Below, one piece after another: positions 1-64,000 of a stretch of 64,000 nucleotides of DNA. Position 1 is the first letter of the stretch. Every line of letters starts with the position of its first letter. The position numbers and the translations under genes were made by a program. The notes under the pieces are model-generated. The model was not told where the DNA came from. It was given only the letters and a program-made list of their open reading frames with translations, and did no database searches. The stretch lies in the IMG/VR virus record IMGVR_UViG_3300034062_006900, positions 12,753-76,752 of that record. One strand, 5' to 3'. Origin of the DNA: a virus.

Positions 1-206
1 ATATTCTGAGTTTTTTGGTCATGATTACCAGGGACTAATATTTTATATGTGTATGGTAAACTTTTGAACCATTGTGAAACATCTTGTTCAGTTAATTTTC
101 CTTTCAAATCGAAAACATCTCCACTATGTATAAGGATATCTCCCCCGTTGAATTTTAGTTCTGAGTGTGAGCCATGTGTGTCCGAGATATGTGTTATTTT
201 GACCAT
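1..206 (-). CDS. metallophosphoesterase (partial, runs off the window)
   Basis: Hand translation: MVKITHISDTHG...ILIHSGD...LVPGNHD, with calcineurin-like DxH/GD/GNHD motifs. Confidence 0.85.
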   Translation of the reverse strand, partial: MVKITHISDTHGSHSELKFNGGDILIHSGDVFDLKGKLTEQDVSQWFKSLPYTYKILVPGNHDQKTQN

Positions 207-210
207 TCTG

Positions 211-918
211 TTATTGCTTCCATGAATTTTTTTCATATCCAAATATTTCAAAATACCTCGGCATTCTATAATATATTATGTCGGCAATCTCTTGAGTGTA
301 AAATTTTCTCCAAAGATTTTCGTCCTCGTTTGAAACATTTATTTTTTTGTTAACCTCATTTTTCAATTCTCCACTTTTGAAATAATCACTTTCAACAATG
401 AAAGGTATTTTACTATAATCCTCATATAAATTTTCTAATCTGACAGGATAATCTGGAACCCTCTCAGTAAAGTCCATACAACTATCATGAAATAATTCTG
501 AATTTAGAATTATTCTATAAATGTGTGTCCGAAAATTTTCCTTATTTTTTTCGGTATAAATGAATTCTTGGGGTATTCTATTAAATGTATAATCAGAAAA
601 AAATCTTGTATATGGATTTCTAACGGCAGATACAATTTTAAAGTTTTCGTGTCCAACGAACAAGTTACAACTGTGATTTTTTCCAATCCCATTTTCGATT
701 AAAGTTAAGTTATCATCTTCAACTTTATAGTATTTGAAATCATACTTGCTCATGATTTTAGTCATGTGGGTAGAACCACACTTTTTCCAAAGCCACAGAA
801 TAATTTTATGTTTCTGAGATAAATTGACAACAGTTTTCATACGCTCAATGACCTCTGGGGCTAAAATATTGGCTTTAAAACAATTGTTATTTTCTCTAAT
901 TAGCTTATCTAGTGCCAT
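211..918 (-). CDS. sulfotransferase family 2-like protein (copy B)
   Basis: KKCGST, VRNPYxRFFS and VRLENLYED motifs; paralog of the upstream gene. Confidence 0.7.
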   Translation of the reverse strand: MALDKLIRENNNCFKANILAPEVIERMKTVVNLSQKHKIILWLWKKCGSTHMTKIMSKYDFKYYKVEDDNLTLIENGIGKNHSCNLFVGHENFKIVSAVRNPYTRFFSDYTFNRIPQEFIYTEKNKENFRTHIYRIILNSELFHDSCMDFTERVPDYPVRLENLYEDYSKIPFIVESDYFKSGELKNEVNKKINVSNEDENLWRKFYTQEIADIIYYRMPRYFEIFGYEKNSWKQ

Positions 919-1017
919 TTACCCACTTTTTTTTCATATAATCAATGAATCTCTGAGGTCATCACCATAGTGGGTTGACCTATTTACCATTTCTTTTTTA
1001 TTTTCTATGTTATTCAT
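904..1017 (-). pseudogene. frameshifted copy of the small ORF at 1704-1832
   Basis: QRFIDYMKKKWVNGTR* matches HRYIEYMEKKWGNGDR* but is out of frame with the upstream MNNIENKKEMVNRSTHYGDD. Confidence 0.55.
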
Positions 1018-1714
1018 ATTTCCACGAATTTTTATCATATCCAAATAATTCAAAATATCTTGGCATTCTATAATATATCATATCTGCCACTTCTTGAGTA
1101 TAAAATTTCCTCCAAAGATTTTCATCCTCATTTGAAACATTTACTTTCTTGTTGACATCCTTCTCCAATTCGCCACTTCTGAAATATTCACTTTCAACAA
1201 TGAAAGGTATTTTACTATAATCCTCATATAAATTTTCTAATCTGACGGGATAGTCGGGAACCCTTTGAGAAAAATCTACACACTCGTTTGAAAGAATATC
1301 AGAGTATACCGTTGACTGATAAATTGAGAGTCTAAATTTTTCTTTGTTTGTCTCGTTATAAATAAATTCTTCAGGTGCTCTGTTGAATGTAAAGTCAGAA
1401 AAAAATCTTGAGTATGGATTTCTAACCGCAGCTAAAATTTTATATTTTTCATGACCATGAAACAAATTACAGTAGTGCTTCTGAACTACGTGATTATTAA
1501 GTAAATTTAAACTACTTCCCTCAATTCTGTAATACTTAAAACCATATTTGTTCATGATTTTTGACATGTGAGATGTTCCACATTTTTTCCAAAGCCACAA
1601 AATAACTTTATGTTCTTGGGATAAATTTATTGTAGAATTAAGTTCTTCGAAATCCTTTGGGTCAATTGGTTTATCTACCCAAGAGTCGTTATCTCGAATC
1701 AATTTATCTATCAC
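1010..1714 (-). CDS. sulfotransferase family 2-like protein (copy A)
   Basis: Same motifs as copy B; start moved to GTG 1714 (MIDKLIRDN aligns with MALDKLIREN). Confidence 0.7.
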   Translation of the reverse strand: MIDKLIRDNDSWVDKPIDPKDFEELNSTINLSQEHKVILWLWKKCGTSHMSKIMNKYGFKYYRIEGSSLNLLNNHVVQKHYCNLFHGHEKYKILAAVRNPYSRFFSDFTFNRAPEEFIYNETNKEKFRLSIYQSTVYSDILSNECVDFSQRVPDYPVRLENLYEDYSKIPFIVESEYFRSGELEKDVNKKVNVSNEDENLWRKFYTQEVADMIYYRMPRYFELFGYDKNSWKYE

Positions 1715-1832
1715 CGTTTCCCCATTTTTTTTCCATATACTCAATATATCGATGAGATTTATTACCATTATATAACATCCACACAAAATAGTAATCAATC
1801 CACCAATCAAGTTTTTTGAGAATTTTTTTCAT
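1704..1832 (-). CDS. 42-aa hypothetical protein
   Basis: MKKILKKLDWWIDYYFVWMLYNGNKSHRYIEYMEKKWGNGDR; fills the gap and overlaps the next start. Confidence 0.6.
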   Translation of the reverse strand: MKKILKKLDWWIDYYFVWMLYNGNKSHRYIEYMEKKWGNGDR

Positions 1833-1841
1833 GGTATCTTA

Positions 1842-2057
1842 TTATGAAAAGTATTTTGTTAATGCTTCTATCTTGTCATCAGCGTCAACCAACATCTGAA
1901 GAGCCTCTTCAGCATTTTTGTAGAAGTCTCCTGTTGTGTGGTCTCCAATTCCAACCGCATGATTTGTTAATAATTCTAAAGATAACAACGCTTTAGATTT
2001 TTGTGCTTGTGCCTCTAACAAAAGCATTTCCACCAAATTTTTCTTTACGTTTCCCAT
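1842..2057 (-). CDS. hypothetical protein
   Basis: 71-aa ORF coupled to its neighbour; VGIGDH motif. Confidence 0.75.
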   Translation of the reverse strand: MGNVKKNLVEMLLLEAQAQKSKALLSLELLTNHAVGIGDHTTGDFYKNAEEALQMLVDADDKIEALTKYFS

Positions 2058-2302
2058 TACTTAGATTTTTTTCTTGTTTTTACAAATGGTTCTTCACTTT
2101 GAACACCATCCATTTGTTTTGGATTTGATTTCTTTTCCTGTTTTGGTTCATCGGCAGTTTTAGCAAACTGAGCTTTATATTCCGACTTAGGAATGTATGC
2201 CCACATACTTCCTACCATGTTGTAAGCGGTTTTGTCATCAACTCTTTTGATGTCACCTACTTCCACCCCTTTGGATGGTTTGATTGCTTTAATACACTTC
2301 AT
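2057..2302 (-). CDS. hypothetical protein
   Basis: 81-aa ORF in an operon-like run. Confidence 0.7.
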   Translation of the reverse strand: MKCIKAIKPSKGVEVGDIKRVDDKTAYNMVGSMWAYIPKSEYKAQFAKTADEPKQEKKSNPKQMDGVQSEEPFVKTRKKSK

Positions 2303-2504
2303 TGGTTTTTTCCTCCATGTTTTGATTTATAATTAATAAAATTTGTGACTCATTTTTTCCCTCTTGGTATAGTTCATATATTCTTGACGACACCTCGTCA
2401 TCAAACAATAACATATCACTTTTACCATAATATCCTTTAAGGTCATTGTTCTCCAATGCCTTGATACTATCATCTAAACTAACAAATCTTTTGTTAAAAC
2501 CCAT
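2289..2504 (-). CDS. hypothetical protein
   Basis: 71-aa ORF beginning MGFNKRFVS. Confidence 0.7.
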   Translation of the reverse strand: MGFNKRFVSLDDSIKALENNDLKGYYGKSDMLLFDDEVSSRIYELYQEGKNESQILLIINQNMEEKTNEVY

Positions 2505-2521
2505 ACTAAAATATAAGTAAA

Positions 2522-3301
2522 TTATATTTCAGAGTCAAAATTTTTTATCTTTTCAAAGTTAACAACTTGATAGACATATGCCATTATTTTCCTCTTCGCA
2601 ATTGGAATAAGGGTTGGTTCCATGGGAAATTCTTGAGAGGTTTTCATTTCGAAAACAGGCAATTCTTGATAAAATGATTTACTATTCCAAGAAGAAAAGT
2701 TATCCAAGATTGTTGGAAGTGTCATGTCGACAGGTGAGTCTTCAAAAATTAAGGATAGATAAGTCTTACTATTAATATCATCTCCTTTAATTTTTTTAAT
2801 ATCATATTCCCAAACTAAAATCTTATCTTCACTTTTTCTATAATAAAAAAGATAACCCTTACCATACCCCAAGTTTGATTTGTTTTTTCTTAGACTGATG
2901 GTAACGTTATCGTAGGCTAAGTTCCAAATTGATTTTGCTTGATTGAACGCATCAAACAATTTGTTTCCTGAATATCTTATAGTCTTATCCAACTCTTCTT
3001 CCTCTTGAATTGTAAGTTCTCTCGGTTTCTTTGGATATAATTCTTTTAATAAAATCTCATCATCACAAGATTCAAATTTCTTTTTGGTTAAAAGAAGAGT
3101 ATTTTCTTTAATTAAGGATTGGAGATTTGCTAAGTGTAATGACAATTCAACAAAGTCAGGATAAATTTCAAAATTATCAAACCTTTGTTCACACTTCTGT
3201 AAATAATCAAGCAGAGTATATTTGTTGAACTCAAAATCAAGTGGTTCTTTTAATAACCATTCCGGGTCCAACTTGAATGTCATTTTTTTCTTTCTTGCCA
3301 T
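2522..3301 (-). CDS. hypothetical protein, resembles a Bacteroidota conserved protein
   Basis: W..EPLDFEFNKYTLLDYLQ...IYP and PMEPTLIPIAKR; family recalled, not verified. Confidence 0.6.
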   Translation of the reverse strand: MARKKKMTFKLDPEWLLKEPLDFEFNKYTLLDYLQKCEQRFDNFEIYPDFVELSLHLANLQSLIKENTLLLTKKKFESCDDEILLKELYPKKPRELTIQEEEELDKTIRYSGNKLFDAFNQAKSIWNLAYDNVTISLRKNKSNLGYGKGYLFYYRKSEDKILVWEYDIKKIKGDDINSKTYLSLIFEDSPVDMTLPTILDNFSSWNSKSFYQELPVFEMKTSQEFPMEPTLIPIAKRKIMAYVYQVVNFEKIKNFDSEI

Positions 3302-3328
3302 AAGTGAATTATAACTTGAATTTTGGTG

Positions 3329-5080
3329 TTAATCAATTCTCATAACATAAAATAATGTATCATTAACTCTTATCTCATCAACGTTACCATCGTAACCATT
3401 TACAACCCCATAACCATCAGCATCAATAACTCCTTGAACGAATTCATCTTTATCGATGTAATTCTCCCACTCTAGTCCGAACTCACTCATAAAATATTCA
3501 GGGTCTCTTCTTACATCACTTAATAAGTCTTCAACTTTTTCATCGATTAAATCTTGAGGAAATTCACCCTCGGGATTCGATTCTATTTCTTCAATTTCAT
3601 CTTGTAATTCGGAAATAATATCATTCAACTCATCTATCTTTTCTTCGATATCCTCACTATCTTCATCTCCGAAGTCATCCTCCAATTGGGAGATTAATCT
3701 TTCTGTTTGTGAAATTCTTTCTTTGTTAATCCCAATTTTTTCTTCCTGTTCATTGGATAATTCTCTCTCGCTTTCATCAAAATAAACATCAGGATTATTC
3801 TGAACATCTTCATTATAAACATCTTCAGCATAATCTAACACGGCTTGTTCATCAATATACCCTCTTGCGAAAGATGCACTAAAACCTGCATATCCTACAT
3901 CATCAATCAAGTTTTCAACGTATTCTTCAGCACTTCTTTGCATATCATCAGAATCACCAACAGCATACCTCTGACCATTTAAGCCTGCATTTATAACCTC
4001 GAATTCTGTCATGTTATAATATCGACCACTTGGAATTAAATTATAAACATCTATTTTTTCATCGAACTCCTCTAACTCATCTTCCAAATCACTTATCTCA
4101 TCTAAAAGGTCTGTTCTTACGTCCTCACTGTTATCATATTCTGTCTGTAGCCTTTCAATTTCATCTCTGAGTCTTTGAATTTCAATTCTATCCTGAGTTG
4201 TTAGAGGTTCAATATCATTATTATCCGATAACCATTCGAAAAGAGCGTGTGCTTTCAAAGCAATATCGTCTGGGTCATCACTTAAACTCCATTCTCCATT
4301 CGCTCTTCTTTCATCAGCCTCCTCACTTAGTGCTCTCACTCTTTGTTGTTCTCTCACTCTCGCCAATCTATCTTTTTCTTTTCTGGCAGCATCTTTGTCC
4401 CTGTATACTTTCAATTGTTCAGCAAATTGACTTTCCATGTATTGGTCGATTGCCGACATCAATGTCTTATAGTCCTCATCAGCAAAAATCCATCCTTTGT
4501 TGAAAGAATTGTCTTTTGCATCCCACCAAGATTTATCTCCTTCAAACTTATTTAATAAAGCAACTTTATAATATGGGTCATCTGCTTTAAGTCTCTTGTC
4601 GATAATATAAAATAGTTTACCATCCTCATTGTAACGATTGAATTGATTATTCTCTTCTGCGGCGGTGCACCATTTTGTTCCTTTACCATAATAACAAGAC
4701 GTTTTATGGTTAAGTGGGTTTACAATAAAAAATTTATCATTCTCGAAAACAACATTACCACCCTCAACTTGTCTTACAACTCTTCTTTGTTTGGTTTGAT
4801 AATCCTCTAATGCAGAGATTAATTGGTCGGGTGACTTATATTGATAAAGGTCGGTGATTGGTAAGTTCGAAGAAATTGTGTGGAACTTATTCACCGCGTT
4901 ATATAGTTTTGAGAGTTTCTCGTCAAATTGTATCGCATCAAGATTTTTCCCAATCCAGTTCAAATATTTTGGAAGAAACATTTTAACAATCCTATCAATC
5001 TGCTCCTTACTAAATTTCTTTGAGTAACTGTTTTGGAAATCTTCAACCCTACCCTCATTTAAAATTTTCAAAAAATCCAT
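3329..5080 (-). CDS. WCT-motif protein with acidic coiled-coil C-terminus (putative head protein)
   Basis: SCYYGKGTKWCTA...GKLFYII; leader MDFLKILNE; TATTTAT upstream. Confidence 0.7.
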   Translation of the reverse strand: MDFLKILNEGRVEDFQNSYSKKFSKEQIDRIVKMFLPKYLNWIGKNLDAIQFDEKLSKLYNAVNKFHTISSNLPITDLYQYKSPDQLISALEDYQTKQRRVVRQVEGGNVVFENDKFFIVNPLNHKTSCYYGKGTKWCTAAEENNQFNRYNEDGKLFYIIDKRLKADDPYYKVALLNKFEGDKSWWDAKDNSFNKGWIFADEDYKTLMSAIDQYMESQFAEQLKVYRDKDAARKEKDRLARVREQQRVRALSEEADERRANGEWSLSDDPDDIALKAHALFEWLSDNNDIEPLTTQDRIEIQRLRDEIERLQTEYDNSEDVRTDLLDEISDLEDELEEFDEKIDVYNLIPSGRYYNMTEFEVINAGLNGQRYAVGDSDDMQRSAEEYVENLIDDVGYAGFSASFARGYIDEQAVLDYAEDVYNEDVQNNPDVYFDESERELSNEQEEKIGINKERISQTERLISQLEDDFGDEDSEDIEEKIDELNDIISELQDEIEEIESNPEGEFPQDLIDEKVEDLLSDVRRDPEYFMSEFGLEWENYIDKDEFVQGVIDADGYGVVNGYDGNVDEIRVNDTLFYVMRID

Positions 5081-5167
5081 GCACTTTTATTTGATAAATA
5101 TTCTTTTTAATTTATATTTCCAATAAAGATAATATTTATTCTTATAAACTAATCAAATTATTTCATT

Positions 5168-5350
5168 ATGGGATGCGGATGTAAAAATAAAGGGAATCAA
5201 ACCCCAGCACCAGCCACTCAAACTACGGCTCAACAAACAGAACAGACAAATGTAACTCAAGAATCAGTTAAAAGTTCTATCAAAAAAACAATCGAAAAGT
5301 ATTACAACGTAAATAAAACTTCTTCGACAAACGGATGGATTAAAGGGTAA
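5168..5350 (+). CDS. small MGCGCK protein
   Basis: 60-aa ORF between a TATTTAT motif and a terminator. Confidence 0.7.
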   Translation: MGCGCKNKGNQTPAPATQTTAQQTEQTNVTQESVKSSIKKTIEKYYNVNKTSSTNGWIKG

Positions 5351-5379
5351 TAATTCAATTTAAAACATTTATAGACTAA

Positions 5380-5404
5380 GGGACAAAAATTTGTCCCTTT
5401 TTTT
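5380..5404 (+). terminator. intrinsic terminator
   Basis: GGGACAAA-AA-TTTGTCCC followed by a T run. Confidence 0.75.
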
Positions 5405-5405
5405 G

Positions 5406-5412
5406 TATTTAT
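5406..5412 (+). promoter_or_regulatory. TATTTAT putative late-promoter motif (one of 13 copies)
   Basis: Directly upstream of ATG 5418; the other copies are listed in the findings. Confidence 0.65.
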
Positions 5413-5417
5413 AATCA

Positions 5418-6419
5418 ATGGAGATTGAAGAATTTATAGAGATGTTTAATAACAATGACTTAGATGTTAAAAAATATTTTAACAACTACGCCACTTGGTT
5501 TTCCATTCTCAAAAAAAGAGGTCTTATGGGGGAAATTGACCCCAAAAATGCTTCTGATGGTGAAGAATGGCAAAATGAATATCTTCTTTGGTTATATGAT
5601 AACGATAGGGAAAATTATTACAAATGGATTCCGAGTTTGTTGGACGATGTAATTTTCGAAAACGGTCAGGCATATTTAGAAGTTTCTGATAGAGGTGATT
5701 TAGCCAAGTTATTTTGTGATGGTCATAGATATGACTTATCAAGAGACACAATTGAAAATATTTTATCAGGTGATAGTGATGTATGGGAACATTATTGGGA
5801 CACAACAGATAATGTATACAGAGATGTTATTGAAGAACTAACACCTGATAATGATAAAAGGTTAGGTAAATACATAGTTGACACTTTGAACGGTCAACAA
5901 ATTTCAGCAGAAACGGATGAACTTCAACTTATAGCCACTGAACAGGGTCATCCAGAATACGCAGTAATAACTATGGAAAACGTCAAAAGAATTATCGATA
6001 ATGAGGAAACTATGAAAGAATTACTTGATAACCAATTGAGTGATTTAAAAAATGAATTATATTCCATTCATAATTCTGCATATAATTCTGCATATGAATC
6101 TCAGGTTTGGGATGAGATATGGAGTGAATTAGAAACTTATTTCGAAGGTCATGGTGAATGGGTTACAAGACCCCACCCTTACAAGAAAAACACTGAAATT
6201 CAATATTTCAAAATACCGATAACAAACTTTGAAAAAGATGTAAATGACTACCTATTTAATGCTAAGGGATGGGGTAATTCAGGCACTTTGGAATATCATG
6301 GAAGTTACTTAGAAATTATGCGAGAAGATAGAGATTGTTTAAGTGCTCAAGCACCCGATTACCCTGACAGTCGCAGGGTAGATAAAAACATAAATGAGTT
6401 TTTCAAGGAATATATTTAA
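5418..6419 (+). CDS. acidic hypothetical protein
   Basis: 333-aa ORF after TATTTAT. Confidence 0.8.
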   Translation: MEIEEFIEMFNNNDLDVKKYFNNYATWFSILKKRGLMGEIDPKNASDGEEWQNEYLLWLYDNDRENYYKWIPSLLDDVIFENGQAYLEVSDRGDLAKLFCDGHRYDLSRDTIENILSGDSDVWEHYWDTTDNVYRDVIEELTPDNDKRLGKYIVDTLNGQQISAETDELQLIATEQGHPEYAVITMENVKRIIDNEETMKELLDNQLSDLKNELYSIHNSAYNSAYESQVWDEIWSELETYFEGHGEWVTRPHPYKKNTEIQYFKIPITNFEKDVNDYLFNAKGWGNSGTLEYHGSYLEIMREDRDCLSAQAPDYPDSRRVDKNINEFFKEYI

Positions 6420-7210
6420 TGAACATCGATAATATCATATCTAAAGTTTTGGGAGAGGAGAGAGGTTTTACCCCACCCAAGAATCCTCCAAAGAATATCA
6501 AAAACATATTGAGCCAAGTTCAGTTGTTCGAAGTATACCCAAGCATATTTGCCGTTGTTATTAAAGATGACAGATTAAGAGCCAGAGTTTTTATGCGTTA
6601 CCAAGAATTCTATGAATCAGACTCAGACACATTCAGAGGTAAAGGATTCAAATGGAAAGATTATACAAAGTATTACAAAGAAAAAACTAAGAACAATATA
6701 CTCACTTACCATGAAGATTGGGCTGGTTACAACATCCCTTGTAATTCAATTGAGTCTTGTATCGCATTAATCCCCGACATTAACTATTACGATTTAATTA
6801 TGTTTAGCATCGTTGATACCGTAAGAGCTGTAGTTGGTGATGATGATTATTATTTAATTGGTATCGACCAAAGTAATGGTGAAGACCCATCTTTAATATA
6901 TCATGAGGTTGCTCACGGTCTTTGGTTCTCATCACCTGAATACAAAAGCCAACAGTCCTACAACATCGAAAACATGGACCAAGTCACAAGAAATCAAGTT
7001 GCAAAAAAGATTTCAGGTATGGGTTATGGAGAAAATGTTATAGATGATGAGATTCAAGCATATTTATCTACAGGTATTGGTGATGATATGAAAAGAATCA
7101 AAGGTATCAAAGAAGCTCAAATCCCTTTTAAAGATACTTTTGATGAATACTCAACTCAAATCAAACCTAAACAAATACCAATCGATTGGAGAACTGACTT
7201 AGACAAATGA
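6419..7210 (+). CDS. HExxH zincin-like protein
   Basis: LIYHEVAHGLW...DDEIQAY; leader MNIDNIISKVLGEE. Confidence 0.6.
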   Translation: MNIDNIISKVLGEERGFTPPKNPPKNIKNILSQVQLFEVYPSIFAVVIKDDRLRARVFMRYQEFYESDSDTFRGKGFKWKDYTKYYKEKTKNNILTYHEDWAGYNIPCNSIESCIALIPDINYYDLIMFSIVDTVRAVVGDDDYYLIGIDQSNGEDPSLIYHEVAHGLWFSSPEYKSQQSYNIENMDQVTRNQVAKKISGMGYGENVIDDEIQAYLSTGIGDDMKRIKGIKEAQIPFKDTFDEYSTQIKPKQIPIDWRTDLDK

Positions 7211-8055
7211 TGAAATTTATACCCATATTAGAAACTGTTATTTTAGAACAAAAGAGATTTAAGTTTGACCCCGAGACATATGCAAATATGGTAAGAATCA
7301 CTGAGAAGTTATGGGGATTAAGAAATAAAGAATTGACAAGAAAGACACAAGTTGATGGGTTTAAATTCAAAACTTCTGATGGAACTGACGGTTATGTCAA
7401 AATAATTATTAACCCAAGATTAAAATATATTGGATATATGGATACAAGACCTAAGGATTCTCGTGACCCAATGGATTTTGTAATGGAAGTTCAACCAAAA
7501 GAATATGTTTCGAAGAAGAATTTATTCTTAACGATATACCATGAAATGCTTCACGCTACTGACCCATCACAATCAACAAAACTTAACCAAAAGTATCAGA
7601 CAACATACAACGAAAAAAGTGACAAACAGTATTGGGGCCATCCTATCGAGTTCAGAGCAATTACAAATGAATTCTTGGAAGGTTTGGTTTTAGAATATAA
7701 GAGAAGATTCGGTAGACTTAGAAATCAAGAAAACAGAAAGTTTCTTTCTAAATCCCTTAAGAATATTCTAAACTACTTTGCTAAAGGTGAACCCTTATCT
7801 AAATTATCTCTTGATGTTATTAGCAGAATAAATGATGAAAATGTTTTAGATAATAAAATATCTCAACTTGTTTCTGATATGCCAACAGATTTCCCTGGTG
7901 TCTCTGAATTTATGGGCACAAAGGAGGAACCTTATTACATCACATACATTGAATTAATTAAGAAACATAATCCTGAAATATGGAAAAGATTCTTAACCAT
8001 GTTATACAATACATCTTATGAGATTGAAGATATTCTAAAAGAAAAAGGGGTTTAA
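7207..8055 (+). CDS. HExxH zincin-like protein
   Basis: [11 protein letters not shown]...[10 protein letters not shown]; leader ILETVILEQ. Confidence 0.6.
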
Positions 8056-8068
8056 ATTAACCCCTTTT
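8043..8068. terminator. bidirectional terminator between convergent genes
   Basis: AAAAGGGGTT-TAAATT-AACCCCTTTT. Confidence 0.7.
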
Positions 8069-10091
8069 CTTTTGCTATAATTTCTAATGTTTCTAATTTA
8101 GACTCGCTATCATCAAGAATAGCTGATTGTTCTTTAATTGCTTCTAAACATAACGCAATCATATCATAATACTTTATCTGATAATATGAATTTTCACTAT
8201 CTGATTTGAAGACTAATTCAGGAACTACGTGTTGAACTTCTTGTGCAATAAAACCTATTTCACGTTCAGTCTCTCTATTTTCTGCTTGATAATCAAAATT
8301 CTTCCAATCGTAGTATACACCTCTAAGTTTGAGAACTTTATCTAATGCTCCTTCGATGGTTTTAATTTCTTTCTTAAATCTTTTATCTGACGGTCCTGGT
8401 GCACCTGTTGCTCCTTGAGCACCTTGTGGTCCTCCTGGTCCTGGTCCTCCTGCAGGTCCTTGTCCTCCTGGAACTCCCTGGAAACCTGTTGGTCCTCCAG
8501 CTCCTCCCGGTCCTATAAATCCTGTAGGTCCAGTTGCACCTTGAGCCCCTTGTGGACCACCACCTCCACCAGGTCCCCCAGCACCTTGAGCACCTGTTGC
8601 TCCACCACCTCCTTGAGCTCCTTGGAATCCTACAGGGCCTTGAGGACCTTGGGCTCCTTGTGGACCTTGTCCTCCTTGAGAACCTTGCGAACCTTGTGGC
8701 CCAACAGAGCCTTGTCCTCCTTGCGGACCACGTCCACCTTGTGAACCTTGTGGTCCTACGGCACCTTGTGAACCTTGTGGACCTGTCGGTCCTTGAGCTC
8801 CTTGAGCACCCTGTCCACCAGCAGGACCTTGTCCACCTTGAGGACCTCGTCCTCCTTGTGAACCTTGTGGTCCTACGGCACCTTGTGAACCTTGTGGACC
8901 TGTCGGTCCTTGAGCTCCTTGAGCACCCTGTCCACCAGCAGGACCTTGTCCTCCTTGGGGACCTCGTCCTCCTTGCGAACCTTGTGGTCCAACAGCACCT
9001 TGAGCACCTTGAGGACCCGTTGGTCCTTGAGAACCTTGGGCTCCTTGACCTCCTCCAGGTCCTTGAGCTCCTTGCGAACCTTGACCTCCTTGAGAACCTT
9101 GTGGTCCTACAGGACCTTGAGCTCCTTGTGGACCTTGTCCCCCTTGAGAACCTTGGGCTCCTTGACCTCCTGTTGGTCCCTGAGCACCTTGCGAACCTTG
9201 ACCTCCTTGAGCACCTTGAGCTCCAACAGCTCCTTGGGCACCTTGCCCACCTTGTGAACCTTGACCTCCTTGAGCACCTTGTCCACCTGCAGCCCCACCA
9301 GCACCTTGAGCACCTTGACCACCTTGTGAACCTTGTGGTCCTACTGGTCCTTGGGCTCCTTGTGGTCCTTGACCACCTTGAGCACCTTGAGCACCTTGAC
9401 CTCCCGCGGTTCCTTGAGCACCTTGTGAACCTTGACCTCCTTGAGCTCCTTGAGGTCCAGTATCACCTTGTGAACCCTGTAATCCTTGACCTCCTTGAGC
9501 ACCTTGTGCTCCTTGACCTCCTGTCGGACCTTGGAACCCTTGAGCACCCTGTGCACCAGCGGCTCCCTGAGCACCCTGACCACCTGTTGTTCCCTGAGCA
9601 CCTTGACTTCCTTGTGCACCGGCAGTTCCTTGAGCACCTGTTCCTCCTGAGTTTCCTTGAGCACCTTGGAAACCTTGAGCACCTGCTAGTCCTTGAGCTC
9701 CTTGAGCACCTGTGGGACCTTGGAAACCTTGAGCTCCTGTTGCACCTTCAGTTCCTTGTGCACCTTGTCCTCCAACAACTCCTTGCGACCCAGTAAAACC
9801 TGAAGCACCTTGAAAACCTTGAGGACCTTTCGGTTGTTGGTTTCCACGCCATCCTGTAGAGTTTATGATAGGGTTAACCGCAAAATTTGTGATACTAGCA
9901 AATCTGAGGTCAGCACTAGTAATCCTAAAGTTTGGATAAGAATTATCAATGTTCAGATTCCATGATTTTGCACCTTCGAAAAATCTTAAGGTTCCAGATT
10001 GTATTCTCCACCCAATAATTGTATCATCAAAACTTTGAAAGTTTATTATAGGGACAACGGGAATTATATTAATATTTTCATTTCCGGGCAT
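8052..10091 (-). CDS. collagen-like fibre chain 1 with C-terminal peptidase S74 chaperone
   Basis: 160 uninterrupted Gly-X-Y triplets (aa 89-568), then [10 protein letters not shown]...IGFIAQEV. Confidence 0.9.
8709..8990 (-). repeat. 117-bp (13-triplet) tandem repeat in chain 1
   Basis: Sequence at 8761 recurs at 8878; boundaries approximate. Confidence 0.8.
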
Positions 10092-12196
10092 TATATTAAT
10101 TCTTTTAACACATTTATTCTTTCGAGTATTGACTCAATTTTTTTCTGATTCTCTTGAACACTACCAACACCTATACTTACCATATAATTATATTGAACTG
10201 ACTTATATCCATCATAATCTGTAAAAACAACTTCAGGTAAAACCTCTTCCAAATCTTGAGCAATAAATCCTATCGAAGAACCTGTAAAAGCAAACTTATT
10301 TAAATTTAGTTTATTGTTCTTTATTTTATCATGTTCTTCATCCCATGTAAAAGAAACTCCTTCAATTTGTTTTGCAATTGATAACGGATTCTCAATTTTC
10401 TTGATATTATCTTTTAACCTTCTGTCCGATGGTGGTCCTGTTGGCCCTTGAGCACCTTCAGGCCCTGTTCCTCCTGGAGGACCTGGATTACCTGTAGGTC
10501 CTGGAGGACCTGCAGCTCCTGGACCTCCTGGCCCACCTGCTGGTCCTGGAGGTCCTTGTAGTCCTTTAGGACCTGGTGCACCTGTTGGTCCTGTTCCACC
10601 TCCTGGTCCTGGAGGACCTTGAGCACCTTGACCTCCTGTTCCACCTGTTGCACCAGCAGCTCCTCCTGTTCCTGTAAATCCTTGAGCCCCTATAAAACCT
10701 GGCGGTCCTACAGCTCCTTGAGCACCTTGAGTTGAACTTTGAGAACCTTGAGCTCCTTGGAATCCTGTAACGCCTTGAGCTCCTTGAACACCACTTTGAG
10801 AACCTTGGGCACCTGTTGGTCCTGTTGGACCAGGAGCTCCTTGAGCACCTGTATTTCCTCCTTGCGAACCTTGAGCTCCTTGGAATCCTGTAACACCTTG
10901 AGCTCCTTGAACTCCACTTTGAGCACCTTGGGCTCCTGTTGGTCCTGTTGGACCTGGAGCTCCTTGAGCACCTGTATTTCCTCCCTGTGAACCTTGAGCT
11001 CCTTGGAATCCTGTAACTCCCTGAGCACCTTGAGTTGAACTTTGAGAGCCTTGTGCTCCTGTTGGTCCTGTTGGCCCTATATTACCTTGAGCTCCTTGAC
11101 TAGGTCCTTGTGAACCTTGAGCACCTTGAGCACCTGTGTTTCCTGTTGCACCTGGTGTTGTGCTTTGAGAACCTTGGGCTCCTGTGAAACCTGCAGGTCC
11201 TGTCGCTCCTTGAGCTCCTTGCGTCACTCCTGTAGGACCCGGATTACCTGTAAATCCTTTTGGTCCTGTTGCACCCGCAACTGCACTTTGAGCACCTTGT
11301 GCTCCTGTGCTACCAGGTGCACCTATATTACCTTGAGCACCTGTATTGGCTCCTTGAGGACCTTGTGCTCCTTGTGCTCCTGTATTACCAGTCGCACCCG
11401 CATTTCCACTTTGAGCTCCTTGAGCACCTGTGAAACCTGTCGGACCTGTTGCTCCTTGTGCTCCTGTATTGGCACCTTGTGTTCCTTGTGCACCTGTATT
11501 ACCTGTTGGACCTGTAGCACCTGCCGTTGTGCTTTGGGCACCCTGAGCACCTTGGAAACCTGTCGGTCCTGTTGCACCTTGAGCACCCTGTGTAACTCCT
11601 TGGGGGCCAGGAAAACCTGCAAATCCTTTCGGACCTTGAGAACCCTGAGCACCTGTATTTGCACCTTGTGTTCCTTGAGCACCTGTATTACCTGTAGCTC
11701 CCTGAGAACCTTGTGCTCCCTGAAACACTCCCTGTGCACCTTGAGCCCCTGTAAATCCTGTGTCTCCCTGAGCACCTGATGCACCTGAAACATTACTTGT
11801 TGGTCCCTTAGGACCTGTTGCACCTTTCGGACCCTGAGCACCTTGTGCTCCACCAGCACCTCCCTGTGCACCTTGAGCACCTTGAGCACCTGTGATACCT
11901 TGAGCTCCCGTGTCTCCTGTTAAACCCTTAATACCATCCAATGGACCAATCCATACACCTACGGTGTTTATCATGGCAACACCACCAACGTAAGTAATAC
12001 CATTTGTAATTGAAGCTCCTGATGATGTTATGTTGGTATTACTTATTTCGAAACCTGCAGATACGGTTGCTGAAGATAAAGACAAAGCACCCGTAGACTT
12101 AACGTTGAATTGTAATTTAGACGTGTCATCATCAAAAACAATATGAGGGTCTGAATTTCCAGTTGTTCCTGTAGGATATATAATAACATTAGGCAT
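10091..12196 (-). CDS. collagen-like fibre chain 2 (periodically interrupted) with S74 chaperone
   Basis: 142 triplets plus 19 tetrapeptide interruptions (aa 88-589), then [10 protein letters not shown]...IGFIAQDL. Confidence 0.9.
10740..11030 (-). repeat. 123-bp (41-aa, 13-unit) tandem repeat in chain 2
   Basis: [41 protein letters not shown] repeated; boundaries approximate. Confidence 0.8.
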
Positions 12197-14490
12197 TATG
12201 ATAATTTGTTTTCAAGTTCGTTAATTTGTTCTTTGATATCTTCTATAAATACTTGTTGTGATTTTATAGCCTCAACCAACACACTATTCAATTTATTGTA
12301 ATCAATATAATAATATCCTTCTCCATTTATTGATACCACTTCAGGAAAATATAATCTCACATTCTGAGCAATTAGTCCGATAGCGTGAAGTCTTTGATGT
12401 TTTTCGAAATATGCATATTCAGATTTATTTAAATTAGTATTCCAATCATACTCTACCGCCTCCAACATCATTACCTTTTCTAATGCGTCATATATTGTTT
12501 CAATTTTTGTTTTTAAATTGACATCAGAAAAGTAACTACCGCAATCAGAATTATAATTTCCAAACCCACAAGTATTAGCAACATCATAACACACGCTTGA
12601 TTCTACGGCTCTAGTCCAATAACTGTTCCAATCACAAGTTCCATTGACACAGTTTGTAACATTAAGATATTTGGCTTCAAGCATACCTGTTGCAGCATTA
12701 TTTTGGCGAACAGATTGAGTGGACGGCATATTACACGCCGCTGTACAGCTACCACCCACAAAAAAAGCATATATTCCACAGGTTACTGCTGCAGGTCCCG
12801 TAGCACCCTGTGCTCCTTGAGCACCTGTTGGGCCTGTTGGACCTGAAGGTCCTGGTCCTCCCGTTGGGCCACCACCACCCTGAGGACCTCTTGGTCCTGG
12901 CGGACCATCAACACCTTGGAATCCTTGTCCTCCTTGAGCACCTTGAGCACCCTGTCCACCTCCACCACCTGGAGGTCCTTGAGCACCTTGGCTTCCTTGG
13001 CCTCCACCACCTCCGGGACCGCCTTGTGGTCCTCTTGGTCCTACAAAACCTACAGGACCACCTGGTCCTCCCGGACCTGTCGCACCTGTGGGTCCTAATA
13101 ATCCTGTGTCTCCTCCTGCTCCTGTCGGACCAGCAGCACCTGTAGGCCCTAATAGACCTTGAGCTCCTGTTGGTCCTGTAGGTCCTAATGGTCCTGTTGC
13201 ACCTTGTGCTCCAGGATGTCCTGTTCCTCCACCCGCTCCTGTCGGACCAGCAGCACCTGTTGGTCCTAATAGACCTTGAGCTCCTGTTGGTCCTGTAGGT
13301 CCTAATGGTCCTGTTGCACCTTGTGCTCCAGGATGTCCTGTTCCTCCACCCGCTCCTGTCGGACCAGCAGCACCTGTTGGTCCTAATAGACCTTGAGCTC
13401 CTGTTGGTCCTGTAGGTCCTAATGGTCCTGTTGCACCTTGTGCTCCAGGATGTCCTGTTCCACCTTGTGAACCCGTGGCTCCCTTTGGTCCTGTCGGTCC
13501 TAATAAACCTGTTGCACCCGTCGGTCCTGTTGGGCCTCCTGGTCCTGTAGCACCCGTCGGTCCTGGAGGACCGTCTACTCCTTGAAATCCTGTGGCTCCT
13601 TTTGGTCCTGTGGGTCCTAAAGCACCTTGAGCTCCCACAGCTCCACCTGGACCTGTTCCTCCTGTCGCACCTTGTGCTCCAGCAAATCCTGTAGCACCTT
13701 GAGCTCCAACAGCTCCACCTGGACCTGTTGCACCTATGGCTCCTTGAGCTCCCGCAGAACCTCCTGGCCCTGTTGGTCCTGTAGCACCTTGAGCACCTGG
13801 ATTTCCCGTTCCTCCTTGAGACCCCGTTGCACCCTTTGGTCCTGTTGGTCCTAATAAACCTTGAGCACCTGTTGGTCCTGTTGCACCTGTTGCACCAGCA
13901 GCTCCTGTTGGTCCTGGTGGACCATCAACTCCTTGAAATCCTTGAGCACCTGTGTTACCCGTGGCACCTTGAGCACCTGGATGTCCTGTTGCACCTTGAG
14001 CACCCACATTACCCTGTGCACCTATTGAACCTTGAGGTCCTAAGTTACCCTGTGCTCCTATTGGACCTTGAGGTCCTGTATTTCCTTGTGAACCCGTTGG
14101 TCCAGGAGAACCATCAACTCCTTGAAAACCTTGAGCCCCTTGAGCTCCCACAGCACCTTGAGCTCCATTATGCCCTGTCGAGCCCTGAGCTCCTTGAGGA
14201 CCTTGAGCTCCTTGAAGACCTTGGGCACCTGTAAGTCCACTCAGTGAACCTACCCAATCAGCTGTTCCATTAATTACCTGAACTCCACCTACCGTATAGT
14301 TGTCTATAACATTAATAGTATTTCCTGACACAATTCCACTCGCTAATGCAAGACTCGGTGTAGAACCGAAAGTAAGTGTTCCTGTCGTTAACATTCTAAC
14401 ACGAATACTAGCACTATTAATGAAATCAATATATGGGACCCTATCAGGAGTTCTAAAAATCGCGTTACTTGGGACAATTGTTATTGGCAT
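12196..14490 (-). CDS. collagen-like fibre chain 3 with Cys-rich tip and S74 chaperone
   Basis: 161 triplets (aa 85-567), a Cys-rich domain of about 90 aa, then YFSDVNLK...IGLIAQNV. Confidence 0.9.
13116..13465 (-). repeat. 117-bp (13-triplet) tandem repeat x3 in chain 3
   Basis: AATAGACC at 13151, 13268 and 13385; boundaries approximate. Confidence 0.85.
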
Positions 14491-14616
14491 GAAAATAATT
14501 TCTTAACTATAAATACCATATAGAACAAATATCTCACATAAAATTTTAAGATATTATTCAATTGGTATTTTAAATTTATTATACTTTGATTTGTAATAAA
14601 TATTTAGAAAAAAATA

Positions 14617-15369
14617 ATGATACTAAAAAACACAAAAAACAAATTGTCCGAGATTAATTTGTTCTCAGATTATATTTTGAATCAAATACCTAACTCTGAA
14701 AGAAGTATAATCAAAATTGCTGATTGTGGTAATTTTCTAATCATCAAGGGTAAAACGACCCACAATGAATTATTAGATTTATCTAAAATAAAAACAGAAT
14801 TTTGTGAGAAGTTTAATATAAATTCTGACCCCAAATCTATTTTCAGTCATATGATAGATTTGATTGAATATGGTGTAAATCTACAACCAACAGAATCTAT
14901 CACTCACAACTACTTCAACAGCGAAAACTGTTCTTACAGTTATAAACAAGTTGAATCCTTTAAAAATAATCCTGAGTCTTCTTATGATTATTGTTTAAAG
15001 GTAAAGGAAGTCGATGAGAACGATTTGATTCTTGTTTCTGAGTTCCCTCACGGTCATTCATTAGAAATGGGAAGATTACTTTATTACTATGGTAAGAAAA
15101 TAACTTACTCAATTCCACCCACTTACCCATACACTTCTGTCGTGATGACCATCCCATCAAAAGACCCTGAAGAAAATTTCTCTGTTTATGATAATTTCTT
15201 GGAGTCTGAAGATGATAGTCTTAGGTCAGCTGTCTTAGATGTGTTTGATTTTGACATGACTGAATTAAATAAAAAACTCAAAGAAGTTGATTTCTACGAT
15301 GAGATAACCAACCCTTTGAGTGATTATGATTTCCTTAAAGAAAGGAATAAAGATTTCTTTGTTATCTAA
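14617..15369 (+). CDS. hypothetical protein, possible degenerate MetK (SAM synthetase)-like fold
   Basis: FSDYIL...LIIKGKTT, GRLLYYYGKKI and VLDVFDF weakly parallel MetK segments; no catalytic motifs. Confidence 0.35.
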   Translation: MILKNTKNKLSEINLFSDYILNQIPNSERSIIKIADCGNFLIIKGKTTHNELLDLSKIKTEFCEKFNINSDPKSIFSHMIDLIEYGVNLQPTESITHNYFNSENCSYSYKQVESFKNNPESSYDYCLKVKEVDENDLILVSEFPHGHSLEMGRLLYYYGKKITYSIPPTYPYTSVVMTIPSKDPEENFSVYDNFLESEDDSLRSAVLDVFDFDMTELNKKLKEVDFYDEITNPLSDYDFLKERNKDFFVI

Positions 15370-15665
15370 ACGATACCAACTTTCTTACGATGTTTCTTTA
15401 CAATATCTAACGCTTCAGTTAGTTCCATATAGTCTCTATCAGGTGCATATAAGAAAGATTTAGGATTTGTATTTGAATCTTCAATGATTAAAAGTGCTGG
15501 TATCATATCATTTTTTGTTACCTCACTGAAAATATCATACTCTTCTTTATATTCATCAATATCTCTATCGATGTATTCTATTTTATTTTCCTCCAACATT
15601 TTTTTGAAGTCCGTGCAATGAGGACAACCTTTCATTGTATAAACAACCACGTTTAAATCTTTCAT
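15366..15665 (-). CDS. glutaredoxin
   Basis: VYTMKGCPHC...IP. Confidence 0.85.
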   Translation of the reverse strand: MKDLNVVVYTMKGCPHCTDFKKMLEENKIEYIDRDIDEYKEEYDIFSEVTKNDMIPALLIIEDSNTNPKSFLYAPDRDYMELTEALDIVKKHRKKVGIV

Positions 15666-15671
15666 AATAAA

Positions 15672-15995
15672 TTAATTTAATAAGGTCATTACCTCATTAG
15701 GAGACATTACGCCAGCCTTTGAGAATACCTCTTTGCCTTCTTTGAAGATTTTTATTGTTGGAACACTTCTGATTCCGAGTTCAGTCATCACATATTCTTT
15801 GTCTGTGTCGATATCATATTTGTAAATGTTATAAGATGGTGAACCATTTGATTCTTTGATTAAAGATTCATTCACCTTTGATAGGTTGTTGAGCATGATT
15901 TTGCAAGGTCCACACCATGTGGCGAAAAGGTCCAACACAAAGTTTTCACCTTCACTAATTTTTTGTTTAAGTTCTGCTGTTGTTAGTTGTTTCAT
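15672..15995 (-). CDS. trxA: thioredoxin
   Basis: ATWCGPCK...GIRSVPT. Confidence 0.9.
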   Translation of the reverse strand: MKQLTTAELKQKISEGENFVLDLFATWCGPCKIMLNNLSKVNESLIKESNGSPSYNIYKYDIDTDKEYVMTELGIRSVPTIKIFKEGKEVFSKAGVMSPNEVMTLLN

Positions 15996-16320
15996 TTTTA
16001 TATTGTTTTAATAATTGTGACAAGAACAGATATAATTCATTATACTGTTCAACGTTATAATAAATAGTTAATTTCGAAATTGTATCTGATTGAGGAATCA
16101 CTCGGATTTTAACATGTAAATAAAAGTTTTGTTGACTCTTGAAAATTACTTCTTCGAATTTTGTAAAGCCCATCTCAGTCATCGAGGATTTTTCATAAAC
16201 TCTTGTCAATTTTCTTTCGTGGAGAAACTTTAAAAATTCTCCTTTGAGTTCGTAACAAACCATAACTGAAAAGAAATTATCTTTCGATTCTAAATTTTGT
16301 ATGTATTCTGGTTTTTCCAT
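15967..16320 (-). CDS. hypothetical protein
   Basis: 117-aa ORF coupled to the upstream gene. Confidence 0.7.
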   Translation of the reverse strand: MEKPEYIQNLESKDNFFSVMVCYELKGEFLKFLHERKLTRVYEKSSMTEMGFTKFEEVIFKSQQNFYLHVKIRVIPQSDTISKLTIYYNVEQYNELYLFLSQLLKQYKNETTNNSRT

Positions 16321-17963
16321 TAGATTGGTAAATAAAAATTTGAATAATTGTTTTCGATGTTAGTAAAAGTCCACCTTAATAGTCCACTATCATTCCAATG
16401 CGTATCAGAATTTAACGTCATTCCATTGTTACACTTCTTAATCAATTTAACGGTCTCAAATCTTTTATCTCTAACACAAGATAATACTACTTGGTCTAAT
16501 TTCAAGAGAACAGTTGTCCAATCTTCCTCCAACTTTTGGTTGAACTTCCCCAAACTTTGGACTCTATCCGCATAAATGACATCATCTTTTTTTGTCAGTC
16601 TATATTCTATCGTTGCTCTTTCGTTTAGAGATTCACCAGTCCTCACAGAAATAATCAAACAACTTGGTTTTCCGATATACCCTTTCACGCAGTTTGATTG
16701 GTGATTACTTTCCTCGTTATATCCATCACTTGTATCAAGAAGGACAGGGTGAAAATCATCATAAATTGGTTGAGCAATCATTTCATACATATACTCTGGG
16801 TATATCCTTGTGTAAATCCCCTTTCTGTAGTGTTGAAGTTTATCTGTCCAATCCAAATGTTCTCTGTTAAAATCGTATTTGTTTTCAAATGAATACCATT
16901 TCAAATCATGTTCTCCAAACATTTTTAATTCTGTATACATTCTGATGTGGTCAACGAAAGTATATGTGTCTAAGTTCTGATGAACGTATGTTTCTTTGAA
17001 TAAAGAATAAACTCTTTTTAATTCATCTGTTGTAACTAATTCGAGGAATAATTCAGGAACCGCAAATGACCCGATGATTGAGTTCAATAAATCCAATATT
17101 ACATTTCCATCTTGATTCAACCAATCATCACCAAATAGTTTTCTTGCTGTAATATAAAGACTTATATTCAGGTTGGTGCATTCATGCAATGCTTTTTTGA
17201 TTTTCTTTCCATGAAGTCCATGCTTCGCCATTACAGCGTCAACAAGTCTACCATTCTTTTTCTTTATCAACTTTTTGATTTCGGGACCAAACAGGGCTTC
17301 AGTGTATATGTTGAAATTGTTCGGATATTTGATTCCTCTTTTATTAAGATAAAATCTCAATAGTCTATCACTATAATTCAATTGTTCAAAATTGGTTCTC
17401 TCGTCAATAGCGAACATGAACTCAGAAACTGCTTGGGTTACTTCATCATATGCATTATCTGTATAGTGAGTAAAAAGATTCTTCATTTGGGATTTTAGTC
17501 CATTCAACGGGTCATTGATAAAACAATTTCTTCTTATACTTTTAACACACTTTTTTTTTCTTTGATACCCATGAATGTGTCCGTGATAGACATCACCAGT
17601 CTTAGTATTAACTGAAATGTAATTAACATTCTTGCTAACCTTGAACCATGGTCTTCCTTCTCTTCTATTTTTATACCCTTGAAACATTTTGATAGCAACC
17701 TTATCCCCATTTCTTTCAACCACAACCATTACGTATTCGACCATTACAGAATATAGTTGGTTTGCAAAGTTTTCAACAAAACATTCTTCTGTTGTATTTG
17801 AAGATTCCCTAACGAATAATGGGTGTTTTTGTGTAGGTGTTTCCTCTATAACCAATCCGAACAATTCGGACATGTGAGTATTTTTTGATTTAATAACATT
17901 ACAGTCTCTGAACTTAATACTATTATACTTCTTAAAACTTATCTTATAGATTTCTTCTTTCAT
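16320..17963 (-). CDS. PcfJ-like domain protein
   Basis: C-terminal EESNHQSNCVKGY...ATIEY...VQSLGKFN; start moved to 17963, downstream of the promoter. Confidence 0.7.
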   Translation of the reverse strand: MKEEIYKISFKKYNSIKFRDCNVIKSKNTHMSELFGLVIEETPTQKHPLFVRESSNTTEECFVENFANQLYSVMVEYVMVVVERNGDKVAIKMFQGYKNRREGRPWFKVSKNVNYISVNTKTGDVYHGHIHGYQRKKKCVKSIRRNCFINDPLNGLKSQMKNLFTHYTDNAYDEVTQAVSEFMFAIDERTNFEQLNYSDRLLRFYLNKRGIKYPNNFNIYTEALFGPEIKKLIKKKNGRLVDAVMAKHGLHGKKIKKALHECTNLNISLYITARKLFGDDWLNQDGNVILDLLNSIIGSFAVPELFLELVTTDELKRVYSLFKETYVHQNLDTYTFVDHIRMYTELKMFGEHDLKWYSFENKYDFNREHLDWTDKLQHYRKGIYTRIYPEYMYEMIAQPIYDDFHPVLLDTSDGYNEESNHQSNCVKGYIGKPSCLIISVRTGESLNERATIEYRLTKKDDVIYADRVQSLGKFNQKLEEDWTTVLLKLDQVVLSCVRDKRFETVKLIKKCNNGMTLNSDTHWNDSGLLRWTFTNIENNYSNFYLPI

Positions 17964-17968
17964 CCTTG

Positions 17969-18013
17969 CAAATATAGGGAAAATAAAAATGGGAGACAAT
18001 TTGTCCCCCATTT
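17969..18013 (-). promoter_or_regulatory. terminator overlapping a Bacteroidota-type promoter
   Basis: Hairpin TGGGGACAAATTGTCTCCCA plus T run; -7 box TATATTTG at 17969-17976. Confidence 0.6.
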
Positions 18014-18017
18014 ATTT

Positions 18018-18767
18018 TTAACAATAAGATTCGGCTAACTCCCACAACCCTGTGTTAACCTTGTTGATGTTATAAAAGTTTTTCAACTCTCTCATAGAAA
18101 CGACTCTTCCTTTTTTTGAATTATACTTCATTCCACCACGAACGAACTTCTCTTGAATTACATTGAAGGTCTTCCATACACTGTTACCAACATCCCCATC
18201 TCTTTCAGGACGTAAGAACTCTTCCACGTTGAACTTAGGTATTGAACCTTTTTCCCAACGAATCATTGCAGATTTGTTTACGAAGTCTACTAATTGTCCT
18301 TCACCTAAGAATGTTGTTTCCATCTTACCAACAGACCTCTGAATAACTGGTAGTCTTTCAGCGAATTGGTCTGTGATTTCTCTCACCATACCCAAGTCAA
18401 AGTTCATGTGTCTAACTGAAATTGCGTCAGCAACTGAGGTAGGGACAGTGAGTCCGTTAGAACATACCAATCTGTATAATCCTGAACTCACAGAGAAGGA
18501 ACTAATTCCATTGTGAGAGTTTCTGATTACAGCCTCAATTAATGAGTCACCAACTTGTGGCATTTGACCATTACGAAGACGAAGCTCATGTTGAGCATAA
18601 TTTCCTTTACCGACTTGTTTGGCTGAATAAACCTTCCAACCCTCTCTATCAAAGTTTTCAACGACTTCAATAGTTGGAACGAAGGTATACTTGTCAGACA
18701 TCTTGGGTGATGGACTCGTTGCGAATACTGAAGGGGCAACTTCCTGTAGGGTTTCTATTGATAACAT
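18018..18767 (-). CDS. DUF932/DUF945 family protein
   Basis: SDKYTFVPT, NSHNG.SSF, RLVCSNGL, WKTFNVIQE. Confidence 0.85.
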   Translation of the reverse strand: MLSIETLQEVAPSVFATSPSPKMSDKYTFVPTIEVVENFDREGWKVYSAKQVGKGNYAQHELRLRNGQMPQVGDSLIEAVIRNSHNGISSFSVSSGLYRLVCSNGLTVPTSVADAISVRHMNFDLGMVREITDQFAERLPVIQRSVGKMETTFLGEGQLVDFVNKSAMIRWEKGSIPKFNVEEFLRPERDGDVGNSVWKTFNVIQEKFVRGGMKYNSKKGRVVSMRELKNFYNINKVNTGLWELAESYC

Positions 18768-18786
18768 ATCTTATTGTTTTAGAACA

Positions 18787-18818
18787 CAAAGATAAGCCCA
18801 ACAATTTAATCTGCCAAA
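18787..18818 (-). promoter_or_regulatory. Bacteroidota-type -33/-7 promoter
   Basis: TTTG-N20-TATCTTTG. Confidence 0.75.
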
Positions 18819-18819
18819 A

Positions 18820-19101
18820 TTAATTTAAGCAAATATCCCCAAATTTCGTTTTTTGAAAAATTTTTGAGTTTGTAACATTCTCTTCTATAACCTGACCGTT
18901 AAGTTCACGACAGATATCAATCATCTGTTTTTGAGTTAAGGGAACCTCTTTACCTCCATCATAGTTTGACAATGCTGTCTCTTTGACTTTAACATAAAAT
19001 TTTTCTTCCATGTTTTTTGGAACAAGATTTAATAAATCTTTCGGGTTTTCCCTGAAAAACTTCATGATGTTTGACATATATATTTCAACATCAACACTCA
19101 T
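18820..19101 (-). CDS. hypothetical protein
   Basis: Start moved to MSVDVEI. Confidence 0.7.
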   Translation of the reverse strand: MSVDVEIYMSNIMKFFRENPKDLLNLVPKNMEEKFYVKVKETALSNYDGGKEVPLTQKQMIDICRELNGQVIEENVTNSKIFQKTKFGDICLN

Positions 19102-19111
19102 GGTAATAAAT

Positions 19112-20464
19112 TTAAGATACGTTTTGTAAATCGAACATGTTGTCACCGTAACTAGTTGACCTGTCAAGAATCGATTGAGGCACTTTCACGTTTGGACTTC
19201 CCTTTAAATTCAAGAACAATAAACTCGGTAAATCATTCACACATTCAGGGATTGAGGTCAACTTAGGGTTGTTAATTAACGCCAAAAATCTCAATTTAGG
19301 TAACGTGCAAACAGAATCAGGAATACTATCGATACAATTATCAAGTAAAATCATCTTAAGATTTTTGAATCTTCCGATTGATTCAGGAATAGGAATTAAA
19401 ATGTCAGTCTTATCTCTGTTGTTGATAATTTGGAATTCAGTAATACTTTCAGGTAAAGAATCAATTAACTCATCTAAACCATAAAGAGCAATGAACTTAC
19501 CAATCGCACCATGTTGGAAACTATCAACAACAAATTTCTCACCACCAACTGTTAATCCTCTTGCAAACTCAGGTTTGAAATATTGTTTAAGTTCTTCCAT
19601 CGGACCATTAAGGAATTGAACCAAGTCAATACTATGGTCATGAACATCCATAAATTGATTAGAAGGGAAATGGAATTGATATCTATCAGCAGGTAATCCA
19701 GACTTTTGTCCTAATTTACCTTCCTTAGCTTCATTAGGGATAACAACATACAATGGACCATCTTTGATATATCTATCAAAATAAGTTAATCCAGGTCCTG
19801 ATGTGCACCATCTTGTTTCTCCTTTACTAGGTTCAAGATAATAACCACCATAGAAACATGCGGCATCTTTACCTAATTGGGTCTTGTCTGTAATTCTAAC
19901 AACAGTCCACTTGTCACCTCTATACACTACTTCACCACCAGGGTGAGCATATGTTTTTGAAGCCTCTTCTTTTTCCTGAGCACTTGCCTTAGTTTTTTCT
20001 AATGAGAAATCTTTTACAGCGTCGTAAAGTTGTGATGGAGTTAATTTGTTTAAATCTCTTTCACCTTCGATACGAGATTTAAATCTATCAAACTTCATTA
20101 AGTCATTAGTAATCTTAGCCAAATCTTCGATGTATACGTCCTTAAATCTCTTAACTTCTTCTTCATATCCTCTATCACCAGGTTGTCTTTCAGTTATAGG
20201 TAATAAGTAATTCTTGATAATCCAATTCACATACTTACCAGCTTTAACTTTTTGTAAGTCATCACTTTGAGCAGTTTCCAAATCAACATTGTTCAATTTG
20301 GTAGTAGGGTCAGCCTGAAGCAAAGTGTAGAACTCCTCCTTACTTAATTTTGGTTTAACCGATTTACCCTCTTTGTTTTTTGTTGGTTTTGTTAAAGCAT
20401 CAAACAAAACCTCAAACTTGGTTTGTTCCAAAATGACAGACTTCAATAATGACGTAAATTTCAT
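19112..20464 (-). CDS. WCT-motif protein with C-terminal leucine-rich repeats
   Basis: GETRWCTS...GPLYVVI; LRRs IPESIGRFKNLKMILL and IPDSVCTLPKLRFLAL; leader LLKSVILEQ. Confidence 0.75.
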   Translation of the reverse strand: MKFTSLLKSVILEQTKFEVLFDALTKPTKNKEGKSVKPKLSKEEFYTLLQADPTTKLNNVDLETAQSDDLQKVKAGKYVNWIIKNYLLPITERQPGDRGYEEEVKRFKDVYIEDLAKITNDLMKFDRFKSRIEGERDLNKLTPSQLYDAVKDFSLEKTKASAQEKEEASKTYAHPGGEVVYRGDKWTVVRITDKTQLGKDAACFYGGYYLEPSKGETRWCTSGPGLTYFDRYIKDGPLYVVIPNEAKEGKLGQKSGLPADRYQFHFPSNQFMDVHDHSIDLVQFLNGPMEELKQYFKPEFARGLTVGGEKFVVDSFQHGAIGKFIALYGLDELIDSLPESITEFQIINNRDKTDILIPIPESIGRFKNLKMILLDNCIDSIPDSVCTLPKLRFLALINNPKLTSIPECVNDLPSLLFLNLKGSPNVKVPQSILDRSTSYGDNMFDLQNVS

Positions 20465-20507
20465 CTAAAAGAATTTAATAATAAATATATTGTTTCAGCA
20501 AAAATAA

Positions 20508-21347
20508 CTAATAATTCAATATCAACAGCTCTTCCCCCATATTTTGTTTTGTATTTTTTTTCGCCGCAGCCGCTTTCGCAAATTCTTTTTTCTCCCATCT
20601 GTATTGGTTCTCAGGAAACCAATCGTGTAATAAGGGAAAATCATAATATGATAAACTGAAATTACCCTCAACCTGTTTCAACACATTTGCTAGTCTTTCG
20701 TGGTCTCCACTGTCAAAATCATGGTTATTATAATAGTTCTCAGTTTTCCAATATGGAGGGTCCAAATAAATATAAGTCGACGGTGAGTCATACTTTTCAA
20801 TTACTTGTTGGAAGTCCATATTCTCAACATTGGTGATTTTTTCAAAATGCGATATCCAATCAGGTTTTGATAACTTGTCCCTAAACGAAAGGTATTTGGA
20901 CCTGTATTTTCCCTTCAAATCAATAAACGATGAAGTCTCAGGCTTACTACCCGAAAAGACCTGTGTGAGGACATATGCGTATTTGGCAGCTACCTCATAG
21001 TCAGGATAGTTTATTGTAAAACCACTACCAAATATTTCCTGTTGATATGTAACAAATTTTTCCCTGAATTCAGGTGGTGTTGCATCCACACCAACTTGTT
21101 GGACTGTTATCGAATCCAACGCTCTTTGTAGTTCACTTGGATTTTGAACACATTGGAATAGATTGTAGTTTAATGGGTTGAAGTCGTTATAAACAACTCG
21201 TTTAAGATTTGGGTATTTACTCAAATCCATATTAAAGAAACACCAAAACATTCCACCGAATGTTTCTACATATGTTTCCATGTCTTCGGAATAAAATGGA
21301 ACTATCCATTTACCGATTTTTGATTTTCCTCCTATATAACTTAACAT
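20508..21347 (-). CDS. Dam-family DNA adenine methyltransferase
   Basis: YIGGKS, ETFGG, YND, DPPY, ELLILNY. Confidence 0.9.
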   Translation of the reverse strand: MLSYIGGKSKIGKWIVPFYSEDMETYVETFGGMFWCFFNMDLSKYPNLKRVVYNDFNPLNYNLFQCVQNPSELQRALDSITVQQVGVDATPPEFREKFVTYQQEIFGSGFTINYPDYEVAAKYAYVLTQVFSGSKPETSSFIDLKGKYRSKYLSFRDKLSKPDWISHFEKITNVENMDFQQVIEKYDSPSTYIYLDPPYWKTENYYNNHDFDSGDHERLANVLKQVEGNFSLSYYDFPLLHDWFPENQYRWEKKEFAKAAAAKKNTKQNMGEELLILNY

Positions 21348-21383
21348 ATAAGAATTATAATAAAAAAAATATAAAAGGCAAAT

Positions 21384-21557
21384 TTACTTGTAACAATTTT
21401 TATAAGGTCTGCAAGATGCTTTCTGTGTGAATCCCATTTCTTTACATGAGGTTGACTCACAATAGGATTTACTATATTTTCTAGGTTTCTTAAATTTCTT
21501 TTGTCCCTTCTCCTCTAAGTAGGTGTAGAGGACTCTCCTAATTTGTTCACTTAACAT
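21384..21557 (-). CDS. 57-aa basic Cys-containing protein
   Basis: MLSEQIRRVLYTYLEEK...YCESTSCKEMGFTQKASCRPYKNCYK; TATTTAT upstream. Confidence 0.65.
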   Translation of the reverse strand: MLSEQIRRVLYTYLEEKGQKKFKKPRKYSKSYCESTSCKEMGFTQKASCRPYKNCYK

Positions 21558-21567
21558 AATTATAAAT

Positions 21568-21720
21568 ATGCAGGAAACTACTACTGGTTGTAAAAAATGT
21601 AGACAACGTGATAGACGTGGTTATCAATGGTTGATGGTTGTCTTTGGATTCTACGTAATCTTTTCTTCGATTTACGGGTCAATTACTCTATTCAAAGAAT
21701 TTCTAAAACTTATTAAATAG
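21568..21720 (+). CDS. small CxxC plus transmembrane protein
   Basis: MQETTTGCKKCRQ...WLMVVFGFYVIFSSIYGSITLF. Confidence 0.6.
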   Translation: MQETTTGCKKCRQRDRRGYQWLMVVFGFYVIFSSIYGSITLFKEFLKLIK

Positions 21721-22639
21721 GTCTGTCGTATTTGAGAATTAATTTCAAATACATATCTCCATTGAAATATCCTTTCCCTCTTAACCTTAGTGGTTTAGAT
21801 GTGTCGATTGTTTTCGGTGCTTGGACAATTAATTCCCCATCTGGGTGAGGTATTGAAAACTTATCCTGTTGAATACCATTCAAGTCTAATACCAAATTGT
21901 ATATCAAATCATTATTTAATTTTTCAAATCCATCGTGTGGAACTGTCTCAATCTGAATCAACAAGTCACCATATTCTCCGTTCCTGAAATCTCCAACATC
22001 ACCAACCTTTAGAAACTGTCCACTGTCTGCACCCACAGGTATGTTAATCTTCAATTCACTTGTTGATTGTTTTGTTCCTCTACCATCACAGTAATAACAT
22101 TTATGGACTAAGGTATATCCTTTACCACCACAGGTATTACAAACAGTTCTGATTTGTTGAACCATAAATCCTGTTCCAAATTGTTTTACTTGGAATCCTG
22201 CACCTCCACATGTTTGACAAGCCTGTTGGTCTCCACCACCTCCACCACAATTATTACAATGAATATCCCTGAAGTAACTCACATTCTTTTCCGTTCCCAA
22301 GTAAGATTCTTGAGGAGTTATTTGAACTCTTATGATTTTATCTGGTGCACTTTTTCTTCTTGATTGTTGTTGTCTGAATCCATTAGCCCCTCCAAACATT
22401 TGACTGAACATGTTTTCAAAGTCACTACCAGCATACGGATTAGTCTTTCTTTGATTGTATTGTTGTCTTTTCTCAGTATTACCTAACGTTTCATACGCCT
22501 CATTAATCTCTTTGAATTTTTCAGCTCCATCGGGATTAACATCAGGATGAAACTTTTTGGATAGACTTCTATAACTTTTTTTTATGTCCTCATCTGAAGC
22601 ATTCTCTTCAACTTCTAAAATTTTGTAGTAATCTTTCAT
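21713..22639 (-). CDS. dnaJ: DnaJ chaperone
   Basis: J domain with HPD, four CxxCxGxG repeats and a C-terminal domain. Confidence 0.95.
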   Translation of the reverse strand: MKDYYKILEVEENASDEDIKKSYRSLSKKFHPDVNPDGAEKFKEINEAYETLGNTEKRQQYNQRKTNPYAGSDFENMFSQMFGGANGFRQQQSRRKSAPDKIIRVQITPQESYLGTEKNVSYFRDIHCNNCGGGGGDQQACQTCGGAGFQVKQFGTGFMVQQIRTVCNTCGGKGYTLVHKCYYCDGRGTKQSTSELKINIPVGADSGQFLKVGDVGDFRNGEYGDLLIQIETVPHDGFEKLNNDLIYNLVLDLNGIQQDKFSIPHPDGELIVQAPKTIDTSKPLRLRGKGYFNGDMYLKLILKYDRPI

Positions 22640-22641
22640 AT

Positions 22642-23286
22642 ATGCATAGATATTCTGTTATCTTATTCAAGGATAAAGTAAGGAGAAAAATAATAAAGAA
22701 ATTTATTTCTCTCAAGAAGGCTGATGAGTTTTTTATTAAGGAAAAATCAAAGTCTGATGAGGTATCATTTGATGTCATCTATGAGAATGGTATGGAATGC
22801 AAATATGAAATTGCTCTTGTGGATTCTCAACCAAATCACTCCGCACCTGTTTATCTCACAGATGAATTTGGTAGAAACATAAGAGTTAAGTTGGATGATA
22901 CGAACAATTCTATTCTGAAGATATCTAACTATAGGAAGGAAGAATTGATATTTGATTTGACTAAAAAGAAAAAGATATCTTTCGGAGAATTTGTAAAAAC
23001 ATATTTGGGAACTCAATCCTTAAAAATGGTTTCATCACTGAACAATAAGGTTGTTGTTCAAAACGACGAAAAAACAAATCTATTCTCCTTGAAGACTGAA
23101 TCTGAAGCCGATAGATTCATTGATAGTCTATCGAGTTACTTCTTTAAAAATAAAAGAGCCGATTGTATCTTCATAAAAGATAACTCATCAGCTCAAAGAA
23201 AGTATATGTTGAAATTATTGGAGGAACAAGGATTTGATAAAAAGATTTTATATAGAAAATCTACGACTCATCCTCGTCTAAAATAA
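22642..23286 (+). CDS. hypothetical protein
   Basis: 214-aa ORF. Confidence 0.75.
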   Translation: MHRYSVILFKDKVRRKIIKKFISLKKADEFFIKEKSKSDEVSFDVIYENGMECKYEIALVDSQPNHSAPVYLTDEFGRNIRVKLDDTNNSILKISNYRKEELIFDLTKKKKISFGEFVKTYLGTQSLKMVSSLNNKVVVQNDEKTNLFSLKTESEADRFIDSLSSYFFKNKRADCIFIKDNSSAQRKYMLKLLEEQGFDKKILYRKSTTHPRLK

Positions 23287-23491
23287 AGTGGAACTCTGTT
23301 CCTGAAATATCAATTGAAAATTGTTTGTGATGTCTATCAATTTCTCTGAAATGAGAAATCACCTTTTCGTATTCGTCTTTCTTAAGTTCGAATACTATAG
23401 TTCCTTTTCCAATGAAAGTGCTTTGTATTGATTCGGCAATAAGTGCCAGTTTTTCTAAGTCCCCAATAGGAGTATCTTGATTTTCTGCCAT
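23261..23491 (-). CDS. hypothetical protein
   Basis: 76-aa ORF. Confidence 0.7.
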   Translation of the reverse strand: MAENQDTPIGDLEKLALIAESIQSTFIGKGTIVFELKKDEYEKVISHFREIDRHHKQFSIDISGTEFHFILDEDES

Positions 23492-23637
23492 AAGGTTATT
23501 TTTTTTGGTTTTGGAACTAAGTCTTCTCTTTTCAAAGACTTAAGGTCCTTTAATATTTTCCGTTTGTAAGCTTCAATCTCTTTAGAGTCTTTCTGTTGCT
23601 CACTCTTCAGCCAATCCAAGAGTTGTTGGTTCTTCAT
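23455..23637 (-). CDS. hypothetical protein
   Basis: Likely start MKNQQLL. Confidence 0.6.
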   Translation of the reverse strand: MKNQQLLDWLKSEQQKDSKEIEAYKRKILKDLKSLKREDLVPKPKKITLWQKIKILLLGT

Positions 23638-24034
23638 CTTCTTCTTCGTCAATTAAATCATTATCAGGTAGTTCAAAGTCAAAATACAAATTCTGTAGTT
23701 TATCCAAATCATTCTTCTCAAATGTTTGTTTCAACTGTTCTATTGTTTGTTTGAATAACTTCTCTTTAAGTTCCTTCTCTTTGTTTAATTTAATTATCTT
23801 GGCAACTTTATTCAAAGTTGTTCCCATGGCGGCTTCATTAATTTCGGTTACAAATGAAATGCCTTTGAAGTTTGAATCATCTGATTCGAACCCAACCACT
23901 TGACCTTCCTCAACGATACTCTTAGGTAGAGACCATTTGGTTGGTAACTTTAAATCTATACTCAAATAGTTCTTTAACTTTCTTATTGAATGAATGTATT
24001 CAATGAAAGGTTCTAATTCTCTATAAAAACTCAT
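23600..24034 (-). CDS. hypothetical protein
   Basis: 144-aa ORF with coiled coil and acidic tail. Confidence 0.75.
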   Translation of the reverse strand: MSFYRELEPFIEYIHSIRKLKNYLSIDLKLPTKWSLPKSIVEEGQVVGFESDDSNFKGISFVTEINEAAMGTTLNKVAKIIKLNKEKELKEKLFKQTIEQLKQTFEKNDLDKLQNLYFDFELPDNDLIDEEEDEEPTTLGLAEE

Positions 24035-24219
24035 CTAAAAAAAATATATGTTATTATGTAGCTTACTGATAAGCCAAGGAATATGAGTTCCCTGTTACTG
24101 TAATCCAATGGTTTTGGTTCTCTCTGTAACAGGGCACTCATAAATTTTAGGACATTTTTCAATGACACTAATATTGTGAATACTAATATAAAAAAATATA
24201 TAGATTCAATATTATGCAT
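24031..24219 (-). CDS. small membrane protein (two TM helices)
   Basis: Two hydrophobic stretches; likely start MHNIES. Confidence 0.65.
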   Translation of the reverse strand: MHNIESIYFFILVFTILVSLKNVLKFMSALLQREPKPLDYSNRELIFLGLSVSYIITYIFFR

Positions 24220-24394
24220 TAGGTTCAGTCTTTTTGTGGTCAAGAATTTCTCCTCTTAATTTTTGAAGAAGAGCTTTGATTTCCTGAGCTGTCTTTCTTG
24301 CTCTTGTGCCAGCGCTTTTGTTTCCTTTGAAAAACTTAGTGCTATCTACAGAAAGAAGTTCAGTCATTTCTTTGATTTGTTCTAAAGTGTCCAT
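24212..24394 (-). CDS. histone H1-like Hc1 family protein
   Basis: KGNKSAGTRARKTAQEIK motif. Confidence 0.8.
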   Translation of the reverse strand: MDTLEQIKEMTELLSVDSTKFFKGNKSAGTRARKTAQEIKALLQKLRGEILDHKKTEPNA

Positions 24395-24462
24395 TTTAAA
24401 AATGAATTTAAAAGTTTATTAATAAGGGAAATATAATTTTTTCTCCACTGGTGTAAATAGAA

Positions 24463-24933
24463 TCAAGCTTTTTCTAATTCTATATTTTTTTCGAGTAACT
24501 TATACATCTCAGTTAAGATATCCAAATCCGACTTACTAAAAGGTTTATCGACATCAAACACATCATCCAAAAATCTTGGAATAGCATCTTTAAGATTTTT
24601 TTCTTTCTGATTATAAAAACTATCAAAGAAAAAACTTTTAAAATAATCCTTGTGTTGACCTCCGTGTTTTATTATAATATTCTCTTTGGAAAAATTATCA
24701 AGAACTTTATCCCAACACCATTCGAAGTGAAGGTTGTTGTCATCTTCAGATATACTGATTCGTGTTTCTGAATCCTCACTACCCAAATAGGTATCCAAAA
24801 TAGTATGATTAAGTGATTTAAATATATCACCATAAAGTTCAATCTTTTCATAATTCATATTATGAACATTGAACCAAATTAATACTTCATCTTTTGGGAC
24901 AGGCTTAGACATCCAATTAAAAAAATTCTCCAT
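24463..24933 (-). CDS. hypothetical protein
   Basis: 156-aa ORF. Confidence 0.75.
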   Translation of the reverse strand: MENFFNWMSKPVPKDEVLIWFNVHNMNYEKIELYGDIFKSLNHTILDTYLGSEDSETRISISEDDNNLHFEWCWDKVLDNFSKENIIIKHGGQHKDYFKSFFFDSFYNQKEKNLKDAIPRFLDDVFDVDKPFSKSDLDILTEMYKLLEKNIELEKA

Positions 24934-24980
24934 AGAAATTATCTATGGAGAATATAATAAAGTTGATTTAAATGTGAATT

Positions 24981-26672
24981 TTATTGGGTCTTTCTATTAT
25001 ATGTTATAAGATTTTTAATCTTTTCCATATCTTCGTTAACCTTAACTTTTTTCTTTTCTTCTTGCTTAGACTCTAATTGATTCATAATTTTTTGAGCCTT
25101 GTTCGTTGAACCCTTTCTGATACTTTTTAATGAACCATCCATTTTGTCACTTCCTCCAACATCAACTGGTTGTGGTTGTCTTTTGTATGAAACATTCATT
25201 TGTTCAGCACCATATAAGTTTTCATCGTAGTTCTTTTTGAATCTATCTCCTAAGTCACTTGGAGCAACATTACCTAATGGTTTACCATCTTTATCTCTAA
25301 CAGCATTTCCTGTTGTAGAATCACCTTTAAGGTATTTGTCAATCTTTTTATCGTCAGGTTTGATTTCATCATAAACTAAATTTGTCATACCAGGATGTGA
25401 GAAAGCTTCAATGTATTCATCAACTGCTTGTGATGGATGATACTTCATAGTTTTTTCTTTCATCTTATCCATAGTATAGTTACTTTGAGGGAAAGTTTCA
25501 GGTGATTCATTATATTCATCCTTCGAACCTGCTTTAACATACTTCTTCATTTTTTCAACAACTTGTTTTGCGTAGTCTTCATTCTCTTTCTTACTAGCCG
25601 CTTGAACTTTTTCAGTCTTCTTAAGACCTGTTGCTTCTTTCTTTGAGATGTTATTTTTTTCTGCTTTGTCTTTAACTTTTTGTTCTAAAACTATTTTTTC
25701 AATCATATCCACTAATTCATCTTCAGTTAATGTTAATTTGTTTACACTTTCTTTGATGTCTTTCAGAGTCAATGCCAAGTTTACTTGTTTTAATAATTTA
25801 GAATCCGCAGCTGTAAGTTTTTTATCTCCCTCACCTTTCTTCGTTAATTCTTTCTTTATTGCCTTTAACTTTGCTTGTGGAATCTTATCTCCTTCAGTAA
25901 CACCTAATTTCTTATGTAAAGCACCTTTCTTCATATCGGTCTTCTGAATCCATTTTTCTTTAGCCTCCTTAACAGGATAAGTTTTACCATCAACTTCAAA
26001 GGATTTTTTACCTTCTTTCTTTGCATCCGCTAACGCACCTGTAAATTCATTCCCTTCTTCTGTTTCTTGTTCTCCCATATCTCTACGAGTTCTAATTTTC
26101 ATAGGTCCATATTTTTTCTTATACATATCAAACAATCTTTGACCTCTCTCACCTGGTGAGAACCATCTTGTTTTATCACCAAATTTGTCATACATAGATG
26201 AGAAATCGTCGAACTCTTCTTCATCGTAGTCAAAATCAAATTCACCTTCGAAGTCTTCGTCATCTTGGTTATACCATCCATGATTATCAGAAAATGAGCC
26301 AAAGATTTTTCCTGGTTTGTTATCTGATAATCCTCTACCTACATACGTAGGTTCTTGAGCTGATAATTCTTCAGCTTCATCTTCTGCCTCTTCATCACCT
26401 TCGTAATCTCCAGGTGTTGATTCATCTTCATCTTTATCAAAATAGAACCATTCATCCATTTCTTCAGATTCTTTAGTTTCCTTTTTCTGACTTCTGAGTT
26501 TCTTGAAATCAGCGGCTGTTATTTTACCTTTCGGTGCGGCAACATCAATTTTACTTTGTTTACCTTTTAAGTCCTCTTCGAGTTCGTCTGCCATTTTCAT
26601 CGATTTACTGTCGATTTCTTCAGAAAGAATTCTTGAGATAAGACTATCAATACTATTGTTAGAATTTTTCAT
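24981..26672 (-). CDS. putative head/scaffold-associated protein
   Basis: Highly charged; several x-x-E boundaries (RILSEE, IVLEQ, KVNE); TATTTAT upstream. Confidence 0.55.
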   Translation of the reverse strand: MKNSNNSIDSLISRILSEEIDSKSMKMADELEEDLKGKQSKIDVAAPKGKITAADFKKLRSQKKETKESEEMDEWFYFDKDEDESTPGDYEGDEEAEDEAEELSAQEPTYVGRGLSDNKPGKIFGSFSDNHGWYNQDDEDFEGEFDFDYDEEEFDDFSSMYDKFGDKTRWFSPGERGQRLFDMYKKKYGPMKIRTRRDMGEQETEEGNEFTGALADAKKEGKKSFEVDGKTYPVKEAKEKWIQKTDMKKGALHKKLGVTEGDKIPQAKLKAIKKELTKKGEGDKKLTAADSKLLKQVNLALTLKDIKESVNKLTLTEDELVDMIEKIVLEQKVKDKAEKNNISKKEATGLKKTEKVQAASKKENEDYAKQVVEKMKKYVKAGSKDEYNESPETFPQSNYTMDKMKEKTMKYHPSQAVDEYIEAFSHPGMTNLVYDEIKPDDKKIDKYLKGDSTTGNAVRDKDGKPLGNVAPSDLGDRFKKNYDENLYGAEQMNVSYKRQPQPVDVGGSDKMDGSLKSIRKGSTNKAQKIMNQLESKQEEKKKVKVNEDMEKIKNLITYNRKTQ

Positions 26673-26696
26673 TTGTATTTTTTTATATAAATATCT

Positions 26697-27509
26697 TTAT
26701 TTGTTTCTTTTTTGGTTTTTTTCATACTCGTGTTCCAAAATAGTCTTAATCACATTTTCGCTAATTCCCATGTTTTTTGCAACATTTTTAATTGCTTCTT
26801 TAACTGATTCGTTCTTAGTTATTTTCAATGCATTGATATCACCTTGATTACAATAAGGGAATTTAGTGCACTTCTTTTTTACTTTAACAAAACCTCCACC
26901 AGGTATTTGAGTCTTTCTACTTGGTCCCCAATCTTTCTTCTTAGTTGATTTAGCCCACATTGCTGGACTTGAATATCCACCAACAGAACCTGAACCTGTG
27001 GCTTCTTTAGCCTCAACTTTATCTAATCCCATTGCACCTACTGCAATTCCTTCGTCTAATTTCGGGGTTTCAGAATCGCTTTTTTTAGCAAACTCAGTTT
27101 CTCCACCAAAGAGTGGACCTTCAAACGCACCAGATGAACCAGAACTTGTCGCTTCGTCAGTTTCCTGTCTTTCAATTTTTTTAAGTTTAGTATAATAATT
27201 TGGGTCTTCTACTAAATGGTCCATAGTAATTTCCTTAGCCTTTTGTTTGTCCTTGGTATGTTCCATTTCAACTTTCATTCCTTTATGGAATTGTTTAGTT
27301 AATTTTGCAATATCAACTTTGTGTTTCTTTGCAATTTCTTCTAAACTCATGTTATCAGATTTCCCTCCTTTAAGTTTATTTGTTTCTTTCATTTCCGAAG
27401 AGTATTTTACCATATCCCTCATCATACCGCTAGGAGATGCACTCTTACCGATTTTAGTCGAATATGCGTTAGCTAACCCTTGTTTGAATTGTTGTGATGC
27501 ACTTTCCAT
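26697..27509 (-). CDS. DUF5661-like domain protein
   Basis: GMKVEMEHT...EITMDHLVEDPNYYTKL; C-terminal KCTKFPYCNQG. Confidence 0.65.
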   Translation of the reverse strand: MESASQQFKQGLANAYSTKIGKSASPSGMMRDMVKYSSEMKETNKLKGGKSDNMSLEEIAKKHKVDIAKLTKQFHKGMKVEMEHTKDKQKAKEITMDHLVEDPNYYTKLKKIERQETDEATSSGSSGAFEGPLFGGETEFAKKSDSETPKLDEGIAVGAMGLDKVEAKEATGSGSVGGYSSPAMWAKSTKKKDWGPSRKTQIPGGGFVKVKKKCTKFPYCNQGDINALKITKNESVKEAIKNVAKNMGISENVIKTILEHEYEKNQKRNK

Positions 27510-27510
27510 A

Positions 27511-27756
27511 TTAAGCGTTCTTTAGTTTTGGTTCCCAGAATCCTCTGTTGGACCACATAAACGAATAAAACTCACGGAACATTCTGACCGTAAGTTCTTT
27601 AATCTCACCTTCGAGTTTACCCTTCTTGATTTCTTTTTGAATTCTATCCATAAGTTTGTCTTCAAACTGTTTTATGGTATTGTTATTCATAAAACTTTTG
27701 ATTTCCTTACGGACAATAACTTCAATCTCTTTTACTTCTGAACTAGTGAGTGCCAT
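27511..27756 (-). CDS. hypothetical protein
   Basis: 81-aa ORF. Confidence 0.7.
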   Translation of the reverse strand: MALTSSEVKEIEVIVRKEIKSFMNNNTIKQFEDKLMDRIQKEIKKGKLEGEIKELTVRMFREFYSFMWSNRGFWEPKLKNA

Positions 27757-28167
27757 TTATTTTGCGATTAAGAAAATTGTTAATACTGCAATTAAGCCAG
27801 TTCCTAAAATAGATTTGAATTTACCTTTAGCCTTTTCTTTTTTCAAATCCCATTCAAGTTTCTTTGAATAATCTTCAACGATTCCAAACTTTTGTTTTTC
27901 AGCATCAATGATTGTAAGATAGTTCACCTCTTTAAGTCTTAAAGTTGTGATGATACTATCTTTTAATACCACCTTCTTTTCAGTTTCAACTAACTGAGCC
28001 TCAGTAAGTTTTAACTCAGCTTTAGCTGCATCACCTGATATTAAGTCTTTCATTATTTGTCTCACAACCGGAATCGGGAAACATTTTGTATTATTACTTG
28101 TATCTGTCTGTGAAAAAGCTATCGAGCTCACGAACAGTAAGCTTATCAACACTACTAATTTTTTCAT
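27757..28167 (-). CDS. signal peptide, coiled coil and C-terminal TM protein (spanin-like)
   Basis: MKKLVVLISLLFVSSIAFSQ; overlaps the upstream TM/coiled-coil gene; near the amidase. Confidence 0.5.
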   Translation of the reverse strand: MKKLVVLISLLFVSSIAFSQTDTSNNTKCFPIPVVRQIMKDLISGDAAKAELKLTEAQLVETEKKVVLKDSIITTLRLKEVNYLTIIDAEKQKFGIVEDYSKKLEWDLKKEKAKGKFKSILGTGLIAVLTIFLIAK

Positions 28168-28453
28168 GATATATTTCTTTTACTACGGTCTTTTGACCTT
28201 TAATTTTATCGATGTGGTTGTCTAACTCATCAATTTTTTTATCATATTCGTTAATTTCTTTCTCTAACTCAACATTATCTTCATGTAATTGTTTTACTAA
28301 TACATTCAAAGAATCAAGTTGTTTTTTTTGGTCAACAGACATGTTAACCTTTGGAGTTAAGAAATAAATTAAATAATAAAGAACGAATAATCCGAACAAT
28401 ACTTTAAGTATTGTCATAAAGTTTTCCTTTAAAAAATTAATTATCTTTTGCAT
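28094..28453 (-). CDS. N-terminal TM coiled-coil protein (i-spanin-like)
   Basis: One TM helix followed by a long coiled coil. Confidence 0.5.
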   Translation of the reverse strand: MQKIINFLKENFMTILKVLFGLFVLYYLIYFLTPKVNMSVDQKKQLDSLNVLVKQLHEDNVELEKEINEYDKKIDELDNHIDKIKGQKTVVKEIYHEKISSVDKLTVRELDSFFTDRYK

Positions 28454-29045
28454 TTGTTTCACTGGTTTTCTTTCTACTTGCGATTATCTTGGACCATTTC
28501 GATTTGAATTTCTGATAATACTGTTGAAGTTTATGAACTAACTCATCAAAGTTTTCATCAATCTTAATCATAGTTCCGTCTATATATATTCCACTATCTT
28601 CACCAATTGTGAATGTGAAGTTTAAGTCTTCGTCGATTAGGTGTCCTGACCACTCAACGTTGTTTGGATAAACATTAAGTGTGTTGAAGTCAACCAAGTC
28701 CGACACCTCCTCAATAAACTCATCCATTGTTTCTTGGAATGCAAGTTTATCGTCGGTTGTGATATCCAAATCCATTCTGTTCTTACCATGTAAGGCTAAG
28801 ATACCACCTGAGATTCTATACTTCTGAGTCTTGTCATCAGGAGATGATTTTTTATCATCAGCCTGTGCAGTTTCATACTCTTTGTTATCTTGAGACGCTC
28901 TTGCCTCAATATCTTTAGCAATATTTATTTGTGTGTCAGGTTCTGATTCTGTATCAGAAGTCATTGCCGATTGTTCAAATATAAATCTCGACTTCTTTAA
29001 AAGAGATTTTATTTCATCGTATCTTTCGTTATGCAAATTGCTCAT
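28437..29045 (-). CDS. hypothetical protein
   Basis: 202-aa ORF; leader ...RFIFEQ. Confidence 0.75.
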   Translation of the reverse strand: MSNLHNERYDEIKSLLKKSRFIFEQSAMTSDTESEPDTQINIAKDIEARASQDNKEYETAQADDKKSSPDDKTQKYRISGGILALHGKNRMDLDITTDDKLAFQETMDEFIEEVSDLVDFNTLNVYPNNVEWSGHLIDEDLNFTFTIGEDSGIYIDGTMIKIDENFDELVHKLQQYYQKFKSKWSKIIASRKKTSETNAKDN

Positions 29046-29634
29046 TTTCTATAAATTTTGTGAAGGTTTCAAAGTTGAATGAAGGACTTAGGTCAGTGTA
29101 TCTACTACTTAAATTACTTCGGGAAATGATACCTTCGAAGGCCTCCACTCCATCAATTTTAGTATTGTGACCCAAACATCTTTTTTCGATGGATAACTCT
29201 TCTGACAACTTAACACATAATTTCGCAGCTGATTCAATCTGGGAATTTGTGTATGGTTGCCAAAAAAAGAAATCTCTCCATTTCTTCTCGAAAACCTGTC
29301 CTTTATAAATACTCCCTTTCCAGTTAATGTAATCGTTGGTCAATGGTTTCTTTTCCAACCATCCCATGTTCTCAAGAACAATGATTACAGAGTTCCTATT
29401 GATGTTATCTTCATCAAAGAAATTAGTATAGGAGGTGTCTCCCATAAGTTGAATAATCTTACCTCTTTGGGTTACCAAATAATTAGGAACTCGGTCAAAC
29501 TTACCGTTGTATCTAAACTCAAGGGAGGCTAAGTATTCGTTAGCCTCCCTTGATGTATGACACAAAATAATTTGTCTCTTCTTTTTTTGTTTTCCTAATT
29601 GCTTAAAGTTTCCATATTTTTCAATGTTAAGCAT
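29029..29634 (-). CDS. Amidase_2-like N-acetylmuramoyl-L-alanine amidase (putative endolysin)
   Basis: QIILCHT, YLVTQRGKIIQL, NRNSVIIVLENMG, YTNSQIES, DLSP. Confidence 0.75.
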   Translation of the reverse strand: MLNIEKYGNFKQLGKQKKKRQIILCHTSREANEYLASLEFRYNGKFDRVPNYLVTQRGKIIQLMGDTSYTNFFDEDNINRNSVIIVLENMGWLEKKPLTNDYINWKGSIYKGQVFEKKWRDFFFWQPYTNSQIESAAKLCVKLSEELSIEKRCLGHNTKIDGVEAFEGIISRSNLSSRYTDLSPSFNFETFTKFIENEQFA

Positions 29635-30301
29635 CTCTTTTTGAATAAACGAGTCTTTTAATCTTATCTTCTCGAGGTTCCTCATCTGTTGATTCAAACT
29701 TTTGAAGTTGTCTTTTCAACTCTTCCAAATCCTCTTCTGTTGGTTTATATCTTTGTTCCTCAACTTGAGCCTCTTCTTTACCAATTATGGTAGCAAGTTG
29801 TTCGAGTGGGATATCTAAATTAGGTGAAGCCTTCTTCTTTTCTTCCTCTTCAAATTTTACTAACATATGTAGGAAAGATAAAGATATAATTGGAAGCATT
29901 CCACCAGAAAATAATGCCAAGAATCTTTTGTGACCAACAAGGTCTCCTGATTCAACGCCCAGGAATGAAACGATAGGGTCAACCATATCAACCCAATCTT
30001 TAAATGATTGACTATTCACATCAATGTATTGATATGCGAAGAATATGTTTCCTATAAATTGAATAAGGGTTACAATAGCAAAGGGAAAATAAACTTTCTT
30101 TCCCATCTGAGCTGATATCGCAGCCAAAGCAGATAATGCAGCAATTTCGATACCAACAGAGAGATATATCGCCCAACTTGTTGGGTTAGATAAACCATAC
30201 CATTTAGTTACGTGTGATATTGATACCACTGCAACAGTTATAATTGGAACTAAAAAAGCAACATAAATTATTGTTTTAAAGTTTTTTTGAAACCAATTCA
30301 T
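29627..30301 (-). CDS. multi-pass membrane protein (holin candidate)
   Basis: About four TM helices and a charged tail; directly upstream of the amidase. Confidence 0.5.
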   Translation of the reverse strand: MNWFQKNFKTIIYVAFLVPIITVAVVSISHVTKWYGLSNPTSWAIYLSVGIEIAALSALAAISAQMGKKVYFPFAIVTLIQFIGNIFFAYQYIDVNSQSFKDWVDMVDPIVSFLGVESGDLVGHKRFLALFSGGMLPIISLSFLHMLVKFEEEEKKKASPNLDIPLEQLATIIGKEEAQVEEQRYKPTEEDLEELKRQLQKFESTDEEPREDKIKRLVYSKRDA

Positions 30302-30583
30302 TTATTTTTGTTTTAATTTATTTATCTCCTCTTCGATTTCAGTTTGTCTTCTAACATCCAATAACTTTCTGTCAGTAGCTTGAATCATTCTTTTTTCCGC
30401 TTCAAGACCAGAAATCTTAAGTTCTCTTTTCAACTCGTCTTTTGTATAAGTTGAATCTTTAATCGCCTGAATTTCTTTTTTTATTTTACCCAAATCTCTT
30501 GAGTCACCGCAGGACTTAAAAAAACTCAAAAGTGCAATCACTAATACGATTACGGTAAAATTTGTTTGTATAAATTTTTTCAT
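30302..30583 (-). CDS. membrane-anchored/lipoprotein-like coiled-coil protein
   Basis: Hydrophobic N-terminus ending FFKSC. Confidence 0.55.
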   Translation of the reverse strand: MKKFIQTNFTVIVLVIALLSFFKSCGDSRDLGKIKKEIQAIKDSTYTKDELKRELKISGLEAEKRMIQATDRKLLDVRRQTEIEEEINKLKQK

Positions 30584-30588
30584 ATAAT

Positions 30589-30768
30589 TTATTTTTTAGG
30601 TATGATTATCATTGCCAGTAAATAGAAAAGGATTGTAGGGAACGGAGCAAAAATTAATGCAACAAATATTAACCTCCAAATCGCTGGGTCACTATCTGTA
30701 TATTCTGCAATTCCTCCACACACTCCACCTATTTGTTTATCAGTTGAACTTCTATACAATTTTCTCAT
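30589..30768 (-). CDS. pspC: PspC domain protein
   Basis: Hand translation: MRKLYRSSTDKQIGGVCGGIAEYTDSDPAIWRLIFV...YLLAMIIIPKK. Confidence 0.9.
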   Translation of the reverse strand: MRKLYRSSTDKQIGGVCGGIAEYTDSDPAIWRLIFVALIFAPFPTILFYLLAMIIIPKK

Positions 30769-30793
30769 AACTTTTATTTTATCACCTAAAAAT

Positions 30794-30823
30794 AAAAAAG
30801 GTGTATTATAAATACACCCTTTT
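30794..30823 (-). terminator. sigma-gene terminator containing the TATTTAT motif
   Basis: Minus strand GGTGTATT-TAT-AATACACC-TTTTTT. Confidence 0.7.
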
Positions 30824-30830
30824 AATTGTT

Positions 30831-31628
30831 TTATAGATAATCGAACAGACTACCCGTCTCATTTCTCAATTTTCGGAGAGCCTTTTCTTTAATCTGTCTC
30901 ACCCTTTCTTTTGTTAAATCGAAGTCATTACCAATATCTTCCAATGTTCTTGTTGAACCTGATAGACCAAAATAATCCTCAACAATAACCCTTTCTCTCT
31001 CATCCAACACGTCCAACATATTCATAAGTTTATCTTTCAATGTTTGGTCGGTAGATAATCCTGAGTCAGCACTATCGGCATTTGGGTTATTCAATATATC
31101 CATCAACGTATCTCCTTCTTCATTCAAAGGACTATCCAAATTAACGGTATACGGCAAGTTATCGAACTTCTCAGGTAAATCAGCACCTGTCTTATCCAAC
31201 TCCTTCTTAGCTCTTTGTAACTCTTGAACCACATTCACTGGTAGTCGGATAGTTCTTGCATTCTCATTCAAAGATTGCAAGATAGATTGACGAACCCACC
31301 ACACAGCATATGAGATGAATCTCAATCTCTTGGACCAGTCAAAGTTTTCAATTGCCTTGAGGAGACCATAGTTTCCTTCAGCAACCAAATCTGCAAAGTC
31401 CAATCCCTGATTCTGATACTGTTTACTCACAGTGATTACGAACCTGAGGTTTCCCTCCAATAATTCTTTTTTGATTTCTTCTTTCTCTCTAAGAGTAGTC
31501 TTAGAAGATAACATCTTTTCCGCCAAAACTCTCTCCCTCTCAGGAGTCATAACGGTCAACTTTCTAATGTCTTTTAAATAACAGGCAATTTCGTCTTGAT
31601 TAATTGGTATTACTGCTTTCTCTTTCAT
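30831..31628 (-). CDS. RNA polymerase sigma factor, RpoD/SigA family, lacking region 1.1
   Basis: NLRFVITVSKQY, RFISYAVWWVRQSI, RTIRLPVN, TLEDIG...LTKERVRQIKEKALRKLR. Confidence 0.95.
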   Translation of the reverse strand: MKEKAVIPINQDEIACYLKDIRKLTVMTPERERVLAEKMLSSKTTLREKEEIKKELLEGNLRFVITVSKQYQNQGLDFADLVAEGNYGLLKAIENFDWSKRLRFISYAVWWVRQSILQSLNENARTIRLPVNVVQELQRAKKELDKTGADLPEKFDNLPYTVNLDSPLNEEGDTLMDILNNPNADSADSGLSTDQTLKDKLMNMLDVLDERERVIVEDYFGLSGSTRTLEDIGNDFDLTKERVRQIKEKALRKLRNETGSLFDYL

Positions 31629-31640
31629 ATGTATTTTTTT

Positions 31641-32147
31641 CTATTTACTATAAGATTCTAAAGTGTCTTTTTCAAACTGTGATAAGGACTCGAACCCGTT
31701 CGACAACGCTTTGTCTAAAATAAAGTCCAATGAAGGTTTTTTTACTTCCTTCTTCAGGTTCTCCAATAATAGTGCCACAAAATCGTCATCGTCTTCTTCT
31801 CCATCGTTCATAGAACGATTTGAAGGCGTTATATTAATATGTATTTCATCATTCGAATTTTCTAAGTCCAAAAGATGTTCTTTTAATCCATCAGGTAAGA
31901 AAAGTGACACCTTGTCAGTATACTCCGTCAAGATAAACGAACTACAGATATCAAACAAACTACCAATGATATAATCATTAATCTCATCCTGAGAAATCTC
32001 ACTGGCAAAATGGAAAACCAAACTACCATCAGACTTTTGGAACTTAAGATGTGGTGAATCGACGAGGGGTGTTATAGTTAAAGCAATCTCCTGACTAACA
32101 TCATCAGACTCAAACTTTCCAAACAAAACTAACAGGTATTTCTTCAT
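31641..32147 (-). CDS. hypothetical protein
   Basis: C-terminal LDFILDK...GFESLSQFEK; -7 box at 32167-32174. Confidence 0.7.
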   Translation of the reverse strand: MKKYLLVLFGKFESDDVSQEIALTITPLVDSPHLKFQKSDGSLVFHFASEISQDEINDYIIGSLFDICSSFILTEYTDKVSLFLPDGLKEHLLDLENSNDEIHINITPSNRSMNDGEEDDDDFVALLLENLKKEVKKPSLDFILDKALSNGFESLSQFEKDTLESYSK

Positions 32148-32202
32148 ATTATATTTTATATTTTGACAAATGTAGTTAAATAATTAATAAAAAAATTTTT
32201 AA

Positions 32203-32676
32203 TTAAAAATAAACTCTTCCGTTTTTTCCTGAATGTTGTTCATACCATTTACCTTCTTTATCCATCCAAACATATGGGTCTGATGGGTCTTCAGTCCACT
32301 CGTATTGATTATAGAAATCAGGTTCTTTTTTTAATAGGTTGGCTCTGTGTGAAGAATGAAACTTCTCATTACCAAACCATTTAGGATATACGATATCTTC
32401 CTCAAACGCTTCAAAGCTCATTGTGTTTTTAAATCCACGAGCAACCCACTCGTCAATTGAAAGATTAAGATATAACTTAAGTGCAGGAACATAGTCTTTC
32501 CACATAATAGTGCAAGGATGATTTAACCAACCCTTATAAGGTGTTCCATCTAATTTTGGTCTACAAGTGATTGCAGATATAATCTGATATGTTTCAACTC
32601 GTTGTTTACCCAATCTCTTATTATCCAATACTCGAAGAGATTTTCTAAAGTCGTCGTATGGTAGGAATATTTGCAT
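32203..32676 (-). CDS. pyrimidine-dimer DNA glycosylase-like protein (MSMEG_6728 type)
   Basis: MQIFLPY...LDNKRLGKQRVETYQI...NHP...SHRANLLKK. Confidence 0.8.
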   Translation of the reverse strand: MQIFLPYDDFRKSLRVLDNKRLGKQRVETYQIISAITCRPKLDGTPYKGWLNHPCTIMWKDYVPALKLYLNLSIDEWVARGFKNTMSFEAFEEDIVYPKWFGNEKFHSSHRANLLKKEPDFYNQYEWTEDPSDPYVWMDKEGKWYEQHSGKNGRVYF

Positions 32677-32693
32677 GTTGTAAAGATATGAAA

Positions 32694-33935
32694 TTATATT
32701 TTATCTGACTTTTGAAGATTATCTTCTTTCAATAATAATTGACCATTTTCCAAAGTTGTTTCACCTCCAAAGGTATAAGGGTCAATATGGTCAGCATGAA
32801 CTAAATTACCATTTAAAGCTTGTAGAACTGTTAGTTGAACTTCACTACCATCCAATCTCTTAACAACACCACCGGATTGTTTATACATCTTGATTTTATC
32901 ATCAATGTTGAACAATCTCTTAGCATCCAACTTAATGAAAAAAGTATCAATATAAGGGATAAAATCTGATAGGATTTTATCTGATTTCTCTTTTAACTTC
33001 TTGGGCGCATATCTAAGATTATCTTTCCACAAATCAATCTCCAATAATCTTCTACCCTCCAATTCGAGATACACATTTAAGAACTCTGTAATCAACTTAT
33101 CATTAATCTTTCTTCCTGAGTTATGATAAATCTCATAAAGGAAAAGAAATAAATTCATAACCAACGATTTATCAATCTTAATTTTCCTCTCGCCCATCTT
33201 CTTAACAATCATAGACCAAGCCGAGATTATTATTTTGAATTCTTTTTCATTATCAATATTTCGTCTGTCATATAGGGATTTCAAAAGTGCCGCAGAAATA
33301 TTTGCACATGGGTGTTGATGATATGTAAGCATCATTGCAAACAACTCATCATCTTGCATCCTATCGGAGTTGAGCCCTGAAATTAATTGAGTTGTTTGAG
33401 TGTTCGACATATCGAAGGAAATGTCTCTTATGAAGTCAGAGACATACCCAAAGATAGCGTTTCTATCTTCCTGTTTGTTCCAAGCAATTCCCTTGTTTGT
33501 TCTAATTGCAATTAAGTGCATATCTTCCCTTGAACAACTTCTGAAGATTGTAATCGGAATTTGTCTTTCTCTGAAGAATGTTTCTTCATCGGTGGTCATA
33601 TTTTCTTTATCAATTTTGTTCCATTCGTTAAGACAATAGTTAGTTCTATTGTTACCATCAATTGAAACAAATTTGAATCCTTTTTCTTTAACACTTTTGA
33701 AGTAGTTCAGGTCACTTTGATTTCCGTTAATCTCAGCTCTTTCGATACAACTTTCAACTGACACTAAAATTATCGGATTGGCAATCGTATTCTCAATTAC
33801 AGAAGTTCTAAATCCTTTTTTACTGGATATCTTCCATACTTTTTTTCTTTGAAATCGTGGGTCTACATAGGTCTTGAGTGCATAACTCTTTACGAAGTTT
33901 TCGATGGTGGTTTCTGTGGTTTGTCTGTATAACAT
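32694..33935 (-). CDS. DUF262/ParB-like plus HNH protein (GmrSD-like)
   Basis: PRFQR..VW, IDGNNR, C-terminal DHIDPYTFGGETTLENGQLL..N..K; start moved to MLYRQ. Confidence 0.75.
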   Translation of the reverse strand: MLYRQTTETTIENFVKSYALKTYVDPRFQRKKVWKISSKKGFRTSVIENTIANPIILVSVESCIERAEINGNQSDLNYFKSVKEKGFKFVSIDGNNRTNYCLNEWNKIDKENMTTDEETFFRERQIPITIFRSCSREDMHLIAIRTNKGIAWNKQEDRNAIFGYVSDFIRDISFDMSNTQTTQLISGLNSDRMQDDELFAMMLTYHQHPCANISAALLKSLYDRRNIDNEKEFKIIISAWSMIVKKMGERKIKIDKSLVMNLFLFLYEIYHNSGRKINDKLITEFLNVYLELEGRRLLEIDLWKDNLRYAPKKLKEKSDKILSDFIPYIDTFFIKLDAKRLFNIDDKIKMYKQSGGVVKRLDGSEVQLTVLQALNGNLVHADHIDPYTFGGETTLENGQLLLKEDNLQKSDKI

Positions 33936-33949
33936 AGGTTGATTTTTTA

Positions 33950-34009
33950 CAAAGGTATGTAAAGAAATCTTAACGGCAAAATAAAACCCCACCTTCGAGG
34001 GGTGGGGTT
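33950..34009 (-). promoter_or_regulatory. terminator hairpin fused to a -33/-7 promoter
   Basis: AACCCCACC-CCTCGAA-GGTGGGGTT-TTAT, then TTTG-N19-TACCTTTG. Confidence 0.75.
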
Positions 34010-34016
34010 ACTATTT

Positions 34017-34547
34017 TTAAGAATTTTCTAATTTTGCAATCATTCTTTGTATTTTTTCTAATTCAGTTCTCAATTCTTCTAATTCTTCCTCTTTTGATTT
34101 TTGAACAGGTCTCGAATCTATAGACATGTCCCATTGTCCCCCACCAAAATCAAACCCCATAATTGGTGTCTCTACATTACTATCTTTTAAATTTAGAAAA
34201 TACAAACTTTCCATATTATTGACACATTCAGGTATGTTTCTCAATTCTTTGTTACCCGTCAGTGCAAGAAATCGTAATTTAGGTATTTGACATACTGAGT
34301 TTGGAATACTATTCACACAGTTGTGAAATGTTATGTGACCTAAATTCGATAAAGAGCCGATTGACTCAGGAACTTTCAATTTAAAATCACTTTTCGAATA
34401 ATTACGTATTTGAATTTGAACTAAATCTGAAGGTAAATCTGAAAAAACGTTTTTAATACTTCCGACATTCTCATCAGTAATATCTAAATCTAAGTGTCTC
34501 CCTTGTATATAAGGATTACGTTGCTCTATCTTTTGTGGTTTAGCCAT
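34017..34547 (-). CDS. leucine-rich repeat protein
   Basis: VPESIGSLSNL...IPNSVCQIPKLRFLAL...IPECVN; paralog of the 19112-20464 C-terminus. Confidence 0.8.
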   Translation of the reverse strand: MAKPQKIEQRNPYIQGRHLDLDITDENVGSIKNVFSDLPSDLVQIQIRNYSKSDFKLKVPESIGSLSNLGHITFHNCVNSIPNSVCQIPKLRFLALTGNKELRNIPECVNNMESLYFLNLKDSNVETPIMGFDFGGGQWDMSIDSRPVQKSKEEELEELRTELEKIQRMIAKLENS

Positions 34548-34606
34548 ACACCTTTTTAGAATAAATACAAATTAAAATAAAAAACCCAACTCATTAGTGG
34601 AGTCAT

Positions 34607-35380
34607 TTATAAAATCTCATCTAATTTGATAATCAATTCATTCTTTGGAATACTTCGAGGTCCTGTGGTATCTCCTGAACTGAAGGTCAACTGTGAAATC
34701 AACTCGTAAGCCCGATTCGGATTTTCCACCCTCAAAAAATAGTGTGATGGTTCTGAAACATTCACATCAGTAAAGACGTTTCCAGCATTGATTCCAACTC
34801 TACGAATCGCCAAATTAGAATTTTCTTTGTTTGTGAATGTAAACTTGGTCGGTCTTAACTTAATCTCCTTTTCTCTCAACACATCTGATTTTCTGATAAC
34901 TACCCAAACACAAGGGACCATAAAGTCCTTACCTTCGAATGTGAATAAATCATCTTCCAAATCTTCAATCATAACGATTTCAAAGTTCAGAGGAATTTTA
35001 TCAATCATAGACCTTTTCTTAAATCCTTTAGGTAGGATAAATGCAACAGTATCACCATACTCACAACACTTTCTCACGAACTTTAATGCCAGACTTGAGT
35101 TCCTACCAAAAGGAGGATTTCCAAAAAATAACACCTTCTTACCATTTAGGAAACTTAAGTCTTTCTCTAAGAAATCTGCTCTCTCAATATCATCTGATTT
35201 AGGTTCCACATCATAACCAAACTTATTTTCATGTTGAGCCATGTGGAGGAAAACTCCTTCACCTGCAGATGGTTCAATAATGGTATAGTAGTCACCCAAA
35301 TTTAATGTCTCCAAACATTTTCTTGCAACCGCTGGTTTGGTGTAAAATTGGTCCAAACCATACTTATTTTTTTTGGGCAT
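34607..35380 (-). CDS. N6-adenine DNA methyltransferase
   Basis: DQFYT, IEPSAGEGVF, GNPPFG, AFILP. Confidence 0.85.
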   Translation of the reverse strand: MPKKNKYGLDQFYTKPAVARKCLETLNLGDYYTIIEPSAGEGVFLHMAQHENKFGYDVEPKSDDIERADFLEKDLSFLNGKKVLFFGNPPFGRNSSLALKFVRKCCEYGDTVAFILPKGFKKRSMIDKIPLNFEIVMIEDLEDDLFTFEGKDFMVPCVWVVIRKSDVLREKEIKLRPTKFTFTNKENSNLAIRRVGINAGNVFTDVNVSEPSHYFLRVENPNRAYELISQLTFSSGDTTGPRSIPKNELIIKLDEIL

Positions 35381-35885
35381 ATTCTAAAAACAAATCTATA
35401 TTTTTATAAGCCACCGCAGATTGAATTCTACGTTGCGTCTTGTGGTCTCTTTTGAATCTGGGTTGAACTATTCTATCTTTACCCCACCTTTCCTTCCATT
35501 CTTTTACCTCAGATTTCCAAGTCATATCATAAGAATAACTGTTCGAAACTAAATTCTTAATCCAATTATTGAGTCCATCATAGTGAGTCCAATCGAATAA
35601 CTCTCTCCACTTTGTGATATCAATAAATACAACTCTTTCCTCTATAATATTGGACTTCTTTCCCTTCCAAACACCATATATCAAATAGAAATCCCTATCC
35701 CTTGAAAAGTTATTGAAGATATCCGCTAGTGGTAGTTCGGACCCATGTTTGAATGTCTTTATCACACAAGGAATCCCATCAGGTCTGTAAGCATCCCACA
35801 TACCAGTATAGTTTTCATCGGACAGTAAATTGTGTCTCTCACACATCAACTGTTGATATTCAAAACCATGACCTTGTCTTTCCAT
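35364..35885 (-). CDS. putative type II restriction endonuclease
   Basis: Overlaps the MTase start; QGHGFEYQ...WDA...IK resembles a PD-(D/E)xK variant. Confidence 0.5.
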   Translation of the reverse strand: MERQGHGFEYQQLMCERHNLLSDENYTGMWDAYRPDGIPCVIKTFKHGSELPLADIFNNFSRDRDFYLIYGVWKGKKSNIIEERVVFIDITKWRELFDWTHYDGLNNWIKNLVSNSYSYDMTWKSEVKEWKERWGKDRIVQPRFKRDHKTQRRIQSAVAYKNIDLFLEYAQKK

Positions 35886-35918
35886 ACCACAATATTAGTA
35901 AAAGTATTTCATATAATC

Positions 35919-35945
35919 AAAAACCCCACTTTGAGGGTGGGGTCT
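35919..35945 (-). terminator. repeated CCCCAC/GTGGGG terminator
   Basis: GACCCCACCCTCAAAGTGGGGTTTTT. Confidence 0.75.
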
Positions 35946-37590
35946 ATTTAATTCCTAATTTTTTTAGTATGTATGATTCTATATCTTCCTTCTTCATCGT
36001 GTAAGGTATACGGATAAGTTTGATTCCGTTTTTCTTACAGTATTGGTTTTTTATTTCATCTCTGATTTTTTGTCTCTCAAAAGCTTCTTCACCACCAAAA
36101 GTATCAATCGCCATAAAATGTTGCCTTCCATCATATTCCACGCACACATTCTTTATTGGTATGTAAAAATCGAATGGTAGTTTTCTACAAAATCTTCCTT
36201 CTTTTTTATTCGTACAATCCACAAATTTATATTGTTTTATAAAATCTATTTTTTGTTTTTCTAATATGGCTGCAATTAATTTTTCTCCAGTTGATTCGTT
36301 ACAAATTGGACATCCTTGTCCGCTTAAGTGGGCACCAGGTCTTTGTTTAAAAGTTCCATGAACCGGACAAACAATATCAACATATTTGTTTCTATTTTTA
36401 TAGTCGACTAAAGAATAATTGTATTTTTTGCCGTGAACAATTTTAGCCGACTTAATAAAATCTTCTGTGTTACTAACATTACTCTTAGATATTGATTCAA
36501 AACCACATTTTTGACATCCACTTCCACTCATATGAGCGTGAGGTGTTTGTAAAAACTCCCCATGAATTGGGCAAATAATTTTTACACGATTATTAATACC
36601 ATCGTATTCAACTTTCGAATAATCATATTTATCATCATGAACAAGATTAGATTTGTTAATAAATTCATCTTGAGTTAAACTATTTGCTTTACCAGTATTT
36701 TCTCGGGCACATTTTGGACATCCAGCACCGTCAAGTAAGTGATGTGCCGTAACTTTAAAGTCTCCGTGTTTTGGGCAGGTAACTATAACTTTTTCTGATG
36801 CCCCTTTGTATTGGGTTTTGGAAAAATCATATTTATCTCCATGAACAATTTTTATTTGTTTGAGAAATTCTTCAGGTGATTTTCTTTGTTTTTCTGCCGA
36901 GCTTTCTATTCCACATTTTGAACAACCACTACCCCTTAAATGACTTGTAGATGTTTGGAAAAATTTTCCATGTTCTGAACAAATAATTTCAATTGGTGTA
37001 TAATTGTTTTTATAAACAGATTTTGAATAATCATATTTATCTCCGTGAATTTCTTTAGCATTTTCTATGAATTTTTGGGTATTTGTTGATGTTAAAGATT
37101 CTCTCTTTGACTTCCTATTTTGAAGGTCTTTTTCTTTGGCACAGGATGGACATCCGTAACCCATTAAATGATTTCCTGGTGTTTGTCCAAAATCTCCATG
37201 AATGGGACAGGTAATGACTACTTTTTTTCCTCCTCCTTGATAATCCACTTTTTTATATCCGTATTTGTCTCCGTGCTTTTCAATCGCTTTGTTCACAAAA
37301 CTATCCTTATTACTTGTTAACTTTTCTTTAGCACTTTCACGACCACATTTTGGACAACCTTGTGGATTAACATTTGATATAAATTTATTTGGTGTTTTGG
37401 TAAATTCCCCATGTATTGGACAAACAATGGTGACAGGTTCTCCGCTATTTTTATACTTTACCTTTGAATAATCATATTTGTCTCCGTGAATTGTTTTAGC
37501 CTTTTCAATAAATTCAGGAGTAGTTGTTTTTTTTATCTCACCAATCTCCTTCGTATGTTCACGCAATATATGTCTAATCAGTTGTTTCAT
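35944..37590 (-). CDS. six Zn-ribbon (DUF723-like) repeats plus a Vsr-like nuclease domain (homing-endonuclease-like)
   Basis: Six HG.KY.Y...CPxHG...GCxxC units; GEKLI...PFDFY...EYDGRQH...KLIRIPY; start moved to MKQLIRH. Confidence 0.8.
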   Translation of the reverse strand: MKQLIRHILREHTKEIGEIKKTTTPEFIEKAKTIHGDKYDYSKVKYKNSGEPVTIVCPIHGEFTKTPNKFISNVNPQGCPKCGRESAKEKLTSNKDSFVNKAIEKHGDKYGYKKVDYQGGGKKVVITCPIHGDFGQTPGNHLMGYGCPSCAKEKDLQNRKSKRESLTSTNTQKFIENAKEIHGDKYDYSKSVYKNNYTPIEIICSEHGKFFQTSTSHLRGSGCSKCGIESSAEKQRKSPEEFLKQIKIVHGDKYDFSKTQYKGASEKVIVTCPKHGDFKVTAHHLLDGAGCPKCARENTGKANSLTQDEFINKSNLVHDDKYDYSKVEYDGINNRVKIICPIHGEFLQTPHAHMSGSGCQKCGFESISKSNVSNTEDFIKSAKIVHGKKYNYSLVDYKNRNKYVDIVCPVHGTFKQRPGAHLSGQGCPICNESTGEKLIAAILEKQKIDFIKQYKFVDCTNKKEGRFCRKLPFDFYIPIKNVCVEYDGRQHFMAIDTFGGEEAFERQKIRDEIKNQYCKKNGIKLIRIPYTMKKEDIESYILKKLGIK

Positions 37591-37614
37591 CTCACAATAA
37601 ATATCTTTGGAATT

Positions 37615-37643
37615 AAAAACCCCCACCGTTGAGGGTGAGGGTT
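37615..37643 (-). terminator. repeated CCCCAC/GTGGGG terminator
   Basis: AACCCTCACCCTCAACGGTGGGGGTTTTT. Confidence 0.75.
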
Positions 37644-37650
37644 GATATTT

Positions 37651-38205
37651 TTACTTCTTAAGTTCTTCGATTTTATTCTTCGCCCCTATGAACACTTGTT
37701 CTATATCACTTGATGTGCCGCTCGGGAAAATTGTATTGTCTCTCCCAAATTTCTCTAATTGTAAATACCAACTAATTTTTCCACCACTACTGAAGTATCC
37801 AAGTTCAAATCCATCTGAAGTTCTAAATTTATTTTCAGTATAATTTGGATTAGTTGCGTCAGAAATCTCACTTTGTTTCAATACTGTAATTGCTTTAAGA
37901 ATTTCAAGGACATCTGTATACTCAATCATCGCTGTTGATGTTGAGTATTGACTTTCATTTGTAACTTTGAAATAATAACGTGATTCATTGTTACCATTAG
38001 TTACTTTTCTGATAACCGCAGAACCTGACTGATATTTACGTTTCAAATTATCAACAGTGTAATCAGTAAATCTAACGATTGTTCCGTATTTAGAACTGAA
38101 TTGTTCGAATTTCGTTTCCACTTTAACAGAAGTTTCTGTTTTTTGTTGACCGTAAGATACTACCGATGCAATTAGGATGATTGCGACCATCATGATTTTT
38201 TTCAT
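37651..38205 (-). CDS. secreted protein with a Bacteroidota-style signal peptide
   Basis: MKKIMMVAIILIASVVSYG|Q. Confidence 0.7.
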   Translation of the reverse strand: MKKIMMVAIILIASVVSYGQQKTETSVKVETKFEQFSSKYGTIVRFTDYTVDNLKRKYQSGSAVIRKVTNGNNESRYYFKVTNESQYSTSTAMIEYTDVLEILKAITVLKQSEISDATNPNYTENKFRTSDGFELGYFSSGGKISWYLQLEKFGRDNTIFPSGTSSDIEQVFIGAKNKIEELKK

Positions 38206-38225
38206 ATTGTATTTGTTTATTTGTT

Positions 38226-38270
38226 TGTGAATACAAAGATATGGAACCCATTTTAATCCACCAAATAAAA
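38226..38270 (-). promoter_or_regulatory. -33/-7 promoter, near-duplicate of 38649-38694
   Basis: TTTTATTTGGTGGATT...TATCTTTGTATTCACAAA. Confidence 0.8.
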
Positions 38271-38303
38271 GTTATCCACATTCTAAGATTAGTTTATAGT
38301 TTT

Positions 38304-38636
38304 CTATGTATTGAATAGATGATTATTTTGTTCTTTGATTCCTCTTTCCATTTCTACCGCTAACTCTCTTGTCTCTGTTTCTATTGTTCTGTATTCAAGA
38401 TTTTCCCAATTATCTAAAATGTAATTTTGTTTTTTATAGTTACTTCTTCCTGCAGTTCCATATGGTTGAGGGTATAACGATTTCATTCTTGTCTTACATT
38501 TTTTTCCAATACCAAACAAAATTAGTTCATTTGAGTTTTTATTTCTAATTTGATAAACTCCAGCCTCTTTGGGTCCTTCAATAGTTCTACAGGTTTCAGG
38601 TGTTGGCATCGATTTCCAATTGGTCCAATTTGTCAT
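38304..38636 (-). CDS. GIY-YIG-like nuclease domain protein
   Basis: AGVYQIRN...LFGIG..CKTR...AVEME..I...FN; start moved to MTNW. Confidence 0.6.
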   Translation of the reverse strand: MTNWTNWKSMPTPETCRTIEGPKEAGVYQIRNKNSNELILFGIGKKCKTRMKSLYPQPYGTAGRSNYKKQNYILDNWENLEYRTIETETRELAVEMERGIKEQNNHLFNT

Positions 38637-38648
38637 ATATCTTGTGTT

Positions 38649-38718
38649 TTGTGAATACAAAGATAATTACAACCAACCAATCCACCAAATAAAAAAAGTC
38701 CCACTATTGTGAGACTTT
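38649..38718 (-). promoter_or_regulatory. sbcC terminator fused to a -33/-7 promoter
   Basis: AGTCTCAC-AATA-GTGGGACT plus T run, then TTTG-N20-TATCTTTG. Confidence 0.75.
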
Positions 38719-41082
38719 TGATACATTATCAGTTTTTGTAATATGAACTACATTATCCGCCCAATTTGAGATTAATGGGTTGTGGCTAATCACAAATATC
38801 TTTTCGAAATAATCCTTTAACTTCATAAAGAAGTCCCCAACCATCTCAAGGTTATCATTAGAAACCTTACCCCAAGTCTCATCGTAAACTGATATGTTTG
38901 GTTTTGGAAGTGAACATACCTTAGCCAATACAGCTCTGATAGCCAACGCTCCCACAGTCTTCTCATATCCTGAACCTGCGGTCATAGGTTTTTCGATACC
39001 TGTTCCGTTATCAATCATGATGAAGTCAACCTCATTCTTGTCATTGATACGAATCTCCAAGTTGAAGAAACAAGAGTCTTGAAGTAATCTTTGAAGTTCA
39101 GAGTTAATCAATGGCATCATTGTCTTCATGATAACTTTTGTGATTCCATTCTTTCCGAATACCTCAAGATATATTTTGTATATCTTTTCTCTTTCGAATT
39201 CTTCGGCAATCTTTAGGATGGTCTCGTTGTTCTTTTCAATTCGAGCTTGAAGATTTTCAATCTGAGTTGAATTGGTTGTTTGAGTTCTCTCATACCCTCT
39301 CTTCTCAGAAATCAATTCATCAATTCTCATTTCGGCTTTAACCAACTGAGCTTCAATCTCATTATTCTTCTTAATCTTATCTTGAACTTCTTCGTATCTC
39401 CTTAACTTGTCTTCAGATTGTTCCAATTTTAAATTATTGGCTTCAAGAGTCGCCTCATATTTTTCCTTAACAAGTTTCGCTCTTTCATATTCATCAAAGT
39501 CTTTCTTAAGTTGAGTAAAAGATTCTTCTTTCTTTTCAAGGCCTTCAATTTCTTTTTTGAATTCCTTAACAAGTTTTTTATATCCTTCAAGTTGGTCAAT
39601 CTTTTTCTTGGTCAACTCAGCTTCCATCAATTTGATTCCACAGTGTTCACACTGAATTCCATCACCATATTTTTCAATAAGGTCTTGGATTTCTTCCACC
39701 TTATTCTCACAGGTTACTTGTTCAGCAAAACGGGATTTGATAACTTCTTTAACCGCATCGTGTCTATCTTCATGATAAAACTCTTTTGGTTCAGATATTT
39801 TAACATCATCAATCTGACCTTGGATTCTTCTTCCAACTACTTTAAATTCGTCAATCTGACCCTTAAGTCTTTCAGGATTCAGAATAACCAAATCTTGGTC
39901 TAAGTCAGTGAATTTTGATTTCAATAAGTCATCCTTATAAGTTTGACCCTTTTGTAATCTCTTGTCAACATCCTTGATTTTGGTAACAGCCTCTGCAATT
40001 TCATTCTCGAGTCTTTCAATTTCTTCTTTTGACGTGGTGCTATCTTGTTTTAAGGATTCTGTATTGTATACGTTGGATAACATACCTTTTGAAAACTCAG
40101 AATAGATTTCTTTTCCCGTCTCTTCTTTCTTCTTTAAGAATTCAAGACCCAAGAATCTACTTAACACCTGACCACGAGCTGTTGGTTTTGCTTCCAACAA
40201 ATCCTCAAGGTTTGACGCTGTCGTTACAATGGTCATCAAGAAGTCATCCATCTCACCAATTGATGTTTTGATAAAGTTCTCAGTCTCCCTTCTTTGTTCA
40301 CCAGTGAAGTTCTGTAATTGACCGTCAGCCAACTTCTTGAAGAAGTCCAACTCAGTCTTAACATTCCATTCACCAGCCTTAGATTTTTTTCTTTCAATCT
40401 TTCGAGCGATGATATATTCCTCGCCATCAATGATGATGTCACCCTTAACTGATACCACATTCTTATCTGTGAATCTGTTGAAGATTTCCTCAGCCTTCTG
40501 AGTCTTGGTTGTCGTGTTGAAGAATAAGAACAATAACAAGTCCACGGTCAATACCGTCTTACCTCCGAAGTTCGGTGGGTCTGATTCAACCACTGTGATA
40601 CCATTACATTTATCAAAATCGATAACCTGGTTCTCACCATACGATAAGAAGTTACTGAATTCAATCTTCTTGATATACCATCTTTTGAATGGTGTAACCT
40701 CAACCTCATTAGCCATCATTCTGTTTTCAACAGCAAGGTCAATGTTCATGACTTGGTCATAAAACTGGTCTTGTCCTTTTGACTCAAGAAGAGATTTGAT
40801 AAGTTCTTTCTGATAGTTCTTATCCATAATGTTAACCGCTACATCGATTGTCTGTTGAGTTTCCTCAGTTGTCTTCGCCTTGGTTATAACATTGATATTT
40901 GCGGAACTATACTTCTTCATGAAGTATTGTTTCACAGACTTGATTCTTTCTTGGGTGAAATTCTCTGGAGCATCCTCCCATATTACTTGTATGTTAGGAT
41001 TCTCCAAAGTAGATATATCTAATTTTGTTGACATATGTTTGTAGTTATACTCTGGATGTGGATTGAATAAATCCCATTTCAT
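38704..41082 (-). CDS. sbcC: SbcC/Rad50 (gp46-like) ATPase
   Basis: NFLSYG, Walker A NFGGKT, CEHC hook, SGYEK signature, VYDE, ISH. Confidence 0.92.
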   Translation of the reverse strand: MKWDLFNPHPEYNYKHMSTKLDISTLENPNIQVIWEDAPENFTQERIKSVKQYFMKKYSSANINVITKAKTTEETQQTIDVAVNIMDKNYQKELIKSLLESKGQDQFYDQVMNIDLAVENRMMANEVEVTPFKRWYIKKIEFSNFLSYGENQVIDFDKCNGITVVESDPPNFGGKTVLTVDLLLFLFFNTTTKTQKAEEIFNRFTDKNVVSVKGDIIIDGEEYIIARKIERKKSKAGEWNVKTELDFFKKLADGQLQNFTGEQRRETENFIKTSIGEMDDFLMTIVTTASNLEDLLEAKPTARGQVLSRFLGLEFLKKKEETGKEIYSEFSKGMLSNVYNTESLKQDSTTSKEEIERLENEIAEAVTKIKDVDKRLQKGQTYKDDLLKSKFTDLDQDLVILNPERLKGQIDEFKVVGRRIQGQIDDVKISEPKEFYHEDRHDAVKEVIKSRFAEQVTCENKVEEIQDLIEKYGDGIQCEHCGIKLMEAELTKKKIDQLEGYKKLVKEFKKEIEGLEKKEESFTQLKKDFDEYERAKLVKEKYEATLEANNLKLEQSEDKLRRYEEVQDKIKKNNEIEAQLVKAEMRIDELISEKRGYERTQTTNSTQIENLQARIEKNNETILKIAEEFEREKIYKIYLEVFGKNGITKVIMKTMMPLINSELQRLLQDSCFFNLEIRINDKNEVDFIMIDNGTGIEKPMTAGSGYEKTVGALAIRAVLAKVCSLPKPNISVYDETWGKVSNDNLEMVGDFFMKLKDYFEKIFVISHNPLISNWADNVVHITKTDNVSKVSQ

Positions 41083-41084
41083 TT

Positions 41085-41270
41085 TTATTGATTTGCTGTA
41101 AGACCTGAAACCTGCTCAGCATCTTTTTGTTTTAACGCCTCAATTTGAGCTTTCATTGATTCGTTGAACAACTTTTGCATTGCAGATTGTTCGGCCTTCA
41201 ATGTGTTATTTCTTTGCTGAAGTCTTTTTCTGTGGGCTTTCTCACCACCTCTTTTTTTAGATTTTGCCAT
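41085..41270 (-). CDS. basic hypothetical protein
   Basis: Likely start MAKSKKRGG. Confidence 0.65.
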   Translation of the reverse strand: MAKSKKRGGEKAHRKRLQQRNNTLKAEQSAMQKLFNESMKAQIEALKQKDAEQVSGLTANQ

Positions 41271-41280
41271 TTTTATTGTT

Positions 41281-41640
41281 TTAATGTAAATTTTTATTTG
41301 GTCTATTTTCTTCGAACCATTCAACGATTGAGTTTATCGCCCATGTTGCTCCTGATGCTAACATTCCATCAAAGAACCATGAAACCCATAAAGTTACACC
41401 TAACATCTCGTGTATTGGTGAATATAAGAAAATTCCGAAGAAAAATCCAACCCACACTGGTGTGCACATCATACAAGATAACATTCCTTTAAGAAACTTA
41501 TAAAATTCTGTAAACAAACCATCTCCATAGTCTGCTTCGTTGAAAATGTAATTTCTCGGTGTATTAAAAATACTTCCGTAAACTAAAATGTTTGAAAGTC
41601 CGTAGATGGATATAATCCATGTTAATAGTTGTGTTATCAT
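41281..41640 (-). CDS. membrane protein with CxxC (DUF1360-like)
   Basis: LSCMMCTPVWVG plus TM helices. Confidence 0.6.
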   Translation of the reverse strand: MITQLLTWIISIYGLSNILVYGSIFNTPRNYIFNEADYGDGLFTEFYKFLKGMLSCMMCTPVWVGFFFGIFLYSPIHEMLGVTLWVSWFFDGMLASGATWAINSIVEWFEENRPNKNLH

Positions 41641-41843
41641 AATTTGTGTTTAAATTCGTTAGTTAATTCTATTTTCCTAATACCTGGGTCTTTGGCTTCA
41701 CACTTATTACAGTGCCATACAATTTCGAAGTGCTGTTTACCATTACAACACTTACAGTCGACATCGTATTCGAAATACGTTCTCCCCAAACCTCCTTCAT
41801 TTCCACAGAACTCACAGGTTCCCCATTCCATTTCTCCCATCAT
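41637..41843 (-). CDS. small Zn-finger protein
   Basis: CEFC, CKCC, HCNKC. Confidence 0.65.
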   Translation of the reverse strand: MMGEMEWGTCEFCGNEGGLGRTYFEYDVDCKCCNGKQHFEIVWHCNKCEAKDPGIRKIELTNEFKHKL

Positions 41844-42640
41844 AATGTTTTATTTAAATTTGAACCACTCAAATAAACAGCCTTTCTGTCTTCCTGAAAT
41901 TTTTGAATATCTTGAATAGTTTGTTCGTATTCTCTTATTTTTTTGTCTTTCTCTAAAGTTTCTTGTCTTAGTTTCATTACTGTAGATTGGAGAGCATCCA
42001 ATTTAGATTTATCCCCACCTTCACCAACTACCTCTTTAATTACTTCTACAATTTTTTCCTGAATGACGATTTTCTCAACAGGAACCTCAATAGTCTTCTC
42101 TTGAATAACAACTCTGTCAACAGGAACCTCTTTGATAACCTCAACCACTTTTGGTGGCATCTCCTCCAACTGTTGTATTTTTGACAACAATTCGTTTATC
42201 TGAGTATCATCACTAACGTATTCTGTTTTGGTGATAACTTTTTCAACAGGTATTTCTTTGATTACTTCTTGAACCACCACCTTCTCAACAGGAACCTCTT
42301 TGATAACCTCGACTATTTTCTCAACCACTCTTTCAACAGGAACCTCTTTGATAACCTCGACTATTTTCTCAACCACTCTTTCAACAGGAACCTCAACATA
42401 CTCAACCTGAACAATCTCCTTGATTACTTCAACAGGTATTTCCACTCGTTTTTCGACAACAACCTCTTTTATCACCTCTTTTTCTTGGTTCCCACCCGGA
42501 TTTAGCAGACCATACCTTTCAATATTGAAACCAGTTGTAAATGATTTCTTAGCAACCTCACTTATCAACAAGTCATTAAGATTACAGTAAGACAATAAGT
42601 CCTTGTGTTCCGTATTTGAAAGTTTAATCTTTATCTCCAT
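41840..42640 (-). CDS. V/E/K/P repeat protein (alveolin/articulin-like repeats)
   Basis: VPVERVVEKIVEVIKE repeats; C-terminal coiled coil. Confidence 0.7.
   Translation of the reverse strand: MEIKIKLSNTEHKDLLSYCNLNDLLISEVAKKSFTTGFNIERYGLLNPGGNQEKEVIKEVVVEKRVEIPVEVIKEIVQVEYVEVPVERVVEKIVEVIKEVPVERVVEKIVEVIKEVPVEKVVVQEVIKEIPVEKVITKTEYVSDDTQINELLSKIQQLEEMPPKVVEVIKEVPVDRVVIQEKTIEVPVEKIVIQEKIVEVIKEVVGEGGDKSKLDALQSTVMKLRQETLEKDKKIREYEQTIQDIQKFQEDRKAVYLSGSNLNKTL
42285..42396 (-). repeat. 48-bp direct repeat (16 aa)
   Basis: TCAACAGGAACCTC recurs at 48-nt spacing. Confidence 0.8.
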
Positions 42641-42641
42641 C

Positions 42642-43421
42642 TTAGTAGTTCACCAACTTTTCTGTTCCTTCAGATAAACAATCAATCGAATTGATGTAAA
42701 ATGATAGGAATGGTTTAGGGTTTGGTAGGTCAACGAATGTGTATTCGTCCTTCTCTATATCATATACTCCATACCCGTGTTTTCTAACAGTCTCTCCAAA
42801 GTTTTGTTGAATGGTTGAACCAACCATGTATGCCTTCTTTCCACCAGGAATATCGAACACTTGTCTCTTGTGGATATCACCACACAATACAAGGTCACAC
42901 CCTTTGAACTTACTAGCATCAAACCCATCTTCGAACTTATATCCAATGTCTGTGTATAAACCTTGAATCGGACCGTGGAATAAACCAATGTTCTTGTTCT
43001 TTGATTTTTGGATGTCAGGAGGGATGTTATGGTCCATTAAGGAGTAAACACACCAGTTGATATTATCATCCTCATATACCCCTCTATTCTTCAAATAAAC
43101 GATGTTCTCGTTCTTTAAAGAATCAATGATTGGTGTAAGAGCATCCAACCTTGAATTATTATTCTCAAGGAAGTCGTGGTTACCAATGATAACAATCGTT
43201 TTGGTTATACTTGCACATTCAGTCAATACCCAAGCAACGAACTCAACGAGTTCAGGTGTCATTTGATTCTTGCTGTGAACCAAGTCTCCAGTGAATACAA
43301 TTCTGTCAGGTGCGAGTGTCTTCCACTCTTTCAATGCAGATTCAAGGATGCCACGATATACGTCGTGGTCCTTGAATAATCTGATGTGTAAATCTGAGAA
43401 ATGTATAATTCGATTAATCAT
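42642..43421 (-). CDS. sbcD: SbcD/Mre11 (gp47-like) nuclease
   Basis: SDLH, TGD, GNHD, FHG, GDIHK. Confidence 0.9.
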   Translation of the reverse strand: MINRIIHFSDLHIRLFKDHDVYRGILESALKEWKTLAPDRIVFTGDLVHSKNQMTPELVEFVAWVLTECASITKTIVIIGNHDFLENNNSRLDALTPIIDSLKNENIVYLKNRGVYEDDNINWCVYSLMDHNIPPDIQKSKNKNIGLFHGPIQGLYTDIGYKFEDGFDASKFKGCDLVLCGDIHKRQVFDIPGGKKAYMVGSTIQQNFGETVRKHGYGVYDIEKDEYTFVDLPNPKPFLSFYINSIDCLSEGTEKLVNY

Positions 43422-43653
43422 TAATTAATGTTTTTTCCTCTTCTTCGAATGGATTGAATCCTTTATTGACATGGTCACATTTCATACACATGTAAATTGG
43501 GAATGGAATTGGTTGGTCTTCAGCAGCACCTTGTAGTTTAGATACCCACTTTAGATATAAAGCCTCTTTGAAATAAACGCTTCCGCATTTCTCACATTTG
43601 ATAGTTGGACAATCACGAACGTTAATTCTTGGCTGTTGTAAATCTTGCATCAT
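43414..43653 (-). CDS. Zn-ribbon protein
   Basis: CEKC...CMKC. Confidence 0.7.
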   Translation of the reverse strand: MMQDLQQPRINVRDCPTIKCEKCGSVYFKEALYLKWVSKLQGAAEDQPIPFPIYMCMKCDHVNKGFNPFEEEEKTLIND

Positions 43654-44503
43654 TTAAATTTTTAACTAGGTTATTTATTTTTTCTTGTATATCTGAAATA
43701 TAATCAATTTTTCGGTTTTGTTCAAGTATACCCAAATGTTCTAACAAAGATTCAAAATTTAACTTTGTTAAAGTATCGGAGAACTGTGTCACAAAATCTT
43801 TGGACTTTTTGAGTTTCTTTTCTCTTAAAAAGACTAATCTGAACAATGTTGTCAATCTCATGATTTCTTCTTCAGACCATCCCCCATCAGTAAGATTATC
43901 AGTGTAAACATGTGAATCAGCAGAATTATATATCTGAATACCACTTGCTATAACATCATTAGTGAATGCCAAATAAAACGCCACCTTATTATAATTTTTA
44001 GTCTTTGTTTCTTTTTTATCTATCAAATAAAAAAGTAATCCATTTCTATTATATCTTCTGAAAACATCAGGGTCATTTTTTGAAGCCGTGCACCATTTTG
44101 TTTGAGCACCATATCTTAAGGAACCTCTGTGTGTTAATGGTTGTAAGAGTAAAAATTCTTCATTTTCCATGTAAACCGTTGCATGTTCTTCTCTAACGAA
44201 TGTTTTTTCTTCTTTCACTTCTTCGGCTCGTGCGATTACAAGTTTAAGATAAGAAACATCTGTAAATTCTTTTGCATAGATGTCTTTGTTTGGAATATAT
44301 GATAACAATTGGTCGAACTGCAATACGAGACTAATAAGTCCTTGAGTTGTGTTCGGACAAGAATTTTGACTTCTCGAAACCCATGATTTTAGGAGATATT
44401 CCAAATATTTTTTGGTTGGAGTTTTGTCAGCCTCAACGAACTTATTAAAAGTTGCTAATGATATCGTTGAATACTTTGACCTTAACTCATCTACTTTTGA
44501 CAT
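43622..44503 (-). CDS. WCT-motif protein (third paralog)
   Basis: SLRYGAQTKWCTAS...GLLFYLID; -33/-7 promoter at 44523-44554. Confidence 0.7.
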   Translation of the reverse strand: MSKVDELRSKYSTISLATFNKFVEADKTPTKKYLEYLLKSWVSRSQNSCPNTTQGLISLVLQFDQLLSYIPNKDIYAKEFTDVSYLKLVIARAEEVKEEKTFVREEHATVYMENEEFLLLQPLTHRGSLRYGAQTKWCTASKNDPDVFRRYNRNGLLFYLIDKKETKTKNYNKVAFYLAFTNDVIASGIQIYNSADSHVYTDNLTDGGWSEEEIMRLTTLFRLVFLREKKLKKSKDFVTQFSDTLTKLNFESLLEHLGILEQNRKIDYISDIQEKINNLVKNLNDARFTTAKN

Positions 44504-44547
44504 ACTAATACATTTTGAAGACCAAAGGTAAGATAAAAAAATCTTTT

Positions 44548-45384
44548 CTACAAATATTTTTTCATGTCCATTTCTAAAACTGTATCCATAATATCTTTCG
44601 GAACTCTATATTCATCATAAGAAGTATCATCTTTTAAATGAGAAATAATACATCCATACAATTTGATGTTTTCGTATTTTGTTCCTTGTAGCATTTTGAT
44701 TAACAATTTTGCATACAATGGAAGTTGAAGATAGTAGTGACCTAATGCAGTGTTAGGATATTTTTCAAAAGGTTTATACATCCTTTCAGTATACCTTGTC
44801 TCTTCAAAGTTTTTTGGTTTGTTGGTTTTCCAATCCGTAACAAGTAATCCAAATTCATCTCCTGTTTTATTCAAGGTTAACCAAATTTTATCTGGTTGTC
44901 CTGTATATCCCAACTCAGGGTCTCCCAAAACCATCTCCGTATCAAGTAATACAACTTTTCTTGATTCCATTAAATCGAGGTATCTTCTACCTGCAGAAAT
45001 CATGTTATCACTTTTCATAAGTTGGGTTAAGTCACATTCGAAAACAGGTTGTCTAACTTCTTTGTAACCACCGTATTTGTCAATTAGAACTTTCTCCAAA
45101 ACATAGTGAACCCTACTACCTAAGTTTGTTGAGTAGTCACCAGCTGCCGCCCACTCTTCAATTAATTGTTGTTGTTTTTCAGGGTCACCACCTGCTTTAT
45201 TATATGCCGCTTCCTCAGTTGGGAAGGGTTTATAGAACTTCTTCAATACTTTGGATACAGATGGATAGTCTTTCCTTCCATTCATAGTATAAATGTGTTT
45301 GTCTTCTTCGAACGTTAGACCGAGAGACTTTTGTTTTTGAGAGATAATCTCCCTTATTTCTTGTGAAATCTTTATTAAATCCAT
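44548..45384 (-). CDS. PD-(D/E)xK (Cas4/RecB-like) exonuclease
   Basis: YPSVS, GSRVH..LE, GQPD, DWKT, YYLQLPLY. Confidence 0.85.
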   Translation of the reverse strand: MDLIKISQEIREIISQKQKSLGLTFEEDKHIYTMNGRKDYPSVSKVLKKFYKPFPTEEAAYNKAGGDPEKQQQLIEEWAAAGDYSTNLGSRVHYVLEKVLIDKYGGYKEVRQPVFECDLTQLMKSDNMISAGRRYLDLMESRKVVLLDTEMVLGDPELGYTGQPDKIWLTLNKTGDEFGLLVTDWKTNKPKNFEETRYTERMYKPFEKYPNTALGHYYLQLPLYAKLLIKMLQGTKYENIKLYGCIISHLKDDTSYDEYRVPKDIMDTVLEMDMKKYL

Positions 45385-45385
45385 G

Positions 45386-46300
45386 TTACTTTATTTCGTG
45401 GTAATACTCGTCAATTTGACCTTTCAAGTCACAAATATCCTTATCTTTTGGCAATTTAACAATTTTAATTTTGTTATATAACCTACCCCCATTCAATTCG
45501 TTATATATTTTAACCCCATCATCCCATGCATCCCCGTCACAACACACAACAATACTAGCGTTTGCTCGTAGGTATAAATTCTCGAATATCAATTTACTCA
45601 TCTTCTTACCTAACATAACCAATGGATTATCAAGAAAGAATGAATCAAATGCCCCTTCCACCAAGTATATATCCTTATCCCAATCAATTAGACCTTCATT
45701 GAAGATTATCTCGTCTTTTGGAACTGAGGGGTTTTTATACTTCATTTTTTTGGGTGTCCACGCTCTTGCAACATAATAGTTTAGTTGACCTTCAGAGTTG
45801 AAGGATGGGACGATAATTCTGTAGGCAAAGTCTCCTTTAACAGTGTAACCTATCTTATATTTTTTGATTATTTCATCGGTGATACCTCTACTAATAAGGT
45901 ATTTGTATGCTTCAATGTGAGGAATGAATCTTGGGTTTGAGTCTTCAAATGTTGTATAACCTTCAGGTAGACGTAACCAAACCTTTTTCTTTTCCTCTTG
46001 TTTGAGTTCTTCAGGTTTAATTAGTTCATAAACCTTCTTTTGCTTTTTGGTTCCGAACTTGTCGAATAATTTACCAAGTGGTCCGTGAGTTCCGAGTGTT
46101 TCTCCACAAGCCCAACACTTGTATACGTGACGTGAATAGTTGATTTCAAGGTTACCCTTACCATCTCCGTTTTCGAGACCCTTCTCAGCAGCACAAACAG
46201 GACAGTCAAAAGATATCTGACCCTTTGATTCATAATGCTGGTGTGGAGCTCCTAAAACATCCGACAACAATTCTACCAATACCTCAACTTCATCTATCAT
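45386..46300 (-). CDS. dnaG: DNA primase
   Basis: CPVC...CWAC Zn domain; RIIVP; VEGAFD; DGDA TOPRIM motif. Confidence 0.88.
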   Translation of the reverse strand: MIDEVEVLVELLSDVLGAPHQHYESKGQISFDCPVCAAEKGLENGDGKGNLEINYSRHVYKCWACGETLGTHGPLGKLFDKFGTKKQKKVYELIKPEELKQEEKKKVWLRLPEGYTTFEDSNPRFIPHIEAYKYLISRGITDEIIKKYKIGYTVKGDFAYRIIVPSFNSEGQLNYYVARAWTPKKMKYKNPSVPKDEIIFNEGLIDWDKDIYLVEGAFDSFFLDNPLVMLGKKMSKLIFENLYLRANASIVVCCDGDAWDDGVKIYNELNGGRLYNKIKIVKLPKDKDICDLKGQIDEYYHEIK

Positions 46301-46317
46301 ATTACAAATATAATAAA

Positions 46318-46491
46318 TTATTCTGTATTGTCATCTTTCAAGTCTTCAGGGTCTGTTGCAATAACATTACGTCTCCACCACTTTTTGATAGGGTGTGATT
46401 CATCAAAGTTTTTTTCGATGATACCCGCAACTAAAATGAATAAAGCAGTGAAACCCAACAAGAAAAAATATATGTAAGCAAATATTTTCAT
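46318..46491 (-). CDS. 57-aa single-TM protein
   Basis: MKIFAYIFFLLGFTALFILVAGIIEK...HPIKKWWRR. Confidence 0.6.
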   Translation of the reverse strand: MKIFAYIYFFLLGFTALFILVAGIIEKNFDESHPIKKWWRRNVIATDPEDLKDDNTE

Positions 46492-46492
46492 A

Positions 46493-46858
46493 TTAAATCC
46501 ATTTTGTCTTTTTTATTTGAGAGTAGTCTTCAAGTTTAACACCAAAGTAATTTAAATACATTTTAACTTCAGATAGACACATTTTTTTGATAAATCGGTT
46601 GATTTTAACTTTGGAAACTCTCTTTCCTTTATCAGATAGAAGTGATGAATCGAACCATTCTAATTTTCCCCAACTTACTCTTGCATGTATTTTACCAGTA
46701 AACTCGATATCAATTTCTTCACTATGAGTATATTTTCTGTATCCTACAACCTTAACAGAGCCTTTTATTTTGTCTGTGTTGAGGGTTATTGAACCATACT
46801 TTGGCATCAACTTTTTTAAACCTTTTGTTGTCTCATTTTGAATTACGTATCTTCCCAT
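46493..46858 (-). CDS. hypothetical protein
   Basis: 121-aa ORF; -33/-7 promoter at 46866-46897. Confidence 0.7.
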   Translation of the reverse strand: MGRYVIQNETTKGLKKLMPKYGSITLNTDKIKGSVKVVGYRKYTHSEEIDIEFTGKIHARVSWGKLEWFDSSLLSDKGKRVSKVKINRFIKKMCLSEVKMYLNYFGVKLEDYSQIKKTKWI

Positions 46859-46889
46859 ATTGGGACAAAGATACTACGTTAATATTAAA

Positions 46890-47495
46890 CTACCAAATTT
46901 CTTTTGACTTCATAAAACCAAGTGCAGCACAATAAGCATCGGTTTGGTCGTAGTTTTCCTTCTTTAAGGTATTGTTCTTGGTATATTGCCAAGTAATCTG
47001 AGGTTCTCGTTTAGCAACCAATTCCCATATTACAACTTTCTTATCTATGTCTTTCGGGAATCCACCAAAAAGAACAAACTTATCACTGGTGTTCTTTTGA
47101 ACTAAATGTGGGAATGCAAATTTTCTTGAATTGTATGTTGAGATAAACTCAGGGATAACACCCAAAACTTCATAAACCTCTTTACAGATTAATGTGTTAT
47201 ATCTCATTAAGGTTCCGACTGTGTATACGTTGTTTGAGTTAAGAAGTGGTTCTTCTATCACAACTGTCTTAATTCCAAGTCCAACATATGCCTCGAGTTT
47301 GTTTCTGAAGACATTACTTTTTAACATTAATTCTTCAATCTTACTGTCAGTAGTTGGTTTAGGTCTTGGTGAGATATGAGTTAATTCTAATAAATTCTTT
47401 GATTCAATATCAAATAATGCCCAACCAATAGTTTTGGTGCTAATGTCTAATCCAAGAACCTTGGGTGAATCTTCGTTTAATTCTTTGTTTGCCAT
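46890..47495 (-). CDS. ruvC: RuvC-like Holliday junction resolvase
   Basis: VLGLDIST..IGWA, VVIEEP, DQTDAY. Confidence 0.82.
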   Translation of the reverse strand: MANKELNEDSPKVLGLDISTKTIGWALFDIESKNLLELTHISPRPKPTTDSKIEELMLKSNVFRNKLEAYVGLGIKTVVIEEPLLNSNNVYTVGTLMRYNTLICKEVYEVLGVIPEFISTYNSRKFAFPHLVQKNTSDKFVLFGGFPKDIDKKVVIWELVAKREPQITWQYTKNNTLKKENYDQTDAYCAALGFMKSKEIW

Positions 47496-47578
47496 AATTG
47501 GAAATACGGTTCGGCAATTTTATGCCACAACACTGCCTGTAATCTTACGTCAATAATTGAATTTGTAAAGTTCAGCAA

Positions 47579-49786
47579 TTAAAAATCAAGTTTCACCACA
47601 TACTGTTGAATACCTTGTCTGAGCTCAGGTGATTGTAATTTAGATACTACAATCAAATCTTTGTTCTCATCGAATAAACCAATCTCAGTAACATAAGATG
47701 TTGTTCCCGAAGTCCAAGTTGGGTTAGATGTGTTTGTAAATTGGTTTCTTCCCAAGTTAATAAGGTATTTCATCTCATAGATAGTTGCACTGATATCAGT
47801 TTCAATGTTACCATAAAAATAATACTCATCACCGAAGTTTAATACCTCAGGTTGAGCATTTGTAGGTAAATCTATATAGTCATTCAAATTGTATGGATAG
47901 GTTGCAGTATTATACATGTCAGGGTCAATTTGGAATGTTGTTCCTGTTAAACCACTCAATGTAATAAACCCATTCACTGTTGTAGCACTGATATCTGAGG
48001 TTACATCACTAATTCTCCAATTGGATGAAACTGGTCTTGTATCACCTGTAACAATTTGGTAAATCAACTGTAATGAGTTAGCACAAAATCCACTCAAATT
48101 AGTTGAGCTGAAGTTATCATTCAAGAACGGAAACTCGTCACCAAATCTTACAGATACGTTAACCGTGTTAGCCGATACAGTATTTGGTGCCTGAAGGACT
48201 GTATAATAATTACAATGTAATGACTCTGTGAAGGCAGTCGAACCAAATCTATAAGAAACCCAAATTCTTTCTTCAGGGTTTGTTAAAAGTCCCGTAGATG
48301 TAGTATTTGTGAAACAAGTATTAGGCGTTAACGTTGCAACCTTAGGTGCTGGCAATGTCCAGTTTCTATTTGACTTATAAGATAAAGCAGCAACTACTTC
48401 TTCATCATCAATAATAACAATTTCTTGGTCAGGGAACACTTTACCAATTCTATTTAAGTTTCCGTTAGAATCAGGATTTGTATCCCATAAATGATAGTAT
48501 CTGATACCAGGGTCATTCATGTCAAGATTTCTTGTTGACTTAATATAGTATGGTGTGCATAAATCATAGTTTGGTGGGTCAATAAAGAATGTTTCACCGA
48601 TTGTGTTTCCTGTTGATTTGTGCCACATCAATGTTGGAATAGACAATTTAAAGTGTCTTGCCAATCCTATACTGTTTGTTGGGTTTTGAGGGTCAAAAGG
48701 AACTGTTGCAAATTTTTCACCATAAACATGGTCAATGTCTTGATTCGTGTAGTGAATTATTGCAATTGCCTTTTGGTCTCTTGGATAGACAATAACTTTT
48801 TCATCAAAAGAATTATAATAATAAACCTCACTTGTATCTGTTTGACCTGTCGCCTCTTGATATCCCAAATATTCTTTTGTTCCGATATAGGTTACCGAAC
48901 CATAATTAGGATATCCTTCATAAGTATTTGGTAATAAACCTGCAGGATTTTCACTCCAAGGAATATTCATGTTCCAAATTAAAGTATTTTCTCTGTTCTG
49001 AATATCACAAGGTGTTTCAAAGTTCAACGCGTCTGTTTCCCAATAAGGTGCTGGTGTAATGAAATCATATAACACAGTCATTCCTGACGGATATATTAAA
49101 GTCCTACCATATTGTCCACTCAAGGAATATGGTGTATAGTCCGGTATCTCTCTATCAACAGTAACTATCCAAGGTGTTTGACCTGTTGTTCCTGTTAATG
49201 GTGATAATCCCTGAACTTTATATGTGAGTATTGGGTTAGTATTTACTTGCCCACCAGCTCCAAGTCCATCGACAAATATTGTAATAAAATCACCTACTGA
49301 AGGAGTTCCTGATGTTGGGCTAATTGGGTCTAAAATTAAATTAAGTTGTGTTCCTCCTGTCAGAGTATCTAATTCTACGAAATAATTCGATGTAATTGTG
49401 TAAGCTGAAGACGTTTGAGCAGTCCAACTATTATTGGTATTTCCCGTAAAAAATCCTTTTGGTCCTGCAGAGTTATAAACTTCCTCTACCGAACTATCCA
49501 TAAAAGGAATTCCATAAGTGCTTCCCTGACCTCCACTAACATAATAAGGGTATTTTACGTTCTGTTTGTTTGATTCAGGAAATCCTGTATCATTCTGAGC
49601 ATTAAATGCTGGCATCAAGATATTATTGTTCACTTGATTATAATTCGGCACCGCTGAATAGTTTACTTCACTATCTCCAATTTGGAAGTAAGAGATATTA
49701 AAATTCCCTTGTGAAATGTTTCTCCTTCCAACGTCAGTTAATCTTGTGTTAACTAAACCCGAAGTATTTTTTATGATATATGCCAT
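47579..49786 (-). CDS. structural protein, baseplate/tail-associated
   Basis: LTDVGR...FQIGDSEVNY N-terminus and YVTEIGLFD...VSKLQSP C-terminus; TATTTAT upstream. Confidence 0.6.
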   Translation of the reverse strand: MAYIIKNTSGLVNTRLTDVGRRNISQGNFNISYFQIGDSEVNYSAVPNYNQVNNNILMPAFNAQNDTGFPESNKQNVKYPYYVSGGQGSTYGIPFMDSSVEEVYNSAGPKGFFTGNTNNSWTAQTSSAYTITSNYFVELDTLTGGTQLNLILDPISPTSGTPSVGDFITIFVDGLGAGGQVNTNPILTYKVQGLSPLTGTTGQTPWIVTVDREIPDYTPYSLSGQYGRTLIYPSGMTVLYDFITPAPYWETDALNFETPCDIQNRENTLIWNMNIPWSENPAGLLPNTYEGYPNYGSVTYIGTKEYLGYQEATGQTDTSEVYYYNSFDEKVIVYPRDQKAIAIIHYTNQDIDHVYGEKFATVPFDPQNPTNSIGLARHFKLSIPTLMWHKSTGNTIGETFFIDPPNYDLCTPYYIKSTRNLDMNDPGIRYYHLWDTNPDSNGNLNRIGKVFPDQEIVIIDDEEVVAALSYKSNRNWTLPAPKVATLTPNTCFTNTTSTGLLTNPEERIWVSYRFGSTAFTESLHCNYYTVLQAPNTVSANTVNVSVRFGDEFPFLNDNFSSTNLSGFCANSLQLIYQIVTGDTRPVSSNWRISDVTSDISATTVNGFITLSGLTGTTFQIDPDMYNTATYPYNLNDYIDLPTNAQPEVLNFGDEYYFYGNIETDISATIYEMKYLINLGRNQFTNTSNPTWTSGTTSYVTEIGLFDENKDLIVVSKLQSPELRQGIQQYVVKLDF

Positions 49787-49816
49787 TGGTTATAAATATT
49801 CTTTTTTTTATTTCTC

Positions 49817-52408
49817 TTACGAAGCAAGGGTTGTGTATAAAACTTTATAGGTTGCACCTGTCTCATTAAAGTTTTGTGGGGTTGCAAATACCACAGGAAC
49901 TTCATACACTGAATCAGGGTAGAAAAATGAATTTAACGTTTCAGAACCTACTTCAATTCCATTTTTATAGATTATTATCGTCACTGATTGATTACCAGAG
50001 TTGTTAACAGAGAAGTTAGCAACGTATGTTTTGATAGGAGTAGTGTAGAAAGTTGGTATTGTAAATATTTTAGTTCTAACAGAACCATTATTCAGCAACG
50101 GAGTATCTTCGTCTGACATCCTAATGTTCAAATTACATCCTGTAGGATAAACATCAGAGCAAACAATTCCCGCAACATAAACAGGATTGTTAACAAACAC
50201 CCCAACGGATGGATTTATTTGCCACTCGAATGTCATTGTTTGTTCTTGTGATTGTGCTATTAGTGTTTGATTTGAAATTCCTTGTGAAGTTTGAATCATA
50301 TTAACTGAACAACAACTACATCCGTCGATAATAGCAGATACAGGAACTATTGATACGGATTGAACTCCAGTTGCTACGCAACCATTAGCTGTCGCATAGT
50401 TTAATGGTGTAATCACTGATGTTGTTTGTCCTGAAATTATATCTGTAGGTGATACTGTGACAGTAATAGTTTCTGTGTAAGTTGTCTGTTGTGTCTGGTT
50501 AGGTGAACAATTTGGTCTATCAATCAACCGAACGACAGGAGTTGATGAAGTTGGCGAAATTAATACTCCATTATCATAAAAATTATTTGTTGCAGATATT
50601 ATGAATGTAGAAGCTGGTATATTATTGTAGAATGGTCCTTCAATTTTTTGAACTACATTAGCATTCAAACTTATTGTTGCGGTTGTTCCTTGAGGTAATG
50701 GTGGATTAATACCAAGAGTCCATGAGAATATTTGAGTCGTAGCGTTTAACTGTTGTATTCCAACTACTTGAATTGATACATCATGGTTAATAGGATTATT
50801 ATTAACCTGTAATTGAAGTATCTGAGATACTATTTGTCCATTACTATCTTTAGTGAACACTGTAAATTGTCCTGCACAAAGACCGTTGAAGATATTAGAT
50901 TGTTGATAGTTTATACCATCAATAGAATATGAATATGGACCAACTCCACCTGTAGTTGGTAATATAATTGAACCATTGCATGGTCCTGATGAACATCCTG
51001 TATTTGTCACTTGAGCATTTGATATTAAAGGTAATGATGTTGGGCAATTTCCTTGACTTGCACTAACGATAAGTTGATTTGAATTAGTTCCAGCAATACT
51101 CCAAGAAGATAATGGTATTAAAGCTTGTGAATAGCTCACAGGAATTCCACCACCTGTAAATCCGTCAATTTGCCATCTATTGATATTGTTACTGTTGTTC
51201 CAATACATTGTAAGTCCGTTCGCAGAACTTGTCCACTTATATCTACCATTTTGAGTTCCTGCCGGTATAAATTGGTAAGGACCATAACTTACATTAATTC
51301 CTTGAACTGTTATACAAATATTTGGAACATTGAATGACTGTGATGGTGTGATAGTCGGTGTTAATGTTGGAGTAACTGATGGTGTTGGTCCCAACAATGT
51401 GCAAATAGTCGTTGCAGTATAATCTCCATAATAATCAACCACCCTAACAGCATAAGACCCTCTACCAATGTTTGCCAATATTTGACTTGTGCTTCCATTA
51501 TTTAACCATAAAAAACTATAAGGACTTGTTCCTCCTGTTACATTAACAGTTAAAATACCATCTATTGAAGTAGATGAACTTGGCGATTGAATTATATTAC
51601 ATGAAACTCCCAAATCAAACAAAGTTGTAACCGCGCAATCATTAATCAATTTATAAACACCTGAAGGTGTTGTAGTAACAGTTGCCGTCGGGGTGATGCT
51701 TGGTGTTATGCTTGGAGTAACAGTATTAGTTGGTGTGGGTGTAACTGTTGGCGTTTGGGTTGTCGTTGGGGTTGGTGTAGGAGTAACACAAACAACCGAA
51801 GCAGCCTGATTGAGTTTTGTGATACCGAAATTAGGTAATTGGTAATTCAGAACAACAAGTTGTCCTGCACCTGTTCCTTGTTGGAAATTTCCACAACAAT
51901 CTGTGTAATAATATGTTGTTTGAGTAACACCACTTCCGCAAACAATTGGTGTTGTTGAAGGAGTTGGAGTTGGCGTTTTTGTAAGGGTTGGTGTTGGTGT
52001 ATTAGTTGGAGTCTGAGTTGGTGTTCTTGTTAATGTCGGTGTGATAGTTGGAGTTATCGAAACTGTTGGAGTGTTTGTCGGTGTAACAGTTGTCGTAGCG
52101 GTTGGAGTAACTGTTGGAGCAACAGGTTGACAATCTGAACTTGTTGAACAAGTCCCGCCAGTTGTTATTACAATACCTGATGGTGCTGGAATCAATGAAC
52201 CTGTTATACCATATTGAAAAGTTATTTGTCCGTTATTAACACACAAATCAATTTCAATACCTGACCCACTAATAGTATAAGGATAGTTTGTATATGATTG
52301 TGGCGCAACATTAACTCCTGAACAAGTAAGATAACCTACCCATAGATTGTTTCCCCCACTTTGTAAGGCTGAATTTGGTATTAATATGCTATTGCAAAGA
52401 CAGGACAT
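49817..52408 (-). CDS. Thr-Pro-rich, Cys-rich structural protein with SprB-like repeats
   Basis: TP linkers; VTGGTSPYSFLW...GSYAVRVVD and GGVGPYSYSIDG...FNGLCAG. Confidence 0.7.
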   Translation of the reverse strand: MSCLCNSILIPNSALQSGGNNLWVGYLTCSGVNVAPQSYTNYPYTISGSGIEIDLCVNNGQITFQYGITGSLIPAPSGIVITTGGTCSTSSDCQPVAPTVTPTATTTVTPTNTPTVSITPTITPTLTRTPTQTPTNTPTPTLTKTPTPTPSTTPIVCGSGVTQTTYYYTDCCGNFQQGTGAGQLVVLNYQLPNFGITKLNQAASVVCVTPTPTPTTTQTPTVTPTPTNTVTPSITPSITPTATVTTTPSGVYKLINDCAVTTLFDLGVSCNIIQSPSSSTSIDGILTVNVTGGTSPYSFLWLNNGSTSQILANIGRGSYAVRVVDYYGDYTATTICTLLGPTPSVTPTLTPTITPSQSFNVPNICITVQGINVSYGPYQFIPAGTQNGRYKWTSSANGLTMYWNNSNNINRWQIDGFTGGGIPVSYSQALIPLSSWSIAGTNSNQLIVSASQGNCPTSLPLISNAQVTNTGCSSGPCNGSIILPTTGGVGPYSYSIDGINYQQSNIFNGLCAGQFTVFTKDSNGQIVSQILQLQVNNNPINHDVSIQVVGIQQLNATTQIFSWTLGINPPLPQGTTATISLNANVVQKIEGPFYNNIPASTFIISATNNFYDNGVLISPTSSTPVVRLIDRPNCSPNQTQQTTYTETITVTVSPTDIISGQTTSVITPLNYATANGCVATGVQSVSIVPVSAIIDGCSCCSVNMIQTSQGISNQTLIAQSQEQTMTFEWQINPSVGVFVNNPVYVAGIVCSDVYPTGCNLNIRMSDEDTPLLNNGSVRTKIFTIPTFYTTPIKTYVANFSVNNSGNQSVTIIIYKNGIEVGSETLNSFFYPDSVYEVPVVFATPQNFNETGATYKVLYTTLAS

Positions 52409-52460
52409 TTAGTTTAAATTATATATTATAATTATAAGTTTCGACTTTTATTTGTATAGG

Positions 52461-53102
52461 TTATGAACATAACGTATACGAAAGTATGTTACCATATGAG
52501 TTAACTTGAACCTGATAGATATCAGACCCCCAAACCATTTTAATAAATTTATCTCCACCATTGTATGGGTTGTAGAGGACCCCACCGAATGTTGATGTAT
52601 AAACAACTATTCCTGCAGAAATATTACCATCACTCAAATAGGTATAATAATTTTGAACTGTCAATTCATCTTCACAAGCATCACCTGATAATATGAAAGT
52701 ATTCTGACCAACAGCGTGTGGATATATCATAGGTGTTGTTGTTACTGTTGGTGTATTTGTTGGTGTTATTGTAGGTGTTTGTGTAAGAGTTGGCGTTATA
52801 GATGGTGTAATCGTAGGTGTTACTGACGCTTGTGGAGTCTGAGTTACTGTCGGTGTAATAGGTGGTGTGGTAGATGGTGTTGGTGTTGGCGTTATATTAA
52901 CAAACTCACCATATTCAAAGTCTTGAGTATCTATAATTTTTACCAAGAAGTTATCATCACTATATGAATCAGGAACAACAAATTCATATGGGAATGTTGA
53001 TACTGTAGCAACATAAACACAATCACCACTTGTTGAATCACAATAATAGATTTCAACAGGTGTGTTTGCTGTGACTGCCAATATATTAACTAATTCACTC
53101 AT
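52461..53102 (-). CDS. Thr-Pro-linker protein
   Basis: N-terminal domain paralogous to 53099-53320; central TP tract. Confidence 0.75.
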   Translation of the reverse strand: MSELVNILAVTANTPVEIYYCDSTSGDCVYVATVSTFPYEFVVPDSYSDDNFLVKIIDTQDFEYGEFVNITPTPTPSTTPPITPTVTQTPQASVTPTITPSITPTLTQTPTITPTNTPTVTTTPMIYPHAVGQNTFILSGDACEDELTVQNYYTYLSDGNISAGIVVYTSTFGGVLYNPYNGGDKFIKMVWGSDIYQVQVNSYGNILSYTLCS

Positions 53103-53320
53103 GTTGAAACTGTTTGAATTCCTGTGATTATGCAGTCTTTGCTATCAATTACCTTTAACAGATAACTTGATGATTCATCATAAGGTGATGGTATTGTAAA
53201 GCTCAATGAAGTGCTTGATGTTGTTAACATATAGAAACAACCTGTCCCGTCTGACTGACAAACGTATATATCGTATGGGGACTGTCCCGTGATTCCATTT
53301 ATGTTTACTTGTATTGGCAT
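53099..53320 (-). CDS. small Cys-containing beta-domain protein
   Basis: IYVC....GCFY...LKVIDSKDC. Confidence 0.7.
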   Translation of the reverse strand: MPIQVNINGITGQSPYDIYVCQSDGTGCFYMLTTSSTSLSFTIPSPYDESSSYLLKVIDSKDCIITGIQTVST

Positions 53321-53321
53321 A

Positions 53322-56300
53322 TTAACATCCGAAATTTCCTACGTTTATGGAACCACTTATAAATAAAACACAAGTGCTGATAACTTGGTATCCGGTTCCG
53401 ACAAATAGACCTCCTCCATTGATTGCACAAGATTCAACGTCAGAATTGGTTCCTTGTAGAATTGTTCCCGATACTGCTATTGTGTTATATTGTCCCGAAA
53501 GAGGTTTATAATAAACCACTCTTAAAGTGTAATTAACATTCTGAGAAACAACAGAATCCAAGGTTATAAACCAATCCAAATGGTCTTGTTGGTCTCCTGC
53601 ACCACAGTTTACAAATATAGAACTCGTAGAGATAACTTTTGGTGGTGGAGGTGGTGGTGTTAAACAAGCTTCACAACTTGCAAATATCGTTGGTGTCAAT
53701 CCATCAAAATAATTTCCTGAATAAGTGAATGATGATGTGTTTACATCACTTGTAACATATGATGTTTCATATTGTCCTTTGTATCCCCAACAAGTTCCAT
53801 TATTATCTTTAAACGTTTGACCAACAGTTATTGTAAATCCAGCAGGTAAAGTTTGAATTACTTCAGAGAAAGAAACACCCTTAATTATTTTCTCACAAGT
53901 CTTGAACACATAAACATAGTTTGGTGTTGGAGTTATTGTAGGAGTAACACTTGGCGTAAGTGTAATTGTTGGTGTTATCGTTGGAGTGATAGTTGGTGTT
54001 TGGGTTGGTGTTGGCGTTTTGGTTGGTGTTATCGATGGAGTCGGTGGTGGAGTCAAACCTGGTGTAGGAGTGATAGTTGGTGTAATCGTATTTGTCGGTG
54101 TTATTGATGGTGTAATTGTATTTGTCGGTGTTGATGTTGTGTTAGGTGTCGGAGTTATTGTTGGGGTTATTGTCGGAGTATTTGAAACCGTTGGCGTAGG
54201 AGTAGGTGTAGATGGAATAAGACAAGGTCCACAATTACCATAGATGTCAAGGATTTCACCAACTGTTGAGTTTGATGATATCGATGTTGTATCTGCACTA
54301 TAAGTAGCACATGTTAAATTACCATTGATATACCCAAGTATTGTAATTGGTGGTTGTAAAGTAATTCCACTATAATACAAATCTTGTGCAACATAATATG
54401 TCACTTGAGTTGTGCAATCAATTAATATCTTCGTATTAACACAAGAGAACCCTTTGTTCATCATCTCAAATGTAACAGTTCCATTTATATCCAAAGGCAA
54501 CGTAGAAGATGGTGTTGGAGTGATGGTCGCAGTAACTTGAGGTGTGATTCCCGTAATTGAGAAGTCCAAACCTGTATTACAGTTAGGTGTCGGAGTTGGT
54601 GTCGGACTAACAGGAAATGCCGTAAGGTCAATATCCAAAACGGTAATGGTTGCCGAAGGTGTTGGAACTGGTTCCCAATCACAATCAAAATATGCCAAGA
54701 AATTAAGTTGACAATCTGATGGTGTTGGTGTTGGCGTAACACATGGTCCAGTTGTGAATGAAACCGATGCAATGTCAGGACAAACTGAATAACAAGGGCT
54801 TGAACCTTGGAGGTAACAAGTTCCTCCCAATGAGTCTGACAAACACCAATAACTTTCAGTTGAAGACGTGAAATAATATATCACACCCTGAGGACTTCCT
54901 GAATATGTTAATCTACCATTATAACTTGCTCCTGCGGTATAATTTCCATTATACATTGATAGACCTGAGAATGATGTTCTTAAACAAAACTCTGTATCAT
55001 CACAAACTCCAACTGTAGGAGTTATTGTCGGAGTAACTGTTGGCGTAGGATTTGGAGTTACAGTAGGTGTCGGAGTTAGAACACAGAAAGTGCAATCGTC
55101 AAAGTCAGGTGCACCCAAATAAGGACCACCAGGTCCTGAGAATTCAATGAACTTGTAACAAACGTCATTATATACATAAGCAGCATCAACGAAAGCAACA
55201 TCCGCATCAACAGTTGCATAAAATATTTCACCATTGTCACATCTCCCCATTTGAGCCGCCCTCTTATTTGTTCTTGGACAAACTGGGTCAAGACACCCTA
55301 TAGTATTTGTAAATGTAACGCCAGAAGCATTAAAAATAGGTCCGGCACCTGTATTTGCAACAACAGTAGCACATCCACTAAAATCAGTTCCCCCTGTAAT
55401 AACATAAACATCACCAAGAATTAATTGTGAAATTCCATTTCCAAATCTAAAGAAATTGGAACCGTCATCACAATCTTGGAATTGTATTACTATTCCTGAA
55501 GTTTGAGTTGGCGTTGGAGTTGGCGTCTCAGTTGTTGTCGGAGTCGGTGTGGAGGTCGGAGTATTTGTTGGTGTTTCAGTTACTGTAGGTGTAGGAGTTT
55601 CAGTTGGTGTCTCAGTTACTGTAGGTGTTGGCGTTTCAGTAGGTGTTTCAGTTACCGTAGGAGTTGGTGTTTCAGTAGGAGTTTGTGTAGGAGTTGGTGT
55701 TTCAGTTGGAGTTTGTGTAGGAGTATTTGAAGGTGGTAATCCAGGTGTCGGAGTGACCGTAGGTGTCGGAGTGGGCGTTTCTGTCTCGGTGATAGTAGGT
55801 GTCGGAGTGGGCGTTTCTGTGATGGTTGGCGTATTTGTTGATGTAGGCGTTGGTGTTGGAGTCGATGGACAAAACAATTGTCCAGTCGAAGCTATTGGAA
55901 TTAGTGTCCCTCCTGGGTCTGTAAATACCGAACCAGTAACAACCCAAACATTTCCTGGCGAGGTTACTCTATCGTCGATAGAGAATGTTCCAAAAGAGTA
56001 TTCTTCTGAATATTCTATAGAACTATCCGCACAATTTGTTATTTGATACCATACCGATACATTAATTGGTGTAGTAGTAGGTGTTGGAGTTTGTGTTTGA
56101 GTAACTGTTGAGGTTGGTGTTGGTGTTGGAGTTGGTGTTATCGGACCTCCTCCTGATGTTTGAGTAATTGTGGGTGTTGGTGTTTGAGTTGGAGTATCAG
56201 TGATAGTTGGTGTTGGAGTAATTGTTGGGTCAGGCGTTGGGTCAGGCGTTGGGTCAGGCGTTGGGGTTGGTGTTTCGGATTCTGTAGGGGTAGGTGTTGG

Positions 56301-56567
56301 TGCCCCACATGTCCCGACTGGTATTACCGTGCTAACACCCAATACTTGGGCATCGGTTTGATAATAATAGATATTAATTGGAAATGAATTATCAATACAG
56401 GCAAATAATAGGAATACTCCAGCTGTATTATATTGCTCCGTTCCAGGATTACCACTACAATCTGTGTATCCAACAAAGAGAACTCCGTTGAGGGCAGGAT
56501 TCGAGTTTCCCGTAGCATTTGCTAAGTCTGTGCTTTGGACATTAATATCGTAATTGAAACAAGCCAT
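53322..56567 (-). CDS. mucin-like Thr-Pro-rich, Cys-rich structural protein
   Basis: Long TPT(E/V/I)TP tracts separating Cys-rich modules; TATTTAT upstream. Confidence 0.8.
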
Positions 56568-56675
56568 ATTATTATTCTTACTATATAAATAACCTGACTA
56601 TAGGTTTTTATCGTTTTTATAATATAGTTTTATTAGGATGTAAATAAAGTCACTCCGAGACTATATTTATAGTAT

Positions 56676-56852
56676 ATGAAACTTCTTAAAACGATAAAGA
56701 AGATTATACAAGAGGCTGAGGAACAGCTAAATCTTGCAAACGATTCATCTCTACCTTTGGAGGAATTGGATAAATTGGAGAAACACTATAAAGATTCTCT
56801 CAAATTATTGAATCTATATAATTCCAAAGAAAAGAAGAAAATTGGAAATTAA
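56676..56852 (+). CDS. 58-aa helical protein
   Basis: MKLLKTIKKIIQEAEEQ...; TATTTAT at 56664-56670. Confidence 0.6.
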   Translation: MKLLKTIKKIIQEAEEQLNLANDSSLPLEELDKLEKHYKDSLKLLNLYNSKEKKKIGN

Positions 56853-57562
56853 ATTTCTTTGTAGTCGTAACCCATCTTTCCTATCAGATAATGTAATTCG
56901 TTATCTTTCGTTATAATTTCTTTTATGTGTTGTGGAATTAAATTTGCGTCGAATCTATTCAAATAATTTTTCGAATCACCGAATGAGCTGTGAGTTCCAG
57001 AGACTTGTGTATTATCAAACCTTTCCGTAACATTGAATTTGTCAAGTAGTTCTACTCTTTTATCTTTATTTTGAAGCCAATCTTCATATTTGATAAAATT
57101 AACTTTACCCTCCAAACAAGCTTTTGCATGATTTTTCCAAATTTCCAAGAATTTCTCATCATAGAACGCTCTCGGCTCGTTTCGATTATGAAACATATTA
57201 ATTCTTGACACTAAATTATTGTAAAAGTCTCTTATGAAAAGTATTTTATGAGTCCTCGTGTATTCCCATCCCTTGAACACACCTCTGTTGAAAGGTGAAT
57301 TTGAATGATTTATGTGACTGTAATCCCAAAACTCATTGTCGTAAGAAATTGAAAGAATATTAGGTTTATTAAGTGTATCCATAACATTCAGACACTGTTC
57401 ATAAAATATTGTTGAGTCGTTCCAATGAGTCCAACCACAATCACCGAAAACTGTTACTTGCCATTCATTATGGTATTCAAAATCAACCATGTTTTTAAAA
57501 AACCAATTCATCATTGCATGATGACCAGAGCGAGCTAGACCAGTAAATTCTATTATTTCCAT
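56849..57562 (-). CDS. sulfotransferase-like P-loop protein
   Basis: GLARSGHHAMMNW, IRDFYNNLVSR, IKYEDW; start moved to MEIIEF. Confidence 0.6.
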   Translation of the reverse strand: MEIIEFTGLARSGHHAMMNWFFKNMVDFEYHNEWQVTVFGDCGWTHWNDSTIFYEQCLNVMDTLNKPNILSISYDNEFWDYSHINHSNSPFNRGVFKGWEYTRTHKILFIRDFYNNLVSRINMFHNRNEPRAFYDEKFLEIWKNHAKACLEGKVNFIKYEDWLQNKDKRVELLDKFNVTERFDNTQVSGTHSSFGDSKNYLNRFDANLIPQHIKEIITKDNELHYLIGKMGYDYKEI

Positions 57563-57563
57563 T

Positions 57564-58400
57564 CTATCTAATTGACAAACAAATTCCATTCTCAGAATGA
57601 CTGAGATATCCTTTTTTATTCAAATAATCCATTAAATTATTTTTTTCTCCCAACAATATATTATTATCTTCGAAAATTATTAAATTAGGAAGTAAATCCT
57701 CTCTCAGACTCATTATTAGATTAGCATCCAAACCCTCGACATCAAGATGTAACCAATCTAATTTTTCAAAATTCTGCTCCACCAAATCAGTTATGGATAT
57801 TGAATCCTTAATGGAAGATGTTATTTCTTCTGTCTCCCAATCCTTAATAACTCTTTCCACGACAGAATTGGTATATCCTCTACCTCCCTCGAAAAAATTC
57901 ACAGGTTTACCGTCAGTTGTAATTAATGAATTAATTAATTTAACATTATTTTTATTGTTGTAATTATTTTTTAATTCTTGGAATTGTTTCGAGCTAGCTT
58001 CTACCAAAACTAAATTTGAAAGATTATCGTAAACTAAAGGGCACCACTCTCCAAATTCACCGTCATGAGTTCCAATAGCTAAACCGTTTGGCATTCTACC
58101 ATCACTCATGATTTTTTTACAATACATCCAAAGTGACTTATAAAAAATAGAACCATTTGTCATCACATCCCATTTGTATTCATAAACTACATTTGATTTA
58201 GAGTCAAGAATTTTGACATTGTTCATTTCACTACTTGGAAATGATGACCACCAAAAACTATTCAAGGTAGACGACCATACTAATCTGTCTGTAACATTAT
58301 TTCTGATTTCGAGTTTTAATGGTAATTGGTCCTCAGAATATATCTTGTCAATTTGTTTCGTGTATATTTTTATTTCATTTGTGTAGATGATTTCTATCAT
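57564..58400 (-). CDS. FkbM-family methyltransferase
   Basis: IGTHDG, LVEA, LHLDVEGLD, IIFE. Confidence 0.8.
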   Translation of the reverse strand: MIEIIYTNEIKIYTKQIDKIYSEDQLPLKLEIRNNVTDRLVWSSTLNSFWWSSFPSSEMNNVKILDSKSNVVYEYKWDVMTNGSIFYKSLWMYCKKIMSDGRMPNGLAIGTHDGEFGEWCPLVYDNLSNLVLVEASSKQFQELKNNYNNKNNVKLINSLITTDGKPVNFFEGGRGYTNSVVERVIKDWETEEITSSIKDSISITDLVEQNFEKLDWLHLDVEGLDANLIMSLREDLLPNLIIFEDNNILLGEKNNLMDYLNKKGYLSHSENGICLSIR

Positions 58401-58404
58401 GATT

Positions 58405-59331
58405 TTAGATAAGAGTTAAAGTATTATGCTTTATTTTATTAACTTTCGAGGTGATTTCATATTCGTTTAAGTCATGAATCAAAAACACATTTTTAGGGTT
58501 AAATTTGTTGAAATTCAAATCAACTATATCCAAATTTCGGATTTGATATTCTTGTAAGTTATCGTCAATTCTAATTTGAATATTTAATTCCCCTTTTACA
58601 TCATAAAATAATAATTTAATTGGTGCAAGTGTCTCATCATTTTTTTCTATGAAAAATTTCACATTCGGTATCTCCGAATAGTTAAAAAAATCGTGTTCTT
58701 GGTAGTAATAAATTTCGTCCTCAACAGGTGTTTTTTCGATTTTATAATTCAAATCCTTTTGGTTCCTATGTAACCACCCGAAAGCATCGGTGCCAAGAGC
58801 CATTAGATAATTTTCTTTGGTTATTTTAGAAATGAAGTTTTTTAGATTTTCTCTATCGAAAATCATGAAGTGTAATCCAACATCCCAAATAGTTTCGCCC
58901 CTTTTTGATGGATATATTGAATTTGATTCATTCGAGTTGAGTCCTGAAATTACATTTTCATCAATTTTCAAATCGTATATCATGTGATAGAACCGCTCAT
59001 ATTCAAGATTTAATGCAATTTCACTTAGTTGCTTAACTTGTGTTAGACCTGCAAATCCGTAGTCAGAATACGTAGTTGTTATTTTGATTTTTTGTTCATC
59101 CTTGAATAATATCTTCCACATATACATCGCCTTCTCAGGCCAATCCAAGACCGGATTGTCTTTGGTAACAAAGAAATAATCACACATATCAACCACGTCT
59201 TTATCCATGTAGAATGGACTGATTAAGATGACATCAATGTTCATCGATTTTACTGAAAAGATATTTCTTTTGAGTATATCAATCTTTTCTTGTGTATCAC
59301 AAAATGAACTTATTAAAGCTACTTTTTTCAT
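58405..59331 (-). CDS. hypothetical protein, possibly glycosyltransferase-like
   Basis: Cluster context; N-terminal Rossmann-like LISSFCDT..K; YHMIYD. Confidence 0.4.
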   Translation of the reverse strand: MKKVALISSFCDTQEKIDILKRNIFSVKSMNIDVILISPFYMDKDVVDMCDYFFVTKDNPVLDWPEKAMYMWKILFKDEQKIKITTTYSDYGFAGLTQVKQLSEIALNLEYERFYHMIYDLKIDENVISGLNSNESNSIYPSKRGETIWDVGLHFMIFDRENLKNFISKITKENYLMALGTDAFGWLHRNQKDLNYKIEKTPVEDEIYYYQEHDFFNYSEIPNVKFFIEKNDETLAPIKLLFYDVKGELNIQIRIDDNLQEYQIRNLDIVDLNFNKFNPKNVFLIHDLNEYEITSKVNKIKHNTLTLI

Positions 59332-59924
59332 TTATCAATTTTTTTCAAAACCGTGAGTCCATTGTTATTAACTTTTCTTTCCCAAATAATCCAGTCTTTG
59401 TTAGAATCCAAAAACTCTTCAACCGCTGGTATCAATCCTGTAGGTAAATTTATATTATCATGTGTATCACCACCCGGTTCACCCGAACCCTCGTTTACAA
59501 ATCCAAAACTAACGGTGTCGTGTAAAATAATATATTTTTGAACTTTTCTATGGTGTCTATATAATTCTTTTTTCAATTGGAGATAATCATGCCAAGTATC
59601 AATAAACAACAACTCGCAATTATCCAAGTCGTATTCCAAAGAACTTTTTTCAACAAATTCAAAATTAATATCGGTGTCTTGAACTGCGTCATACACTTCT
59701 TGAAGATTTCCTCCAAATCTATCAGGAGAATACAGGTCTAAACTAATCATTTTTTTCGGATTAGCAGCTAAGAACGCCCAAGTGCTAACAATTTTTCTAA
59801 CCCCCATTTCAACAACAACCCCACATTCTTCAGAATACCTTTTCAATGTTTCTAAGTGTTCATTTATGTCCGAATGAATAGAACGGACTTCTTCATATTT
59901 TTGTAAAATATAGGATTGACTCAT
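59328..59924 (-). CDS. class I SAM methyltransferase (Methyltransf_24-like)
   Basis: SDINEHL, VEMGVR..VST, LLFIDTWH, ILHDT, NNNGLTVL. Confidence 0.85.
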   Translation of the reverse strand: MSQSYILQKYEEVRSIHSDINEHLETLKRYSEECGVVVEMGVRKIVSTWAFLAANPKKMISLDLYSPDRFGGNLQEVYDAVQDTDINFEFVEKSSLEYDLDNCELLFIDTWHDYLQLKKELYRHHRKVQKYIILHDTVSFGFVNEGSGEPGGDTHDNINLPTGLIPAVEEFLDSNKDWIIWERKVNNNGLTVLKKIDK

Positions 59925-59979
59925 AAAGTTTTATTTGATTAAAAATAATGTTTTACTAATTTTAAGTAAACTGATTAAC

Positions 59980-62277
59980 ATGGATAAAATGAAATTATAT
60001 TTCCACGGTTCTTATATTGGAAATACAGGATTTAATAATCATACAAGAGATTTTACAAGAAGCCTCTCAGAACATTTAGATATCAAAGTTAGAAACTTTA
60101 CTGTAGGTTCTACTTGGGATGGTTTTTCCGAAACCCCTCATGACAAGGAATCTTACATTGATGACCTTGATAAAAAAATACTATACGAACAAAATCTTTG
60201 GGCAGAAAATAAAGAAAGAAAAGATTTTAAAATTTACCCTTCAGATGAAAAAAATTTCATACACGACTTTAACATCATCCTGAATGAAACAAATCACTAT
60301 TTTTTTTACGACAATTACATCGGACCAAAAATTGGATATACTGTTTGGGAATCTACTCTTTTACCTGATGGATTTTTCAATAAATTAAAAGAATACGATG
60401 AGGTATGGACACCATCCAAGTGGCAGAAAGAATGCATGGTTAAACAAGGAATGTCAGAGGACTTCATCAAAGTTGTTCCTGAAGGAGTTGATGACCAAGT
60501 TTTTTTTCCTGAAGAGGTCGATGACGTTTTGAATGAATATAAAGACGGTAGATTTAAATTTATACTGTTTGGTAGATGGGATTACAGAAAATCCACTAAA
60601 GAAATTATCGAAACCTTCTTGAAAACATTTGACAAGTCAGAGCCTATTGATTTAATTGTCTCCATTGATAATCCTTGGGGTGAATCTATTGATGGATTCA
60701 AGTCCACTGAGGAAAGACTCAAACATTACGGATTAGATGATGAAAGAGTAAAAATTATTCATTTTCCATCGAGACAGGACTATATCAAGTTTATCAAGAA
60801 GGGTCATGTTTTTGTATCATGTGCAAGAGCTGAGGGATGGAACTTACCTCTCATCGAAGCGATGGCGAGTGGAACCCCATCAATTTATTCGAATTGTTCA
60901 GGTCAGTTGGAATTTGCTAATGGTAGAGGTATACCTGTGAACATTTTAGGTGAGACCCCAACAAATGGTAACACTTATGGTCGTTTTAGTATGGGTGAAA
61001 TACCTGGAAATTACTACGAACCCGATTTTAATCATTTATCAGAAATGATGAGACTTTCATATGAAAAATATGACACACTCAAAAAAATTGCAGTTGTAGA
61101 TTCAGAAAAAATAAGAGAAGAATTTAATTGGAAAAAAATTGGAGAAATTGGTTTTGATGCTTGTAAGTCGTTCTACGAAAAAATACAATCTAAAGAAAAA
61201 AGTGAAAATGAAATCATTGTTAGTTTCTTAGATGGTCCTAAAGTTGAAATATTAGGAAACTCATATTCAAAATATCATGTAGAGTTCTTGGATGAAAATA
61301 TGAATTTAATTCATAGTGAAACAATCACTACTGGTATGTGGACCAAAGCAAGTAGAAAATACTACACAAAATGGACGGTAAAAATAAATGGTTTGGTTGT
61401 TCATGAATTTGATTTGTCAGGTAAAAAAGTTCTAATTTCATTAGAATCTAAATCTATAGGTGATACGATTGCTTTCGCACCGTATGCTATCGAATTCGCT
61501 CAAAAACACAACTGTAAAGTAATACTCTCTACTTTTCATAATGAATGGTTCGAAGGGTCAGATTACTATAAAAAAATACAATTTATCAAACCAGGTGAGA
61601 GTGTTGGGTGTTATGCAGTTTATAAAGTAGGTTGGTTCAGAGACGATAATGATGGTTGGAGAAAATTTGATTATTATCCAAATCAGTTGAATTTACAACC
61701 TCTTCAGAAGACTGCAACGGATATATTAGGATTGGAATTCAAAGAATTGAATTATGGAGTAAAAGTAGATGTCAAACCTAAAAGAATAGAAGGGAAATAT
61801 GTTGTTATAGGGCCTCACTCTACTGCTGGGTGTAAAGAATGGCCATACGAAAATTGGAGTATCTTAGCCAAAATGTTAAATGATTTAGGATATAGTGTTT
61901 ATTCTTTATCTCATCAAGATTTCAATTATCCTCACATTAAAAATTTGAAAGAAAAAACTTGGAATGAGGTTTTTAACTATCTTATACATGCCGATTTATT
62001 TATTGGATTGAGTTCGGGTTTATCGTGGATTAATTGGGCCTTAGGAAAAAAAGGAGTAATGATTGCAGGATTTACAAAAGATGACCACGAATTTCAACAT
62101 AATCTTATTAGAATTTCTAATCCTGTTTGTATTAAATGTTGGTGTGACCCTGTTCTTAAATTTGATGGTGGTGATTGGAATTGGTGTCCTGTTTACAAAG
62201 GAACCGAACTTCAACATATATGTCAGAAATCCATAACCCCTAATCAAGTCTTTTCAGAATTAAAAAAATTATTATGA
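59980..62277 (+). CDS. GT4 glycosyltransferase fused to a TibC/Aah-like (BAHT) protein O-glycosyltransferase
   Basis: EGWNLPLIEAMASG (GT4); SIGDTIAF, FIGLSSGLSWINW and CIKCW...WCP...IC iron-finger cysteines; start moved to MDKMK. Confidence 0.85.
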   Translation: MDKMKLYFHGSYIGNTGFNNHTRDFTRSLSEHLDIKVRNFTVGSTWDGFSETPHDKESYIDDLDKKILYEQNLWAENKERKDFKIYPSDEKNFIHDFNIILNETNHYFFYDNYIGPKIGYTVWESTLLPDGFFNKLKEYDEVWTPSKWQKECMVKQGMSEDFIKVVPEGVDDQVFFPEEVDDVLNEYKDGRFKFILFGRWDYRKSTKEIIETFLKTFDKSEPIDLIVSIDNPWGESIDGFKSTEERLKHYGLDDERVKIIHFPSRQDYIKFIKKGHVFVSCARAEGWNLPLIEAMASGTPSIYSNCSGQLEFANGRGIPVNILGETPTNGNTYGRFSMGEIPGNYYEPDFNHLSEMMRLSYEKYDTLKKIAVVDSEKIREEFNWKKIGEIGFDACKSFYEKIQSKEKSENEIIVSFLDGPKVEILGNSYSKYHVEFLDENMNLIHSETITTGMWTKASRKYYTKWTVKINGLVVHEFDLSGKKVLISLESKSIGDTIAFAPYAIEFAQKHNCKVILSTFHNEWFEGSDYYKKIQFIKPGESVGCYAVYKVGWFRDDNDGWRKFDYYPNQLNLQPLQKTATDILGLEFKELNYGVKVDVKPKRIEGKYVVIGPHSTAGCKEWPYENWSILAKMLNDLGYSVYSLSHQDFNYPHIKNLKEKTWNEVFNYLIHADLFIGLSSGLSWINWALGKKGVMIAGFTKDDHEFQHNLIRISNPVCIKCWCDPVLKFDGGDWNWCPVYKGTELQHICQKSITPNQVFSELKKLL

Positions 62278-62648
62278 AAATAGAAGTATCAGTAGGTGAA
62301 ATAGTTGACAAACTTTCGATTCTATCAATAAAAAAACAGAATATTATAGAAGAATCAAAATTGAATAATGTAATCAAAGAATATGAATACTTGAAAAACA
62401 TAGTATTTAATAATTTGAAAATTGAACAACAAGATTTCGATGAAATGATTCAAGTAAATTCAAAACTATGGAAAATTGAAGATTCTCTCAGAGAAAAGGA
62501 AAAGGAAAAAATTTTTGATGAAAAATTTATAGAATTAGCTCGTTCTGTGTATTATACAAATGATGAAAGAGCCTCTATAAAGAAAAGAATTAACACTAAA
62601 TACGGTTCTGATTTCTTCGAAGAGAAATCATATTCACAATATCAATAA
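62274..62648 (+). CDS. DUF6165-like protein
   Basis: VSVGEIVDKLSILSIK...LWKIED...ARSVYYTNDERA. Confidence 0.8.
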   Translation: MKIEVSVGEIVDKLSILSIKKQNIIEESKLNNVIKEYEYLKNIVFNNLKIEQQDFDEMIQVNSKLWKIEDSLREKEKEKIFDEKFIELARSVYYTNDERASIKKRINTKYGSDFFEEKSYSQYQ

Positions 62649-62678
62649 AAAAAGGAGAGAATTACTTCTCTCCTTTTT
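62647..62678. terminator. bidirectional terminator
   Basis: AAAAAGGAGAGAA-TTAC-TTCTCTCCTTTTT. Confidence 0.8.
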
Positions 62679-62683
62679 ATTTA

Positions 62684-64000
62684 TTATTCTTTAGTTGGTT
62701 TATATTCTAATAGAACTTTATCAACATCTTTACGTTCAGCCTGTATGAAGAAATATGCCATTACTTTTCCATCAGATGAGTCAACAAAAATTTGATTATT
62801 CTCAACTTTTTGAACCCAATGTATCTTATTCTCAAGTGATGTCAATTGAACAGTAATACTCTTTTCATGAACCAAATCCACCCAGTAGTATGGTAATTCA
62901 ATCACGTTGGTTTCAGTATATCCTCTGAAATAAACACCGTGTTCTGGTCCTTCCAAGACACCGTATCTTAATCTAAACCCAGGTTTTGATGGGTGTTCGA
63001 TATCGAAAGATTTAGATGCTGCTGTGAGACTTCCTGTTGCTGTGATGTCACCTGTTATCGCTAACGTAGACCCATCGAAAGTTGCATTTGCTTCAGCGTT
63101 AAGTTCACCTGCGTTTCCTGTCGCCGTAGTAATCCTGTTATTCGCATTATTGAGAATATTTGCAGAACCACTAGTTCCTGATGAACCTGAGCTACCACTA
63201 GTTCCTGATGAACCTGAGCTTCCTGAAGTTCCTGACGAACCTGAGCTTCCTGAAGTTCCTGACGAACCTGATGAACCAGATGTTCCACTTGAACCTGATG
63301 TTCCTGATGAACCTGAACTACCACTTGTTCCTGAAGAACCTGATGTTCCTGAAGAACCTGAAGAACCTGATGTTCCTGAAGAACCTGATGTTCCCGAAGA
63401 ACCTGAACTACCACTCGTTCCTGATGAACCAGATGAACCCGATGTCCCACTTGAACCAGATGTTCCTGATGAACCTGAACTTCCTGAAGTTCCACTCGAA
63501 CCCGAAGAGCCTGATGTTCCTGATGAACCTGATGTTCCTGAGGAACCTGAACTACCACTTGTTCCTGATGAACCACTACTTCCCGAACTTCCAGATGAGC
63601 CAGATGTTCCCGAAGAACCTGAGCTTCCTGATGTTCCCGAAGAACCTGATGTTCCTGAAGAACCTGAACTACCACTTGTTCCTGAAGAACCTGAACTACC
63701 ACTTGTTCCTGAAGAACCTGATGTTCCAGATGAGCCCGATGTTCCTGATGAACCTGAACTACCACTTGTTCCTGATGAACCATTAGTTCCTGATGAGCCA
63801 GACGTTCCCGATGAGCCTGAGCTACCACTTGTCCCTGAAGAACCAGATGTTCCTGATGAACCTGAACTACCACTTGTTCCTGATGAACCAGATGAGCCAG
63901 AAGTTCCTGAACTACCACTTGTTCCTGATGAACCAGATGAACCTGAAGTTCCTGAACTACCACTTGTTCCTGATGAACCAGATGAACCTGATGTTCCTGA
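62684..64000 (-). CDS. Gly-Ser-Thr (GSS/GTS) repeat fibre protein, partial (start outside the window)
   Basis: The frame of ORF 62684-62956 stays open to 64000: (GSS/GTS)n-ANILNNANNRITTATG...KSFDIEHPSKPGFRLRYGVLEGPEHGVYFRG. Confidence 0.85.
   Translation of the reverse strand, partial: SGTSGSSGSSGTSGSSGTSGSSGSSGTSGSSGTSGSSGSSGTSGSSGSSGTSGSSGTSGSSGSSGTSGSSGTNGSSGTSGSSGSSGTSGSSGTSGSSGTSGSSGSSGTSGSSGSSGTSGSSGTSGSSGSSGTSGSSGSSGSSGSSGTSGSSGSSGTSGSSGTSGSSGSSGTSGSSGSSGTSGSSGTSGSSGSSGTSGSSGSSGTSGSSGTSGSSGSSGTSGSSGTSGSSGSSGTSGSSGTSGSSGSSGTSGSSGSSGTSGSSGSSGTSGSSGSSGTSGSANILNNANNRITTATGNAGELNAEANATFDGSTLAITGDITATGSLTAASKSFDIEHPSKPGFRLRYGVLEGPEHGVYFRGYTETNVIELPYYWVDLVHEKSITVQLTSLENKIHWVQKVENNQIFVDSSDGKVMAYFFIQAERKDVDKVLLEYKPTKE

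Follow-up and report, generated by a model that had tools for sequence, protein, structure and literature searches.

Do three adjacent viral genes, each coding for a collagen-like tract and a Peptidase_S74 domain, specify three separate fibres or three chains of one? The question is raised by a 64,000-nucleotide stretch of viral DNA (IMGVR_UViG_3300034062_006900:12753-76752; "the window" denotes this whole stretch), in which a preliminary description had singled out such a trio.

The gene trio and its node lattice

The trio, claimed earlier as divergent collagen-S74 genes coupled by TAATG overlaps, was recovered when ORFs, junctions and Pfam matches were recomputed by script. The genes, here named A, B and C, are minus-strand ORFs of 764, 701 and 679 aa, with the following features:

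12196-14490, minus strand: gene A (chain 3 of the preliminary description), ORF, 764 aa
14239-14490, minus strand: gene A N-domain, aa 1-84
12790-14238, minus strand: gene A collagen, aa 85-567, 161 Gly-X-Y units, no interruption
12529-12789, minus strand: gene A Cys-rich tip of ~88 aa, aa 568-654, Cys columns kept in 8 orthologues
12196-12528, minus strand: gene A S74 domain, starting at Ser655; Pfam Peptidase_S74 match at aa 655-719, E = 2.3e-10
12194-12198, minus strand: A/B junction, TAATG overlap of A stop and B start
10091-12196, minus strand: gene B (chain 2), ORF, 701 aa
11936-12196, minus strand: gene B N-domain, aa 1-87
10430-11935, minus strand: gene B collagen, aa 88-589, 161 triplet-equivalents and, every 6-7 units, a single extra residue (19 in total)
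10091-10429, minus strand: gene B S74 domain, aa 590-701
10089-10093, minus strand: B/C junction, TAATG overlap of B stop and C start
8052-10091, minus strand: gene C (chain 1), ORF, 679 aa
9828-10091, minus strand: gene C N-domain, aa 1-88
8388-9827, minus strand: gene C collagen, aa 89-568, 160 uninterrupted units, Y positions rich in Gln
8052-8387, minus strand: gene C S74 domain, matching PDB 6F45 (long tail fiber distal subunit), E = 8.7e-07
13102-13461, minus strand: youngest A repeats, 13 units (117 bp), 3.1 copies, 97% matches (Tandem Repeats Finder)
13120-13883, minus strand: 6.5-copy A array containing the youngest A repeats (local-period map)
10712-11074, minus strand: youngest B repeats, 13 units, 123 bp (39 aa plus 2 extra residues), 3.0 copies, 89% matches (Tandem Repeats Finder)
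to ~11587, minus strand: reach of the B array (local-period map)
8646-9533, minus strand: C repeat array, 13 units (117 bp), 7.6 copies, 80% matches (Tandem Repeats Finder)

All three proteins have the same layout, an N-domain of ~85 aa followed by the collagen tract and the Peptidase_S74 domain. Pfam Collagen (PF01391) matched A, B and C with E = 8.7e-48, 2.1e-41 and 8.6e-38, all above cut-off, and Peptidase_S74 (PF13884), with three matches in the record, scored 41, 57.4 and 62.8 bits (curated cut-off, 22 bits), each time at the extreme C-terminus. Gene B has no spacer between the collagen and the S-D-R-R-L-K cleavage motif. Identity within the trio was 26-30% for the N-domains and ~36% for the S74 domains; the IN...W.G motif said to precede all three collagens reappeared in the N-domain comparison, where I, N, W and G were invariant. 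By composition, the chains are nearly devoid of charge.

The recount agreed with the 160, 161 and 161 units given previously for chains 1, 2 and 3 (C, B and A). The B collagen has 502 residues, and subtraction of the 19 extras leaves 483, the length of the A tract; when counting began at the invariant W-x-G glycine, A, B and C each had 162 units. The B nodes are S-x-x-x tetrapeptides following G-x-Q and, counted from GLT, fall at units 8, 15, 22, 29, 36, 43, 49, ..., 127, the first depending on a GGAG parse within an ambiguous GGAGGAQ stretch. When this lattice was laid over the other chains, A had a Y residue that was neither Q nor T at 19/19 nodes at offset 0 (12 or fewer at other offsets), in C the Y residue was other than Gln at 19/19 nodes when the offset was -2 (11 or fewer at other offsets), and none of 100,000 random 6/7 lattices equalled the A or C node score. 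The test reproduced both the 19-node 7/6 spacing proposed as common to the three chains and the non-Gln Y placed two units before every node in chain 1. The companion claim that the unusual triplets of chain 3 mark the nodes held for their positions in A, but "unusual" was partly a subjective label, as triplets with Y other than Q or T make up 36% of the A total; the lattice test is objective despite it. The duplication of 13 units described in each gene (117, 123 and 117 bp) was returned by Tandem Repeats Finder with identical periods.

Unit number in orthologous trios

About 25 syntenic orthologous trios were found in lake metagenomes, in T4-like jumbo phages. In the complete 317-kb record of one relative, a Gp23 capsid gene of the T4 type was identified (E = 3.3e-62) and no NCLDV capsid was matched, on which grounds an origin in a giant eukaryotic virus was rejected; GTG starts and overlapping genes in the orthologues, and the PHROG family matches, also disfavour it. 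The trio matched PHROG tail-fibre families through its collagen and S74 parts. No recognisable tail module surrounds it, and attachment could be to tail, neck or head; a tblastn search of GenBank phages with the protein of a neighbouring gene gave no match.

Gene order and overlapping stop/start junctions were kept in 23 trios, with a 1-nt TAATG-type overlap at the A/B junction in 21/23 and, in the relatives, an 8-nt overlap with a GTG start at the B/C junction. The three paralogues have diverged in their end domains (26-37% identity), and they were always adjacent in the 23 complete trios. The S74 types were 53-75% identical between orthologues versus ~36% within one genome, and S-D-x-x-[LFM]-K occurred in all three window proteins and in every orthologue listed. 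In the endosialidase chaperone, the catalytic dyad is formed by the cleavage-site Ser and a Lys five residues on. Periodic +1 interruptions occurred in the B orthologues of all trios.

The expectation of the preliminary description that lengths varying independently would speak against a joint fibre was put to the orthologues, and the lengths did not vary independently. Unit counts of A, B and C co-varied over 96-360 (Pearson r = 0.986-0.988, 20 non-redundant complete trios), and the summed within-trio range was 196 versus a permuted mean of 1904, a value reached in 0 of 200,000 permutations. Within single genomes the counts were 98/98/96, 118/118/117, 144/143/141 and 158/157/155 at the low end and 183/182/180, 262/263/264, 269/269/270 and 360/360/359 at the high end. 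Anchored counts were exactly equal in several cases (173 in all three genes of the L089+L090 composite, 216 in all three genes of L137 and L140, 141/141 and 264/264), and 42 of 66 adjacent complete gene pairs differed by 3 units or fewer.

Close relatives differed by matched changes. L158 and L159 are separated by 14 units per gene, located in the same axial zone of all three; relative to L089/L090, the window has one additional 13-unit repeat per gene (39, 41 and 39 aa) and two triplets fewer per gene in the non-repetitive C-terminal zone, again in all three. These identical increments in sister phages lend support to the earlier reading of the trio as one concerted fibre. The local repeat period was common to the genes of a genome and differed between genomes, being 13 units in A, B and C of the window and 7 units in L158 and L159, where all three genes switch to 6 at a common axial position.

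Twenty of the 66 adjacent complete pairs differed by at least 7 units, often by 13-14, and the discordant trios included L004 (157/170/160), L006 (173/159/171), L097 (134/130/98) and L111 (100/140/118). If these counts are real, large mismatches are tolerated. Discordances of 13-14 units are possibly repeat collapse in short-read assemblies, which fits the copy-number differences seen among near-identical strains (L105 versus L111; L087/89/90/91). The window stretch was found in 20 public runs from lake water, whose Logan contigs were short, broken inside the repeat arrays, and neither confirmed nor refuted the copy numbers; many "joints" in these contigs were repeat cross-matches with sides of 20-30 letters. 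Judged on sequence comparison, unit number is strictly constrained, as in part is local repeat structure, and from this we infer a 1:1:1 ABC triple helix.

Cassettes and end domains

Some relatives carry a globular cassette within the collagen, always confined to one chain and with the matched unit sum unaffected. Either A or C carried a PA14 cassette (PF07691, E = 2.6e-11), and either B or C a 153-aa domain; the units in cassette trios were 215 / 17+198 / 214, 178 (183) / 182 / 94+86 and 263 / 265 / 105+157. At the insertion index, a special feature was looked for in the other two chains and nothing clear was found. In L122/L123 the N-domains are joined to the collagen and C-terminal modules in a permuted arrangement, which would not alter the make-up of a heterotrimer; the unit counts there were still 360/360/359. 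By the layout of the S74 sites, predicted cleavage would leave a tip domain on A alone, with B and C as bare rods.

Searches of PHROGs and Pfam with the three N-domains and the A Cys-rich tip returned no family. The B N-domain (residues 1-90) gave nothing at E <= 0.001 in a word-index search, and a full profile search of 1.84 billion representatives retrieved just 36 short fragments, which leaves it without a functional lead. An AlphaFold2 model of the A tip and S74 domain fell short of usable quality (mean pLDDT 42.5). Multimer models of the A, B and C N-domains together had a median score of 0.61 (best control, 0.02; the calibration mark is reached by 58/80 solved complexes and 2/110 mismatched pairs), with at least 68% of contacts agreeing between runs and partner pLDDT of at least 60. 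The model suggests that the three N-domains can pack together, without separating ABC from AAA, BBB or CCC, and homotrimeric paralogues could pass the same test.

One fibre or three

We consider it most likely, with a probability of about 0.65 given the sequences and the model, that A, B and C encode distinct chains of a single collagen-like fibre in a T4-like jumbo phage, wound as a 1:1:1 ABC heterotrimeric triple helix. Translational coupling would supply roughly equimolar chains, as the conserved overlaps suggest. The three diverged S74 domains would associate at the C-terminus, fix the choice and register of chains and nucleate zipping of the helix from C to N in the manner of a procollagen C-propeptide, after which each would release itself at the conserved Ser...Lys motif. 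The N-domains, as modelled, would form an intertwined trimer that closes the other end and attaches the rod to the virion. Every 6-7 units, the additional residue in chain B would protrude from the helix as a bulge, at fixed positions relative to the special A and C triplets. The mature rod would measure ~138 nm in this phage (483 residues x 0.286 nm) and bear one Cys-rich tip, contributed by chain A; the rod of relatives would further bear one lateral PA14-type sugar-binding domain, from the cassette-bearing chain. Because both rod ends would be closed, the number of Gly-registered units must agree in the three chains, and a repeat gain or loss in one gene would subsequently be matched by an equal change in its two partners. 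The step to ABC is strengthened by the conservation of Gly-registered units rather than residues, by single-chain domain inserts that keep the unit sum matched, by conserved translational coupling and by an N-domain multimer model that passed its controls.

Three separate homotrimeric fibres, A3, B3 and C3, placed on one virion and selected for the same reach are an unlikely source of this pattern. To our knowledge, every S74 domain characterised so far acts in a homotrimer. Prokaryotic collagen-like proteins, in every characterised case, are also described as homotrimers (PMC8968730), and both precedents argue for separate fibres and against ABC, as do the discordant trios and the layout of chain A, which on its own has the complete shaft, tip and S74 domain of a classical homotrimeric tail fibre. 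It also counts against ABC that in a heterotrimer the A tip would have to loop out between the collagen end and the S74 domain, and the old, distinct S74 types could equally serve against mixing. Selection on reach, however, would be blind to 1-2 triplets (0.9-1.7 nm out of 85-310 nm), whereas the counts frequently agree exactly and even the loss of two triplets is mirrored in all three genes; registered units are conserved and residues are not, B being 4-5% longer in residues; and a globular insert of 150-180 aa would alter the physical length of one fibre, yet the unit sum stays matched. Equal reach does not account for a common local period or for repeats gained in one and the same axial zone, and B3 and C3 fibres would lack a distal domain after cleavage.

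In-register co-assembly of another kind, for example as three homotrimers bundled side by side and fastened at both ends, or as mixed trimers of varying make-up such as A2B or AB2, would likewise require equal unit numbers and a common local period, and the multimer model, which shows packing of the N-domains only, accommodates it. We nevertheless regard it as quite improbable: once the S74 domains were cleaved off, B and C would lack any means of holding the distal end of a bundle, the almost uncharged chains offer no obvious lateral glue, conserved one-to-one translational coupling and exactly three genes fit a 1:1:1 helix best, and more parts are needed for the same data. The caveat of the preliminary description, that equal lengths might be a relic of ancestral triplication and within-gene conversion without functional coupling, draws on the clear paralogy, the same domain order and the common 7- or 13-unit repeat logic. 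It is scarcely credible, since it cannot explain matched changes that postdate the divergence of the phages: orthologue lengths span more than three-fold, the genes shift in concert on several distinct tree branches, and the youngest repeats, with 97% DNA identity where the N-domains share 26-30% protein identity, arose long after the triplication.

The ABC heterotrimer has its nearest counterpart in C1q, whose A, B and C chains are encoded by three adjacent paralogous genes, have collagen tracts of equal length and form an ABC heterotrimer, chosen and registered by C-terminal domains. Gly-X-Y interruptions occur in only some C1q chains, and an inserted residue in one chain produces a kink. 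The phage trio shares the adjacent paralogous genes and equal tracts; C1q differs in being an animal protein with a short collagen tract, gC1q domains retained as a functional head and a single interruption in place of the periodic lattice of chain B, and it has neither a self-cleaving chaperone nor an evolution of repeat number. In fibrillar collagens the chain-selecting domain is removed afterwards. The candidate selector of the phage is a self-removing Peptidase_S74 chaperone, unrelated in sequence to collagen NC domains. In procollagens I, IV and IX a non-collagen domain (C-propeptide, NC1, NC2) directs homo- or heterotrimer formation and stagger before zipping from C to N (PMC8968730). 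Known S74 fibres (endosialidase, T5 pb1, the S16-type long tail fibre distal subunit, PDB 6F45) have the same S74 domain and S-D-x-x-L-K motif at a trimeric fibre end, but are one-gene homotrimers, whereas the trio has three diverged S74 types always together and two chains without a tip domain. Bacterial and phage collagen-like proteins, among them Streptococcus Scl1/2, Bacillus BclA (PMC8968730) and the "bacteriophage collagen" tail-fibre motifs (Smith et al., 1998, as cited in PMC1079782), resemble the trio in their Thr/Gln-rich Gly-X-Y repeats without hydroxyproline and in variable repeat number, and build fibres or hair-like surface structures, as proposed here; unlike the trio, they are described as products of single genes that form homotrimers. 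The open-access literature searched yielded no account of a heterotrimeric collagen from a phage or bacterium, nor of three-gene length co-variation.

The trio is probably, if with somewhat less assurance than attaches to the helix itself, the first natural ABC collagen outside animals, in which three diverged self-cleaving S74 domains take the procollagen C-propeptide role in chain selection and register, length is tuned three-fold by gains and losses copied into all three genes, and the rod is made asymmetric by one-chain bulges and single lateral lectin-type domains. Heterotrimeric collagens are regarded as an animal invention, a view that a phage ABC collagen, if true, would alter. It would also offer a small, hydroxyproline-free, bacterially expressible source of register-defined heterotrimers, a long-standing difficulty in collagen engineering, with a selector domain that removes itself. 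The trios may reveal what the triple helix tolerates, from periodic one-residue bulges to whole domains looped out of one chain. Dozens of natural trios amount to a natural experiment in compensatory repeat evolution, in which three genes keep one structural number through a three-fold change. For phage biology, the trio would, if this reading is true, represent a new fibre design with a single-copy tip and single-copy side domains.

Collagen genes of a T4-like jumbo phage

Three open reading frames arranged head to tail, designated A, B and C (chains 3, 2 and 1 of the preliminary description), each encode an N-domain of ~85 aa, a tract of Gly-X-Y units and a C-terminal S74 domain:

12196-14490, minus strand: gene A, 764 aa
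10091-12196, minus strand: gene B, 701 aa
8052-10091, minus strand: gene C, 679 aa

Pfam Collagen was matched by all three and Peptidase_S74 at each C-terminus, and both the A/B and B/C junctions read TAATG, in which stop and start codon overlap, as claimed in the preliminary description. Pairwise identity among A, B and C is 26-30% for the N-domains and ~36% for the S74 domains, and the genes are therefore old paralogues. Gly and Pro codons raise the G+C content of the trio region to ~50%, versus 33% for the genome. Collagen abuts the S74 motif S-D-x-x-L/F-K directly in B and C, while a variable Cys-rich domain (~88 aa) precedes S74 in A alone; after predicted self-cleavage, B and C would retain only an N-domain and a bare rod. 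About 0.9 kb past the start of A (15366-15995, minus strand) lie glutaredoxin-like (CPHC) and thioredoxin-like (WCGPC) genes, which may simply assist nucleotide reductase or may have a bearing on the Cys-rich tip of A.

The source IMG/VR record is 76.7 kb and estimated to be 26% complete, the window being 64 kb of it. The trio also occurs in a relative whose 317-kb record is complete; this record encodes a major capsid protein of T4 type (Gp23, E=3.3e-62), and a search of it for an NCLDV capsid found none. PHROG matches and overlapping genes occur in the window, and GTG starts in relatives; the trio-bearing viruses are T4-like jumbo phages. Positions 8052-14490 recur near word-for-word (75-96% of sampled words) in 20 lake-water metagenome runs from 2020-2025, so this lake phage is both widespread and persistent.

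Elsewhere in the window, 59935-62277 (plus strand) encodes a 780-aa protein with GT1-type and GT9 (heptosyltransferase-type) glycosyltransferase domains; in Bacillus, Thr- and Gln-rich collagens are glycosylated, so the phage fibre may be modified too. Two large adjacent ORFs on the minus strand, of 863 aa (49817-52408) and 1081 aa (53322-56567), each match phrog_15511, one of them a 'virion structural protein' family as well, and are probably paralogous structural proteins. The protein of 560 aa encoded at 35944-37626 (minus strand), which combines DUF2726-like parts with DUF723, CapR homology and a treble-clef zinc finger (DUF4379), is reminiscent of a mosaic nuclease or defence-related protein.

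Unit counts and node lattice in the window

Counting by script gave 161 uninterrupted Gly-X-Y units in A, 160 in C and, for the 502 collagen residues of B, 161 triplet-equivalents plus 19 single extra residues, reproducing the 160, 161 and 161 units reported for chains 1, 2 and 3. Subtracting its extras leaves B with the residue number of A (502-19 = 483), and all three counts become 162 when begun at the glycine of the invariant W-x-G that ends every N-domain. The extras of B alternate between two kinds, G-x-x-x and G-x-Q followed by S-x-x-x, and their positions (B nodes) match the 19-node list of the preliminary description, with spacing 7,7,7,7,7,6,7,6... At offset 0, the Y residue of A is neither Q nor T in 19/19 nodes (other offsets ≤12), and at offset -2 that of C is non-Gln in 19/19 (other offsets ≤11). 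No random 6/7 lattice among 100,000 equalled the observed fit of A or C, so the claim of one lattice common to three chains stands. Tandem Repeats Finder returned the same periods as the 13-unit duplications claimed earlier, 117 bp in A, 123 bp in B and 117 bp in C; sequence identity among the youngest copies is 97% in A and 89% in B, and the C array has 7.6 copies with 80% matches overall. As the axial repeat of the 7/2 collagen helix is seven triplets, nodes every 7 units could, speculatively, lie on one rod face; equally speculatively, that face might be curved or marked by a chain whose nodes each add one residue.

Unit numbers in orthologous trios

Searches with the C-terminal region of A and the S74 domain of B yielded ~90 loci (L-numbers below) from viral and metagenome contigs, and collagen ORFs were sorted by script into A, B or C by their end domains. 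There were 23 distinct complete trios, with identical gene order in all; in many further loci, two of the genes were complete. In 21 of the 23 trios TAATG joins A to B, and in nearly all of them B and C overlap by 8 nt at a GTG start. Within each genome the three genes have matched unit numbers, the range across genomes being 96 to 360.

Gly-X-Y unit counts in trios (A/B/C)
98/98/96
118/118/117
141/140/137
144/143/141
153/153/150
158/157/155
161/161/160 (window)
183/182/180
262/263/264
269/269/270
360/360/359 (L122/L123)

Among 20 non-redundant trios, unit counts of different genes correlated with r = 0.986-0.988, and the summed within-trio range was 196 versus a mean of 1904 with genes permuted among genomes (0/200,000 permutations). 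Co-variation of unit numbers, the check named in the preliminary description, was thus found over the whole range, and it persists inside the 130-185-unit class alone. W-x-G-anchored counts gave exact equality at 162, 173 and 216 units in all three genes (the 173-unit trio being a composite of two near-identical contigs) and at 141/141 and 264/264. On a tree of end domains, length shifts fall on several separate branches. In other trios, too, the excess of B over A equals its extra residues: B and A have 372 versus 354 residues at 118 units, and 841 versus 810 at 269 units.

Close relatives differ by matched amounts. The collagens of L158 and L159 are ~90% identical and differ by 14 units in each gene, within units ~24-41. 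In L089 and L090, the nearest relatives of the window, each gene has one additional 13-unit repeat (39, 41 and 39 residues, the 41 including the two extra residues of B) and two triplets fewer in the non-repetitive Pro-rich C-terminal zone. Unless unit number is directly constrained, a two-triplet change outside the repeats that recurs in three genes is difficult to account for. At a given axial place the three genes of one genome also agree in local repeat period: 13 units at units ~78-112 in the window, and 7 units in L158 and L159, where the three chains change to period 6 at a common position. At positions where at least one chain is off period 7, local periods agree in 18% within genomes versus 3.7% between different genomes, and recent-repeat zones overlap two-fold more within genomes; this shared layout gives the coupling moderate support.

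The longest trio (L122:78-12748 and L123) has ~360 units, roughly 310 nm. In L122/L123, N-domains are permuted relative to collagen and C-terminal modules (N-domain of A with B-type collagen/S74, of C with the tip of A, and of B with the S74 of C), and junction types go with the N-domains. The permutation leaves the composition of a heterotrimer unaltered.

Globular cassettes break the collagen of one chain only.

Cassettes within collagen tracts
L006:8612-9151, chain A: PA14, ~180 aa, mid-collagen
L100:2261-2800, chain A: PA14, ~180 aa, mid-collagen
L136:7732-8280, chain C: PA14, ~180 aa, mid-collagen
L146:7207-7755, chain C: PA14, ~180 aa, mid-collagen
L137:6829-7290, chain B: ~153 aa, after unit 17
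L150:13853-14311, chain C: ~153 aa, after unit 94
L013, L156, L150, L122, L094, L095, L145, L164, chain with A-type N-domain: ~235-aa domain

The PA14 domain (PF07691, E=2.6e-11) occupies A in two lineages and C in a third, with constant flanks GAQGGV ... GLSGA. The ~153-aa cassette, for which no Pfam family was found, has constant flanks GAQGGT ... GPVG at very different axial positions. Identical flanking triplets are kept wherever cassettes are found, and cassettes therefore moved between chains. The ~235-aa domain, found towards the beginning of A in several lineages, lies 4-6 triplets beyond the N-domain and ends in a conserved GYTCP.GY...C motif. Despite cassettes, summed units are still matched (A/B/C: 215 / 17+198 / 214; 183 / 182 / 94+86; 263 / 265 / 105+157).

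Differences of at least 7 units were found in 20/66 adjacent gene pairs, most often 13-14, or one repeat quantum. Because copy number differs between near-identical contigs from the same lakes, and public short-read contigs end inside repeat arrays, collapse during assembly would be a likely cause; such errors would blur concordance, not create it. An unrelated phage contig has two adjacent collagen genes of 78 units each (L050:8867-10288 and 11350-13479) with near-identical N-domains and different C-termini (S74 in one, Kelch-like repeats in the other), which looks like recent duplication and tip swap.

Proposed chain composition of the fibre

The original observation is borne out, and comparison across genomes strengthens it considerably. 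As read from the genes, the trios show a strict constraint by which three different genes are coupled in Gly-registered unit number and, in part, in local repeat arrangement. Equal lengths from shared ancestry alone are contradicted, being at odds with the co-variation of unit counts. Separate homotrimers under selection for equal reach would agree with all characterised relatives; to our knowledge, all characterised S74 fibres are homotrimers. Prokaryotic collagens characterised are likewise homotrimers (PMC8968730). Such selection does not account for equality down to a single triplet, nor for the facts that units and not residues are matched, that large inserts in one chain make no difference to the match, and that two of the fibres would lack a tip. 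The chains might also form a bundle of homotrimers or assemble in mixed stoichiometries.

Multimer prediction for the three N-domains, with six triplets and its own alignment for each, passed with a median score of 0.61 versus 0.02 for the best control, at a mark reached by 58/80 solved complexes and 2/110 mismatched pairs (contact agreement at least 68%, partner pLDDT at least 60). The N-domains of A, B and C are thus predicted to intertwine, a score that does not decide between hetero- and homotrimer as homotrimer paralogues could score equally.

The best explanation for the matched unit counts and matched changes across trios, with a probability of roughly 0.65, is that the three chains form an ABC heterotrimer, the 1:1:1 fibre proposed in the preliminary description; no earlier description of such a heterotrimeric phage or bacterial collagen was found in the open literature. 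The simplest physical cause of the unit coupling would be that three chains share one helix closed at both ends, for which the S74 domains would serve as removable modules of chain selection and registration.

Follow-up and report, generated by a model that had tools for sequence, protein, structure and literature searches.

In an uncultured freshwater jumbo phage, three adjacent genes most likely encode the strands of a mixed three-strand collagen fibre that ends in one tip. Only animal collagens have so far been described with such a design. The genes, here called c1, c2 and c3, lie in a 64,000-nucleotide stretch of phage DNA that was analysed as a whole (the window; IMG/VR record IMGVR_UViG_3300034062_006900). 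Comparison of their sequences with those of their relatives suggests that the products are probably the three strands of one ABC collagen triple helix, forming a virion fibre with a single tip. We initially considered a heterotrimer less likely, because fibres with S74 domains are known only as homotrimers and because c2 is heavily interrupted. It became the best-supported explanation because the three chains are locked in triplet number, change their repeat period jointly, include tipless chains of a kind confined to trios and are strictly co-inherited.

Anatomy of the three-gene locus

We observed that c3, c2 and c1 are overlapping neighbours on the minus strand with a common plan: an N-terminal domain of ~85 aa, ~160 Gly-X-Y triplets and a C-terminal Peptidase_S74 domain (Table 1). 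The helix spans residues 85–567 in c3 and 89–568 in c1. The collagen family (PF01391) matched all three chains (E from 8.6e-38, in c1, to 8.7e-48). Pfam searches with the whole proteins returned only Collagen and S74, and the N-terminal domains had no PHROG match. The N-terminal domain of c3 is presumed to be the virion-anchoring end. The c2 helix carries 19 single extra residues, mostly T, Q or S, one per ~6–7 triplets; its 19 breaks are each 1 or 4 residues long, and 13 triplets with 2 extra residues make up its 123-nt tandem repeat.

The TAATG overlaps at both gene junctions and the single hairpin 3' of c1 were counted as support for one operon. This hairpin is a likely bidirectional terminator closing the operon, and the region upstream of c3 is presumed to be the promoter region of the three genes. 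Flanking genes had no informative Pfam or PHROG match; two weak PHROG matches were to families of unknown function. The preliminary description had given the unit as 8052–12790. Its upper end is the collagen/tip boundary of c3, and the span left out the c3 helix and N-terminal domain (12790–14490), which belong to the same unit.

Table 1. Features of the collagen locus, in window coordinates
Feature	Position	Strand	Basis
Intergenic, AT-rich region upstream of c3, shared with the divergent gene 14617–15369	14491..14616	-	Consensus-level promoter matches only
c3 gene, 764 aa, sole chain with a tip domain	12196..14490	-	ORF; Pfam Collagen and Peptidase_S74; c3 S74 clade, support 98
c3 N-terminal domain, residues 1–84, homologous to those of c1 and c2	14239..14490	-	Alignment, 12 invariant columns
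c3 collagen helix, 161 uninterrupted Gly-X-Y triplets, 117-nt (13-triplet) tandem super-repeat	12790..14238	-	Triplet parse
c3 tip, 87 aa, 8 Cys, residues 568–654, aromatic-rich, hypervariable among relatives	12529..12789	-	Sequence comparison, AF2
c3 S74 intramolecular-chaperone domain; predicted cut F654/S655; Lys at +5	12199..12528	-	Pfam; mechanism from PMC4690869
c2 gene, 701 aa; start overlaps c3 stop (TAATG)	10091..12196	-	ORF; Pfam; c2 S74 clade, support 99
c2 collagen helix, 155 triplets plus 6 Gly-less pseudo-triplets (161 triplet-equivalents)	10430..11935	-	Triplet parse
c2 S74 domain, directly after last triplet; predicted cut P589/S590	10094..10429	-	Pfam, motif
c1 gene, 679 aa; start overlaps c2 stop (TAATG)	8052..10091	-	ORF; Pfam; c1 S74 clade, support 98
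c1 collagen helix, ~160 uninterrupted triplets, Gly-/Gln-rich, Pro-poor; 117-nt tandem repeat, 7.6 copies	8391..9827	-	Triplet parse
c1 S74 domain, directly after last triplet; predicted cut P567/S568	8055..8390	-	Pfam, motif
10-bp GC-containing hairpin where c1 and the plus-strand gene 7207–8055 end convergently	8043..8068	.	Sequence

Helix length and repeat period are locked across the chains

The helices of the window trio measure 161/161/160 triplet-equivalents. Separately encoded chains with equal triplet numbers are a feature of heterotrimeric collagens, and the trio shares it. Among 19 non-redundant complete trios, 12 had helices within ≤3 triplet-equivalents of one another, at lengths from 98 to 273 (0 of 20,000 permutations reached 12 matches; maximum 3). 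Chain lengths were strongly correlated across these trios (Pearson r 0.95–0.99), and c1 and c3 matched each other in 14 of the 19. In the window's clade, lengths of 140, 161 and 198 shift together in the partner chains.

In matched trios, the difference between c2 and its partners was +0.6 triplet-equivalents; measured as residue span, it was +6.5 triplets. Counted in residues, c2 is 3–10 triplets longer than its partners, with about one bulged residue added every 7 triplets. What stays constant is the number of triplets rather than residues or physical length. This count is kept despite PA14 or other globular insertions (173 vs 172 in L004; 223/221/222 in L076). The three chains also share their super-period, which is 13 in the window's clade and either 14 or 7 in every other lineage. 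Proline content climbs towards the S74 end in all chains; c1 is uncharged, with 0–13% Pro at X and Y positions in the middle of its helix.

Seven of the 19 trios were mismatched by ≥6 triplets. The deviations were -64, -29, -14, -13, -13, -13, -7, +6, +14 and +15; the majority lie close to a whole number of 7-, 13- or 14-triplet repeat units. A candidate cause is that repeats collapsed when short reads were assembled, or that populations carry length variants: c2 differs by 7–35 triplets between contigs that share their c3 and have the same or nearly the same c2 S74 domain. Counting a 2-residue unit as one triplet-equivalent was a rule added after the first tally; it left the matched trios unaffected and moved several mismatches closer to whole repeat units.

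Other patterns between the helices were set aside. Every GVD of c3 has a Lys or Arg of c2 1–2 triplets upstream (W and L009). We rejected charge complementarity between c2 and c3 as independent support because both residues flank a shared GF triplet at the same index, so that homology of the paralogues explains the co-location of c2 Lys and c3 Asp. Other lineages had too few charges for this comparison. The offset between c2 bulges and c1 GGQ triplets was a constant -1 in L013 and L006, and not in the 13-period clade; whole-unit indels would keep this phase anyway, and it was not counted. In-phase repeats were likewise discounted as independent support, since positional homology of the paralogues and whole-unit indels suffice to produce them.

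The trio is conserved among relatives

The three genes were found together in every related contig with enough flank. This arrangement recurs in dozens of related contigs and is far beyond chance. The S74 tree contained three starred clades, and each genome contributed a single member to each clade, which points to an old triplication and strict co-inheritance of the trio. The genomic context of P0007–P0017 was drawn from IMG/VR and metagenome scans only.

Tipless chains, in which S74 directly follows the helix, occurred only inside trios or in loci cut by a contig end. Single or paired collagen-S74 genes each had their own tip of 20–879 aa (exception: the poorly parsed L173), and the paired genes were unequal in length (38 vs 192, 190 vs 69 and 126 vs 139). 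A second, independently triplicated trio family showed the same lock (170/170/169, 166/166/167, 136/135/137 and 202/202/203). It is fairly likely that the trios are ABC fibres, a design that would then have arisen at least twice.

These data bear on an earlier proposal that the genes specify one three-chain fibre with a single, c3-derived tip. The triplet lock, the joint period, the restriction of tipless chains to trios and the co-inheritance all favour it. A single tip is not universal: in one relative, L096, all three chains are tipless.

S74 domains and predicted self-cleavage

All three C-termini belong to PF13884, with every Peptidase_S74 match above the curated Pfam cut-off of 22 (c1: 3.6e-17, 62.8 bits, residues 568–627; c2: 1.8e-15, 57.4 bits, residues 590–657; c3: 2.3e-10, 41.0 bits, residues 655–719). 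The S74 regions also matched the C-terminal ends of many tail-fibre PHROGs. The motifs are SDKRFK in c1 (after GAPGP), SDRRLK in c2 (after GPTGPP) and SDVNLK in c3 (after GSYF). In c1 and c2 the motif directly follows the last triplet, as the preliminary description had it, and the Cys-rich domain of ~90 aa that it placed before YF-SDVNLK of c3 is indeed present (87 aa with 8 Cys, 568–654). The scissile Ser and Lys(+5) occur in all three chains, at the spacing of Ser1264/Lys1269 in T5 pb1. Across 18 c3 orthologues the Ser, the Asp and the Lys never vary, and they are found in the consensus of all three S74 clades.

The same C-terminal S74 domain of ~110 aa, with conserved Ser and Lys(+5), is found in K1F endosialidase and in T5 pb1 (L-shaped fibre). 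By likeness to these proteins, the domain would drive trimerisation and folding of the fibre in front of it and would afterwards remove itself. Known S74 fibres are homotrimers encoded by one gene, in which a preceding triple beta-helix or beta-prism gives an Arg/Asp fold sensor. The phage trio differs in having three diverged S74 paralogues in one operon. Its c1 and c2 chains differ further, with S74 straight after the collagen helix and no beta-structure between. In T5 pb1, cleavage also requires Arg and Asp of the preceding beta-helix (PMC4690869); the Arg comes from a neighbouring chain, and the active site is complete only once folding is correct. Neither residue occurs in the Gly-X-Y triplets that precede the Ser in c1 and c2, and in c3 an Asp lies 6 residues upstream of the Ser. 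As judged from sequence, the S74 domains may remove themselves beside a collagen helix, may form a heterotrimer and may select the chains rather than the N-terminal domains doing so.

One column in an S74 helix holds Leu in c3, Gly in c2 and Cys in c1, each ≥80% conserved within its own clade. This is the type of asymmetry expected in a mixed core, with a putative location in the fold. The AF2 monomer model of the S74 part was poor (pLDDT 44–61), and Foldseek with this model as query returned the MyRF ICA domain 7dc3 (probability 0.89, E 1.3).

The c3 tip

Modelled alone with AF2, the c3 tip is predicted to fold confidently as a monomer (pLDDT 87.6, pTM 0.73). An invariant Cys lies 3–7 residues after the helix and another 1–5 residues before the Ser. 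This end pair and the confident monomer model fit a single looped-out domain. The fold had no match in the PDB by Foldseek, a best Z of 3.4 by VIA-align against 48,161 chains, and matches in BFVD only to uncharacterised proteins of uncultured phages. The tip has no recognisable fold, which is not the same as a new fold. Against isolated phages, the tip and S74 region together matched only S74 parts of tail fibres, at ≤35% identity. The tip is presumably an adhesin.

Among isolated phages, neither 10 kb of the window (megablast) nor a neighbouring protein of 863 aa (tblastn) had a match. A giant-virus origin was unsupported: a search for NCLDV capsids, which the control genomes could not serve to validate, gave no match, and a sheath-like gene is present in a complete relative of 321 kb that has terminal repeats.

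Proposed assembly and alternatives

In the proposed ABC fibre, the three paralogous C-terminal S74 domains would meet first as one c1-c2-c3 trimer. This trimer would set the proline-rich C-terminal triplets in register, and the helix would zip towards the N-terminus, where the three paralogous ~85-aa domains would cap the helix and attach the fibre to the virion. Each S74 domain would then be released by self-cleavage before its own Ser. The far end of the mature rod, ~138 nm long (161 triplets x 0.86 nm), would consist of one Cys-rich c3 tip beside the bare C-termini of c1 and c2, and the ~19 extra c2 residues would be looped out without lengthening the helix. Several observations count against this arrangement. 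A one-residue bulge per 6–7 triplets beside two uninterrupted partners is without characterised precedent at that density, the collagen-ended chains lack the Arg and Asp that T5 cleavage requires, and 7 of 19 trios are mismatched, besides the tipless L096.

If each gene instead made its own homotrimeric fibre (c3 with a tip, c2 kinked at its periodic G1G/G4G breaks, c1 plain), the set would conform to what is the rule in every S74 fibre and prokaryotic collagen characterised so far. Each chain would be folded by its own S74 domain, the homologous N-terminal domains could each form a symmetric trimer, and equal length would follow from equivalent docking sites, a fixed-length tail or side-by-side bundling. 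G1G/G4G breaks level in all three chains are known and tolerated in homotrimeric and in animal non-fibrillar collagens, which counts for this explanation. Such fibres, however, give no reason for a match within 1–3 triplets (~1%), nor for a match in triplet count while c2 is 3–10 triplets longer in residues. Uncompensated globular insertions and the joint 14-to-13 period switch in all three genes would also be left unexplained. Two of the three fibres would lack a distal domain, and none such occurred among the complete single or paired collagen-S74 genes sampled. A Pro-poor, uncharged c1 and a heavily broken c2 would also appear weak as stand-alone helices. We consider separate homotrimers unlikely.

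Co-assembly might depart from strict 1:1:1 stoichiometry, with c1 and c3 as A2B/AB2 and c2 as a separate fibre, or with three homotrimers joined at both ends in a nine-chain cable. The uninterrupted helices of c1 and c3, their match in 14 of 19 trios and the outlying structure of c2 fit such schemes. Against them, c2 is locked to the same triplet-equivalent count and period, the stop/start overlaps suggest equimolar synthesis and the three S74 clades are equally strictly co-inherited; we regard these schemes as improbable. It is highly improbable that the length match is an artefact of recent duplication, gene conversion between paralogues or assembly error. Collagen repeats are assembly-prone, and c2 varies in length among contigs that share c3 and have nearly the same c2 S74 domain. 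Errors of assembly would, however, make lengths unequal, not equal. The paralogues are also old: their S74 domains are 32–37% identical to one another and form separate starred clades, and their helices differ in composition. The match moreover recurs in contigs from many different metagenomes and in the second family.

Comparison with known collagens

Polinton-like viruses, virophages and other phages are already known to encode collagen repeats followed by a C-terminal S74 domain (PMC12220804); the genes described there are single, and their products are assumed to be homotrimers. Length-locked sets of three such genes are not known to have been reported.

Complement C1q shares the plan of the trio: three tandem paralogous genes (A, B, C), a collagen stalk with a C-terminal trimerising domain, and an ABC heterotrimer. 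One C1q chain has a single-residue insertion, and another has a Gly substitution at the stalk kink. C1q differs in that its gC1q head stays on as the binding part, its stalk is short (~80 residues) and it has a single interruption rather than 19–44.

Fibrillar procollagen (type I, alpha1/alpha2) likewise combines differing chains of equal helix length (PMC8968730). Its removable C-terminal non-collagen domain selects and registers the chains beside an imino-rich zone, and the helix folds from C to N; the S74 domain would do likewise. The likeness of the S74 domains to procollagen C-propeptides, drawn in the preliminary description, gains from the proline gradient that rises towards the S74 end in all chains. 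It is an analogy, not homology: the folds are unrelated, self-cleavage would replace a separate proteinase, no hydroxyproline machinery is in sight and the proposed stoichiometry is ABC, not A2B.

Scl1/Scl2 and BclA, the latter with Thr-rich triplets, resemble the trio in having long Gly-X-Y helices without hydroxyproline and a flanking trimerisation domain that helps folding. Unlike the S74 domain of the trio, which is C-terminal and predicted to remove itself, that of Scl is N-terminal and not self-removing. All characterised bacterial collagen-like proteins are homotrimers (PMC8968730).

Implications

Heterotrimeric collagen is held to be an animal invention, prokaryotic and viral collagens are held to be homotrimeric, and defined recombinant collagen heterotrimers are an unsolved practical problem (PMC8968730). 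On balance, we favour the view that aquatic phages make ABC collagen from three co-translated chains, in which a heterotrimer of diverged S74 domains selects and registers the chains and excises itself, leaving one receptor-binding tip, and in which a c2 bulge about every two turns is tolerated. Such a fibre would be the first heterotrimeric collagen found in nature outside animals, and its S74 chaperone the first that is heteromeric.

If this is true, a small self-removing module of bacterial type would set chain composition and register without hydroxyproline, which would be useful for collagen engineering and would give S74 chaperones a wider role. It would also offer a way for a threefold fibre to display a single asymmetric adhesin. 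The trios would then amount to a natural experiment across dozens of lineages, from 98 to ~306 triplets, in which three genes share their length while their tandem repeats grow and shrink.

Gene organization and virus

We observed that c3, c2 and c1, the three neighbouring collagen-S74 genes of the window, stand out in base composition (~49% G+C compared to ~33% in the 76.7-kb IMG/VR record, CheckV completeness 26%). TAATG overlaps occur at both the c3/c2 and c2/c1 junctions, a 10-bp hairpin follows c1 at a convergent gene end, and the genes flanking the trio lie on the opposite strand. These features argue that c3, c2 and c1 form a single operon.

Each chain consists of an N-terminal domain of ~85 aa (mutually homologous, 25-39% identity), a long Gly-X-Y region and a C-terminal Peptidase_S74 domain (S74) scoring above the Pfam cut-off. 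The three S74 domains share a pairwise identity of just 32-37%. The triplets are unbroken in c1 (160) and c3 (161), and the c2 helix has 155 triplets with 19 breaks of one or four residues. The preliminary description had the cleavage motif adjoining the last triplet in chains 1 and 2, and a Cys-rich segment only before the motif of chain 3, as the three sequences bear out. SDKRFK (c1) and SDRRLK (c2) come immediately after the final triplet, and in c3 an 87-aa tip with 8 Cys, ending in YF ahead of SDVNLK, separates helix and motif.

Sequence searches found no close isolated phage. The relatives were IMG/VR and metagenome contigs, the names of the latter suggesting freshwater lakes. One of them (L044) is a complete genome of 321,139 bp with direct terminal repeats; it encodes an ORF with a weak phage-sheath match, and a search of this genome for NCLDV capsid proteins gave no match. 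The window's virus belongs to a group of uncultured jumbo phages, which are probably myoviruses. There were no recognisable tail genes beside the trio within the window. In L044 more than 200 kb of the linear map separates the sheath-like ORF from the collagen genes, and therefore the trio is outside the tail gene cluster there.

Near the fibre operon is a run of non-structural genes (18018-22639, minus strand). Elsewhere the window encodes a GT4-GT9 fusion that could, speculatively, glycosylate virion proteins such as Thr/Ser/Gln-rich fibres.

Positions of features in the window and in related loci
Locus	Feature	Position	Strand	Remark
Window	c1	8052-10091	(-)	679 aa
Window	c2	10091-12196	(-)	701 aa
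Window	c3	12196-14490	(-)	764 aa
Window	DUF932	18018-18767	(-)
Window	Protein with leucine-rich-repeat end	19112-20464	(-)
Window	Dam-type N6-adenine methyltransferase	20508-21347	(-)
Window	DnaJ	21713-22639	(-)	full-length: J, zinc-finger and C-terminal domains
Window	HNH/homing-endonuclease-like protein, large	35944-37626	(-)	PHROG E about 1e-116
Window	SbcC-like nuclease subunit	38704-41082	(-)	adjoins HNH-like gene
Window	Fusion of GT4 glycosyltransferase (residues 203-327) and GT9 heptosyltransferase-like domain (residues 618-715)	59935-62277	(+)	780 aa
L004	PA14 insert in c3	8756-9295		after 91/173 triplets
L011	Beta-rich domain	1913-2608
L076	Beta-rich domain	4934-5656
L096	Tipless trio	6195-12583
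L044 (record G001)	Sheath-like ORF	about 51045-51389		1078 aa; E 7e-7

Helix lengths within trios

We expressed helix length in triplet-equivalents, that is, Gly-X-Y triplets plus the Gly-less three-residue units inside short breaks; a two-residue unit counted as one and a single extra residue as zero. The three helices were within 3 units of each other in 12 of the 19 non-redundant complete trios, and chain-length correlations across the 19 were 0.95-0.99. At most 3 matched trios arose in any of 20,000 permutations. Within the window's clade (c3 S74 85-91% identical), lengths were ~140, 161 and 198. Because these lengths differ while the partner chains track them, shared ancestry alone cannot explain the match.

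Triplet-equivalents in the helices of collagen-S74 trios
Locus	c3	c2	c1
Window	161	161	160
L006	98	99	98
L036	118	120	118
L040	142	142	141
L039	144	143	142
L112	158	158	157
L096	168	169	168
L041 and seven copies	195	195	194
L038	215	216	215
L076	221	223	222
L013	254	253	252
L037	270	270	273
L093	306	305	at least 306 (cut by contig end)

The seven mismatched trios, in lineages that include L004, L005, L016, L018, L034 and L086, deviated by -64, -29, -14, -13, -13, -13, -7, +6, +14 and +15, most values being close to whole repeat units. We observed that the c2 helix differs by 7-35 triplets between contigs with the same c3 and an identical or near-identical c2 S74 (L018 vs L019; L005 vs L026/L027; L029 vs L037). 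In L029/L037 and L018/L019 the longer c2 was the version matching its partner chains. On these grounds we attribute most mismatches to probable repeat collapse in short-read assembly or to population variants.

In matched trios c2 differed from its partners by +0.6 triplet-equivalents, yet its residue span was 6.5 triplets longer. What is locked is the step number of the helix and not its contour length. The count was also unaffected by inserted globular domains. The c3 of L004 carries a 180-aa PA14 domain in mid-helix (Pfam E 2.6e-11) and counts 173 against 172 in c1; c2 of L076 has inserts of 165 and 67 aa in a trio that is still matched. PA14 is a carbohydrate-binding domain, also present in c3 of L015 and L016/L017, and the partner chains in L004 have no corresponding break at its level. 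A beta-rich domain of ~230-300 aa with a weak PA14-like match directly follows the first few triplets in L011, L076 and proteins P0007, P0008 and P0012. Only one chain of a trio ever bears it, which is c2 in L076 and c3 in some lineages. All three chains of the window, L007 and L009 share a tandem super-repeat of 13 triplet-equivalents; in every other lineage the period is 14 or 7, again in each of the three chains.

Conservation and ancestry

The trio was complete in all related loci with enough flank, and gene order was almost always c3-c2-c1 (c2-c3-c1 in L076). In a tree of 110 S74 domains the trio members form three clades with high local support (98, 99 and 98), and every clade has exactly one gene per genome. 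This pattern points to an old triplication with a member lost or added in no lineage. The periodic one-residue breaks were always present in c2 orthologues, and the tip in c3 orthologues except that of L096. There, all three chains are a bare helix followed directly by S74, and since none has a tip, the function of that fibre cannot depend on a Cys-rich tip.

A second trio family (L067, L190-L193) has three S74 domains that cluster together, apart from the first family, and so is a separate triplication. All three of its helices are unbroken, with a 24-32 aa spacer before S74 in each chain; counts were 170/170/169, 166/166/167, 136/135/137 and 202/202/203. Its N-terminal domain is short (~35 aa), and its equal helices span 135-203 triplets.

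The IMG/VR scans also returned many further collagen-S74 genes outside trios. Among the single genes, all but the poorly parsed L173 carry a domain of 20-879 aa between helix and S74. Each gene of four pairs (L062, L084, L149, L165) likewise has such a domain, and the two members of each complete pair differ in length (38 vs 192, 190 vs 69, 126 vs 139). S74 directly after the helix was found only in trios or in trio loci cut by a contig end.

Tip, cleavage and folding direction

The c3 tip is hypervariable and aromatic-rich, with a conserved Cys framework that includes two invariant Cys, one 3-7 residues past the helix and one 1-5 residues ahead of the Ser. Structure prediction on the isolated tip confidently gave a monomer with a compact alpha/beta fold (pLDDT 87.6, pTM 0.73). 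Comparison with solved structures gave no recognisable fold (best Z 3.4), and in BFVD the tip resembles only uncharacterised phage proteins. If its ends are closely spaced, the c3 S74 could join the c1 and c2 S74 domains.

In T5 pb1, whose chaperone has a central trimeric coiled coil, the bond cut is Thr1263-Ser1264; Lys1269 activates Ser1264, and the site is completed by an Arg that an adjacent chain contributes from the folded beta-helix (PMC4690869). The Ser and Lys(+5) are also conserved in the trio S74 domains, whereas the tipless chains have no equivalent Arg. Self-cleavage in the trio is plausible, and the mature chains would then end at P567 (c1), P589 (c2) and F654 (c3). At one column of the C-terminal S74 helix, c3 has Leu, c2 Gly and c1 Cys (each at least 80% conserved in its clade), which hints at an asymmetric core. 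Averaged over 12 lineages, Pro occupies 4-7% of X and Y positions over the first 30 triplets of each of the three chains and 16-20% over the final 30, a rise that resembles the imino-rich nucleation zone beside the procollagen C-propeptide.

One fibre or three

Collagen helices with an S74 domain C-terminal to them are an established architecture (PMC12220804). Our searches of the literature turned up neither a three-gene length-locked set nor the heterotrimer that it implies.

The main alternative to a shared fibre is three homotrimeric fibres kept equal in length for some architectural reason. We know of no S74 heterotrimer, and of no studied precedent for a bulge every 6-7 triplets confined to one chain. 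However, the step lock, the uncompensated inserts and the shared period would be expected of three chains tied at both ends, and not of three fibres merely needing similar reach. Two of the homotrimers would also be tipless rods, which are odd as fibres; as two of three strands in one fibre, tipless chains make sense. We therefore regard three homotrimers as unlikely, and other co-assemblies of c1, c2 and c3 as more improbable still. An artefactual length match is scarcely credible. We rejected in-phase repeats and Lys/Asp co-location as support for a heterotrimer, as both could be inherited from a common ancestor.

The reading that we favour, with some confidence, is that each operon encodes one heterotrimeric (ABC) collagen fibre with a single c3 tip at its end. 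With 161 triplets, the fibre of the window would be about 138 nm long. The three S74 domains would set the register of c1, c2 and c3 in one helix. Because the second trio family is a separate triplication with matched counts, the length-locked trio design has arisen at least twice.

Follow-up and report, generated by a model that had tools for sequence, protein, structure and literature searches.

The end of the window (the whole stretch of 64,000 nucleotides that was analysed, from an uncultured large phage) carries candidate glycosyltransferase, methyltransferase and sulfotransferase genes beside a putative fibre gene, and raises the question of which molecule these enzymes modify. The candidate protein O-glycosylation island consists of ORFs A–F and fibre ORF G. 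These features, together with the neighbouring Thr/Pro-rich genes, are:

49817..53320, minus strand: three PT-linker genes (863, 213 and 73 aa), putative virion proteins by composition and phrog_26672
53322..56567, minus strand: 1081-aa putative virion protein, Cys-rich and with many Thr/Pro linkers (phrog_15511, E 6.8e-23)
56849..57589, minus strand: ORF A, sulfotransferase-fold protein of 246 aa (AlphaFold model, pLDDT 90.7)
57564..58400, minus strand: ORF B, FkbM-family methyltransferase of 278 aa (PF05050, 28 vs. 22.7 bits)
58405..59331, minus strand: ORF C, 308 aa, GT-A/nucleotidyltransferase fold in residues 1–212 and a C-terminal beta-sandwich
59328..59924, minus strand: ORF D, 198 aa, candidate class I SAM methyltransferase resembling Methyltransf_24/CmcI; opens the divergent D-C-B-A operon
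59935–62277, plus strand: ORF E, GT4-BAHT fusion, 780 aa from a TTG at 59935
59986..61146, plus strand: GT4 domain of ORF E (GT-B, retaining-type; PF00534, phrog_2170)
61198..62268, plus strand: BAHT (TibC/Aah-like) domain of ORF E (TIGR04414, PDB 4rap)
62274–62648, plus strand: ORF F, helical DUF6165 protein of 124 aa (PF19662, 37.5 vs. 27 bits)
62649..62678, no strand: hairpin, 13-bp stem, T-runs on each strand
62684..64000, minus strand: ORF G, putative proline-free collagen-like fibre, N-terminus beyond the contig end

Every coordinate in the preliminary description of this locus held on re-inspection, and its interpretation as a whole, a pathway that initiates, extends and caps glycans on virion fibres, was partly supported. 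ORFs A–F were predicted to be soluble: the maximum 19-residue Kyte-Doolittle mean was ≤1.30 and none had a predicted membrane segment. Pfam scans of the window and contig revealed no flippase, polymerase or ligase-like gene and no autotransporter domain; the neighbour of the fusion is a collagen-like fibre. A literature search found no published description of a phage GT4-BAHT fusion island.

The GT4-BAHT Fusion

The likely start of ORF E is the ATG at 59989, which gives a protein of 762 aa; a database cluster of the same length (P0001) was 100% identical. In the N-terminal half, residues 203–327 matched PF00534 at 40.6 bits, passing the Pfam gathering threshold of 26.4, and phrog_2170 (“glycosyltransferase”) covered residues 18–404 (E 1.1e-30). 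The E-x7-E stretch EGWNLPLIE, which we take to be the GT4 signature, was unchanged in all 18 aligned family members. The nearest isolate-phage matches to the GT4 half were 127 Streptomyces and nine Rhodococcus phage records at 24–29% identity.

TIGR04414, the family of autotransporter strand-loop-strand O-heptosyltransferases, matched residues 422–778 at 216.2 bits (218.6 in a second run; E 6.5e-64; model positions 7-373/374), above the curated NCBIfam equivalog cut-off of 200 bits. This match confirmed the GT4/TibC-like fusion that had been placed at the core of the locus. The motifs singled out earlier, GDT.AF, FIGLSSGLSW and CxxCW...WCP...C, coincide with TibC D110, the P300–W305 stretch and Cys339/342/358/370. 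The TibC structure (4rap) aligned to ORF E over TibC residues 23–386 (E 7.7e-37). TibC D110, T226 and K230 correspond in the alignment to D510, T630 and K634, the sugar-contact residue W305 to W698, and the iron-finger residues C339/342/358/370 to C732, C735, C751 and C763, and an iron finger is predicted for ORF E. In TibC, D110 is described as the catalytic base, T226 and K230 as ligands of the beta-phosphate, and W305 as contacting heptose O4 (PMC4358343). D110, K230, W305 and the four Cys were invariant in 24 of 24 aligned phage BAHT domains, and the T226 position was Thr in 20 and Ser in four.

TibC R286, reported to contact adenine N1 and to be the basis of ADP-sugar specificity (PMC4358343), corresponds to V679 in a loop that was aligned by sequence only. 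Arg occupied this position in four of the 24 phage domains, each a stand-alone ORF of ~400 aa; all 20 multi-domain forms were non-Arg (V, I, T, L or A). The beta-hairpin thumb of TibC has a hydrophobic tip, F265/V266, described as serving dodecamer assembly (PMC4358343). A gapped alignment pairs this tip with F663-N664 in ORF E; in the majority of other phage forms the corresponding pair is polar. Given Val at R286 and Phe-Asn at F265-V266, the donor and the oligomeric state may therefore differ from those of TibC. At the stereoselectivity site P300, ORF E has S693, as in Aah, and F368 is replaced by His.

Donor Sugar

Heptose is not established as the donor sugar of ORF E. Among five viral records examined, gmhA was absent from all five and rfaE domain II from four; one of the five, a 98%-complete relative, had neither. 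Because R286 is Val, the position is non-Arg in 20 of 20 multi-domain forms, and the 98%-complete relative lacks both genes, ORF E should not inherit the label “heptosyltransferase”. The hallmarks of the TibC/Aah family on which that earlier name was based are present; the name itself is dropped. The ORFs of ≥90 aa in the window and in 12.8 kb of contig upstream included no gene for nucleotide-sugar synthesis, as the earlier description had noted for the window.

Genes Surrounding the Fusion

Two methyltransferases had been proposed to flank the fusion. ORF B passed the PF05050 cut-off and scored 32 bits against TIGR01444, under the cut-off of 37.7, and is present at 25 of 80 related loci. The second assignment is tentative. 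ORF D had no match in Pfam or NCBIfam scans, was an atlas lead (score 0.97, with Pfam families on just ~20% of cluster members), and aligned by hhalign with Methyltransf_24 neighbours of related loci over 37 columns that include an LLFIDxxH...HD stretch (54.7%, E 1.2e-4); the last two results hint at a CmcI-like methyltransferase.

ORF C, earlier listed as a possible extra glycosyltransferase, has a nucleotide-diphospho-sugar-transferase fold in its model (pLDDT 94), and in VIA-align (Z 12–13.6) glycosyltransferases were tied with sugar nucleotidyltransferases. Foldseek returned 45 PDB matches at E ≤1e-3, including 3cgx, the LH3 glycosyltransferase domain, glycogenin and PBCV-1 A64R. Y119-D120 is invariant after the fourth strand, and neither a canonical DxD nor a Gly-rich nucleotidyltransferase loop is present. 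ORF C occurs at 25 of 80 related loci; its homologues are fused to FkbM in three loci (L031, L033, and L034), and homologues of 488 aa are fused to Methyltransf_11/25/31.

Even with E relaxed to 1 to 5, ORF A matched nothing in Pfam or NCBIfam. Its model has a sulfotransferase fold, in agreement with the earlier sulfotransferase-like reading: the best 50 VIA-align rows were all of the PAPS-sulfotransferase fold (Z 10.2–11.4, ~200 residues, rmsd 3.6–4.8), and Foldseek E-values ranged from 6e-4 to 1e-2. R20-S21-G22-H23-H24, R120 and S128 were invariant in 43 homologues; RSGHH and R120...S128 are presumably the PAPS-binding loops 5'-PSB and 3'-PB. By the fold of its model ORF A is possibly a PAPS-dependent sulfotransferase, with putative activity. 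It is present at five of 80 related loci.

The ATG of ORF F overlaps the ORF E stop (ATGA), and an equivalent holds the same position in six of 80 related loci; its DUF6165 assignment was upheld by the PF19662 match. Fibre gene ORF G converges on E-F with a single hairpin between, and this predicted hairpin between convergent ORFs F and G is a bidirectional terminator-like site.

ORF G contains 93 consecutive Gly-X-Y triplets, in which X is Ser (58) or Thr (35) and Y is Ser (91), Asn (1) or Ala (1). PF01391 matched at E 3e-41 and the periodicity is uninterrupted; the Pro-free repeat may form a triple helix. The C-terminal globular domain of ~155 aa matches phrog_17490 (E 1.3e-30) and phrog_28536, and this same domain adjoins the fusion in eight of 80 loci. 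At two loci (L051 and L052) the orthologous fibre, with the same C-terminal domain, contains Pro and has a Ser/Thr share of 0.06–0.07.

The Thr/Pro-rich genes include the 1081-aa protein (21% Thr, 13% Pro, 37 Cys) and the 863-aa protein, which matches phrog_26672 (“virion structural protein”) at E 1e-8. Thr-Pro proteins had also been put forward as partners of the fusion. Homologues of the 1081-aa protein lie upstream of the fusion in just seven of 80 related loci, so these proteins are neighbours specific to a lineage rather than partners of the fusion in general; the 863-, 213- and 73-aa genes have homologues in one to three of the 80.

Distribution and Association With Ser/Thr Collagen Repeats

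The GT4-BAHT fusion is mainly viral, found on at least 551 IMG/VR contigs vs. 12 MAG contigs among 185,579 species genomes. In related phages it lies within the tail module, and in the majority arrangement the second gene downstream encodes the sheath; 57 of 81 clustered loci (80 and the window) contain the sheath cluster. At 20 of the 81 fusion loci, a collagen-like gene lies no more than two genes from the fusion. Eighteen of these 20 genes lack proline, their Ser/Thr share being 0.61–0.99, and collagen-like genes >4 kb from the fusion mostly contain Pro and have a Ser/Thr share of 0.05–0.39. Fifty-nine of the 81 loci had no Ser/Thr collagen in the flanking DNA scanned, many of these flanks being incomplete. 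Cluster 15, a Ser/Thr/Gly-rich fibre-like protein of ~260 aa, comes after the fusion in 15 loci. In related loci other than the window, Pro-type collagen fibres have 2OG-Fe(II) oxygenase, GT25 and 2OG-oxygenase-GT2 genes next to them.

In a reverse test, 65 viral loci were chosen solely by GTSGSSGT-type repeats and 69 control loci by the Ala/Pro/Gln collagen repeat of the window; equal amounts of DNA were scanned (1.11 vs. 1.12 Mb). BAHT domains were found in 21 of the 65 Ser/Thr-collagen loci (19 at ≥188 bits, two at 26 bits), mostly in forms other than the GT4 fusion, and in none of the 69 controls; the DNA scanned at the other 44 Ser/Thr-collagen loci contained none. Fisher's test gave p ~3e-8 with relatedness ignored, a value that overstates independence because the loci are interrelated and partly duplicated (pairs L131/L132, L125/L153, L104/L105, and L146/L168). 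Across phages and BAHT architectures, BAHT domains associate with Ser/Thr collagen repeats, and the link to a Gly/Ser/Thr fibre made in the preliminary description is thereby strengthened.

Comparison With Known Systems

The closest known systems are TibC-TibA and Aah-AIDA-I of E. coli (PDB 4RAP/4RB4). The homology spans the full C-terminal 357 residues of ORF E above the family cut-off, with the catalytic Asp, the Thr/Lys for the beta-phosphate, the Trp for sugar O4 and the four-Cys iron finger kept, and the candidate acceptor is likewise a long Ser-rich repeat encoded next door. TibC and Aah are bacterial; the phage protein is viral and has an N-terminal GT4 fusion, with tailoring enzymes alongside. 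Their acceptor is a beta-helical autotransporter passenger, in contrast to the candidate Gly-X-Y repeat here, and the 98%-complete phage relative has no heptose-nucleotide genes.

BclA repeats contain Pro, as GPT, whereas the phage repeat has none, and BclA glycosyltransferases are unrelated to BAHT. The likeness to the BclA-type proteins of Bacillus and Clostridioides spores lies in a collagen-like filament of the prokaryote world with glycan-bearing repeats, glycosylation in the phage being proposed from its genes. In Bacillus, the collagen-like BclA proteins carry O-glycans thought to aid hydration and stability of a helix free of hydroxyproline (PMC8968730); BclA3 is reported to be glycosylated by SgtA (PMC7157674). 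Mimivirus is reported to hydroxylate and glycosylate its own collagen (PMC8968730). With its L230 hydroxylase/glycosyltransferase it resembles the phage as a virus encoding collagen-like proteins plus candidate glycosylating enzymes; it differs in that hydroxylysine is glycosylated, by a different enzyme family, and in a eukaryotic host. Mycobacteriophage glycosyltransferases are likewise reported to decorate the phage's own structural proteins, as is proposed here for the phage of the window. There the glycans are on capsid and tail-tube C-termini (Freeman et al. 2023, as cited in PMC12619734), and neither a BAHT domain nor a collagen-like acceptor appears in that account.

Proposed Function

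A TibC/Aah relative fused to a second glycosyltransferase, the surrounding tailoring genes and the adjoining Gly-Ser/Thr-Ser fibre together suggest that the phage probably glycosylates its own fibre. With moderate confidence, we favour a reading in which the adjacent proline-free fibre is O-glycosylated in the cytoplasm and the glycan carries methyl and possibly sulfate groups.

Glycosylation could instead fall on other virion proteins, namely the Thr-Pro-linker proteins, Ser-rich non-collagen fibres, the sheath or the capsid, which we judge fairly unlikely. The PT linkers lie directly upstream, and the gene directly upstream of the fusion in Microcystis phage Mel-JY01 encodes a repetitive “structural protein” that is 18% Ser and lacks Gly-X-Y repeats. 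The cluster 15 protein and the many fusion loci with no Ser/Thr collagen in view point the same way. The PT-rich proteins, however, are lineage-restricted, and the link to Ser/Thr collagen spans BAHT architectures. A fibre acceptor and other virion acceptors are compatible with each other.

Glycosyltransferase clusters beside tail-fibre genes of aquatic myophages are usually read as remodelling the host surface (PMC7029224, PMC12801897). Here the target would be LPS O-chain, capsule, or a host adhesin or S-layer protein, for example in a superinfection block, and the particle would be left unmodified. The enzyme mix of GT4, GT-A, methyltransferases and sulfotransferase, joined in related loci by aminotransferase, acetyltransferase and epimerase genes, does resemble an O-antigen cluster. 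We nevertheless regard this as unlikely: the island has no membrane-embedded or lipid-carrier enzymes and every protein is predicted soluble, BAHTs of several architectures track Ser/Thr collagen (21/65 vs. 0/69 loci), and the fusion is nearly missing from cellular genomes. The conserved core is moreover a BAHT, and characterised BAHTs modify repeated Ser of proteins, the only known acceptors in the account of PMC4358343. Glycosylation of phage DNA bases against restriction, often proposed for phage glycosyltransferases (PMC10202952, PMC12619734), is very improbable, as BAHT, GT4 and sulfotransferase-fold enzymes are outside the DNA glycosyltransferase families, Pfam scans of the window and contig found no hydroxymethyl-pyrimidine pathway genes, and the island sits in a structural/fibre context.

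For glycosylation of the adjacent fibre, Rosetta-stone fusions tie the parts together: ORF C with FkbM, ORF C with Methyltransf_11, and, in Mel-JY01, an FkbM/methyltransferase segment inserted between GT4 and BAHT in one protein. The glycosylated collagens of Bacillus and mimivirus and the mycobacteriophage glycans serve as precedents. Counting against this reading are the 44 Ser/Thr-collagen loci with no BAHT and the 59 fusion loci with no Ser/Thr collagen in the DNA scanned, the Pro-containing orthologous fibre at L051 and L052, and the lack of donor-synthesis genes among the contig ORFs scanned. Before the virion is assembled, or while it is, the BAHT domain of ORF E would place the first sugar on many Ser/Thr of the Gly-(Ser/Thr)-Ser fibre. 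Further sugars would be added by GT-A-fold ORF C and by the GT4 domain fused to BAHT. The methyltransferases FkbM (ORF B) and CmcI-like (ORF D) and sulfotransferase-fold ORF A may tailor the glycan, with DUF6165 (ORF F) as a possible accessory translationally coupled to ORF E. The end product would be a collagen-like fibre on the particle, densely glycosylated and either brush-like or glycan-stabilised.

A GT4–BAHT fusion with a conserved catalytic core

The preliminary description placed a glycosyltransferase family 4 (GT4) domain fused to a TibC-like domain in one gene, and both domains were verified:

59935-62277 (+), ORF E, GT4–BAHT fusion, 780 aa

The true start of ORF E is probably 59989, because an identical 762-aa protein cluster exists. 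The N-terminal half was a GT4 domain (PF00534, 40.6 bits against 26.4), with phrog_2170 spanning residues 18–404. In the proposed HMM search the C-terminal 357 residues scored 216.2 bits (cut-off 200) against TIGR04414, the curated Aah/TibC equivalog of the autotransporter heptosyltransferase (BAHT) family. The TibC structure 4rap matched ORF E at E 7.7e-37, with TibC residues 23–386 covered. TibC residues were mapped onto ORF E through the HMMER alignment.

TibC residues, their roles (PMC4358343) and the corresponding positions of ORF E
D110, catalytic base: D510, kept
T226 and K230, beta-phosphate: T630 and K634, kept
W305, heptose O4: W698, kept
C339, C342, C358 and C370, iron finger: C732, C735, C751 and C763, kept
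R286, adenine N1 contact underlying ADP specificity: V679, differs
P300, selectivity for D,D-heptose: S693, differs (likewise in Aah)
F265-V266, tip of the thumb: F663-N664, differs
F368, contact with the thumb: His, differs

On the basis of this mapping, ORF E is a true BAHT relative with an intact catalytic core and an altered donor-base contact. A complex prediction for ORF E and the neighbouring DUF6165 protein (score 0.00; alignments of 18 rows for the 762-aa form and of 5 rows) was uninformative on binding either way.

Donor sugar

Among 24 aligned phage BAHT domains, D110, K230, W305 and the four Cys were invariant. The R286 position was Arg in four stand-alone forms only and V, I, T, L or A in the 20 multi-domain forms. 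Nucleotide-sugar enzymes were found neither in the window, as the preliminary description had stated, nor in the rest of its contig. Five viral records were searched, including a 98%-complete, 294,914-base genome carrying the fusion: gmhA was found in none of the five, and rfaE domain II was not found in four, that genome among them. Given the replacement of R286 and the absence of gmhA and rfaE domain II from these records, a heptose donor is therefore not established. A nucleotide sugar other than ADP-heptose is a live possibility, judging from the residues and genes compared.

Distribution and gene neighborhoods of the fusion

Of 8,000 proteins scored in the protein database, 1,810 matched ORF E at E ≤ 1e-5. 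The best 120 shared 60–100% identity with 90% or more of the query covered, and 118 of them were 760–778 aa long (the others 700 and 988 aa). Among 185,579 prokaryotic species, each represented by one genome, only 12 fusion loci were confirmed, all on MAG contigs, and at least 551 were confirmed among 599 pattern matches in IMG/VR, on contigs of up to 294,914 bases. The fusion thus belongs almost entirely to viruses.

ORFs from the 80 best fusion loci and the window were clustered, and one representative per cluster was annotated with Pfam. In the majority arrangement the fusion lay in the tail module and was followed by an 83-aa protein and then the tail sheath (sheath cluster in 57 of 81 loci); ahead of it came a collagen-like fibre, joined at certain loci by a GT4+GT25 protein, 2OG-Fe(II) oxygenases or other transferases. 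In the window-type arrangement (~15 loci), PT-rich proteins, several copies of the families of ORFs B and C (neighbours divergent from ORF E), a hexapeptide acetyltransferase and a DegT aminotransferase preceded the fusion, and DUF6165 or FkbM and then a fibre followed it. Other genes in fusion neighborhoods encoded epimerases, nucleotidyltransferases, UDP-galactopyranose mutase, carbamoyltransferase, GT2, GT9 and radical-SAM proteins. The island thus combines an unvarying BAHT core with glycan-building genes that differ from locus to locus.

The cultured Microcystis phage Mel-JY01 (PP395634; L001:3065-8430) encoded a 1,226-aa GT4–methyltransferase–BAHT triple fusion (TIGR04414, 317 bits) whose sole annotation was 'methyltransferase FkbM'. 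A repetitive 'structural protein' with 18% Ser and no Gly-X-Y repeat directly preceded it.

Separately, proline-containing (Pro-type) collagen fibres adjoined GT4+GT25 proteins, PF13640 2OG-Fe(II) oxygenases and a 2OG-oxygenase+GT2 fusion (clusters 9, 20, 8 and 21) in loci L059, L061, L064, L065, L066, L073, L074, L085, L087 and others. By analogy with mimivirus L230 and animal LH3/GLT25D1, this set looks like a collagen hydroxylation and glycosylation kit.

Fibres and Thr-Pro-rich proteins

The fibre reported beside the locus as almost entirely Gly/Ser/Thr, ORF G, agreed with that account: it contained 93 uninterrupted Gly-X-Y triplets, with Ser (58) or Thr (35) at X, Ser at Y in 91 of 93, and no proline. 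Its C-terminal globular domain was common to PHROG families and eight related loci. Other phases of the repeat held long open frames at window positions 63024-63998 (+), with an acidic PDEPELP repeat, and 63061-63999 (-), with a QEHQV repeat. Both are by-products of the triplet repeat; the Gly-X-Y frame alone runs into the conserved domain. The Thr-Pro-rich genes described on the other flank were likewise present, encoding 1081-, 863- and 213-aa upstream proteins with PT linkers and abundant Cys. The window also carried a second set of fibres:

8052-14490 (-), three ordinary collagen-like fibre genes in tandem (679, 701 and 764 aa), their triplets built of Ala/Pro/Gln/Thr and their C-terminus a Peptidase_S74 chaperone domain

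Giant Ser/Thr collagen genes adjoined the fusion in L092:13153-23146, L027 and L067/L068, with frames of 3,328 aa (984 triplets), 2,454 aa (715) and 2,030 aa (380).

Association of BAHT domains with Ser/Thr collagen repeats

Collagen-like ORFs, defined by at least 20 triplets, occurred in 37 of the 81 fusion loci and within two genes of the fusion in 20. Eighteen of these 20 adjacent genes were proline-free, with Ser/Thr shares of 0.61–0.99 (exceptions: L051 and L052); beyond 4 kb from the fusion, most collagen genes were Pro-type.

A reverse search with the repeat part of ORF G alone retrieved 71 viral loci, 65 of them with Ser/Thr collagen. The DNA around each locus encoded a BAHT domain in 21 of the 65 (19 strong, two at 26 bits) and in two of the remaining six, where Ser/Thr shares were 0.48–0.50. 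The BAHTs of the Ser/Thr-collagen loci were mostly stand-alone proteins of ~400 aa or other fusions of 700–1,230 aa. Because most of them lacked the GT4 fusion, it is the BAHT domain itself that tracks the repeat. As a control, an equal amount of DNA was searched around 69 loci retrieved with the Ala/Pro/Gln repeat from the first fibre in the window, and none contained a BAHT domain. The difference (21/65 versus 0/69) gave a Fisher p of ~3e-8, a value that overstates independence, the loci being related and some duplicated. The proposed co-occurrence of BAHT and Gly/Ser/Thr fibres across phages thus held against the control, but 44 of the 65 loci lacked a BAHT within the DNA covered. The fibre is the best-supported acceptor and probably the true one.

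Genes flanking the fusion

ORFs D, C, B and A formed a tight operon divergent from ORF E, neighbouring genes overlapping or being separated by 26 bases at most. The proposed FkbM methyltransferase (ORF B, PF05050) and DUF6165 gene (ORF F) both scored over the Pfam threshold. The start of ORF F overlapped the stop of ORF E as ATGA, and the 35-base gap between ORF F and the converging ORF G was taken up by a 13-bp hairpin carrying T-runs on each strand. A literature search for DUF6165/DUF4254 brought up passing mentions only. Two flanking methyltransferases had been described; ORF B stood, but the methyltransferase likeness of ORF D was weak, with one chance-level Pfam match (E 0.088) at E up to 5. 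No hydrophobic stretch of transmembrane strength was found in ORFs A–F.

ORFs A and C had no Pfam match even at E up to 5. Residues 1–212 of the ORF C AlphaFold2 model (pLDDT 94; 43-row alignment) had a predicted nucleotide-diphospho-sugar-transferase fold, and 45 PDB hits in Foldseek reached E ≤ 1e-3, among them glycogenin, PBCV-1 A64R and the glycosyltransferase domain of LH3. This fold would suit the extra glycosyltransferase suggested here, but sugar nucleotidyltransferases tied with glycosyltransferases in VIA-align (Z 12–13.6). Methyltransferase fusions were frequent among ORF C homologues. ORFs B and C shared a single-linkage cluster because two-domain fusion proteins bridge them; similarity between the two was rejected (BLASTP E 2.9).

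For ORF A (model pLDDT 90.7), all 50 VIA-align rows listed were PAPS-sulfotransferase folds (Z 10.2–11.4, ~200 of 246 residues), and an RSGHH loop and an R...S pair were invariant among 43 homologues. The modelled fold supports the description of this gene as sulfotransferase-like. Two overlapping genes lay upstream of the window on its contig, L003:

within L003:10539-11361, NMN-adenylyltransferase-like protein, 133 aa (NF002243 39.8 bits, below cut-off)
within L003:10539-11361, APS-kinase-like P-loop protein, 146 aa (PF01583 64.7 against 21.1; TIGR00455 72.6, below 138.7)

The pair could be a split NadR-type NAD salvage system or a PAPS supply for ORF A. Because it may equally be NAD salvage, the APS-kinase-like gene was not counted as backing for the sulfotransferase. 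No APS kinase was found near the ORF A homologues in loci L031, L033 and L034, whose cytidylyltransferase was unrelated to that of the window's contig. A NUDIX gene lay at L003:6176-6631.

Phage background

The source IMG/VR virus record comprised 76,752 bases (CheckV completeness 26%), of which the window covers bases 12753-76752, reaching the contig end. Window G+C was ~0.33, and 0.48–0.50 over the collagen-like genes. PHROG and Pfam scans revealed large tailed-phage gene content: SbcCD, primase, sigma factor, DnaJ, DNA methylases and three Peptidase_S74 collagen-like fibres. No tRNA genes were found in the window. The phage had no close isolate. Megablast of window positions 40000-62700 against 50,697 phage records gave no match; the SbcC-like and DnaJ proteins had only remote matches (22–34% identity), to huge uncultured phages and Mel-JY01. 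A resemblance to Bacteroidota 'moraphages' in DnaJ and low G+C, drawn from PMC12619734, is only a thought. Other genes observed were as follows:

21713-22639 (-), 15366-15995 (-), 32203-32676 (-) and 35944-37626 (-), full DnaJ with J domain, CXXCXGXG and C-terminal domains; glutaredoxin and thioredoxin; pyrimidine-dimer DNA glycosylase; DUF723/HNH-type homing endonuclease
19112-20464 (-) and 34017-34547 (-), two proteins resembling leucine-rich repeats weakly (LRR_8 and LRR_14, scores under the cut-off), each also matching phrog_6688

Implications for the proposed virion glycosylation

Every element of the preliminary description was thus confirmed, and its interpretation partly supported. Of the pathway originally proposed for glycosylating virion fibres, the existence of a glycosylation island is secure, as is the assignment to BAHT, and the fibre is probably the acceptor. 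Heptose as the sugar, the order of steps and sulfation are candidate features only. A broader and tentative reading, which we consider possible rather than likely, is that large aquatic phages build proteoglycan-like fibres. Proline-free Gly-Ser/Thr-Ser chains (up to 984 triplets in relatives) would be O-glycosylated on nearly every side chain by a viral TibC-like clade lacking the adenine contact and using a non-ADP-heptose donor. The glycans would be methylated, and here also sulfated, and the glycan rather than the protein sequence would set stiffness, charge and host recognition.

A literature search for phage BAHT/TibC or phage O-heptosyltransferases found nothing relevant. To our knowledge, glycosylation of phage-particle proteins has so far been demonstrated in a few actinobacteriophages only. 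Glycosyltransferase clusters of aquatic phages are routinely taken to modify the host surface, for example its O-chains, or DNA (PMC7029224, PMC12801897, PMC10202952 and PMC12619734). Glycosylated collagen-like proteins are described for Bacillus and Clostridioides spores and mimivirus (PMC8968730).

A conserved, mostly viral TibC-type enzyme, present on at least 551 IMG/VR contigs and tracking Ser/Thr collagen repeats, would suggest a widespread layer of virion chemistry. If true, this would bear on host recognition, particle stability and the sequence-based prediction of receptor-binding proteins, and would extend the BAHT family past autotransporters. It would also offer a natural test of whether O-glycans stabilise a proline-less collagen helix, and supply soluble enzymes with which designed repeat proteins could be hyper-glycosylated. 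Microcystis phage Mel-JY01 is a cultured relative in which such virion glycosylation is testable.
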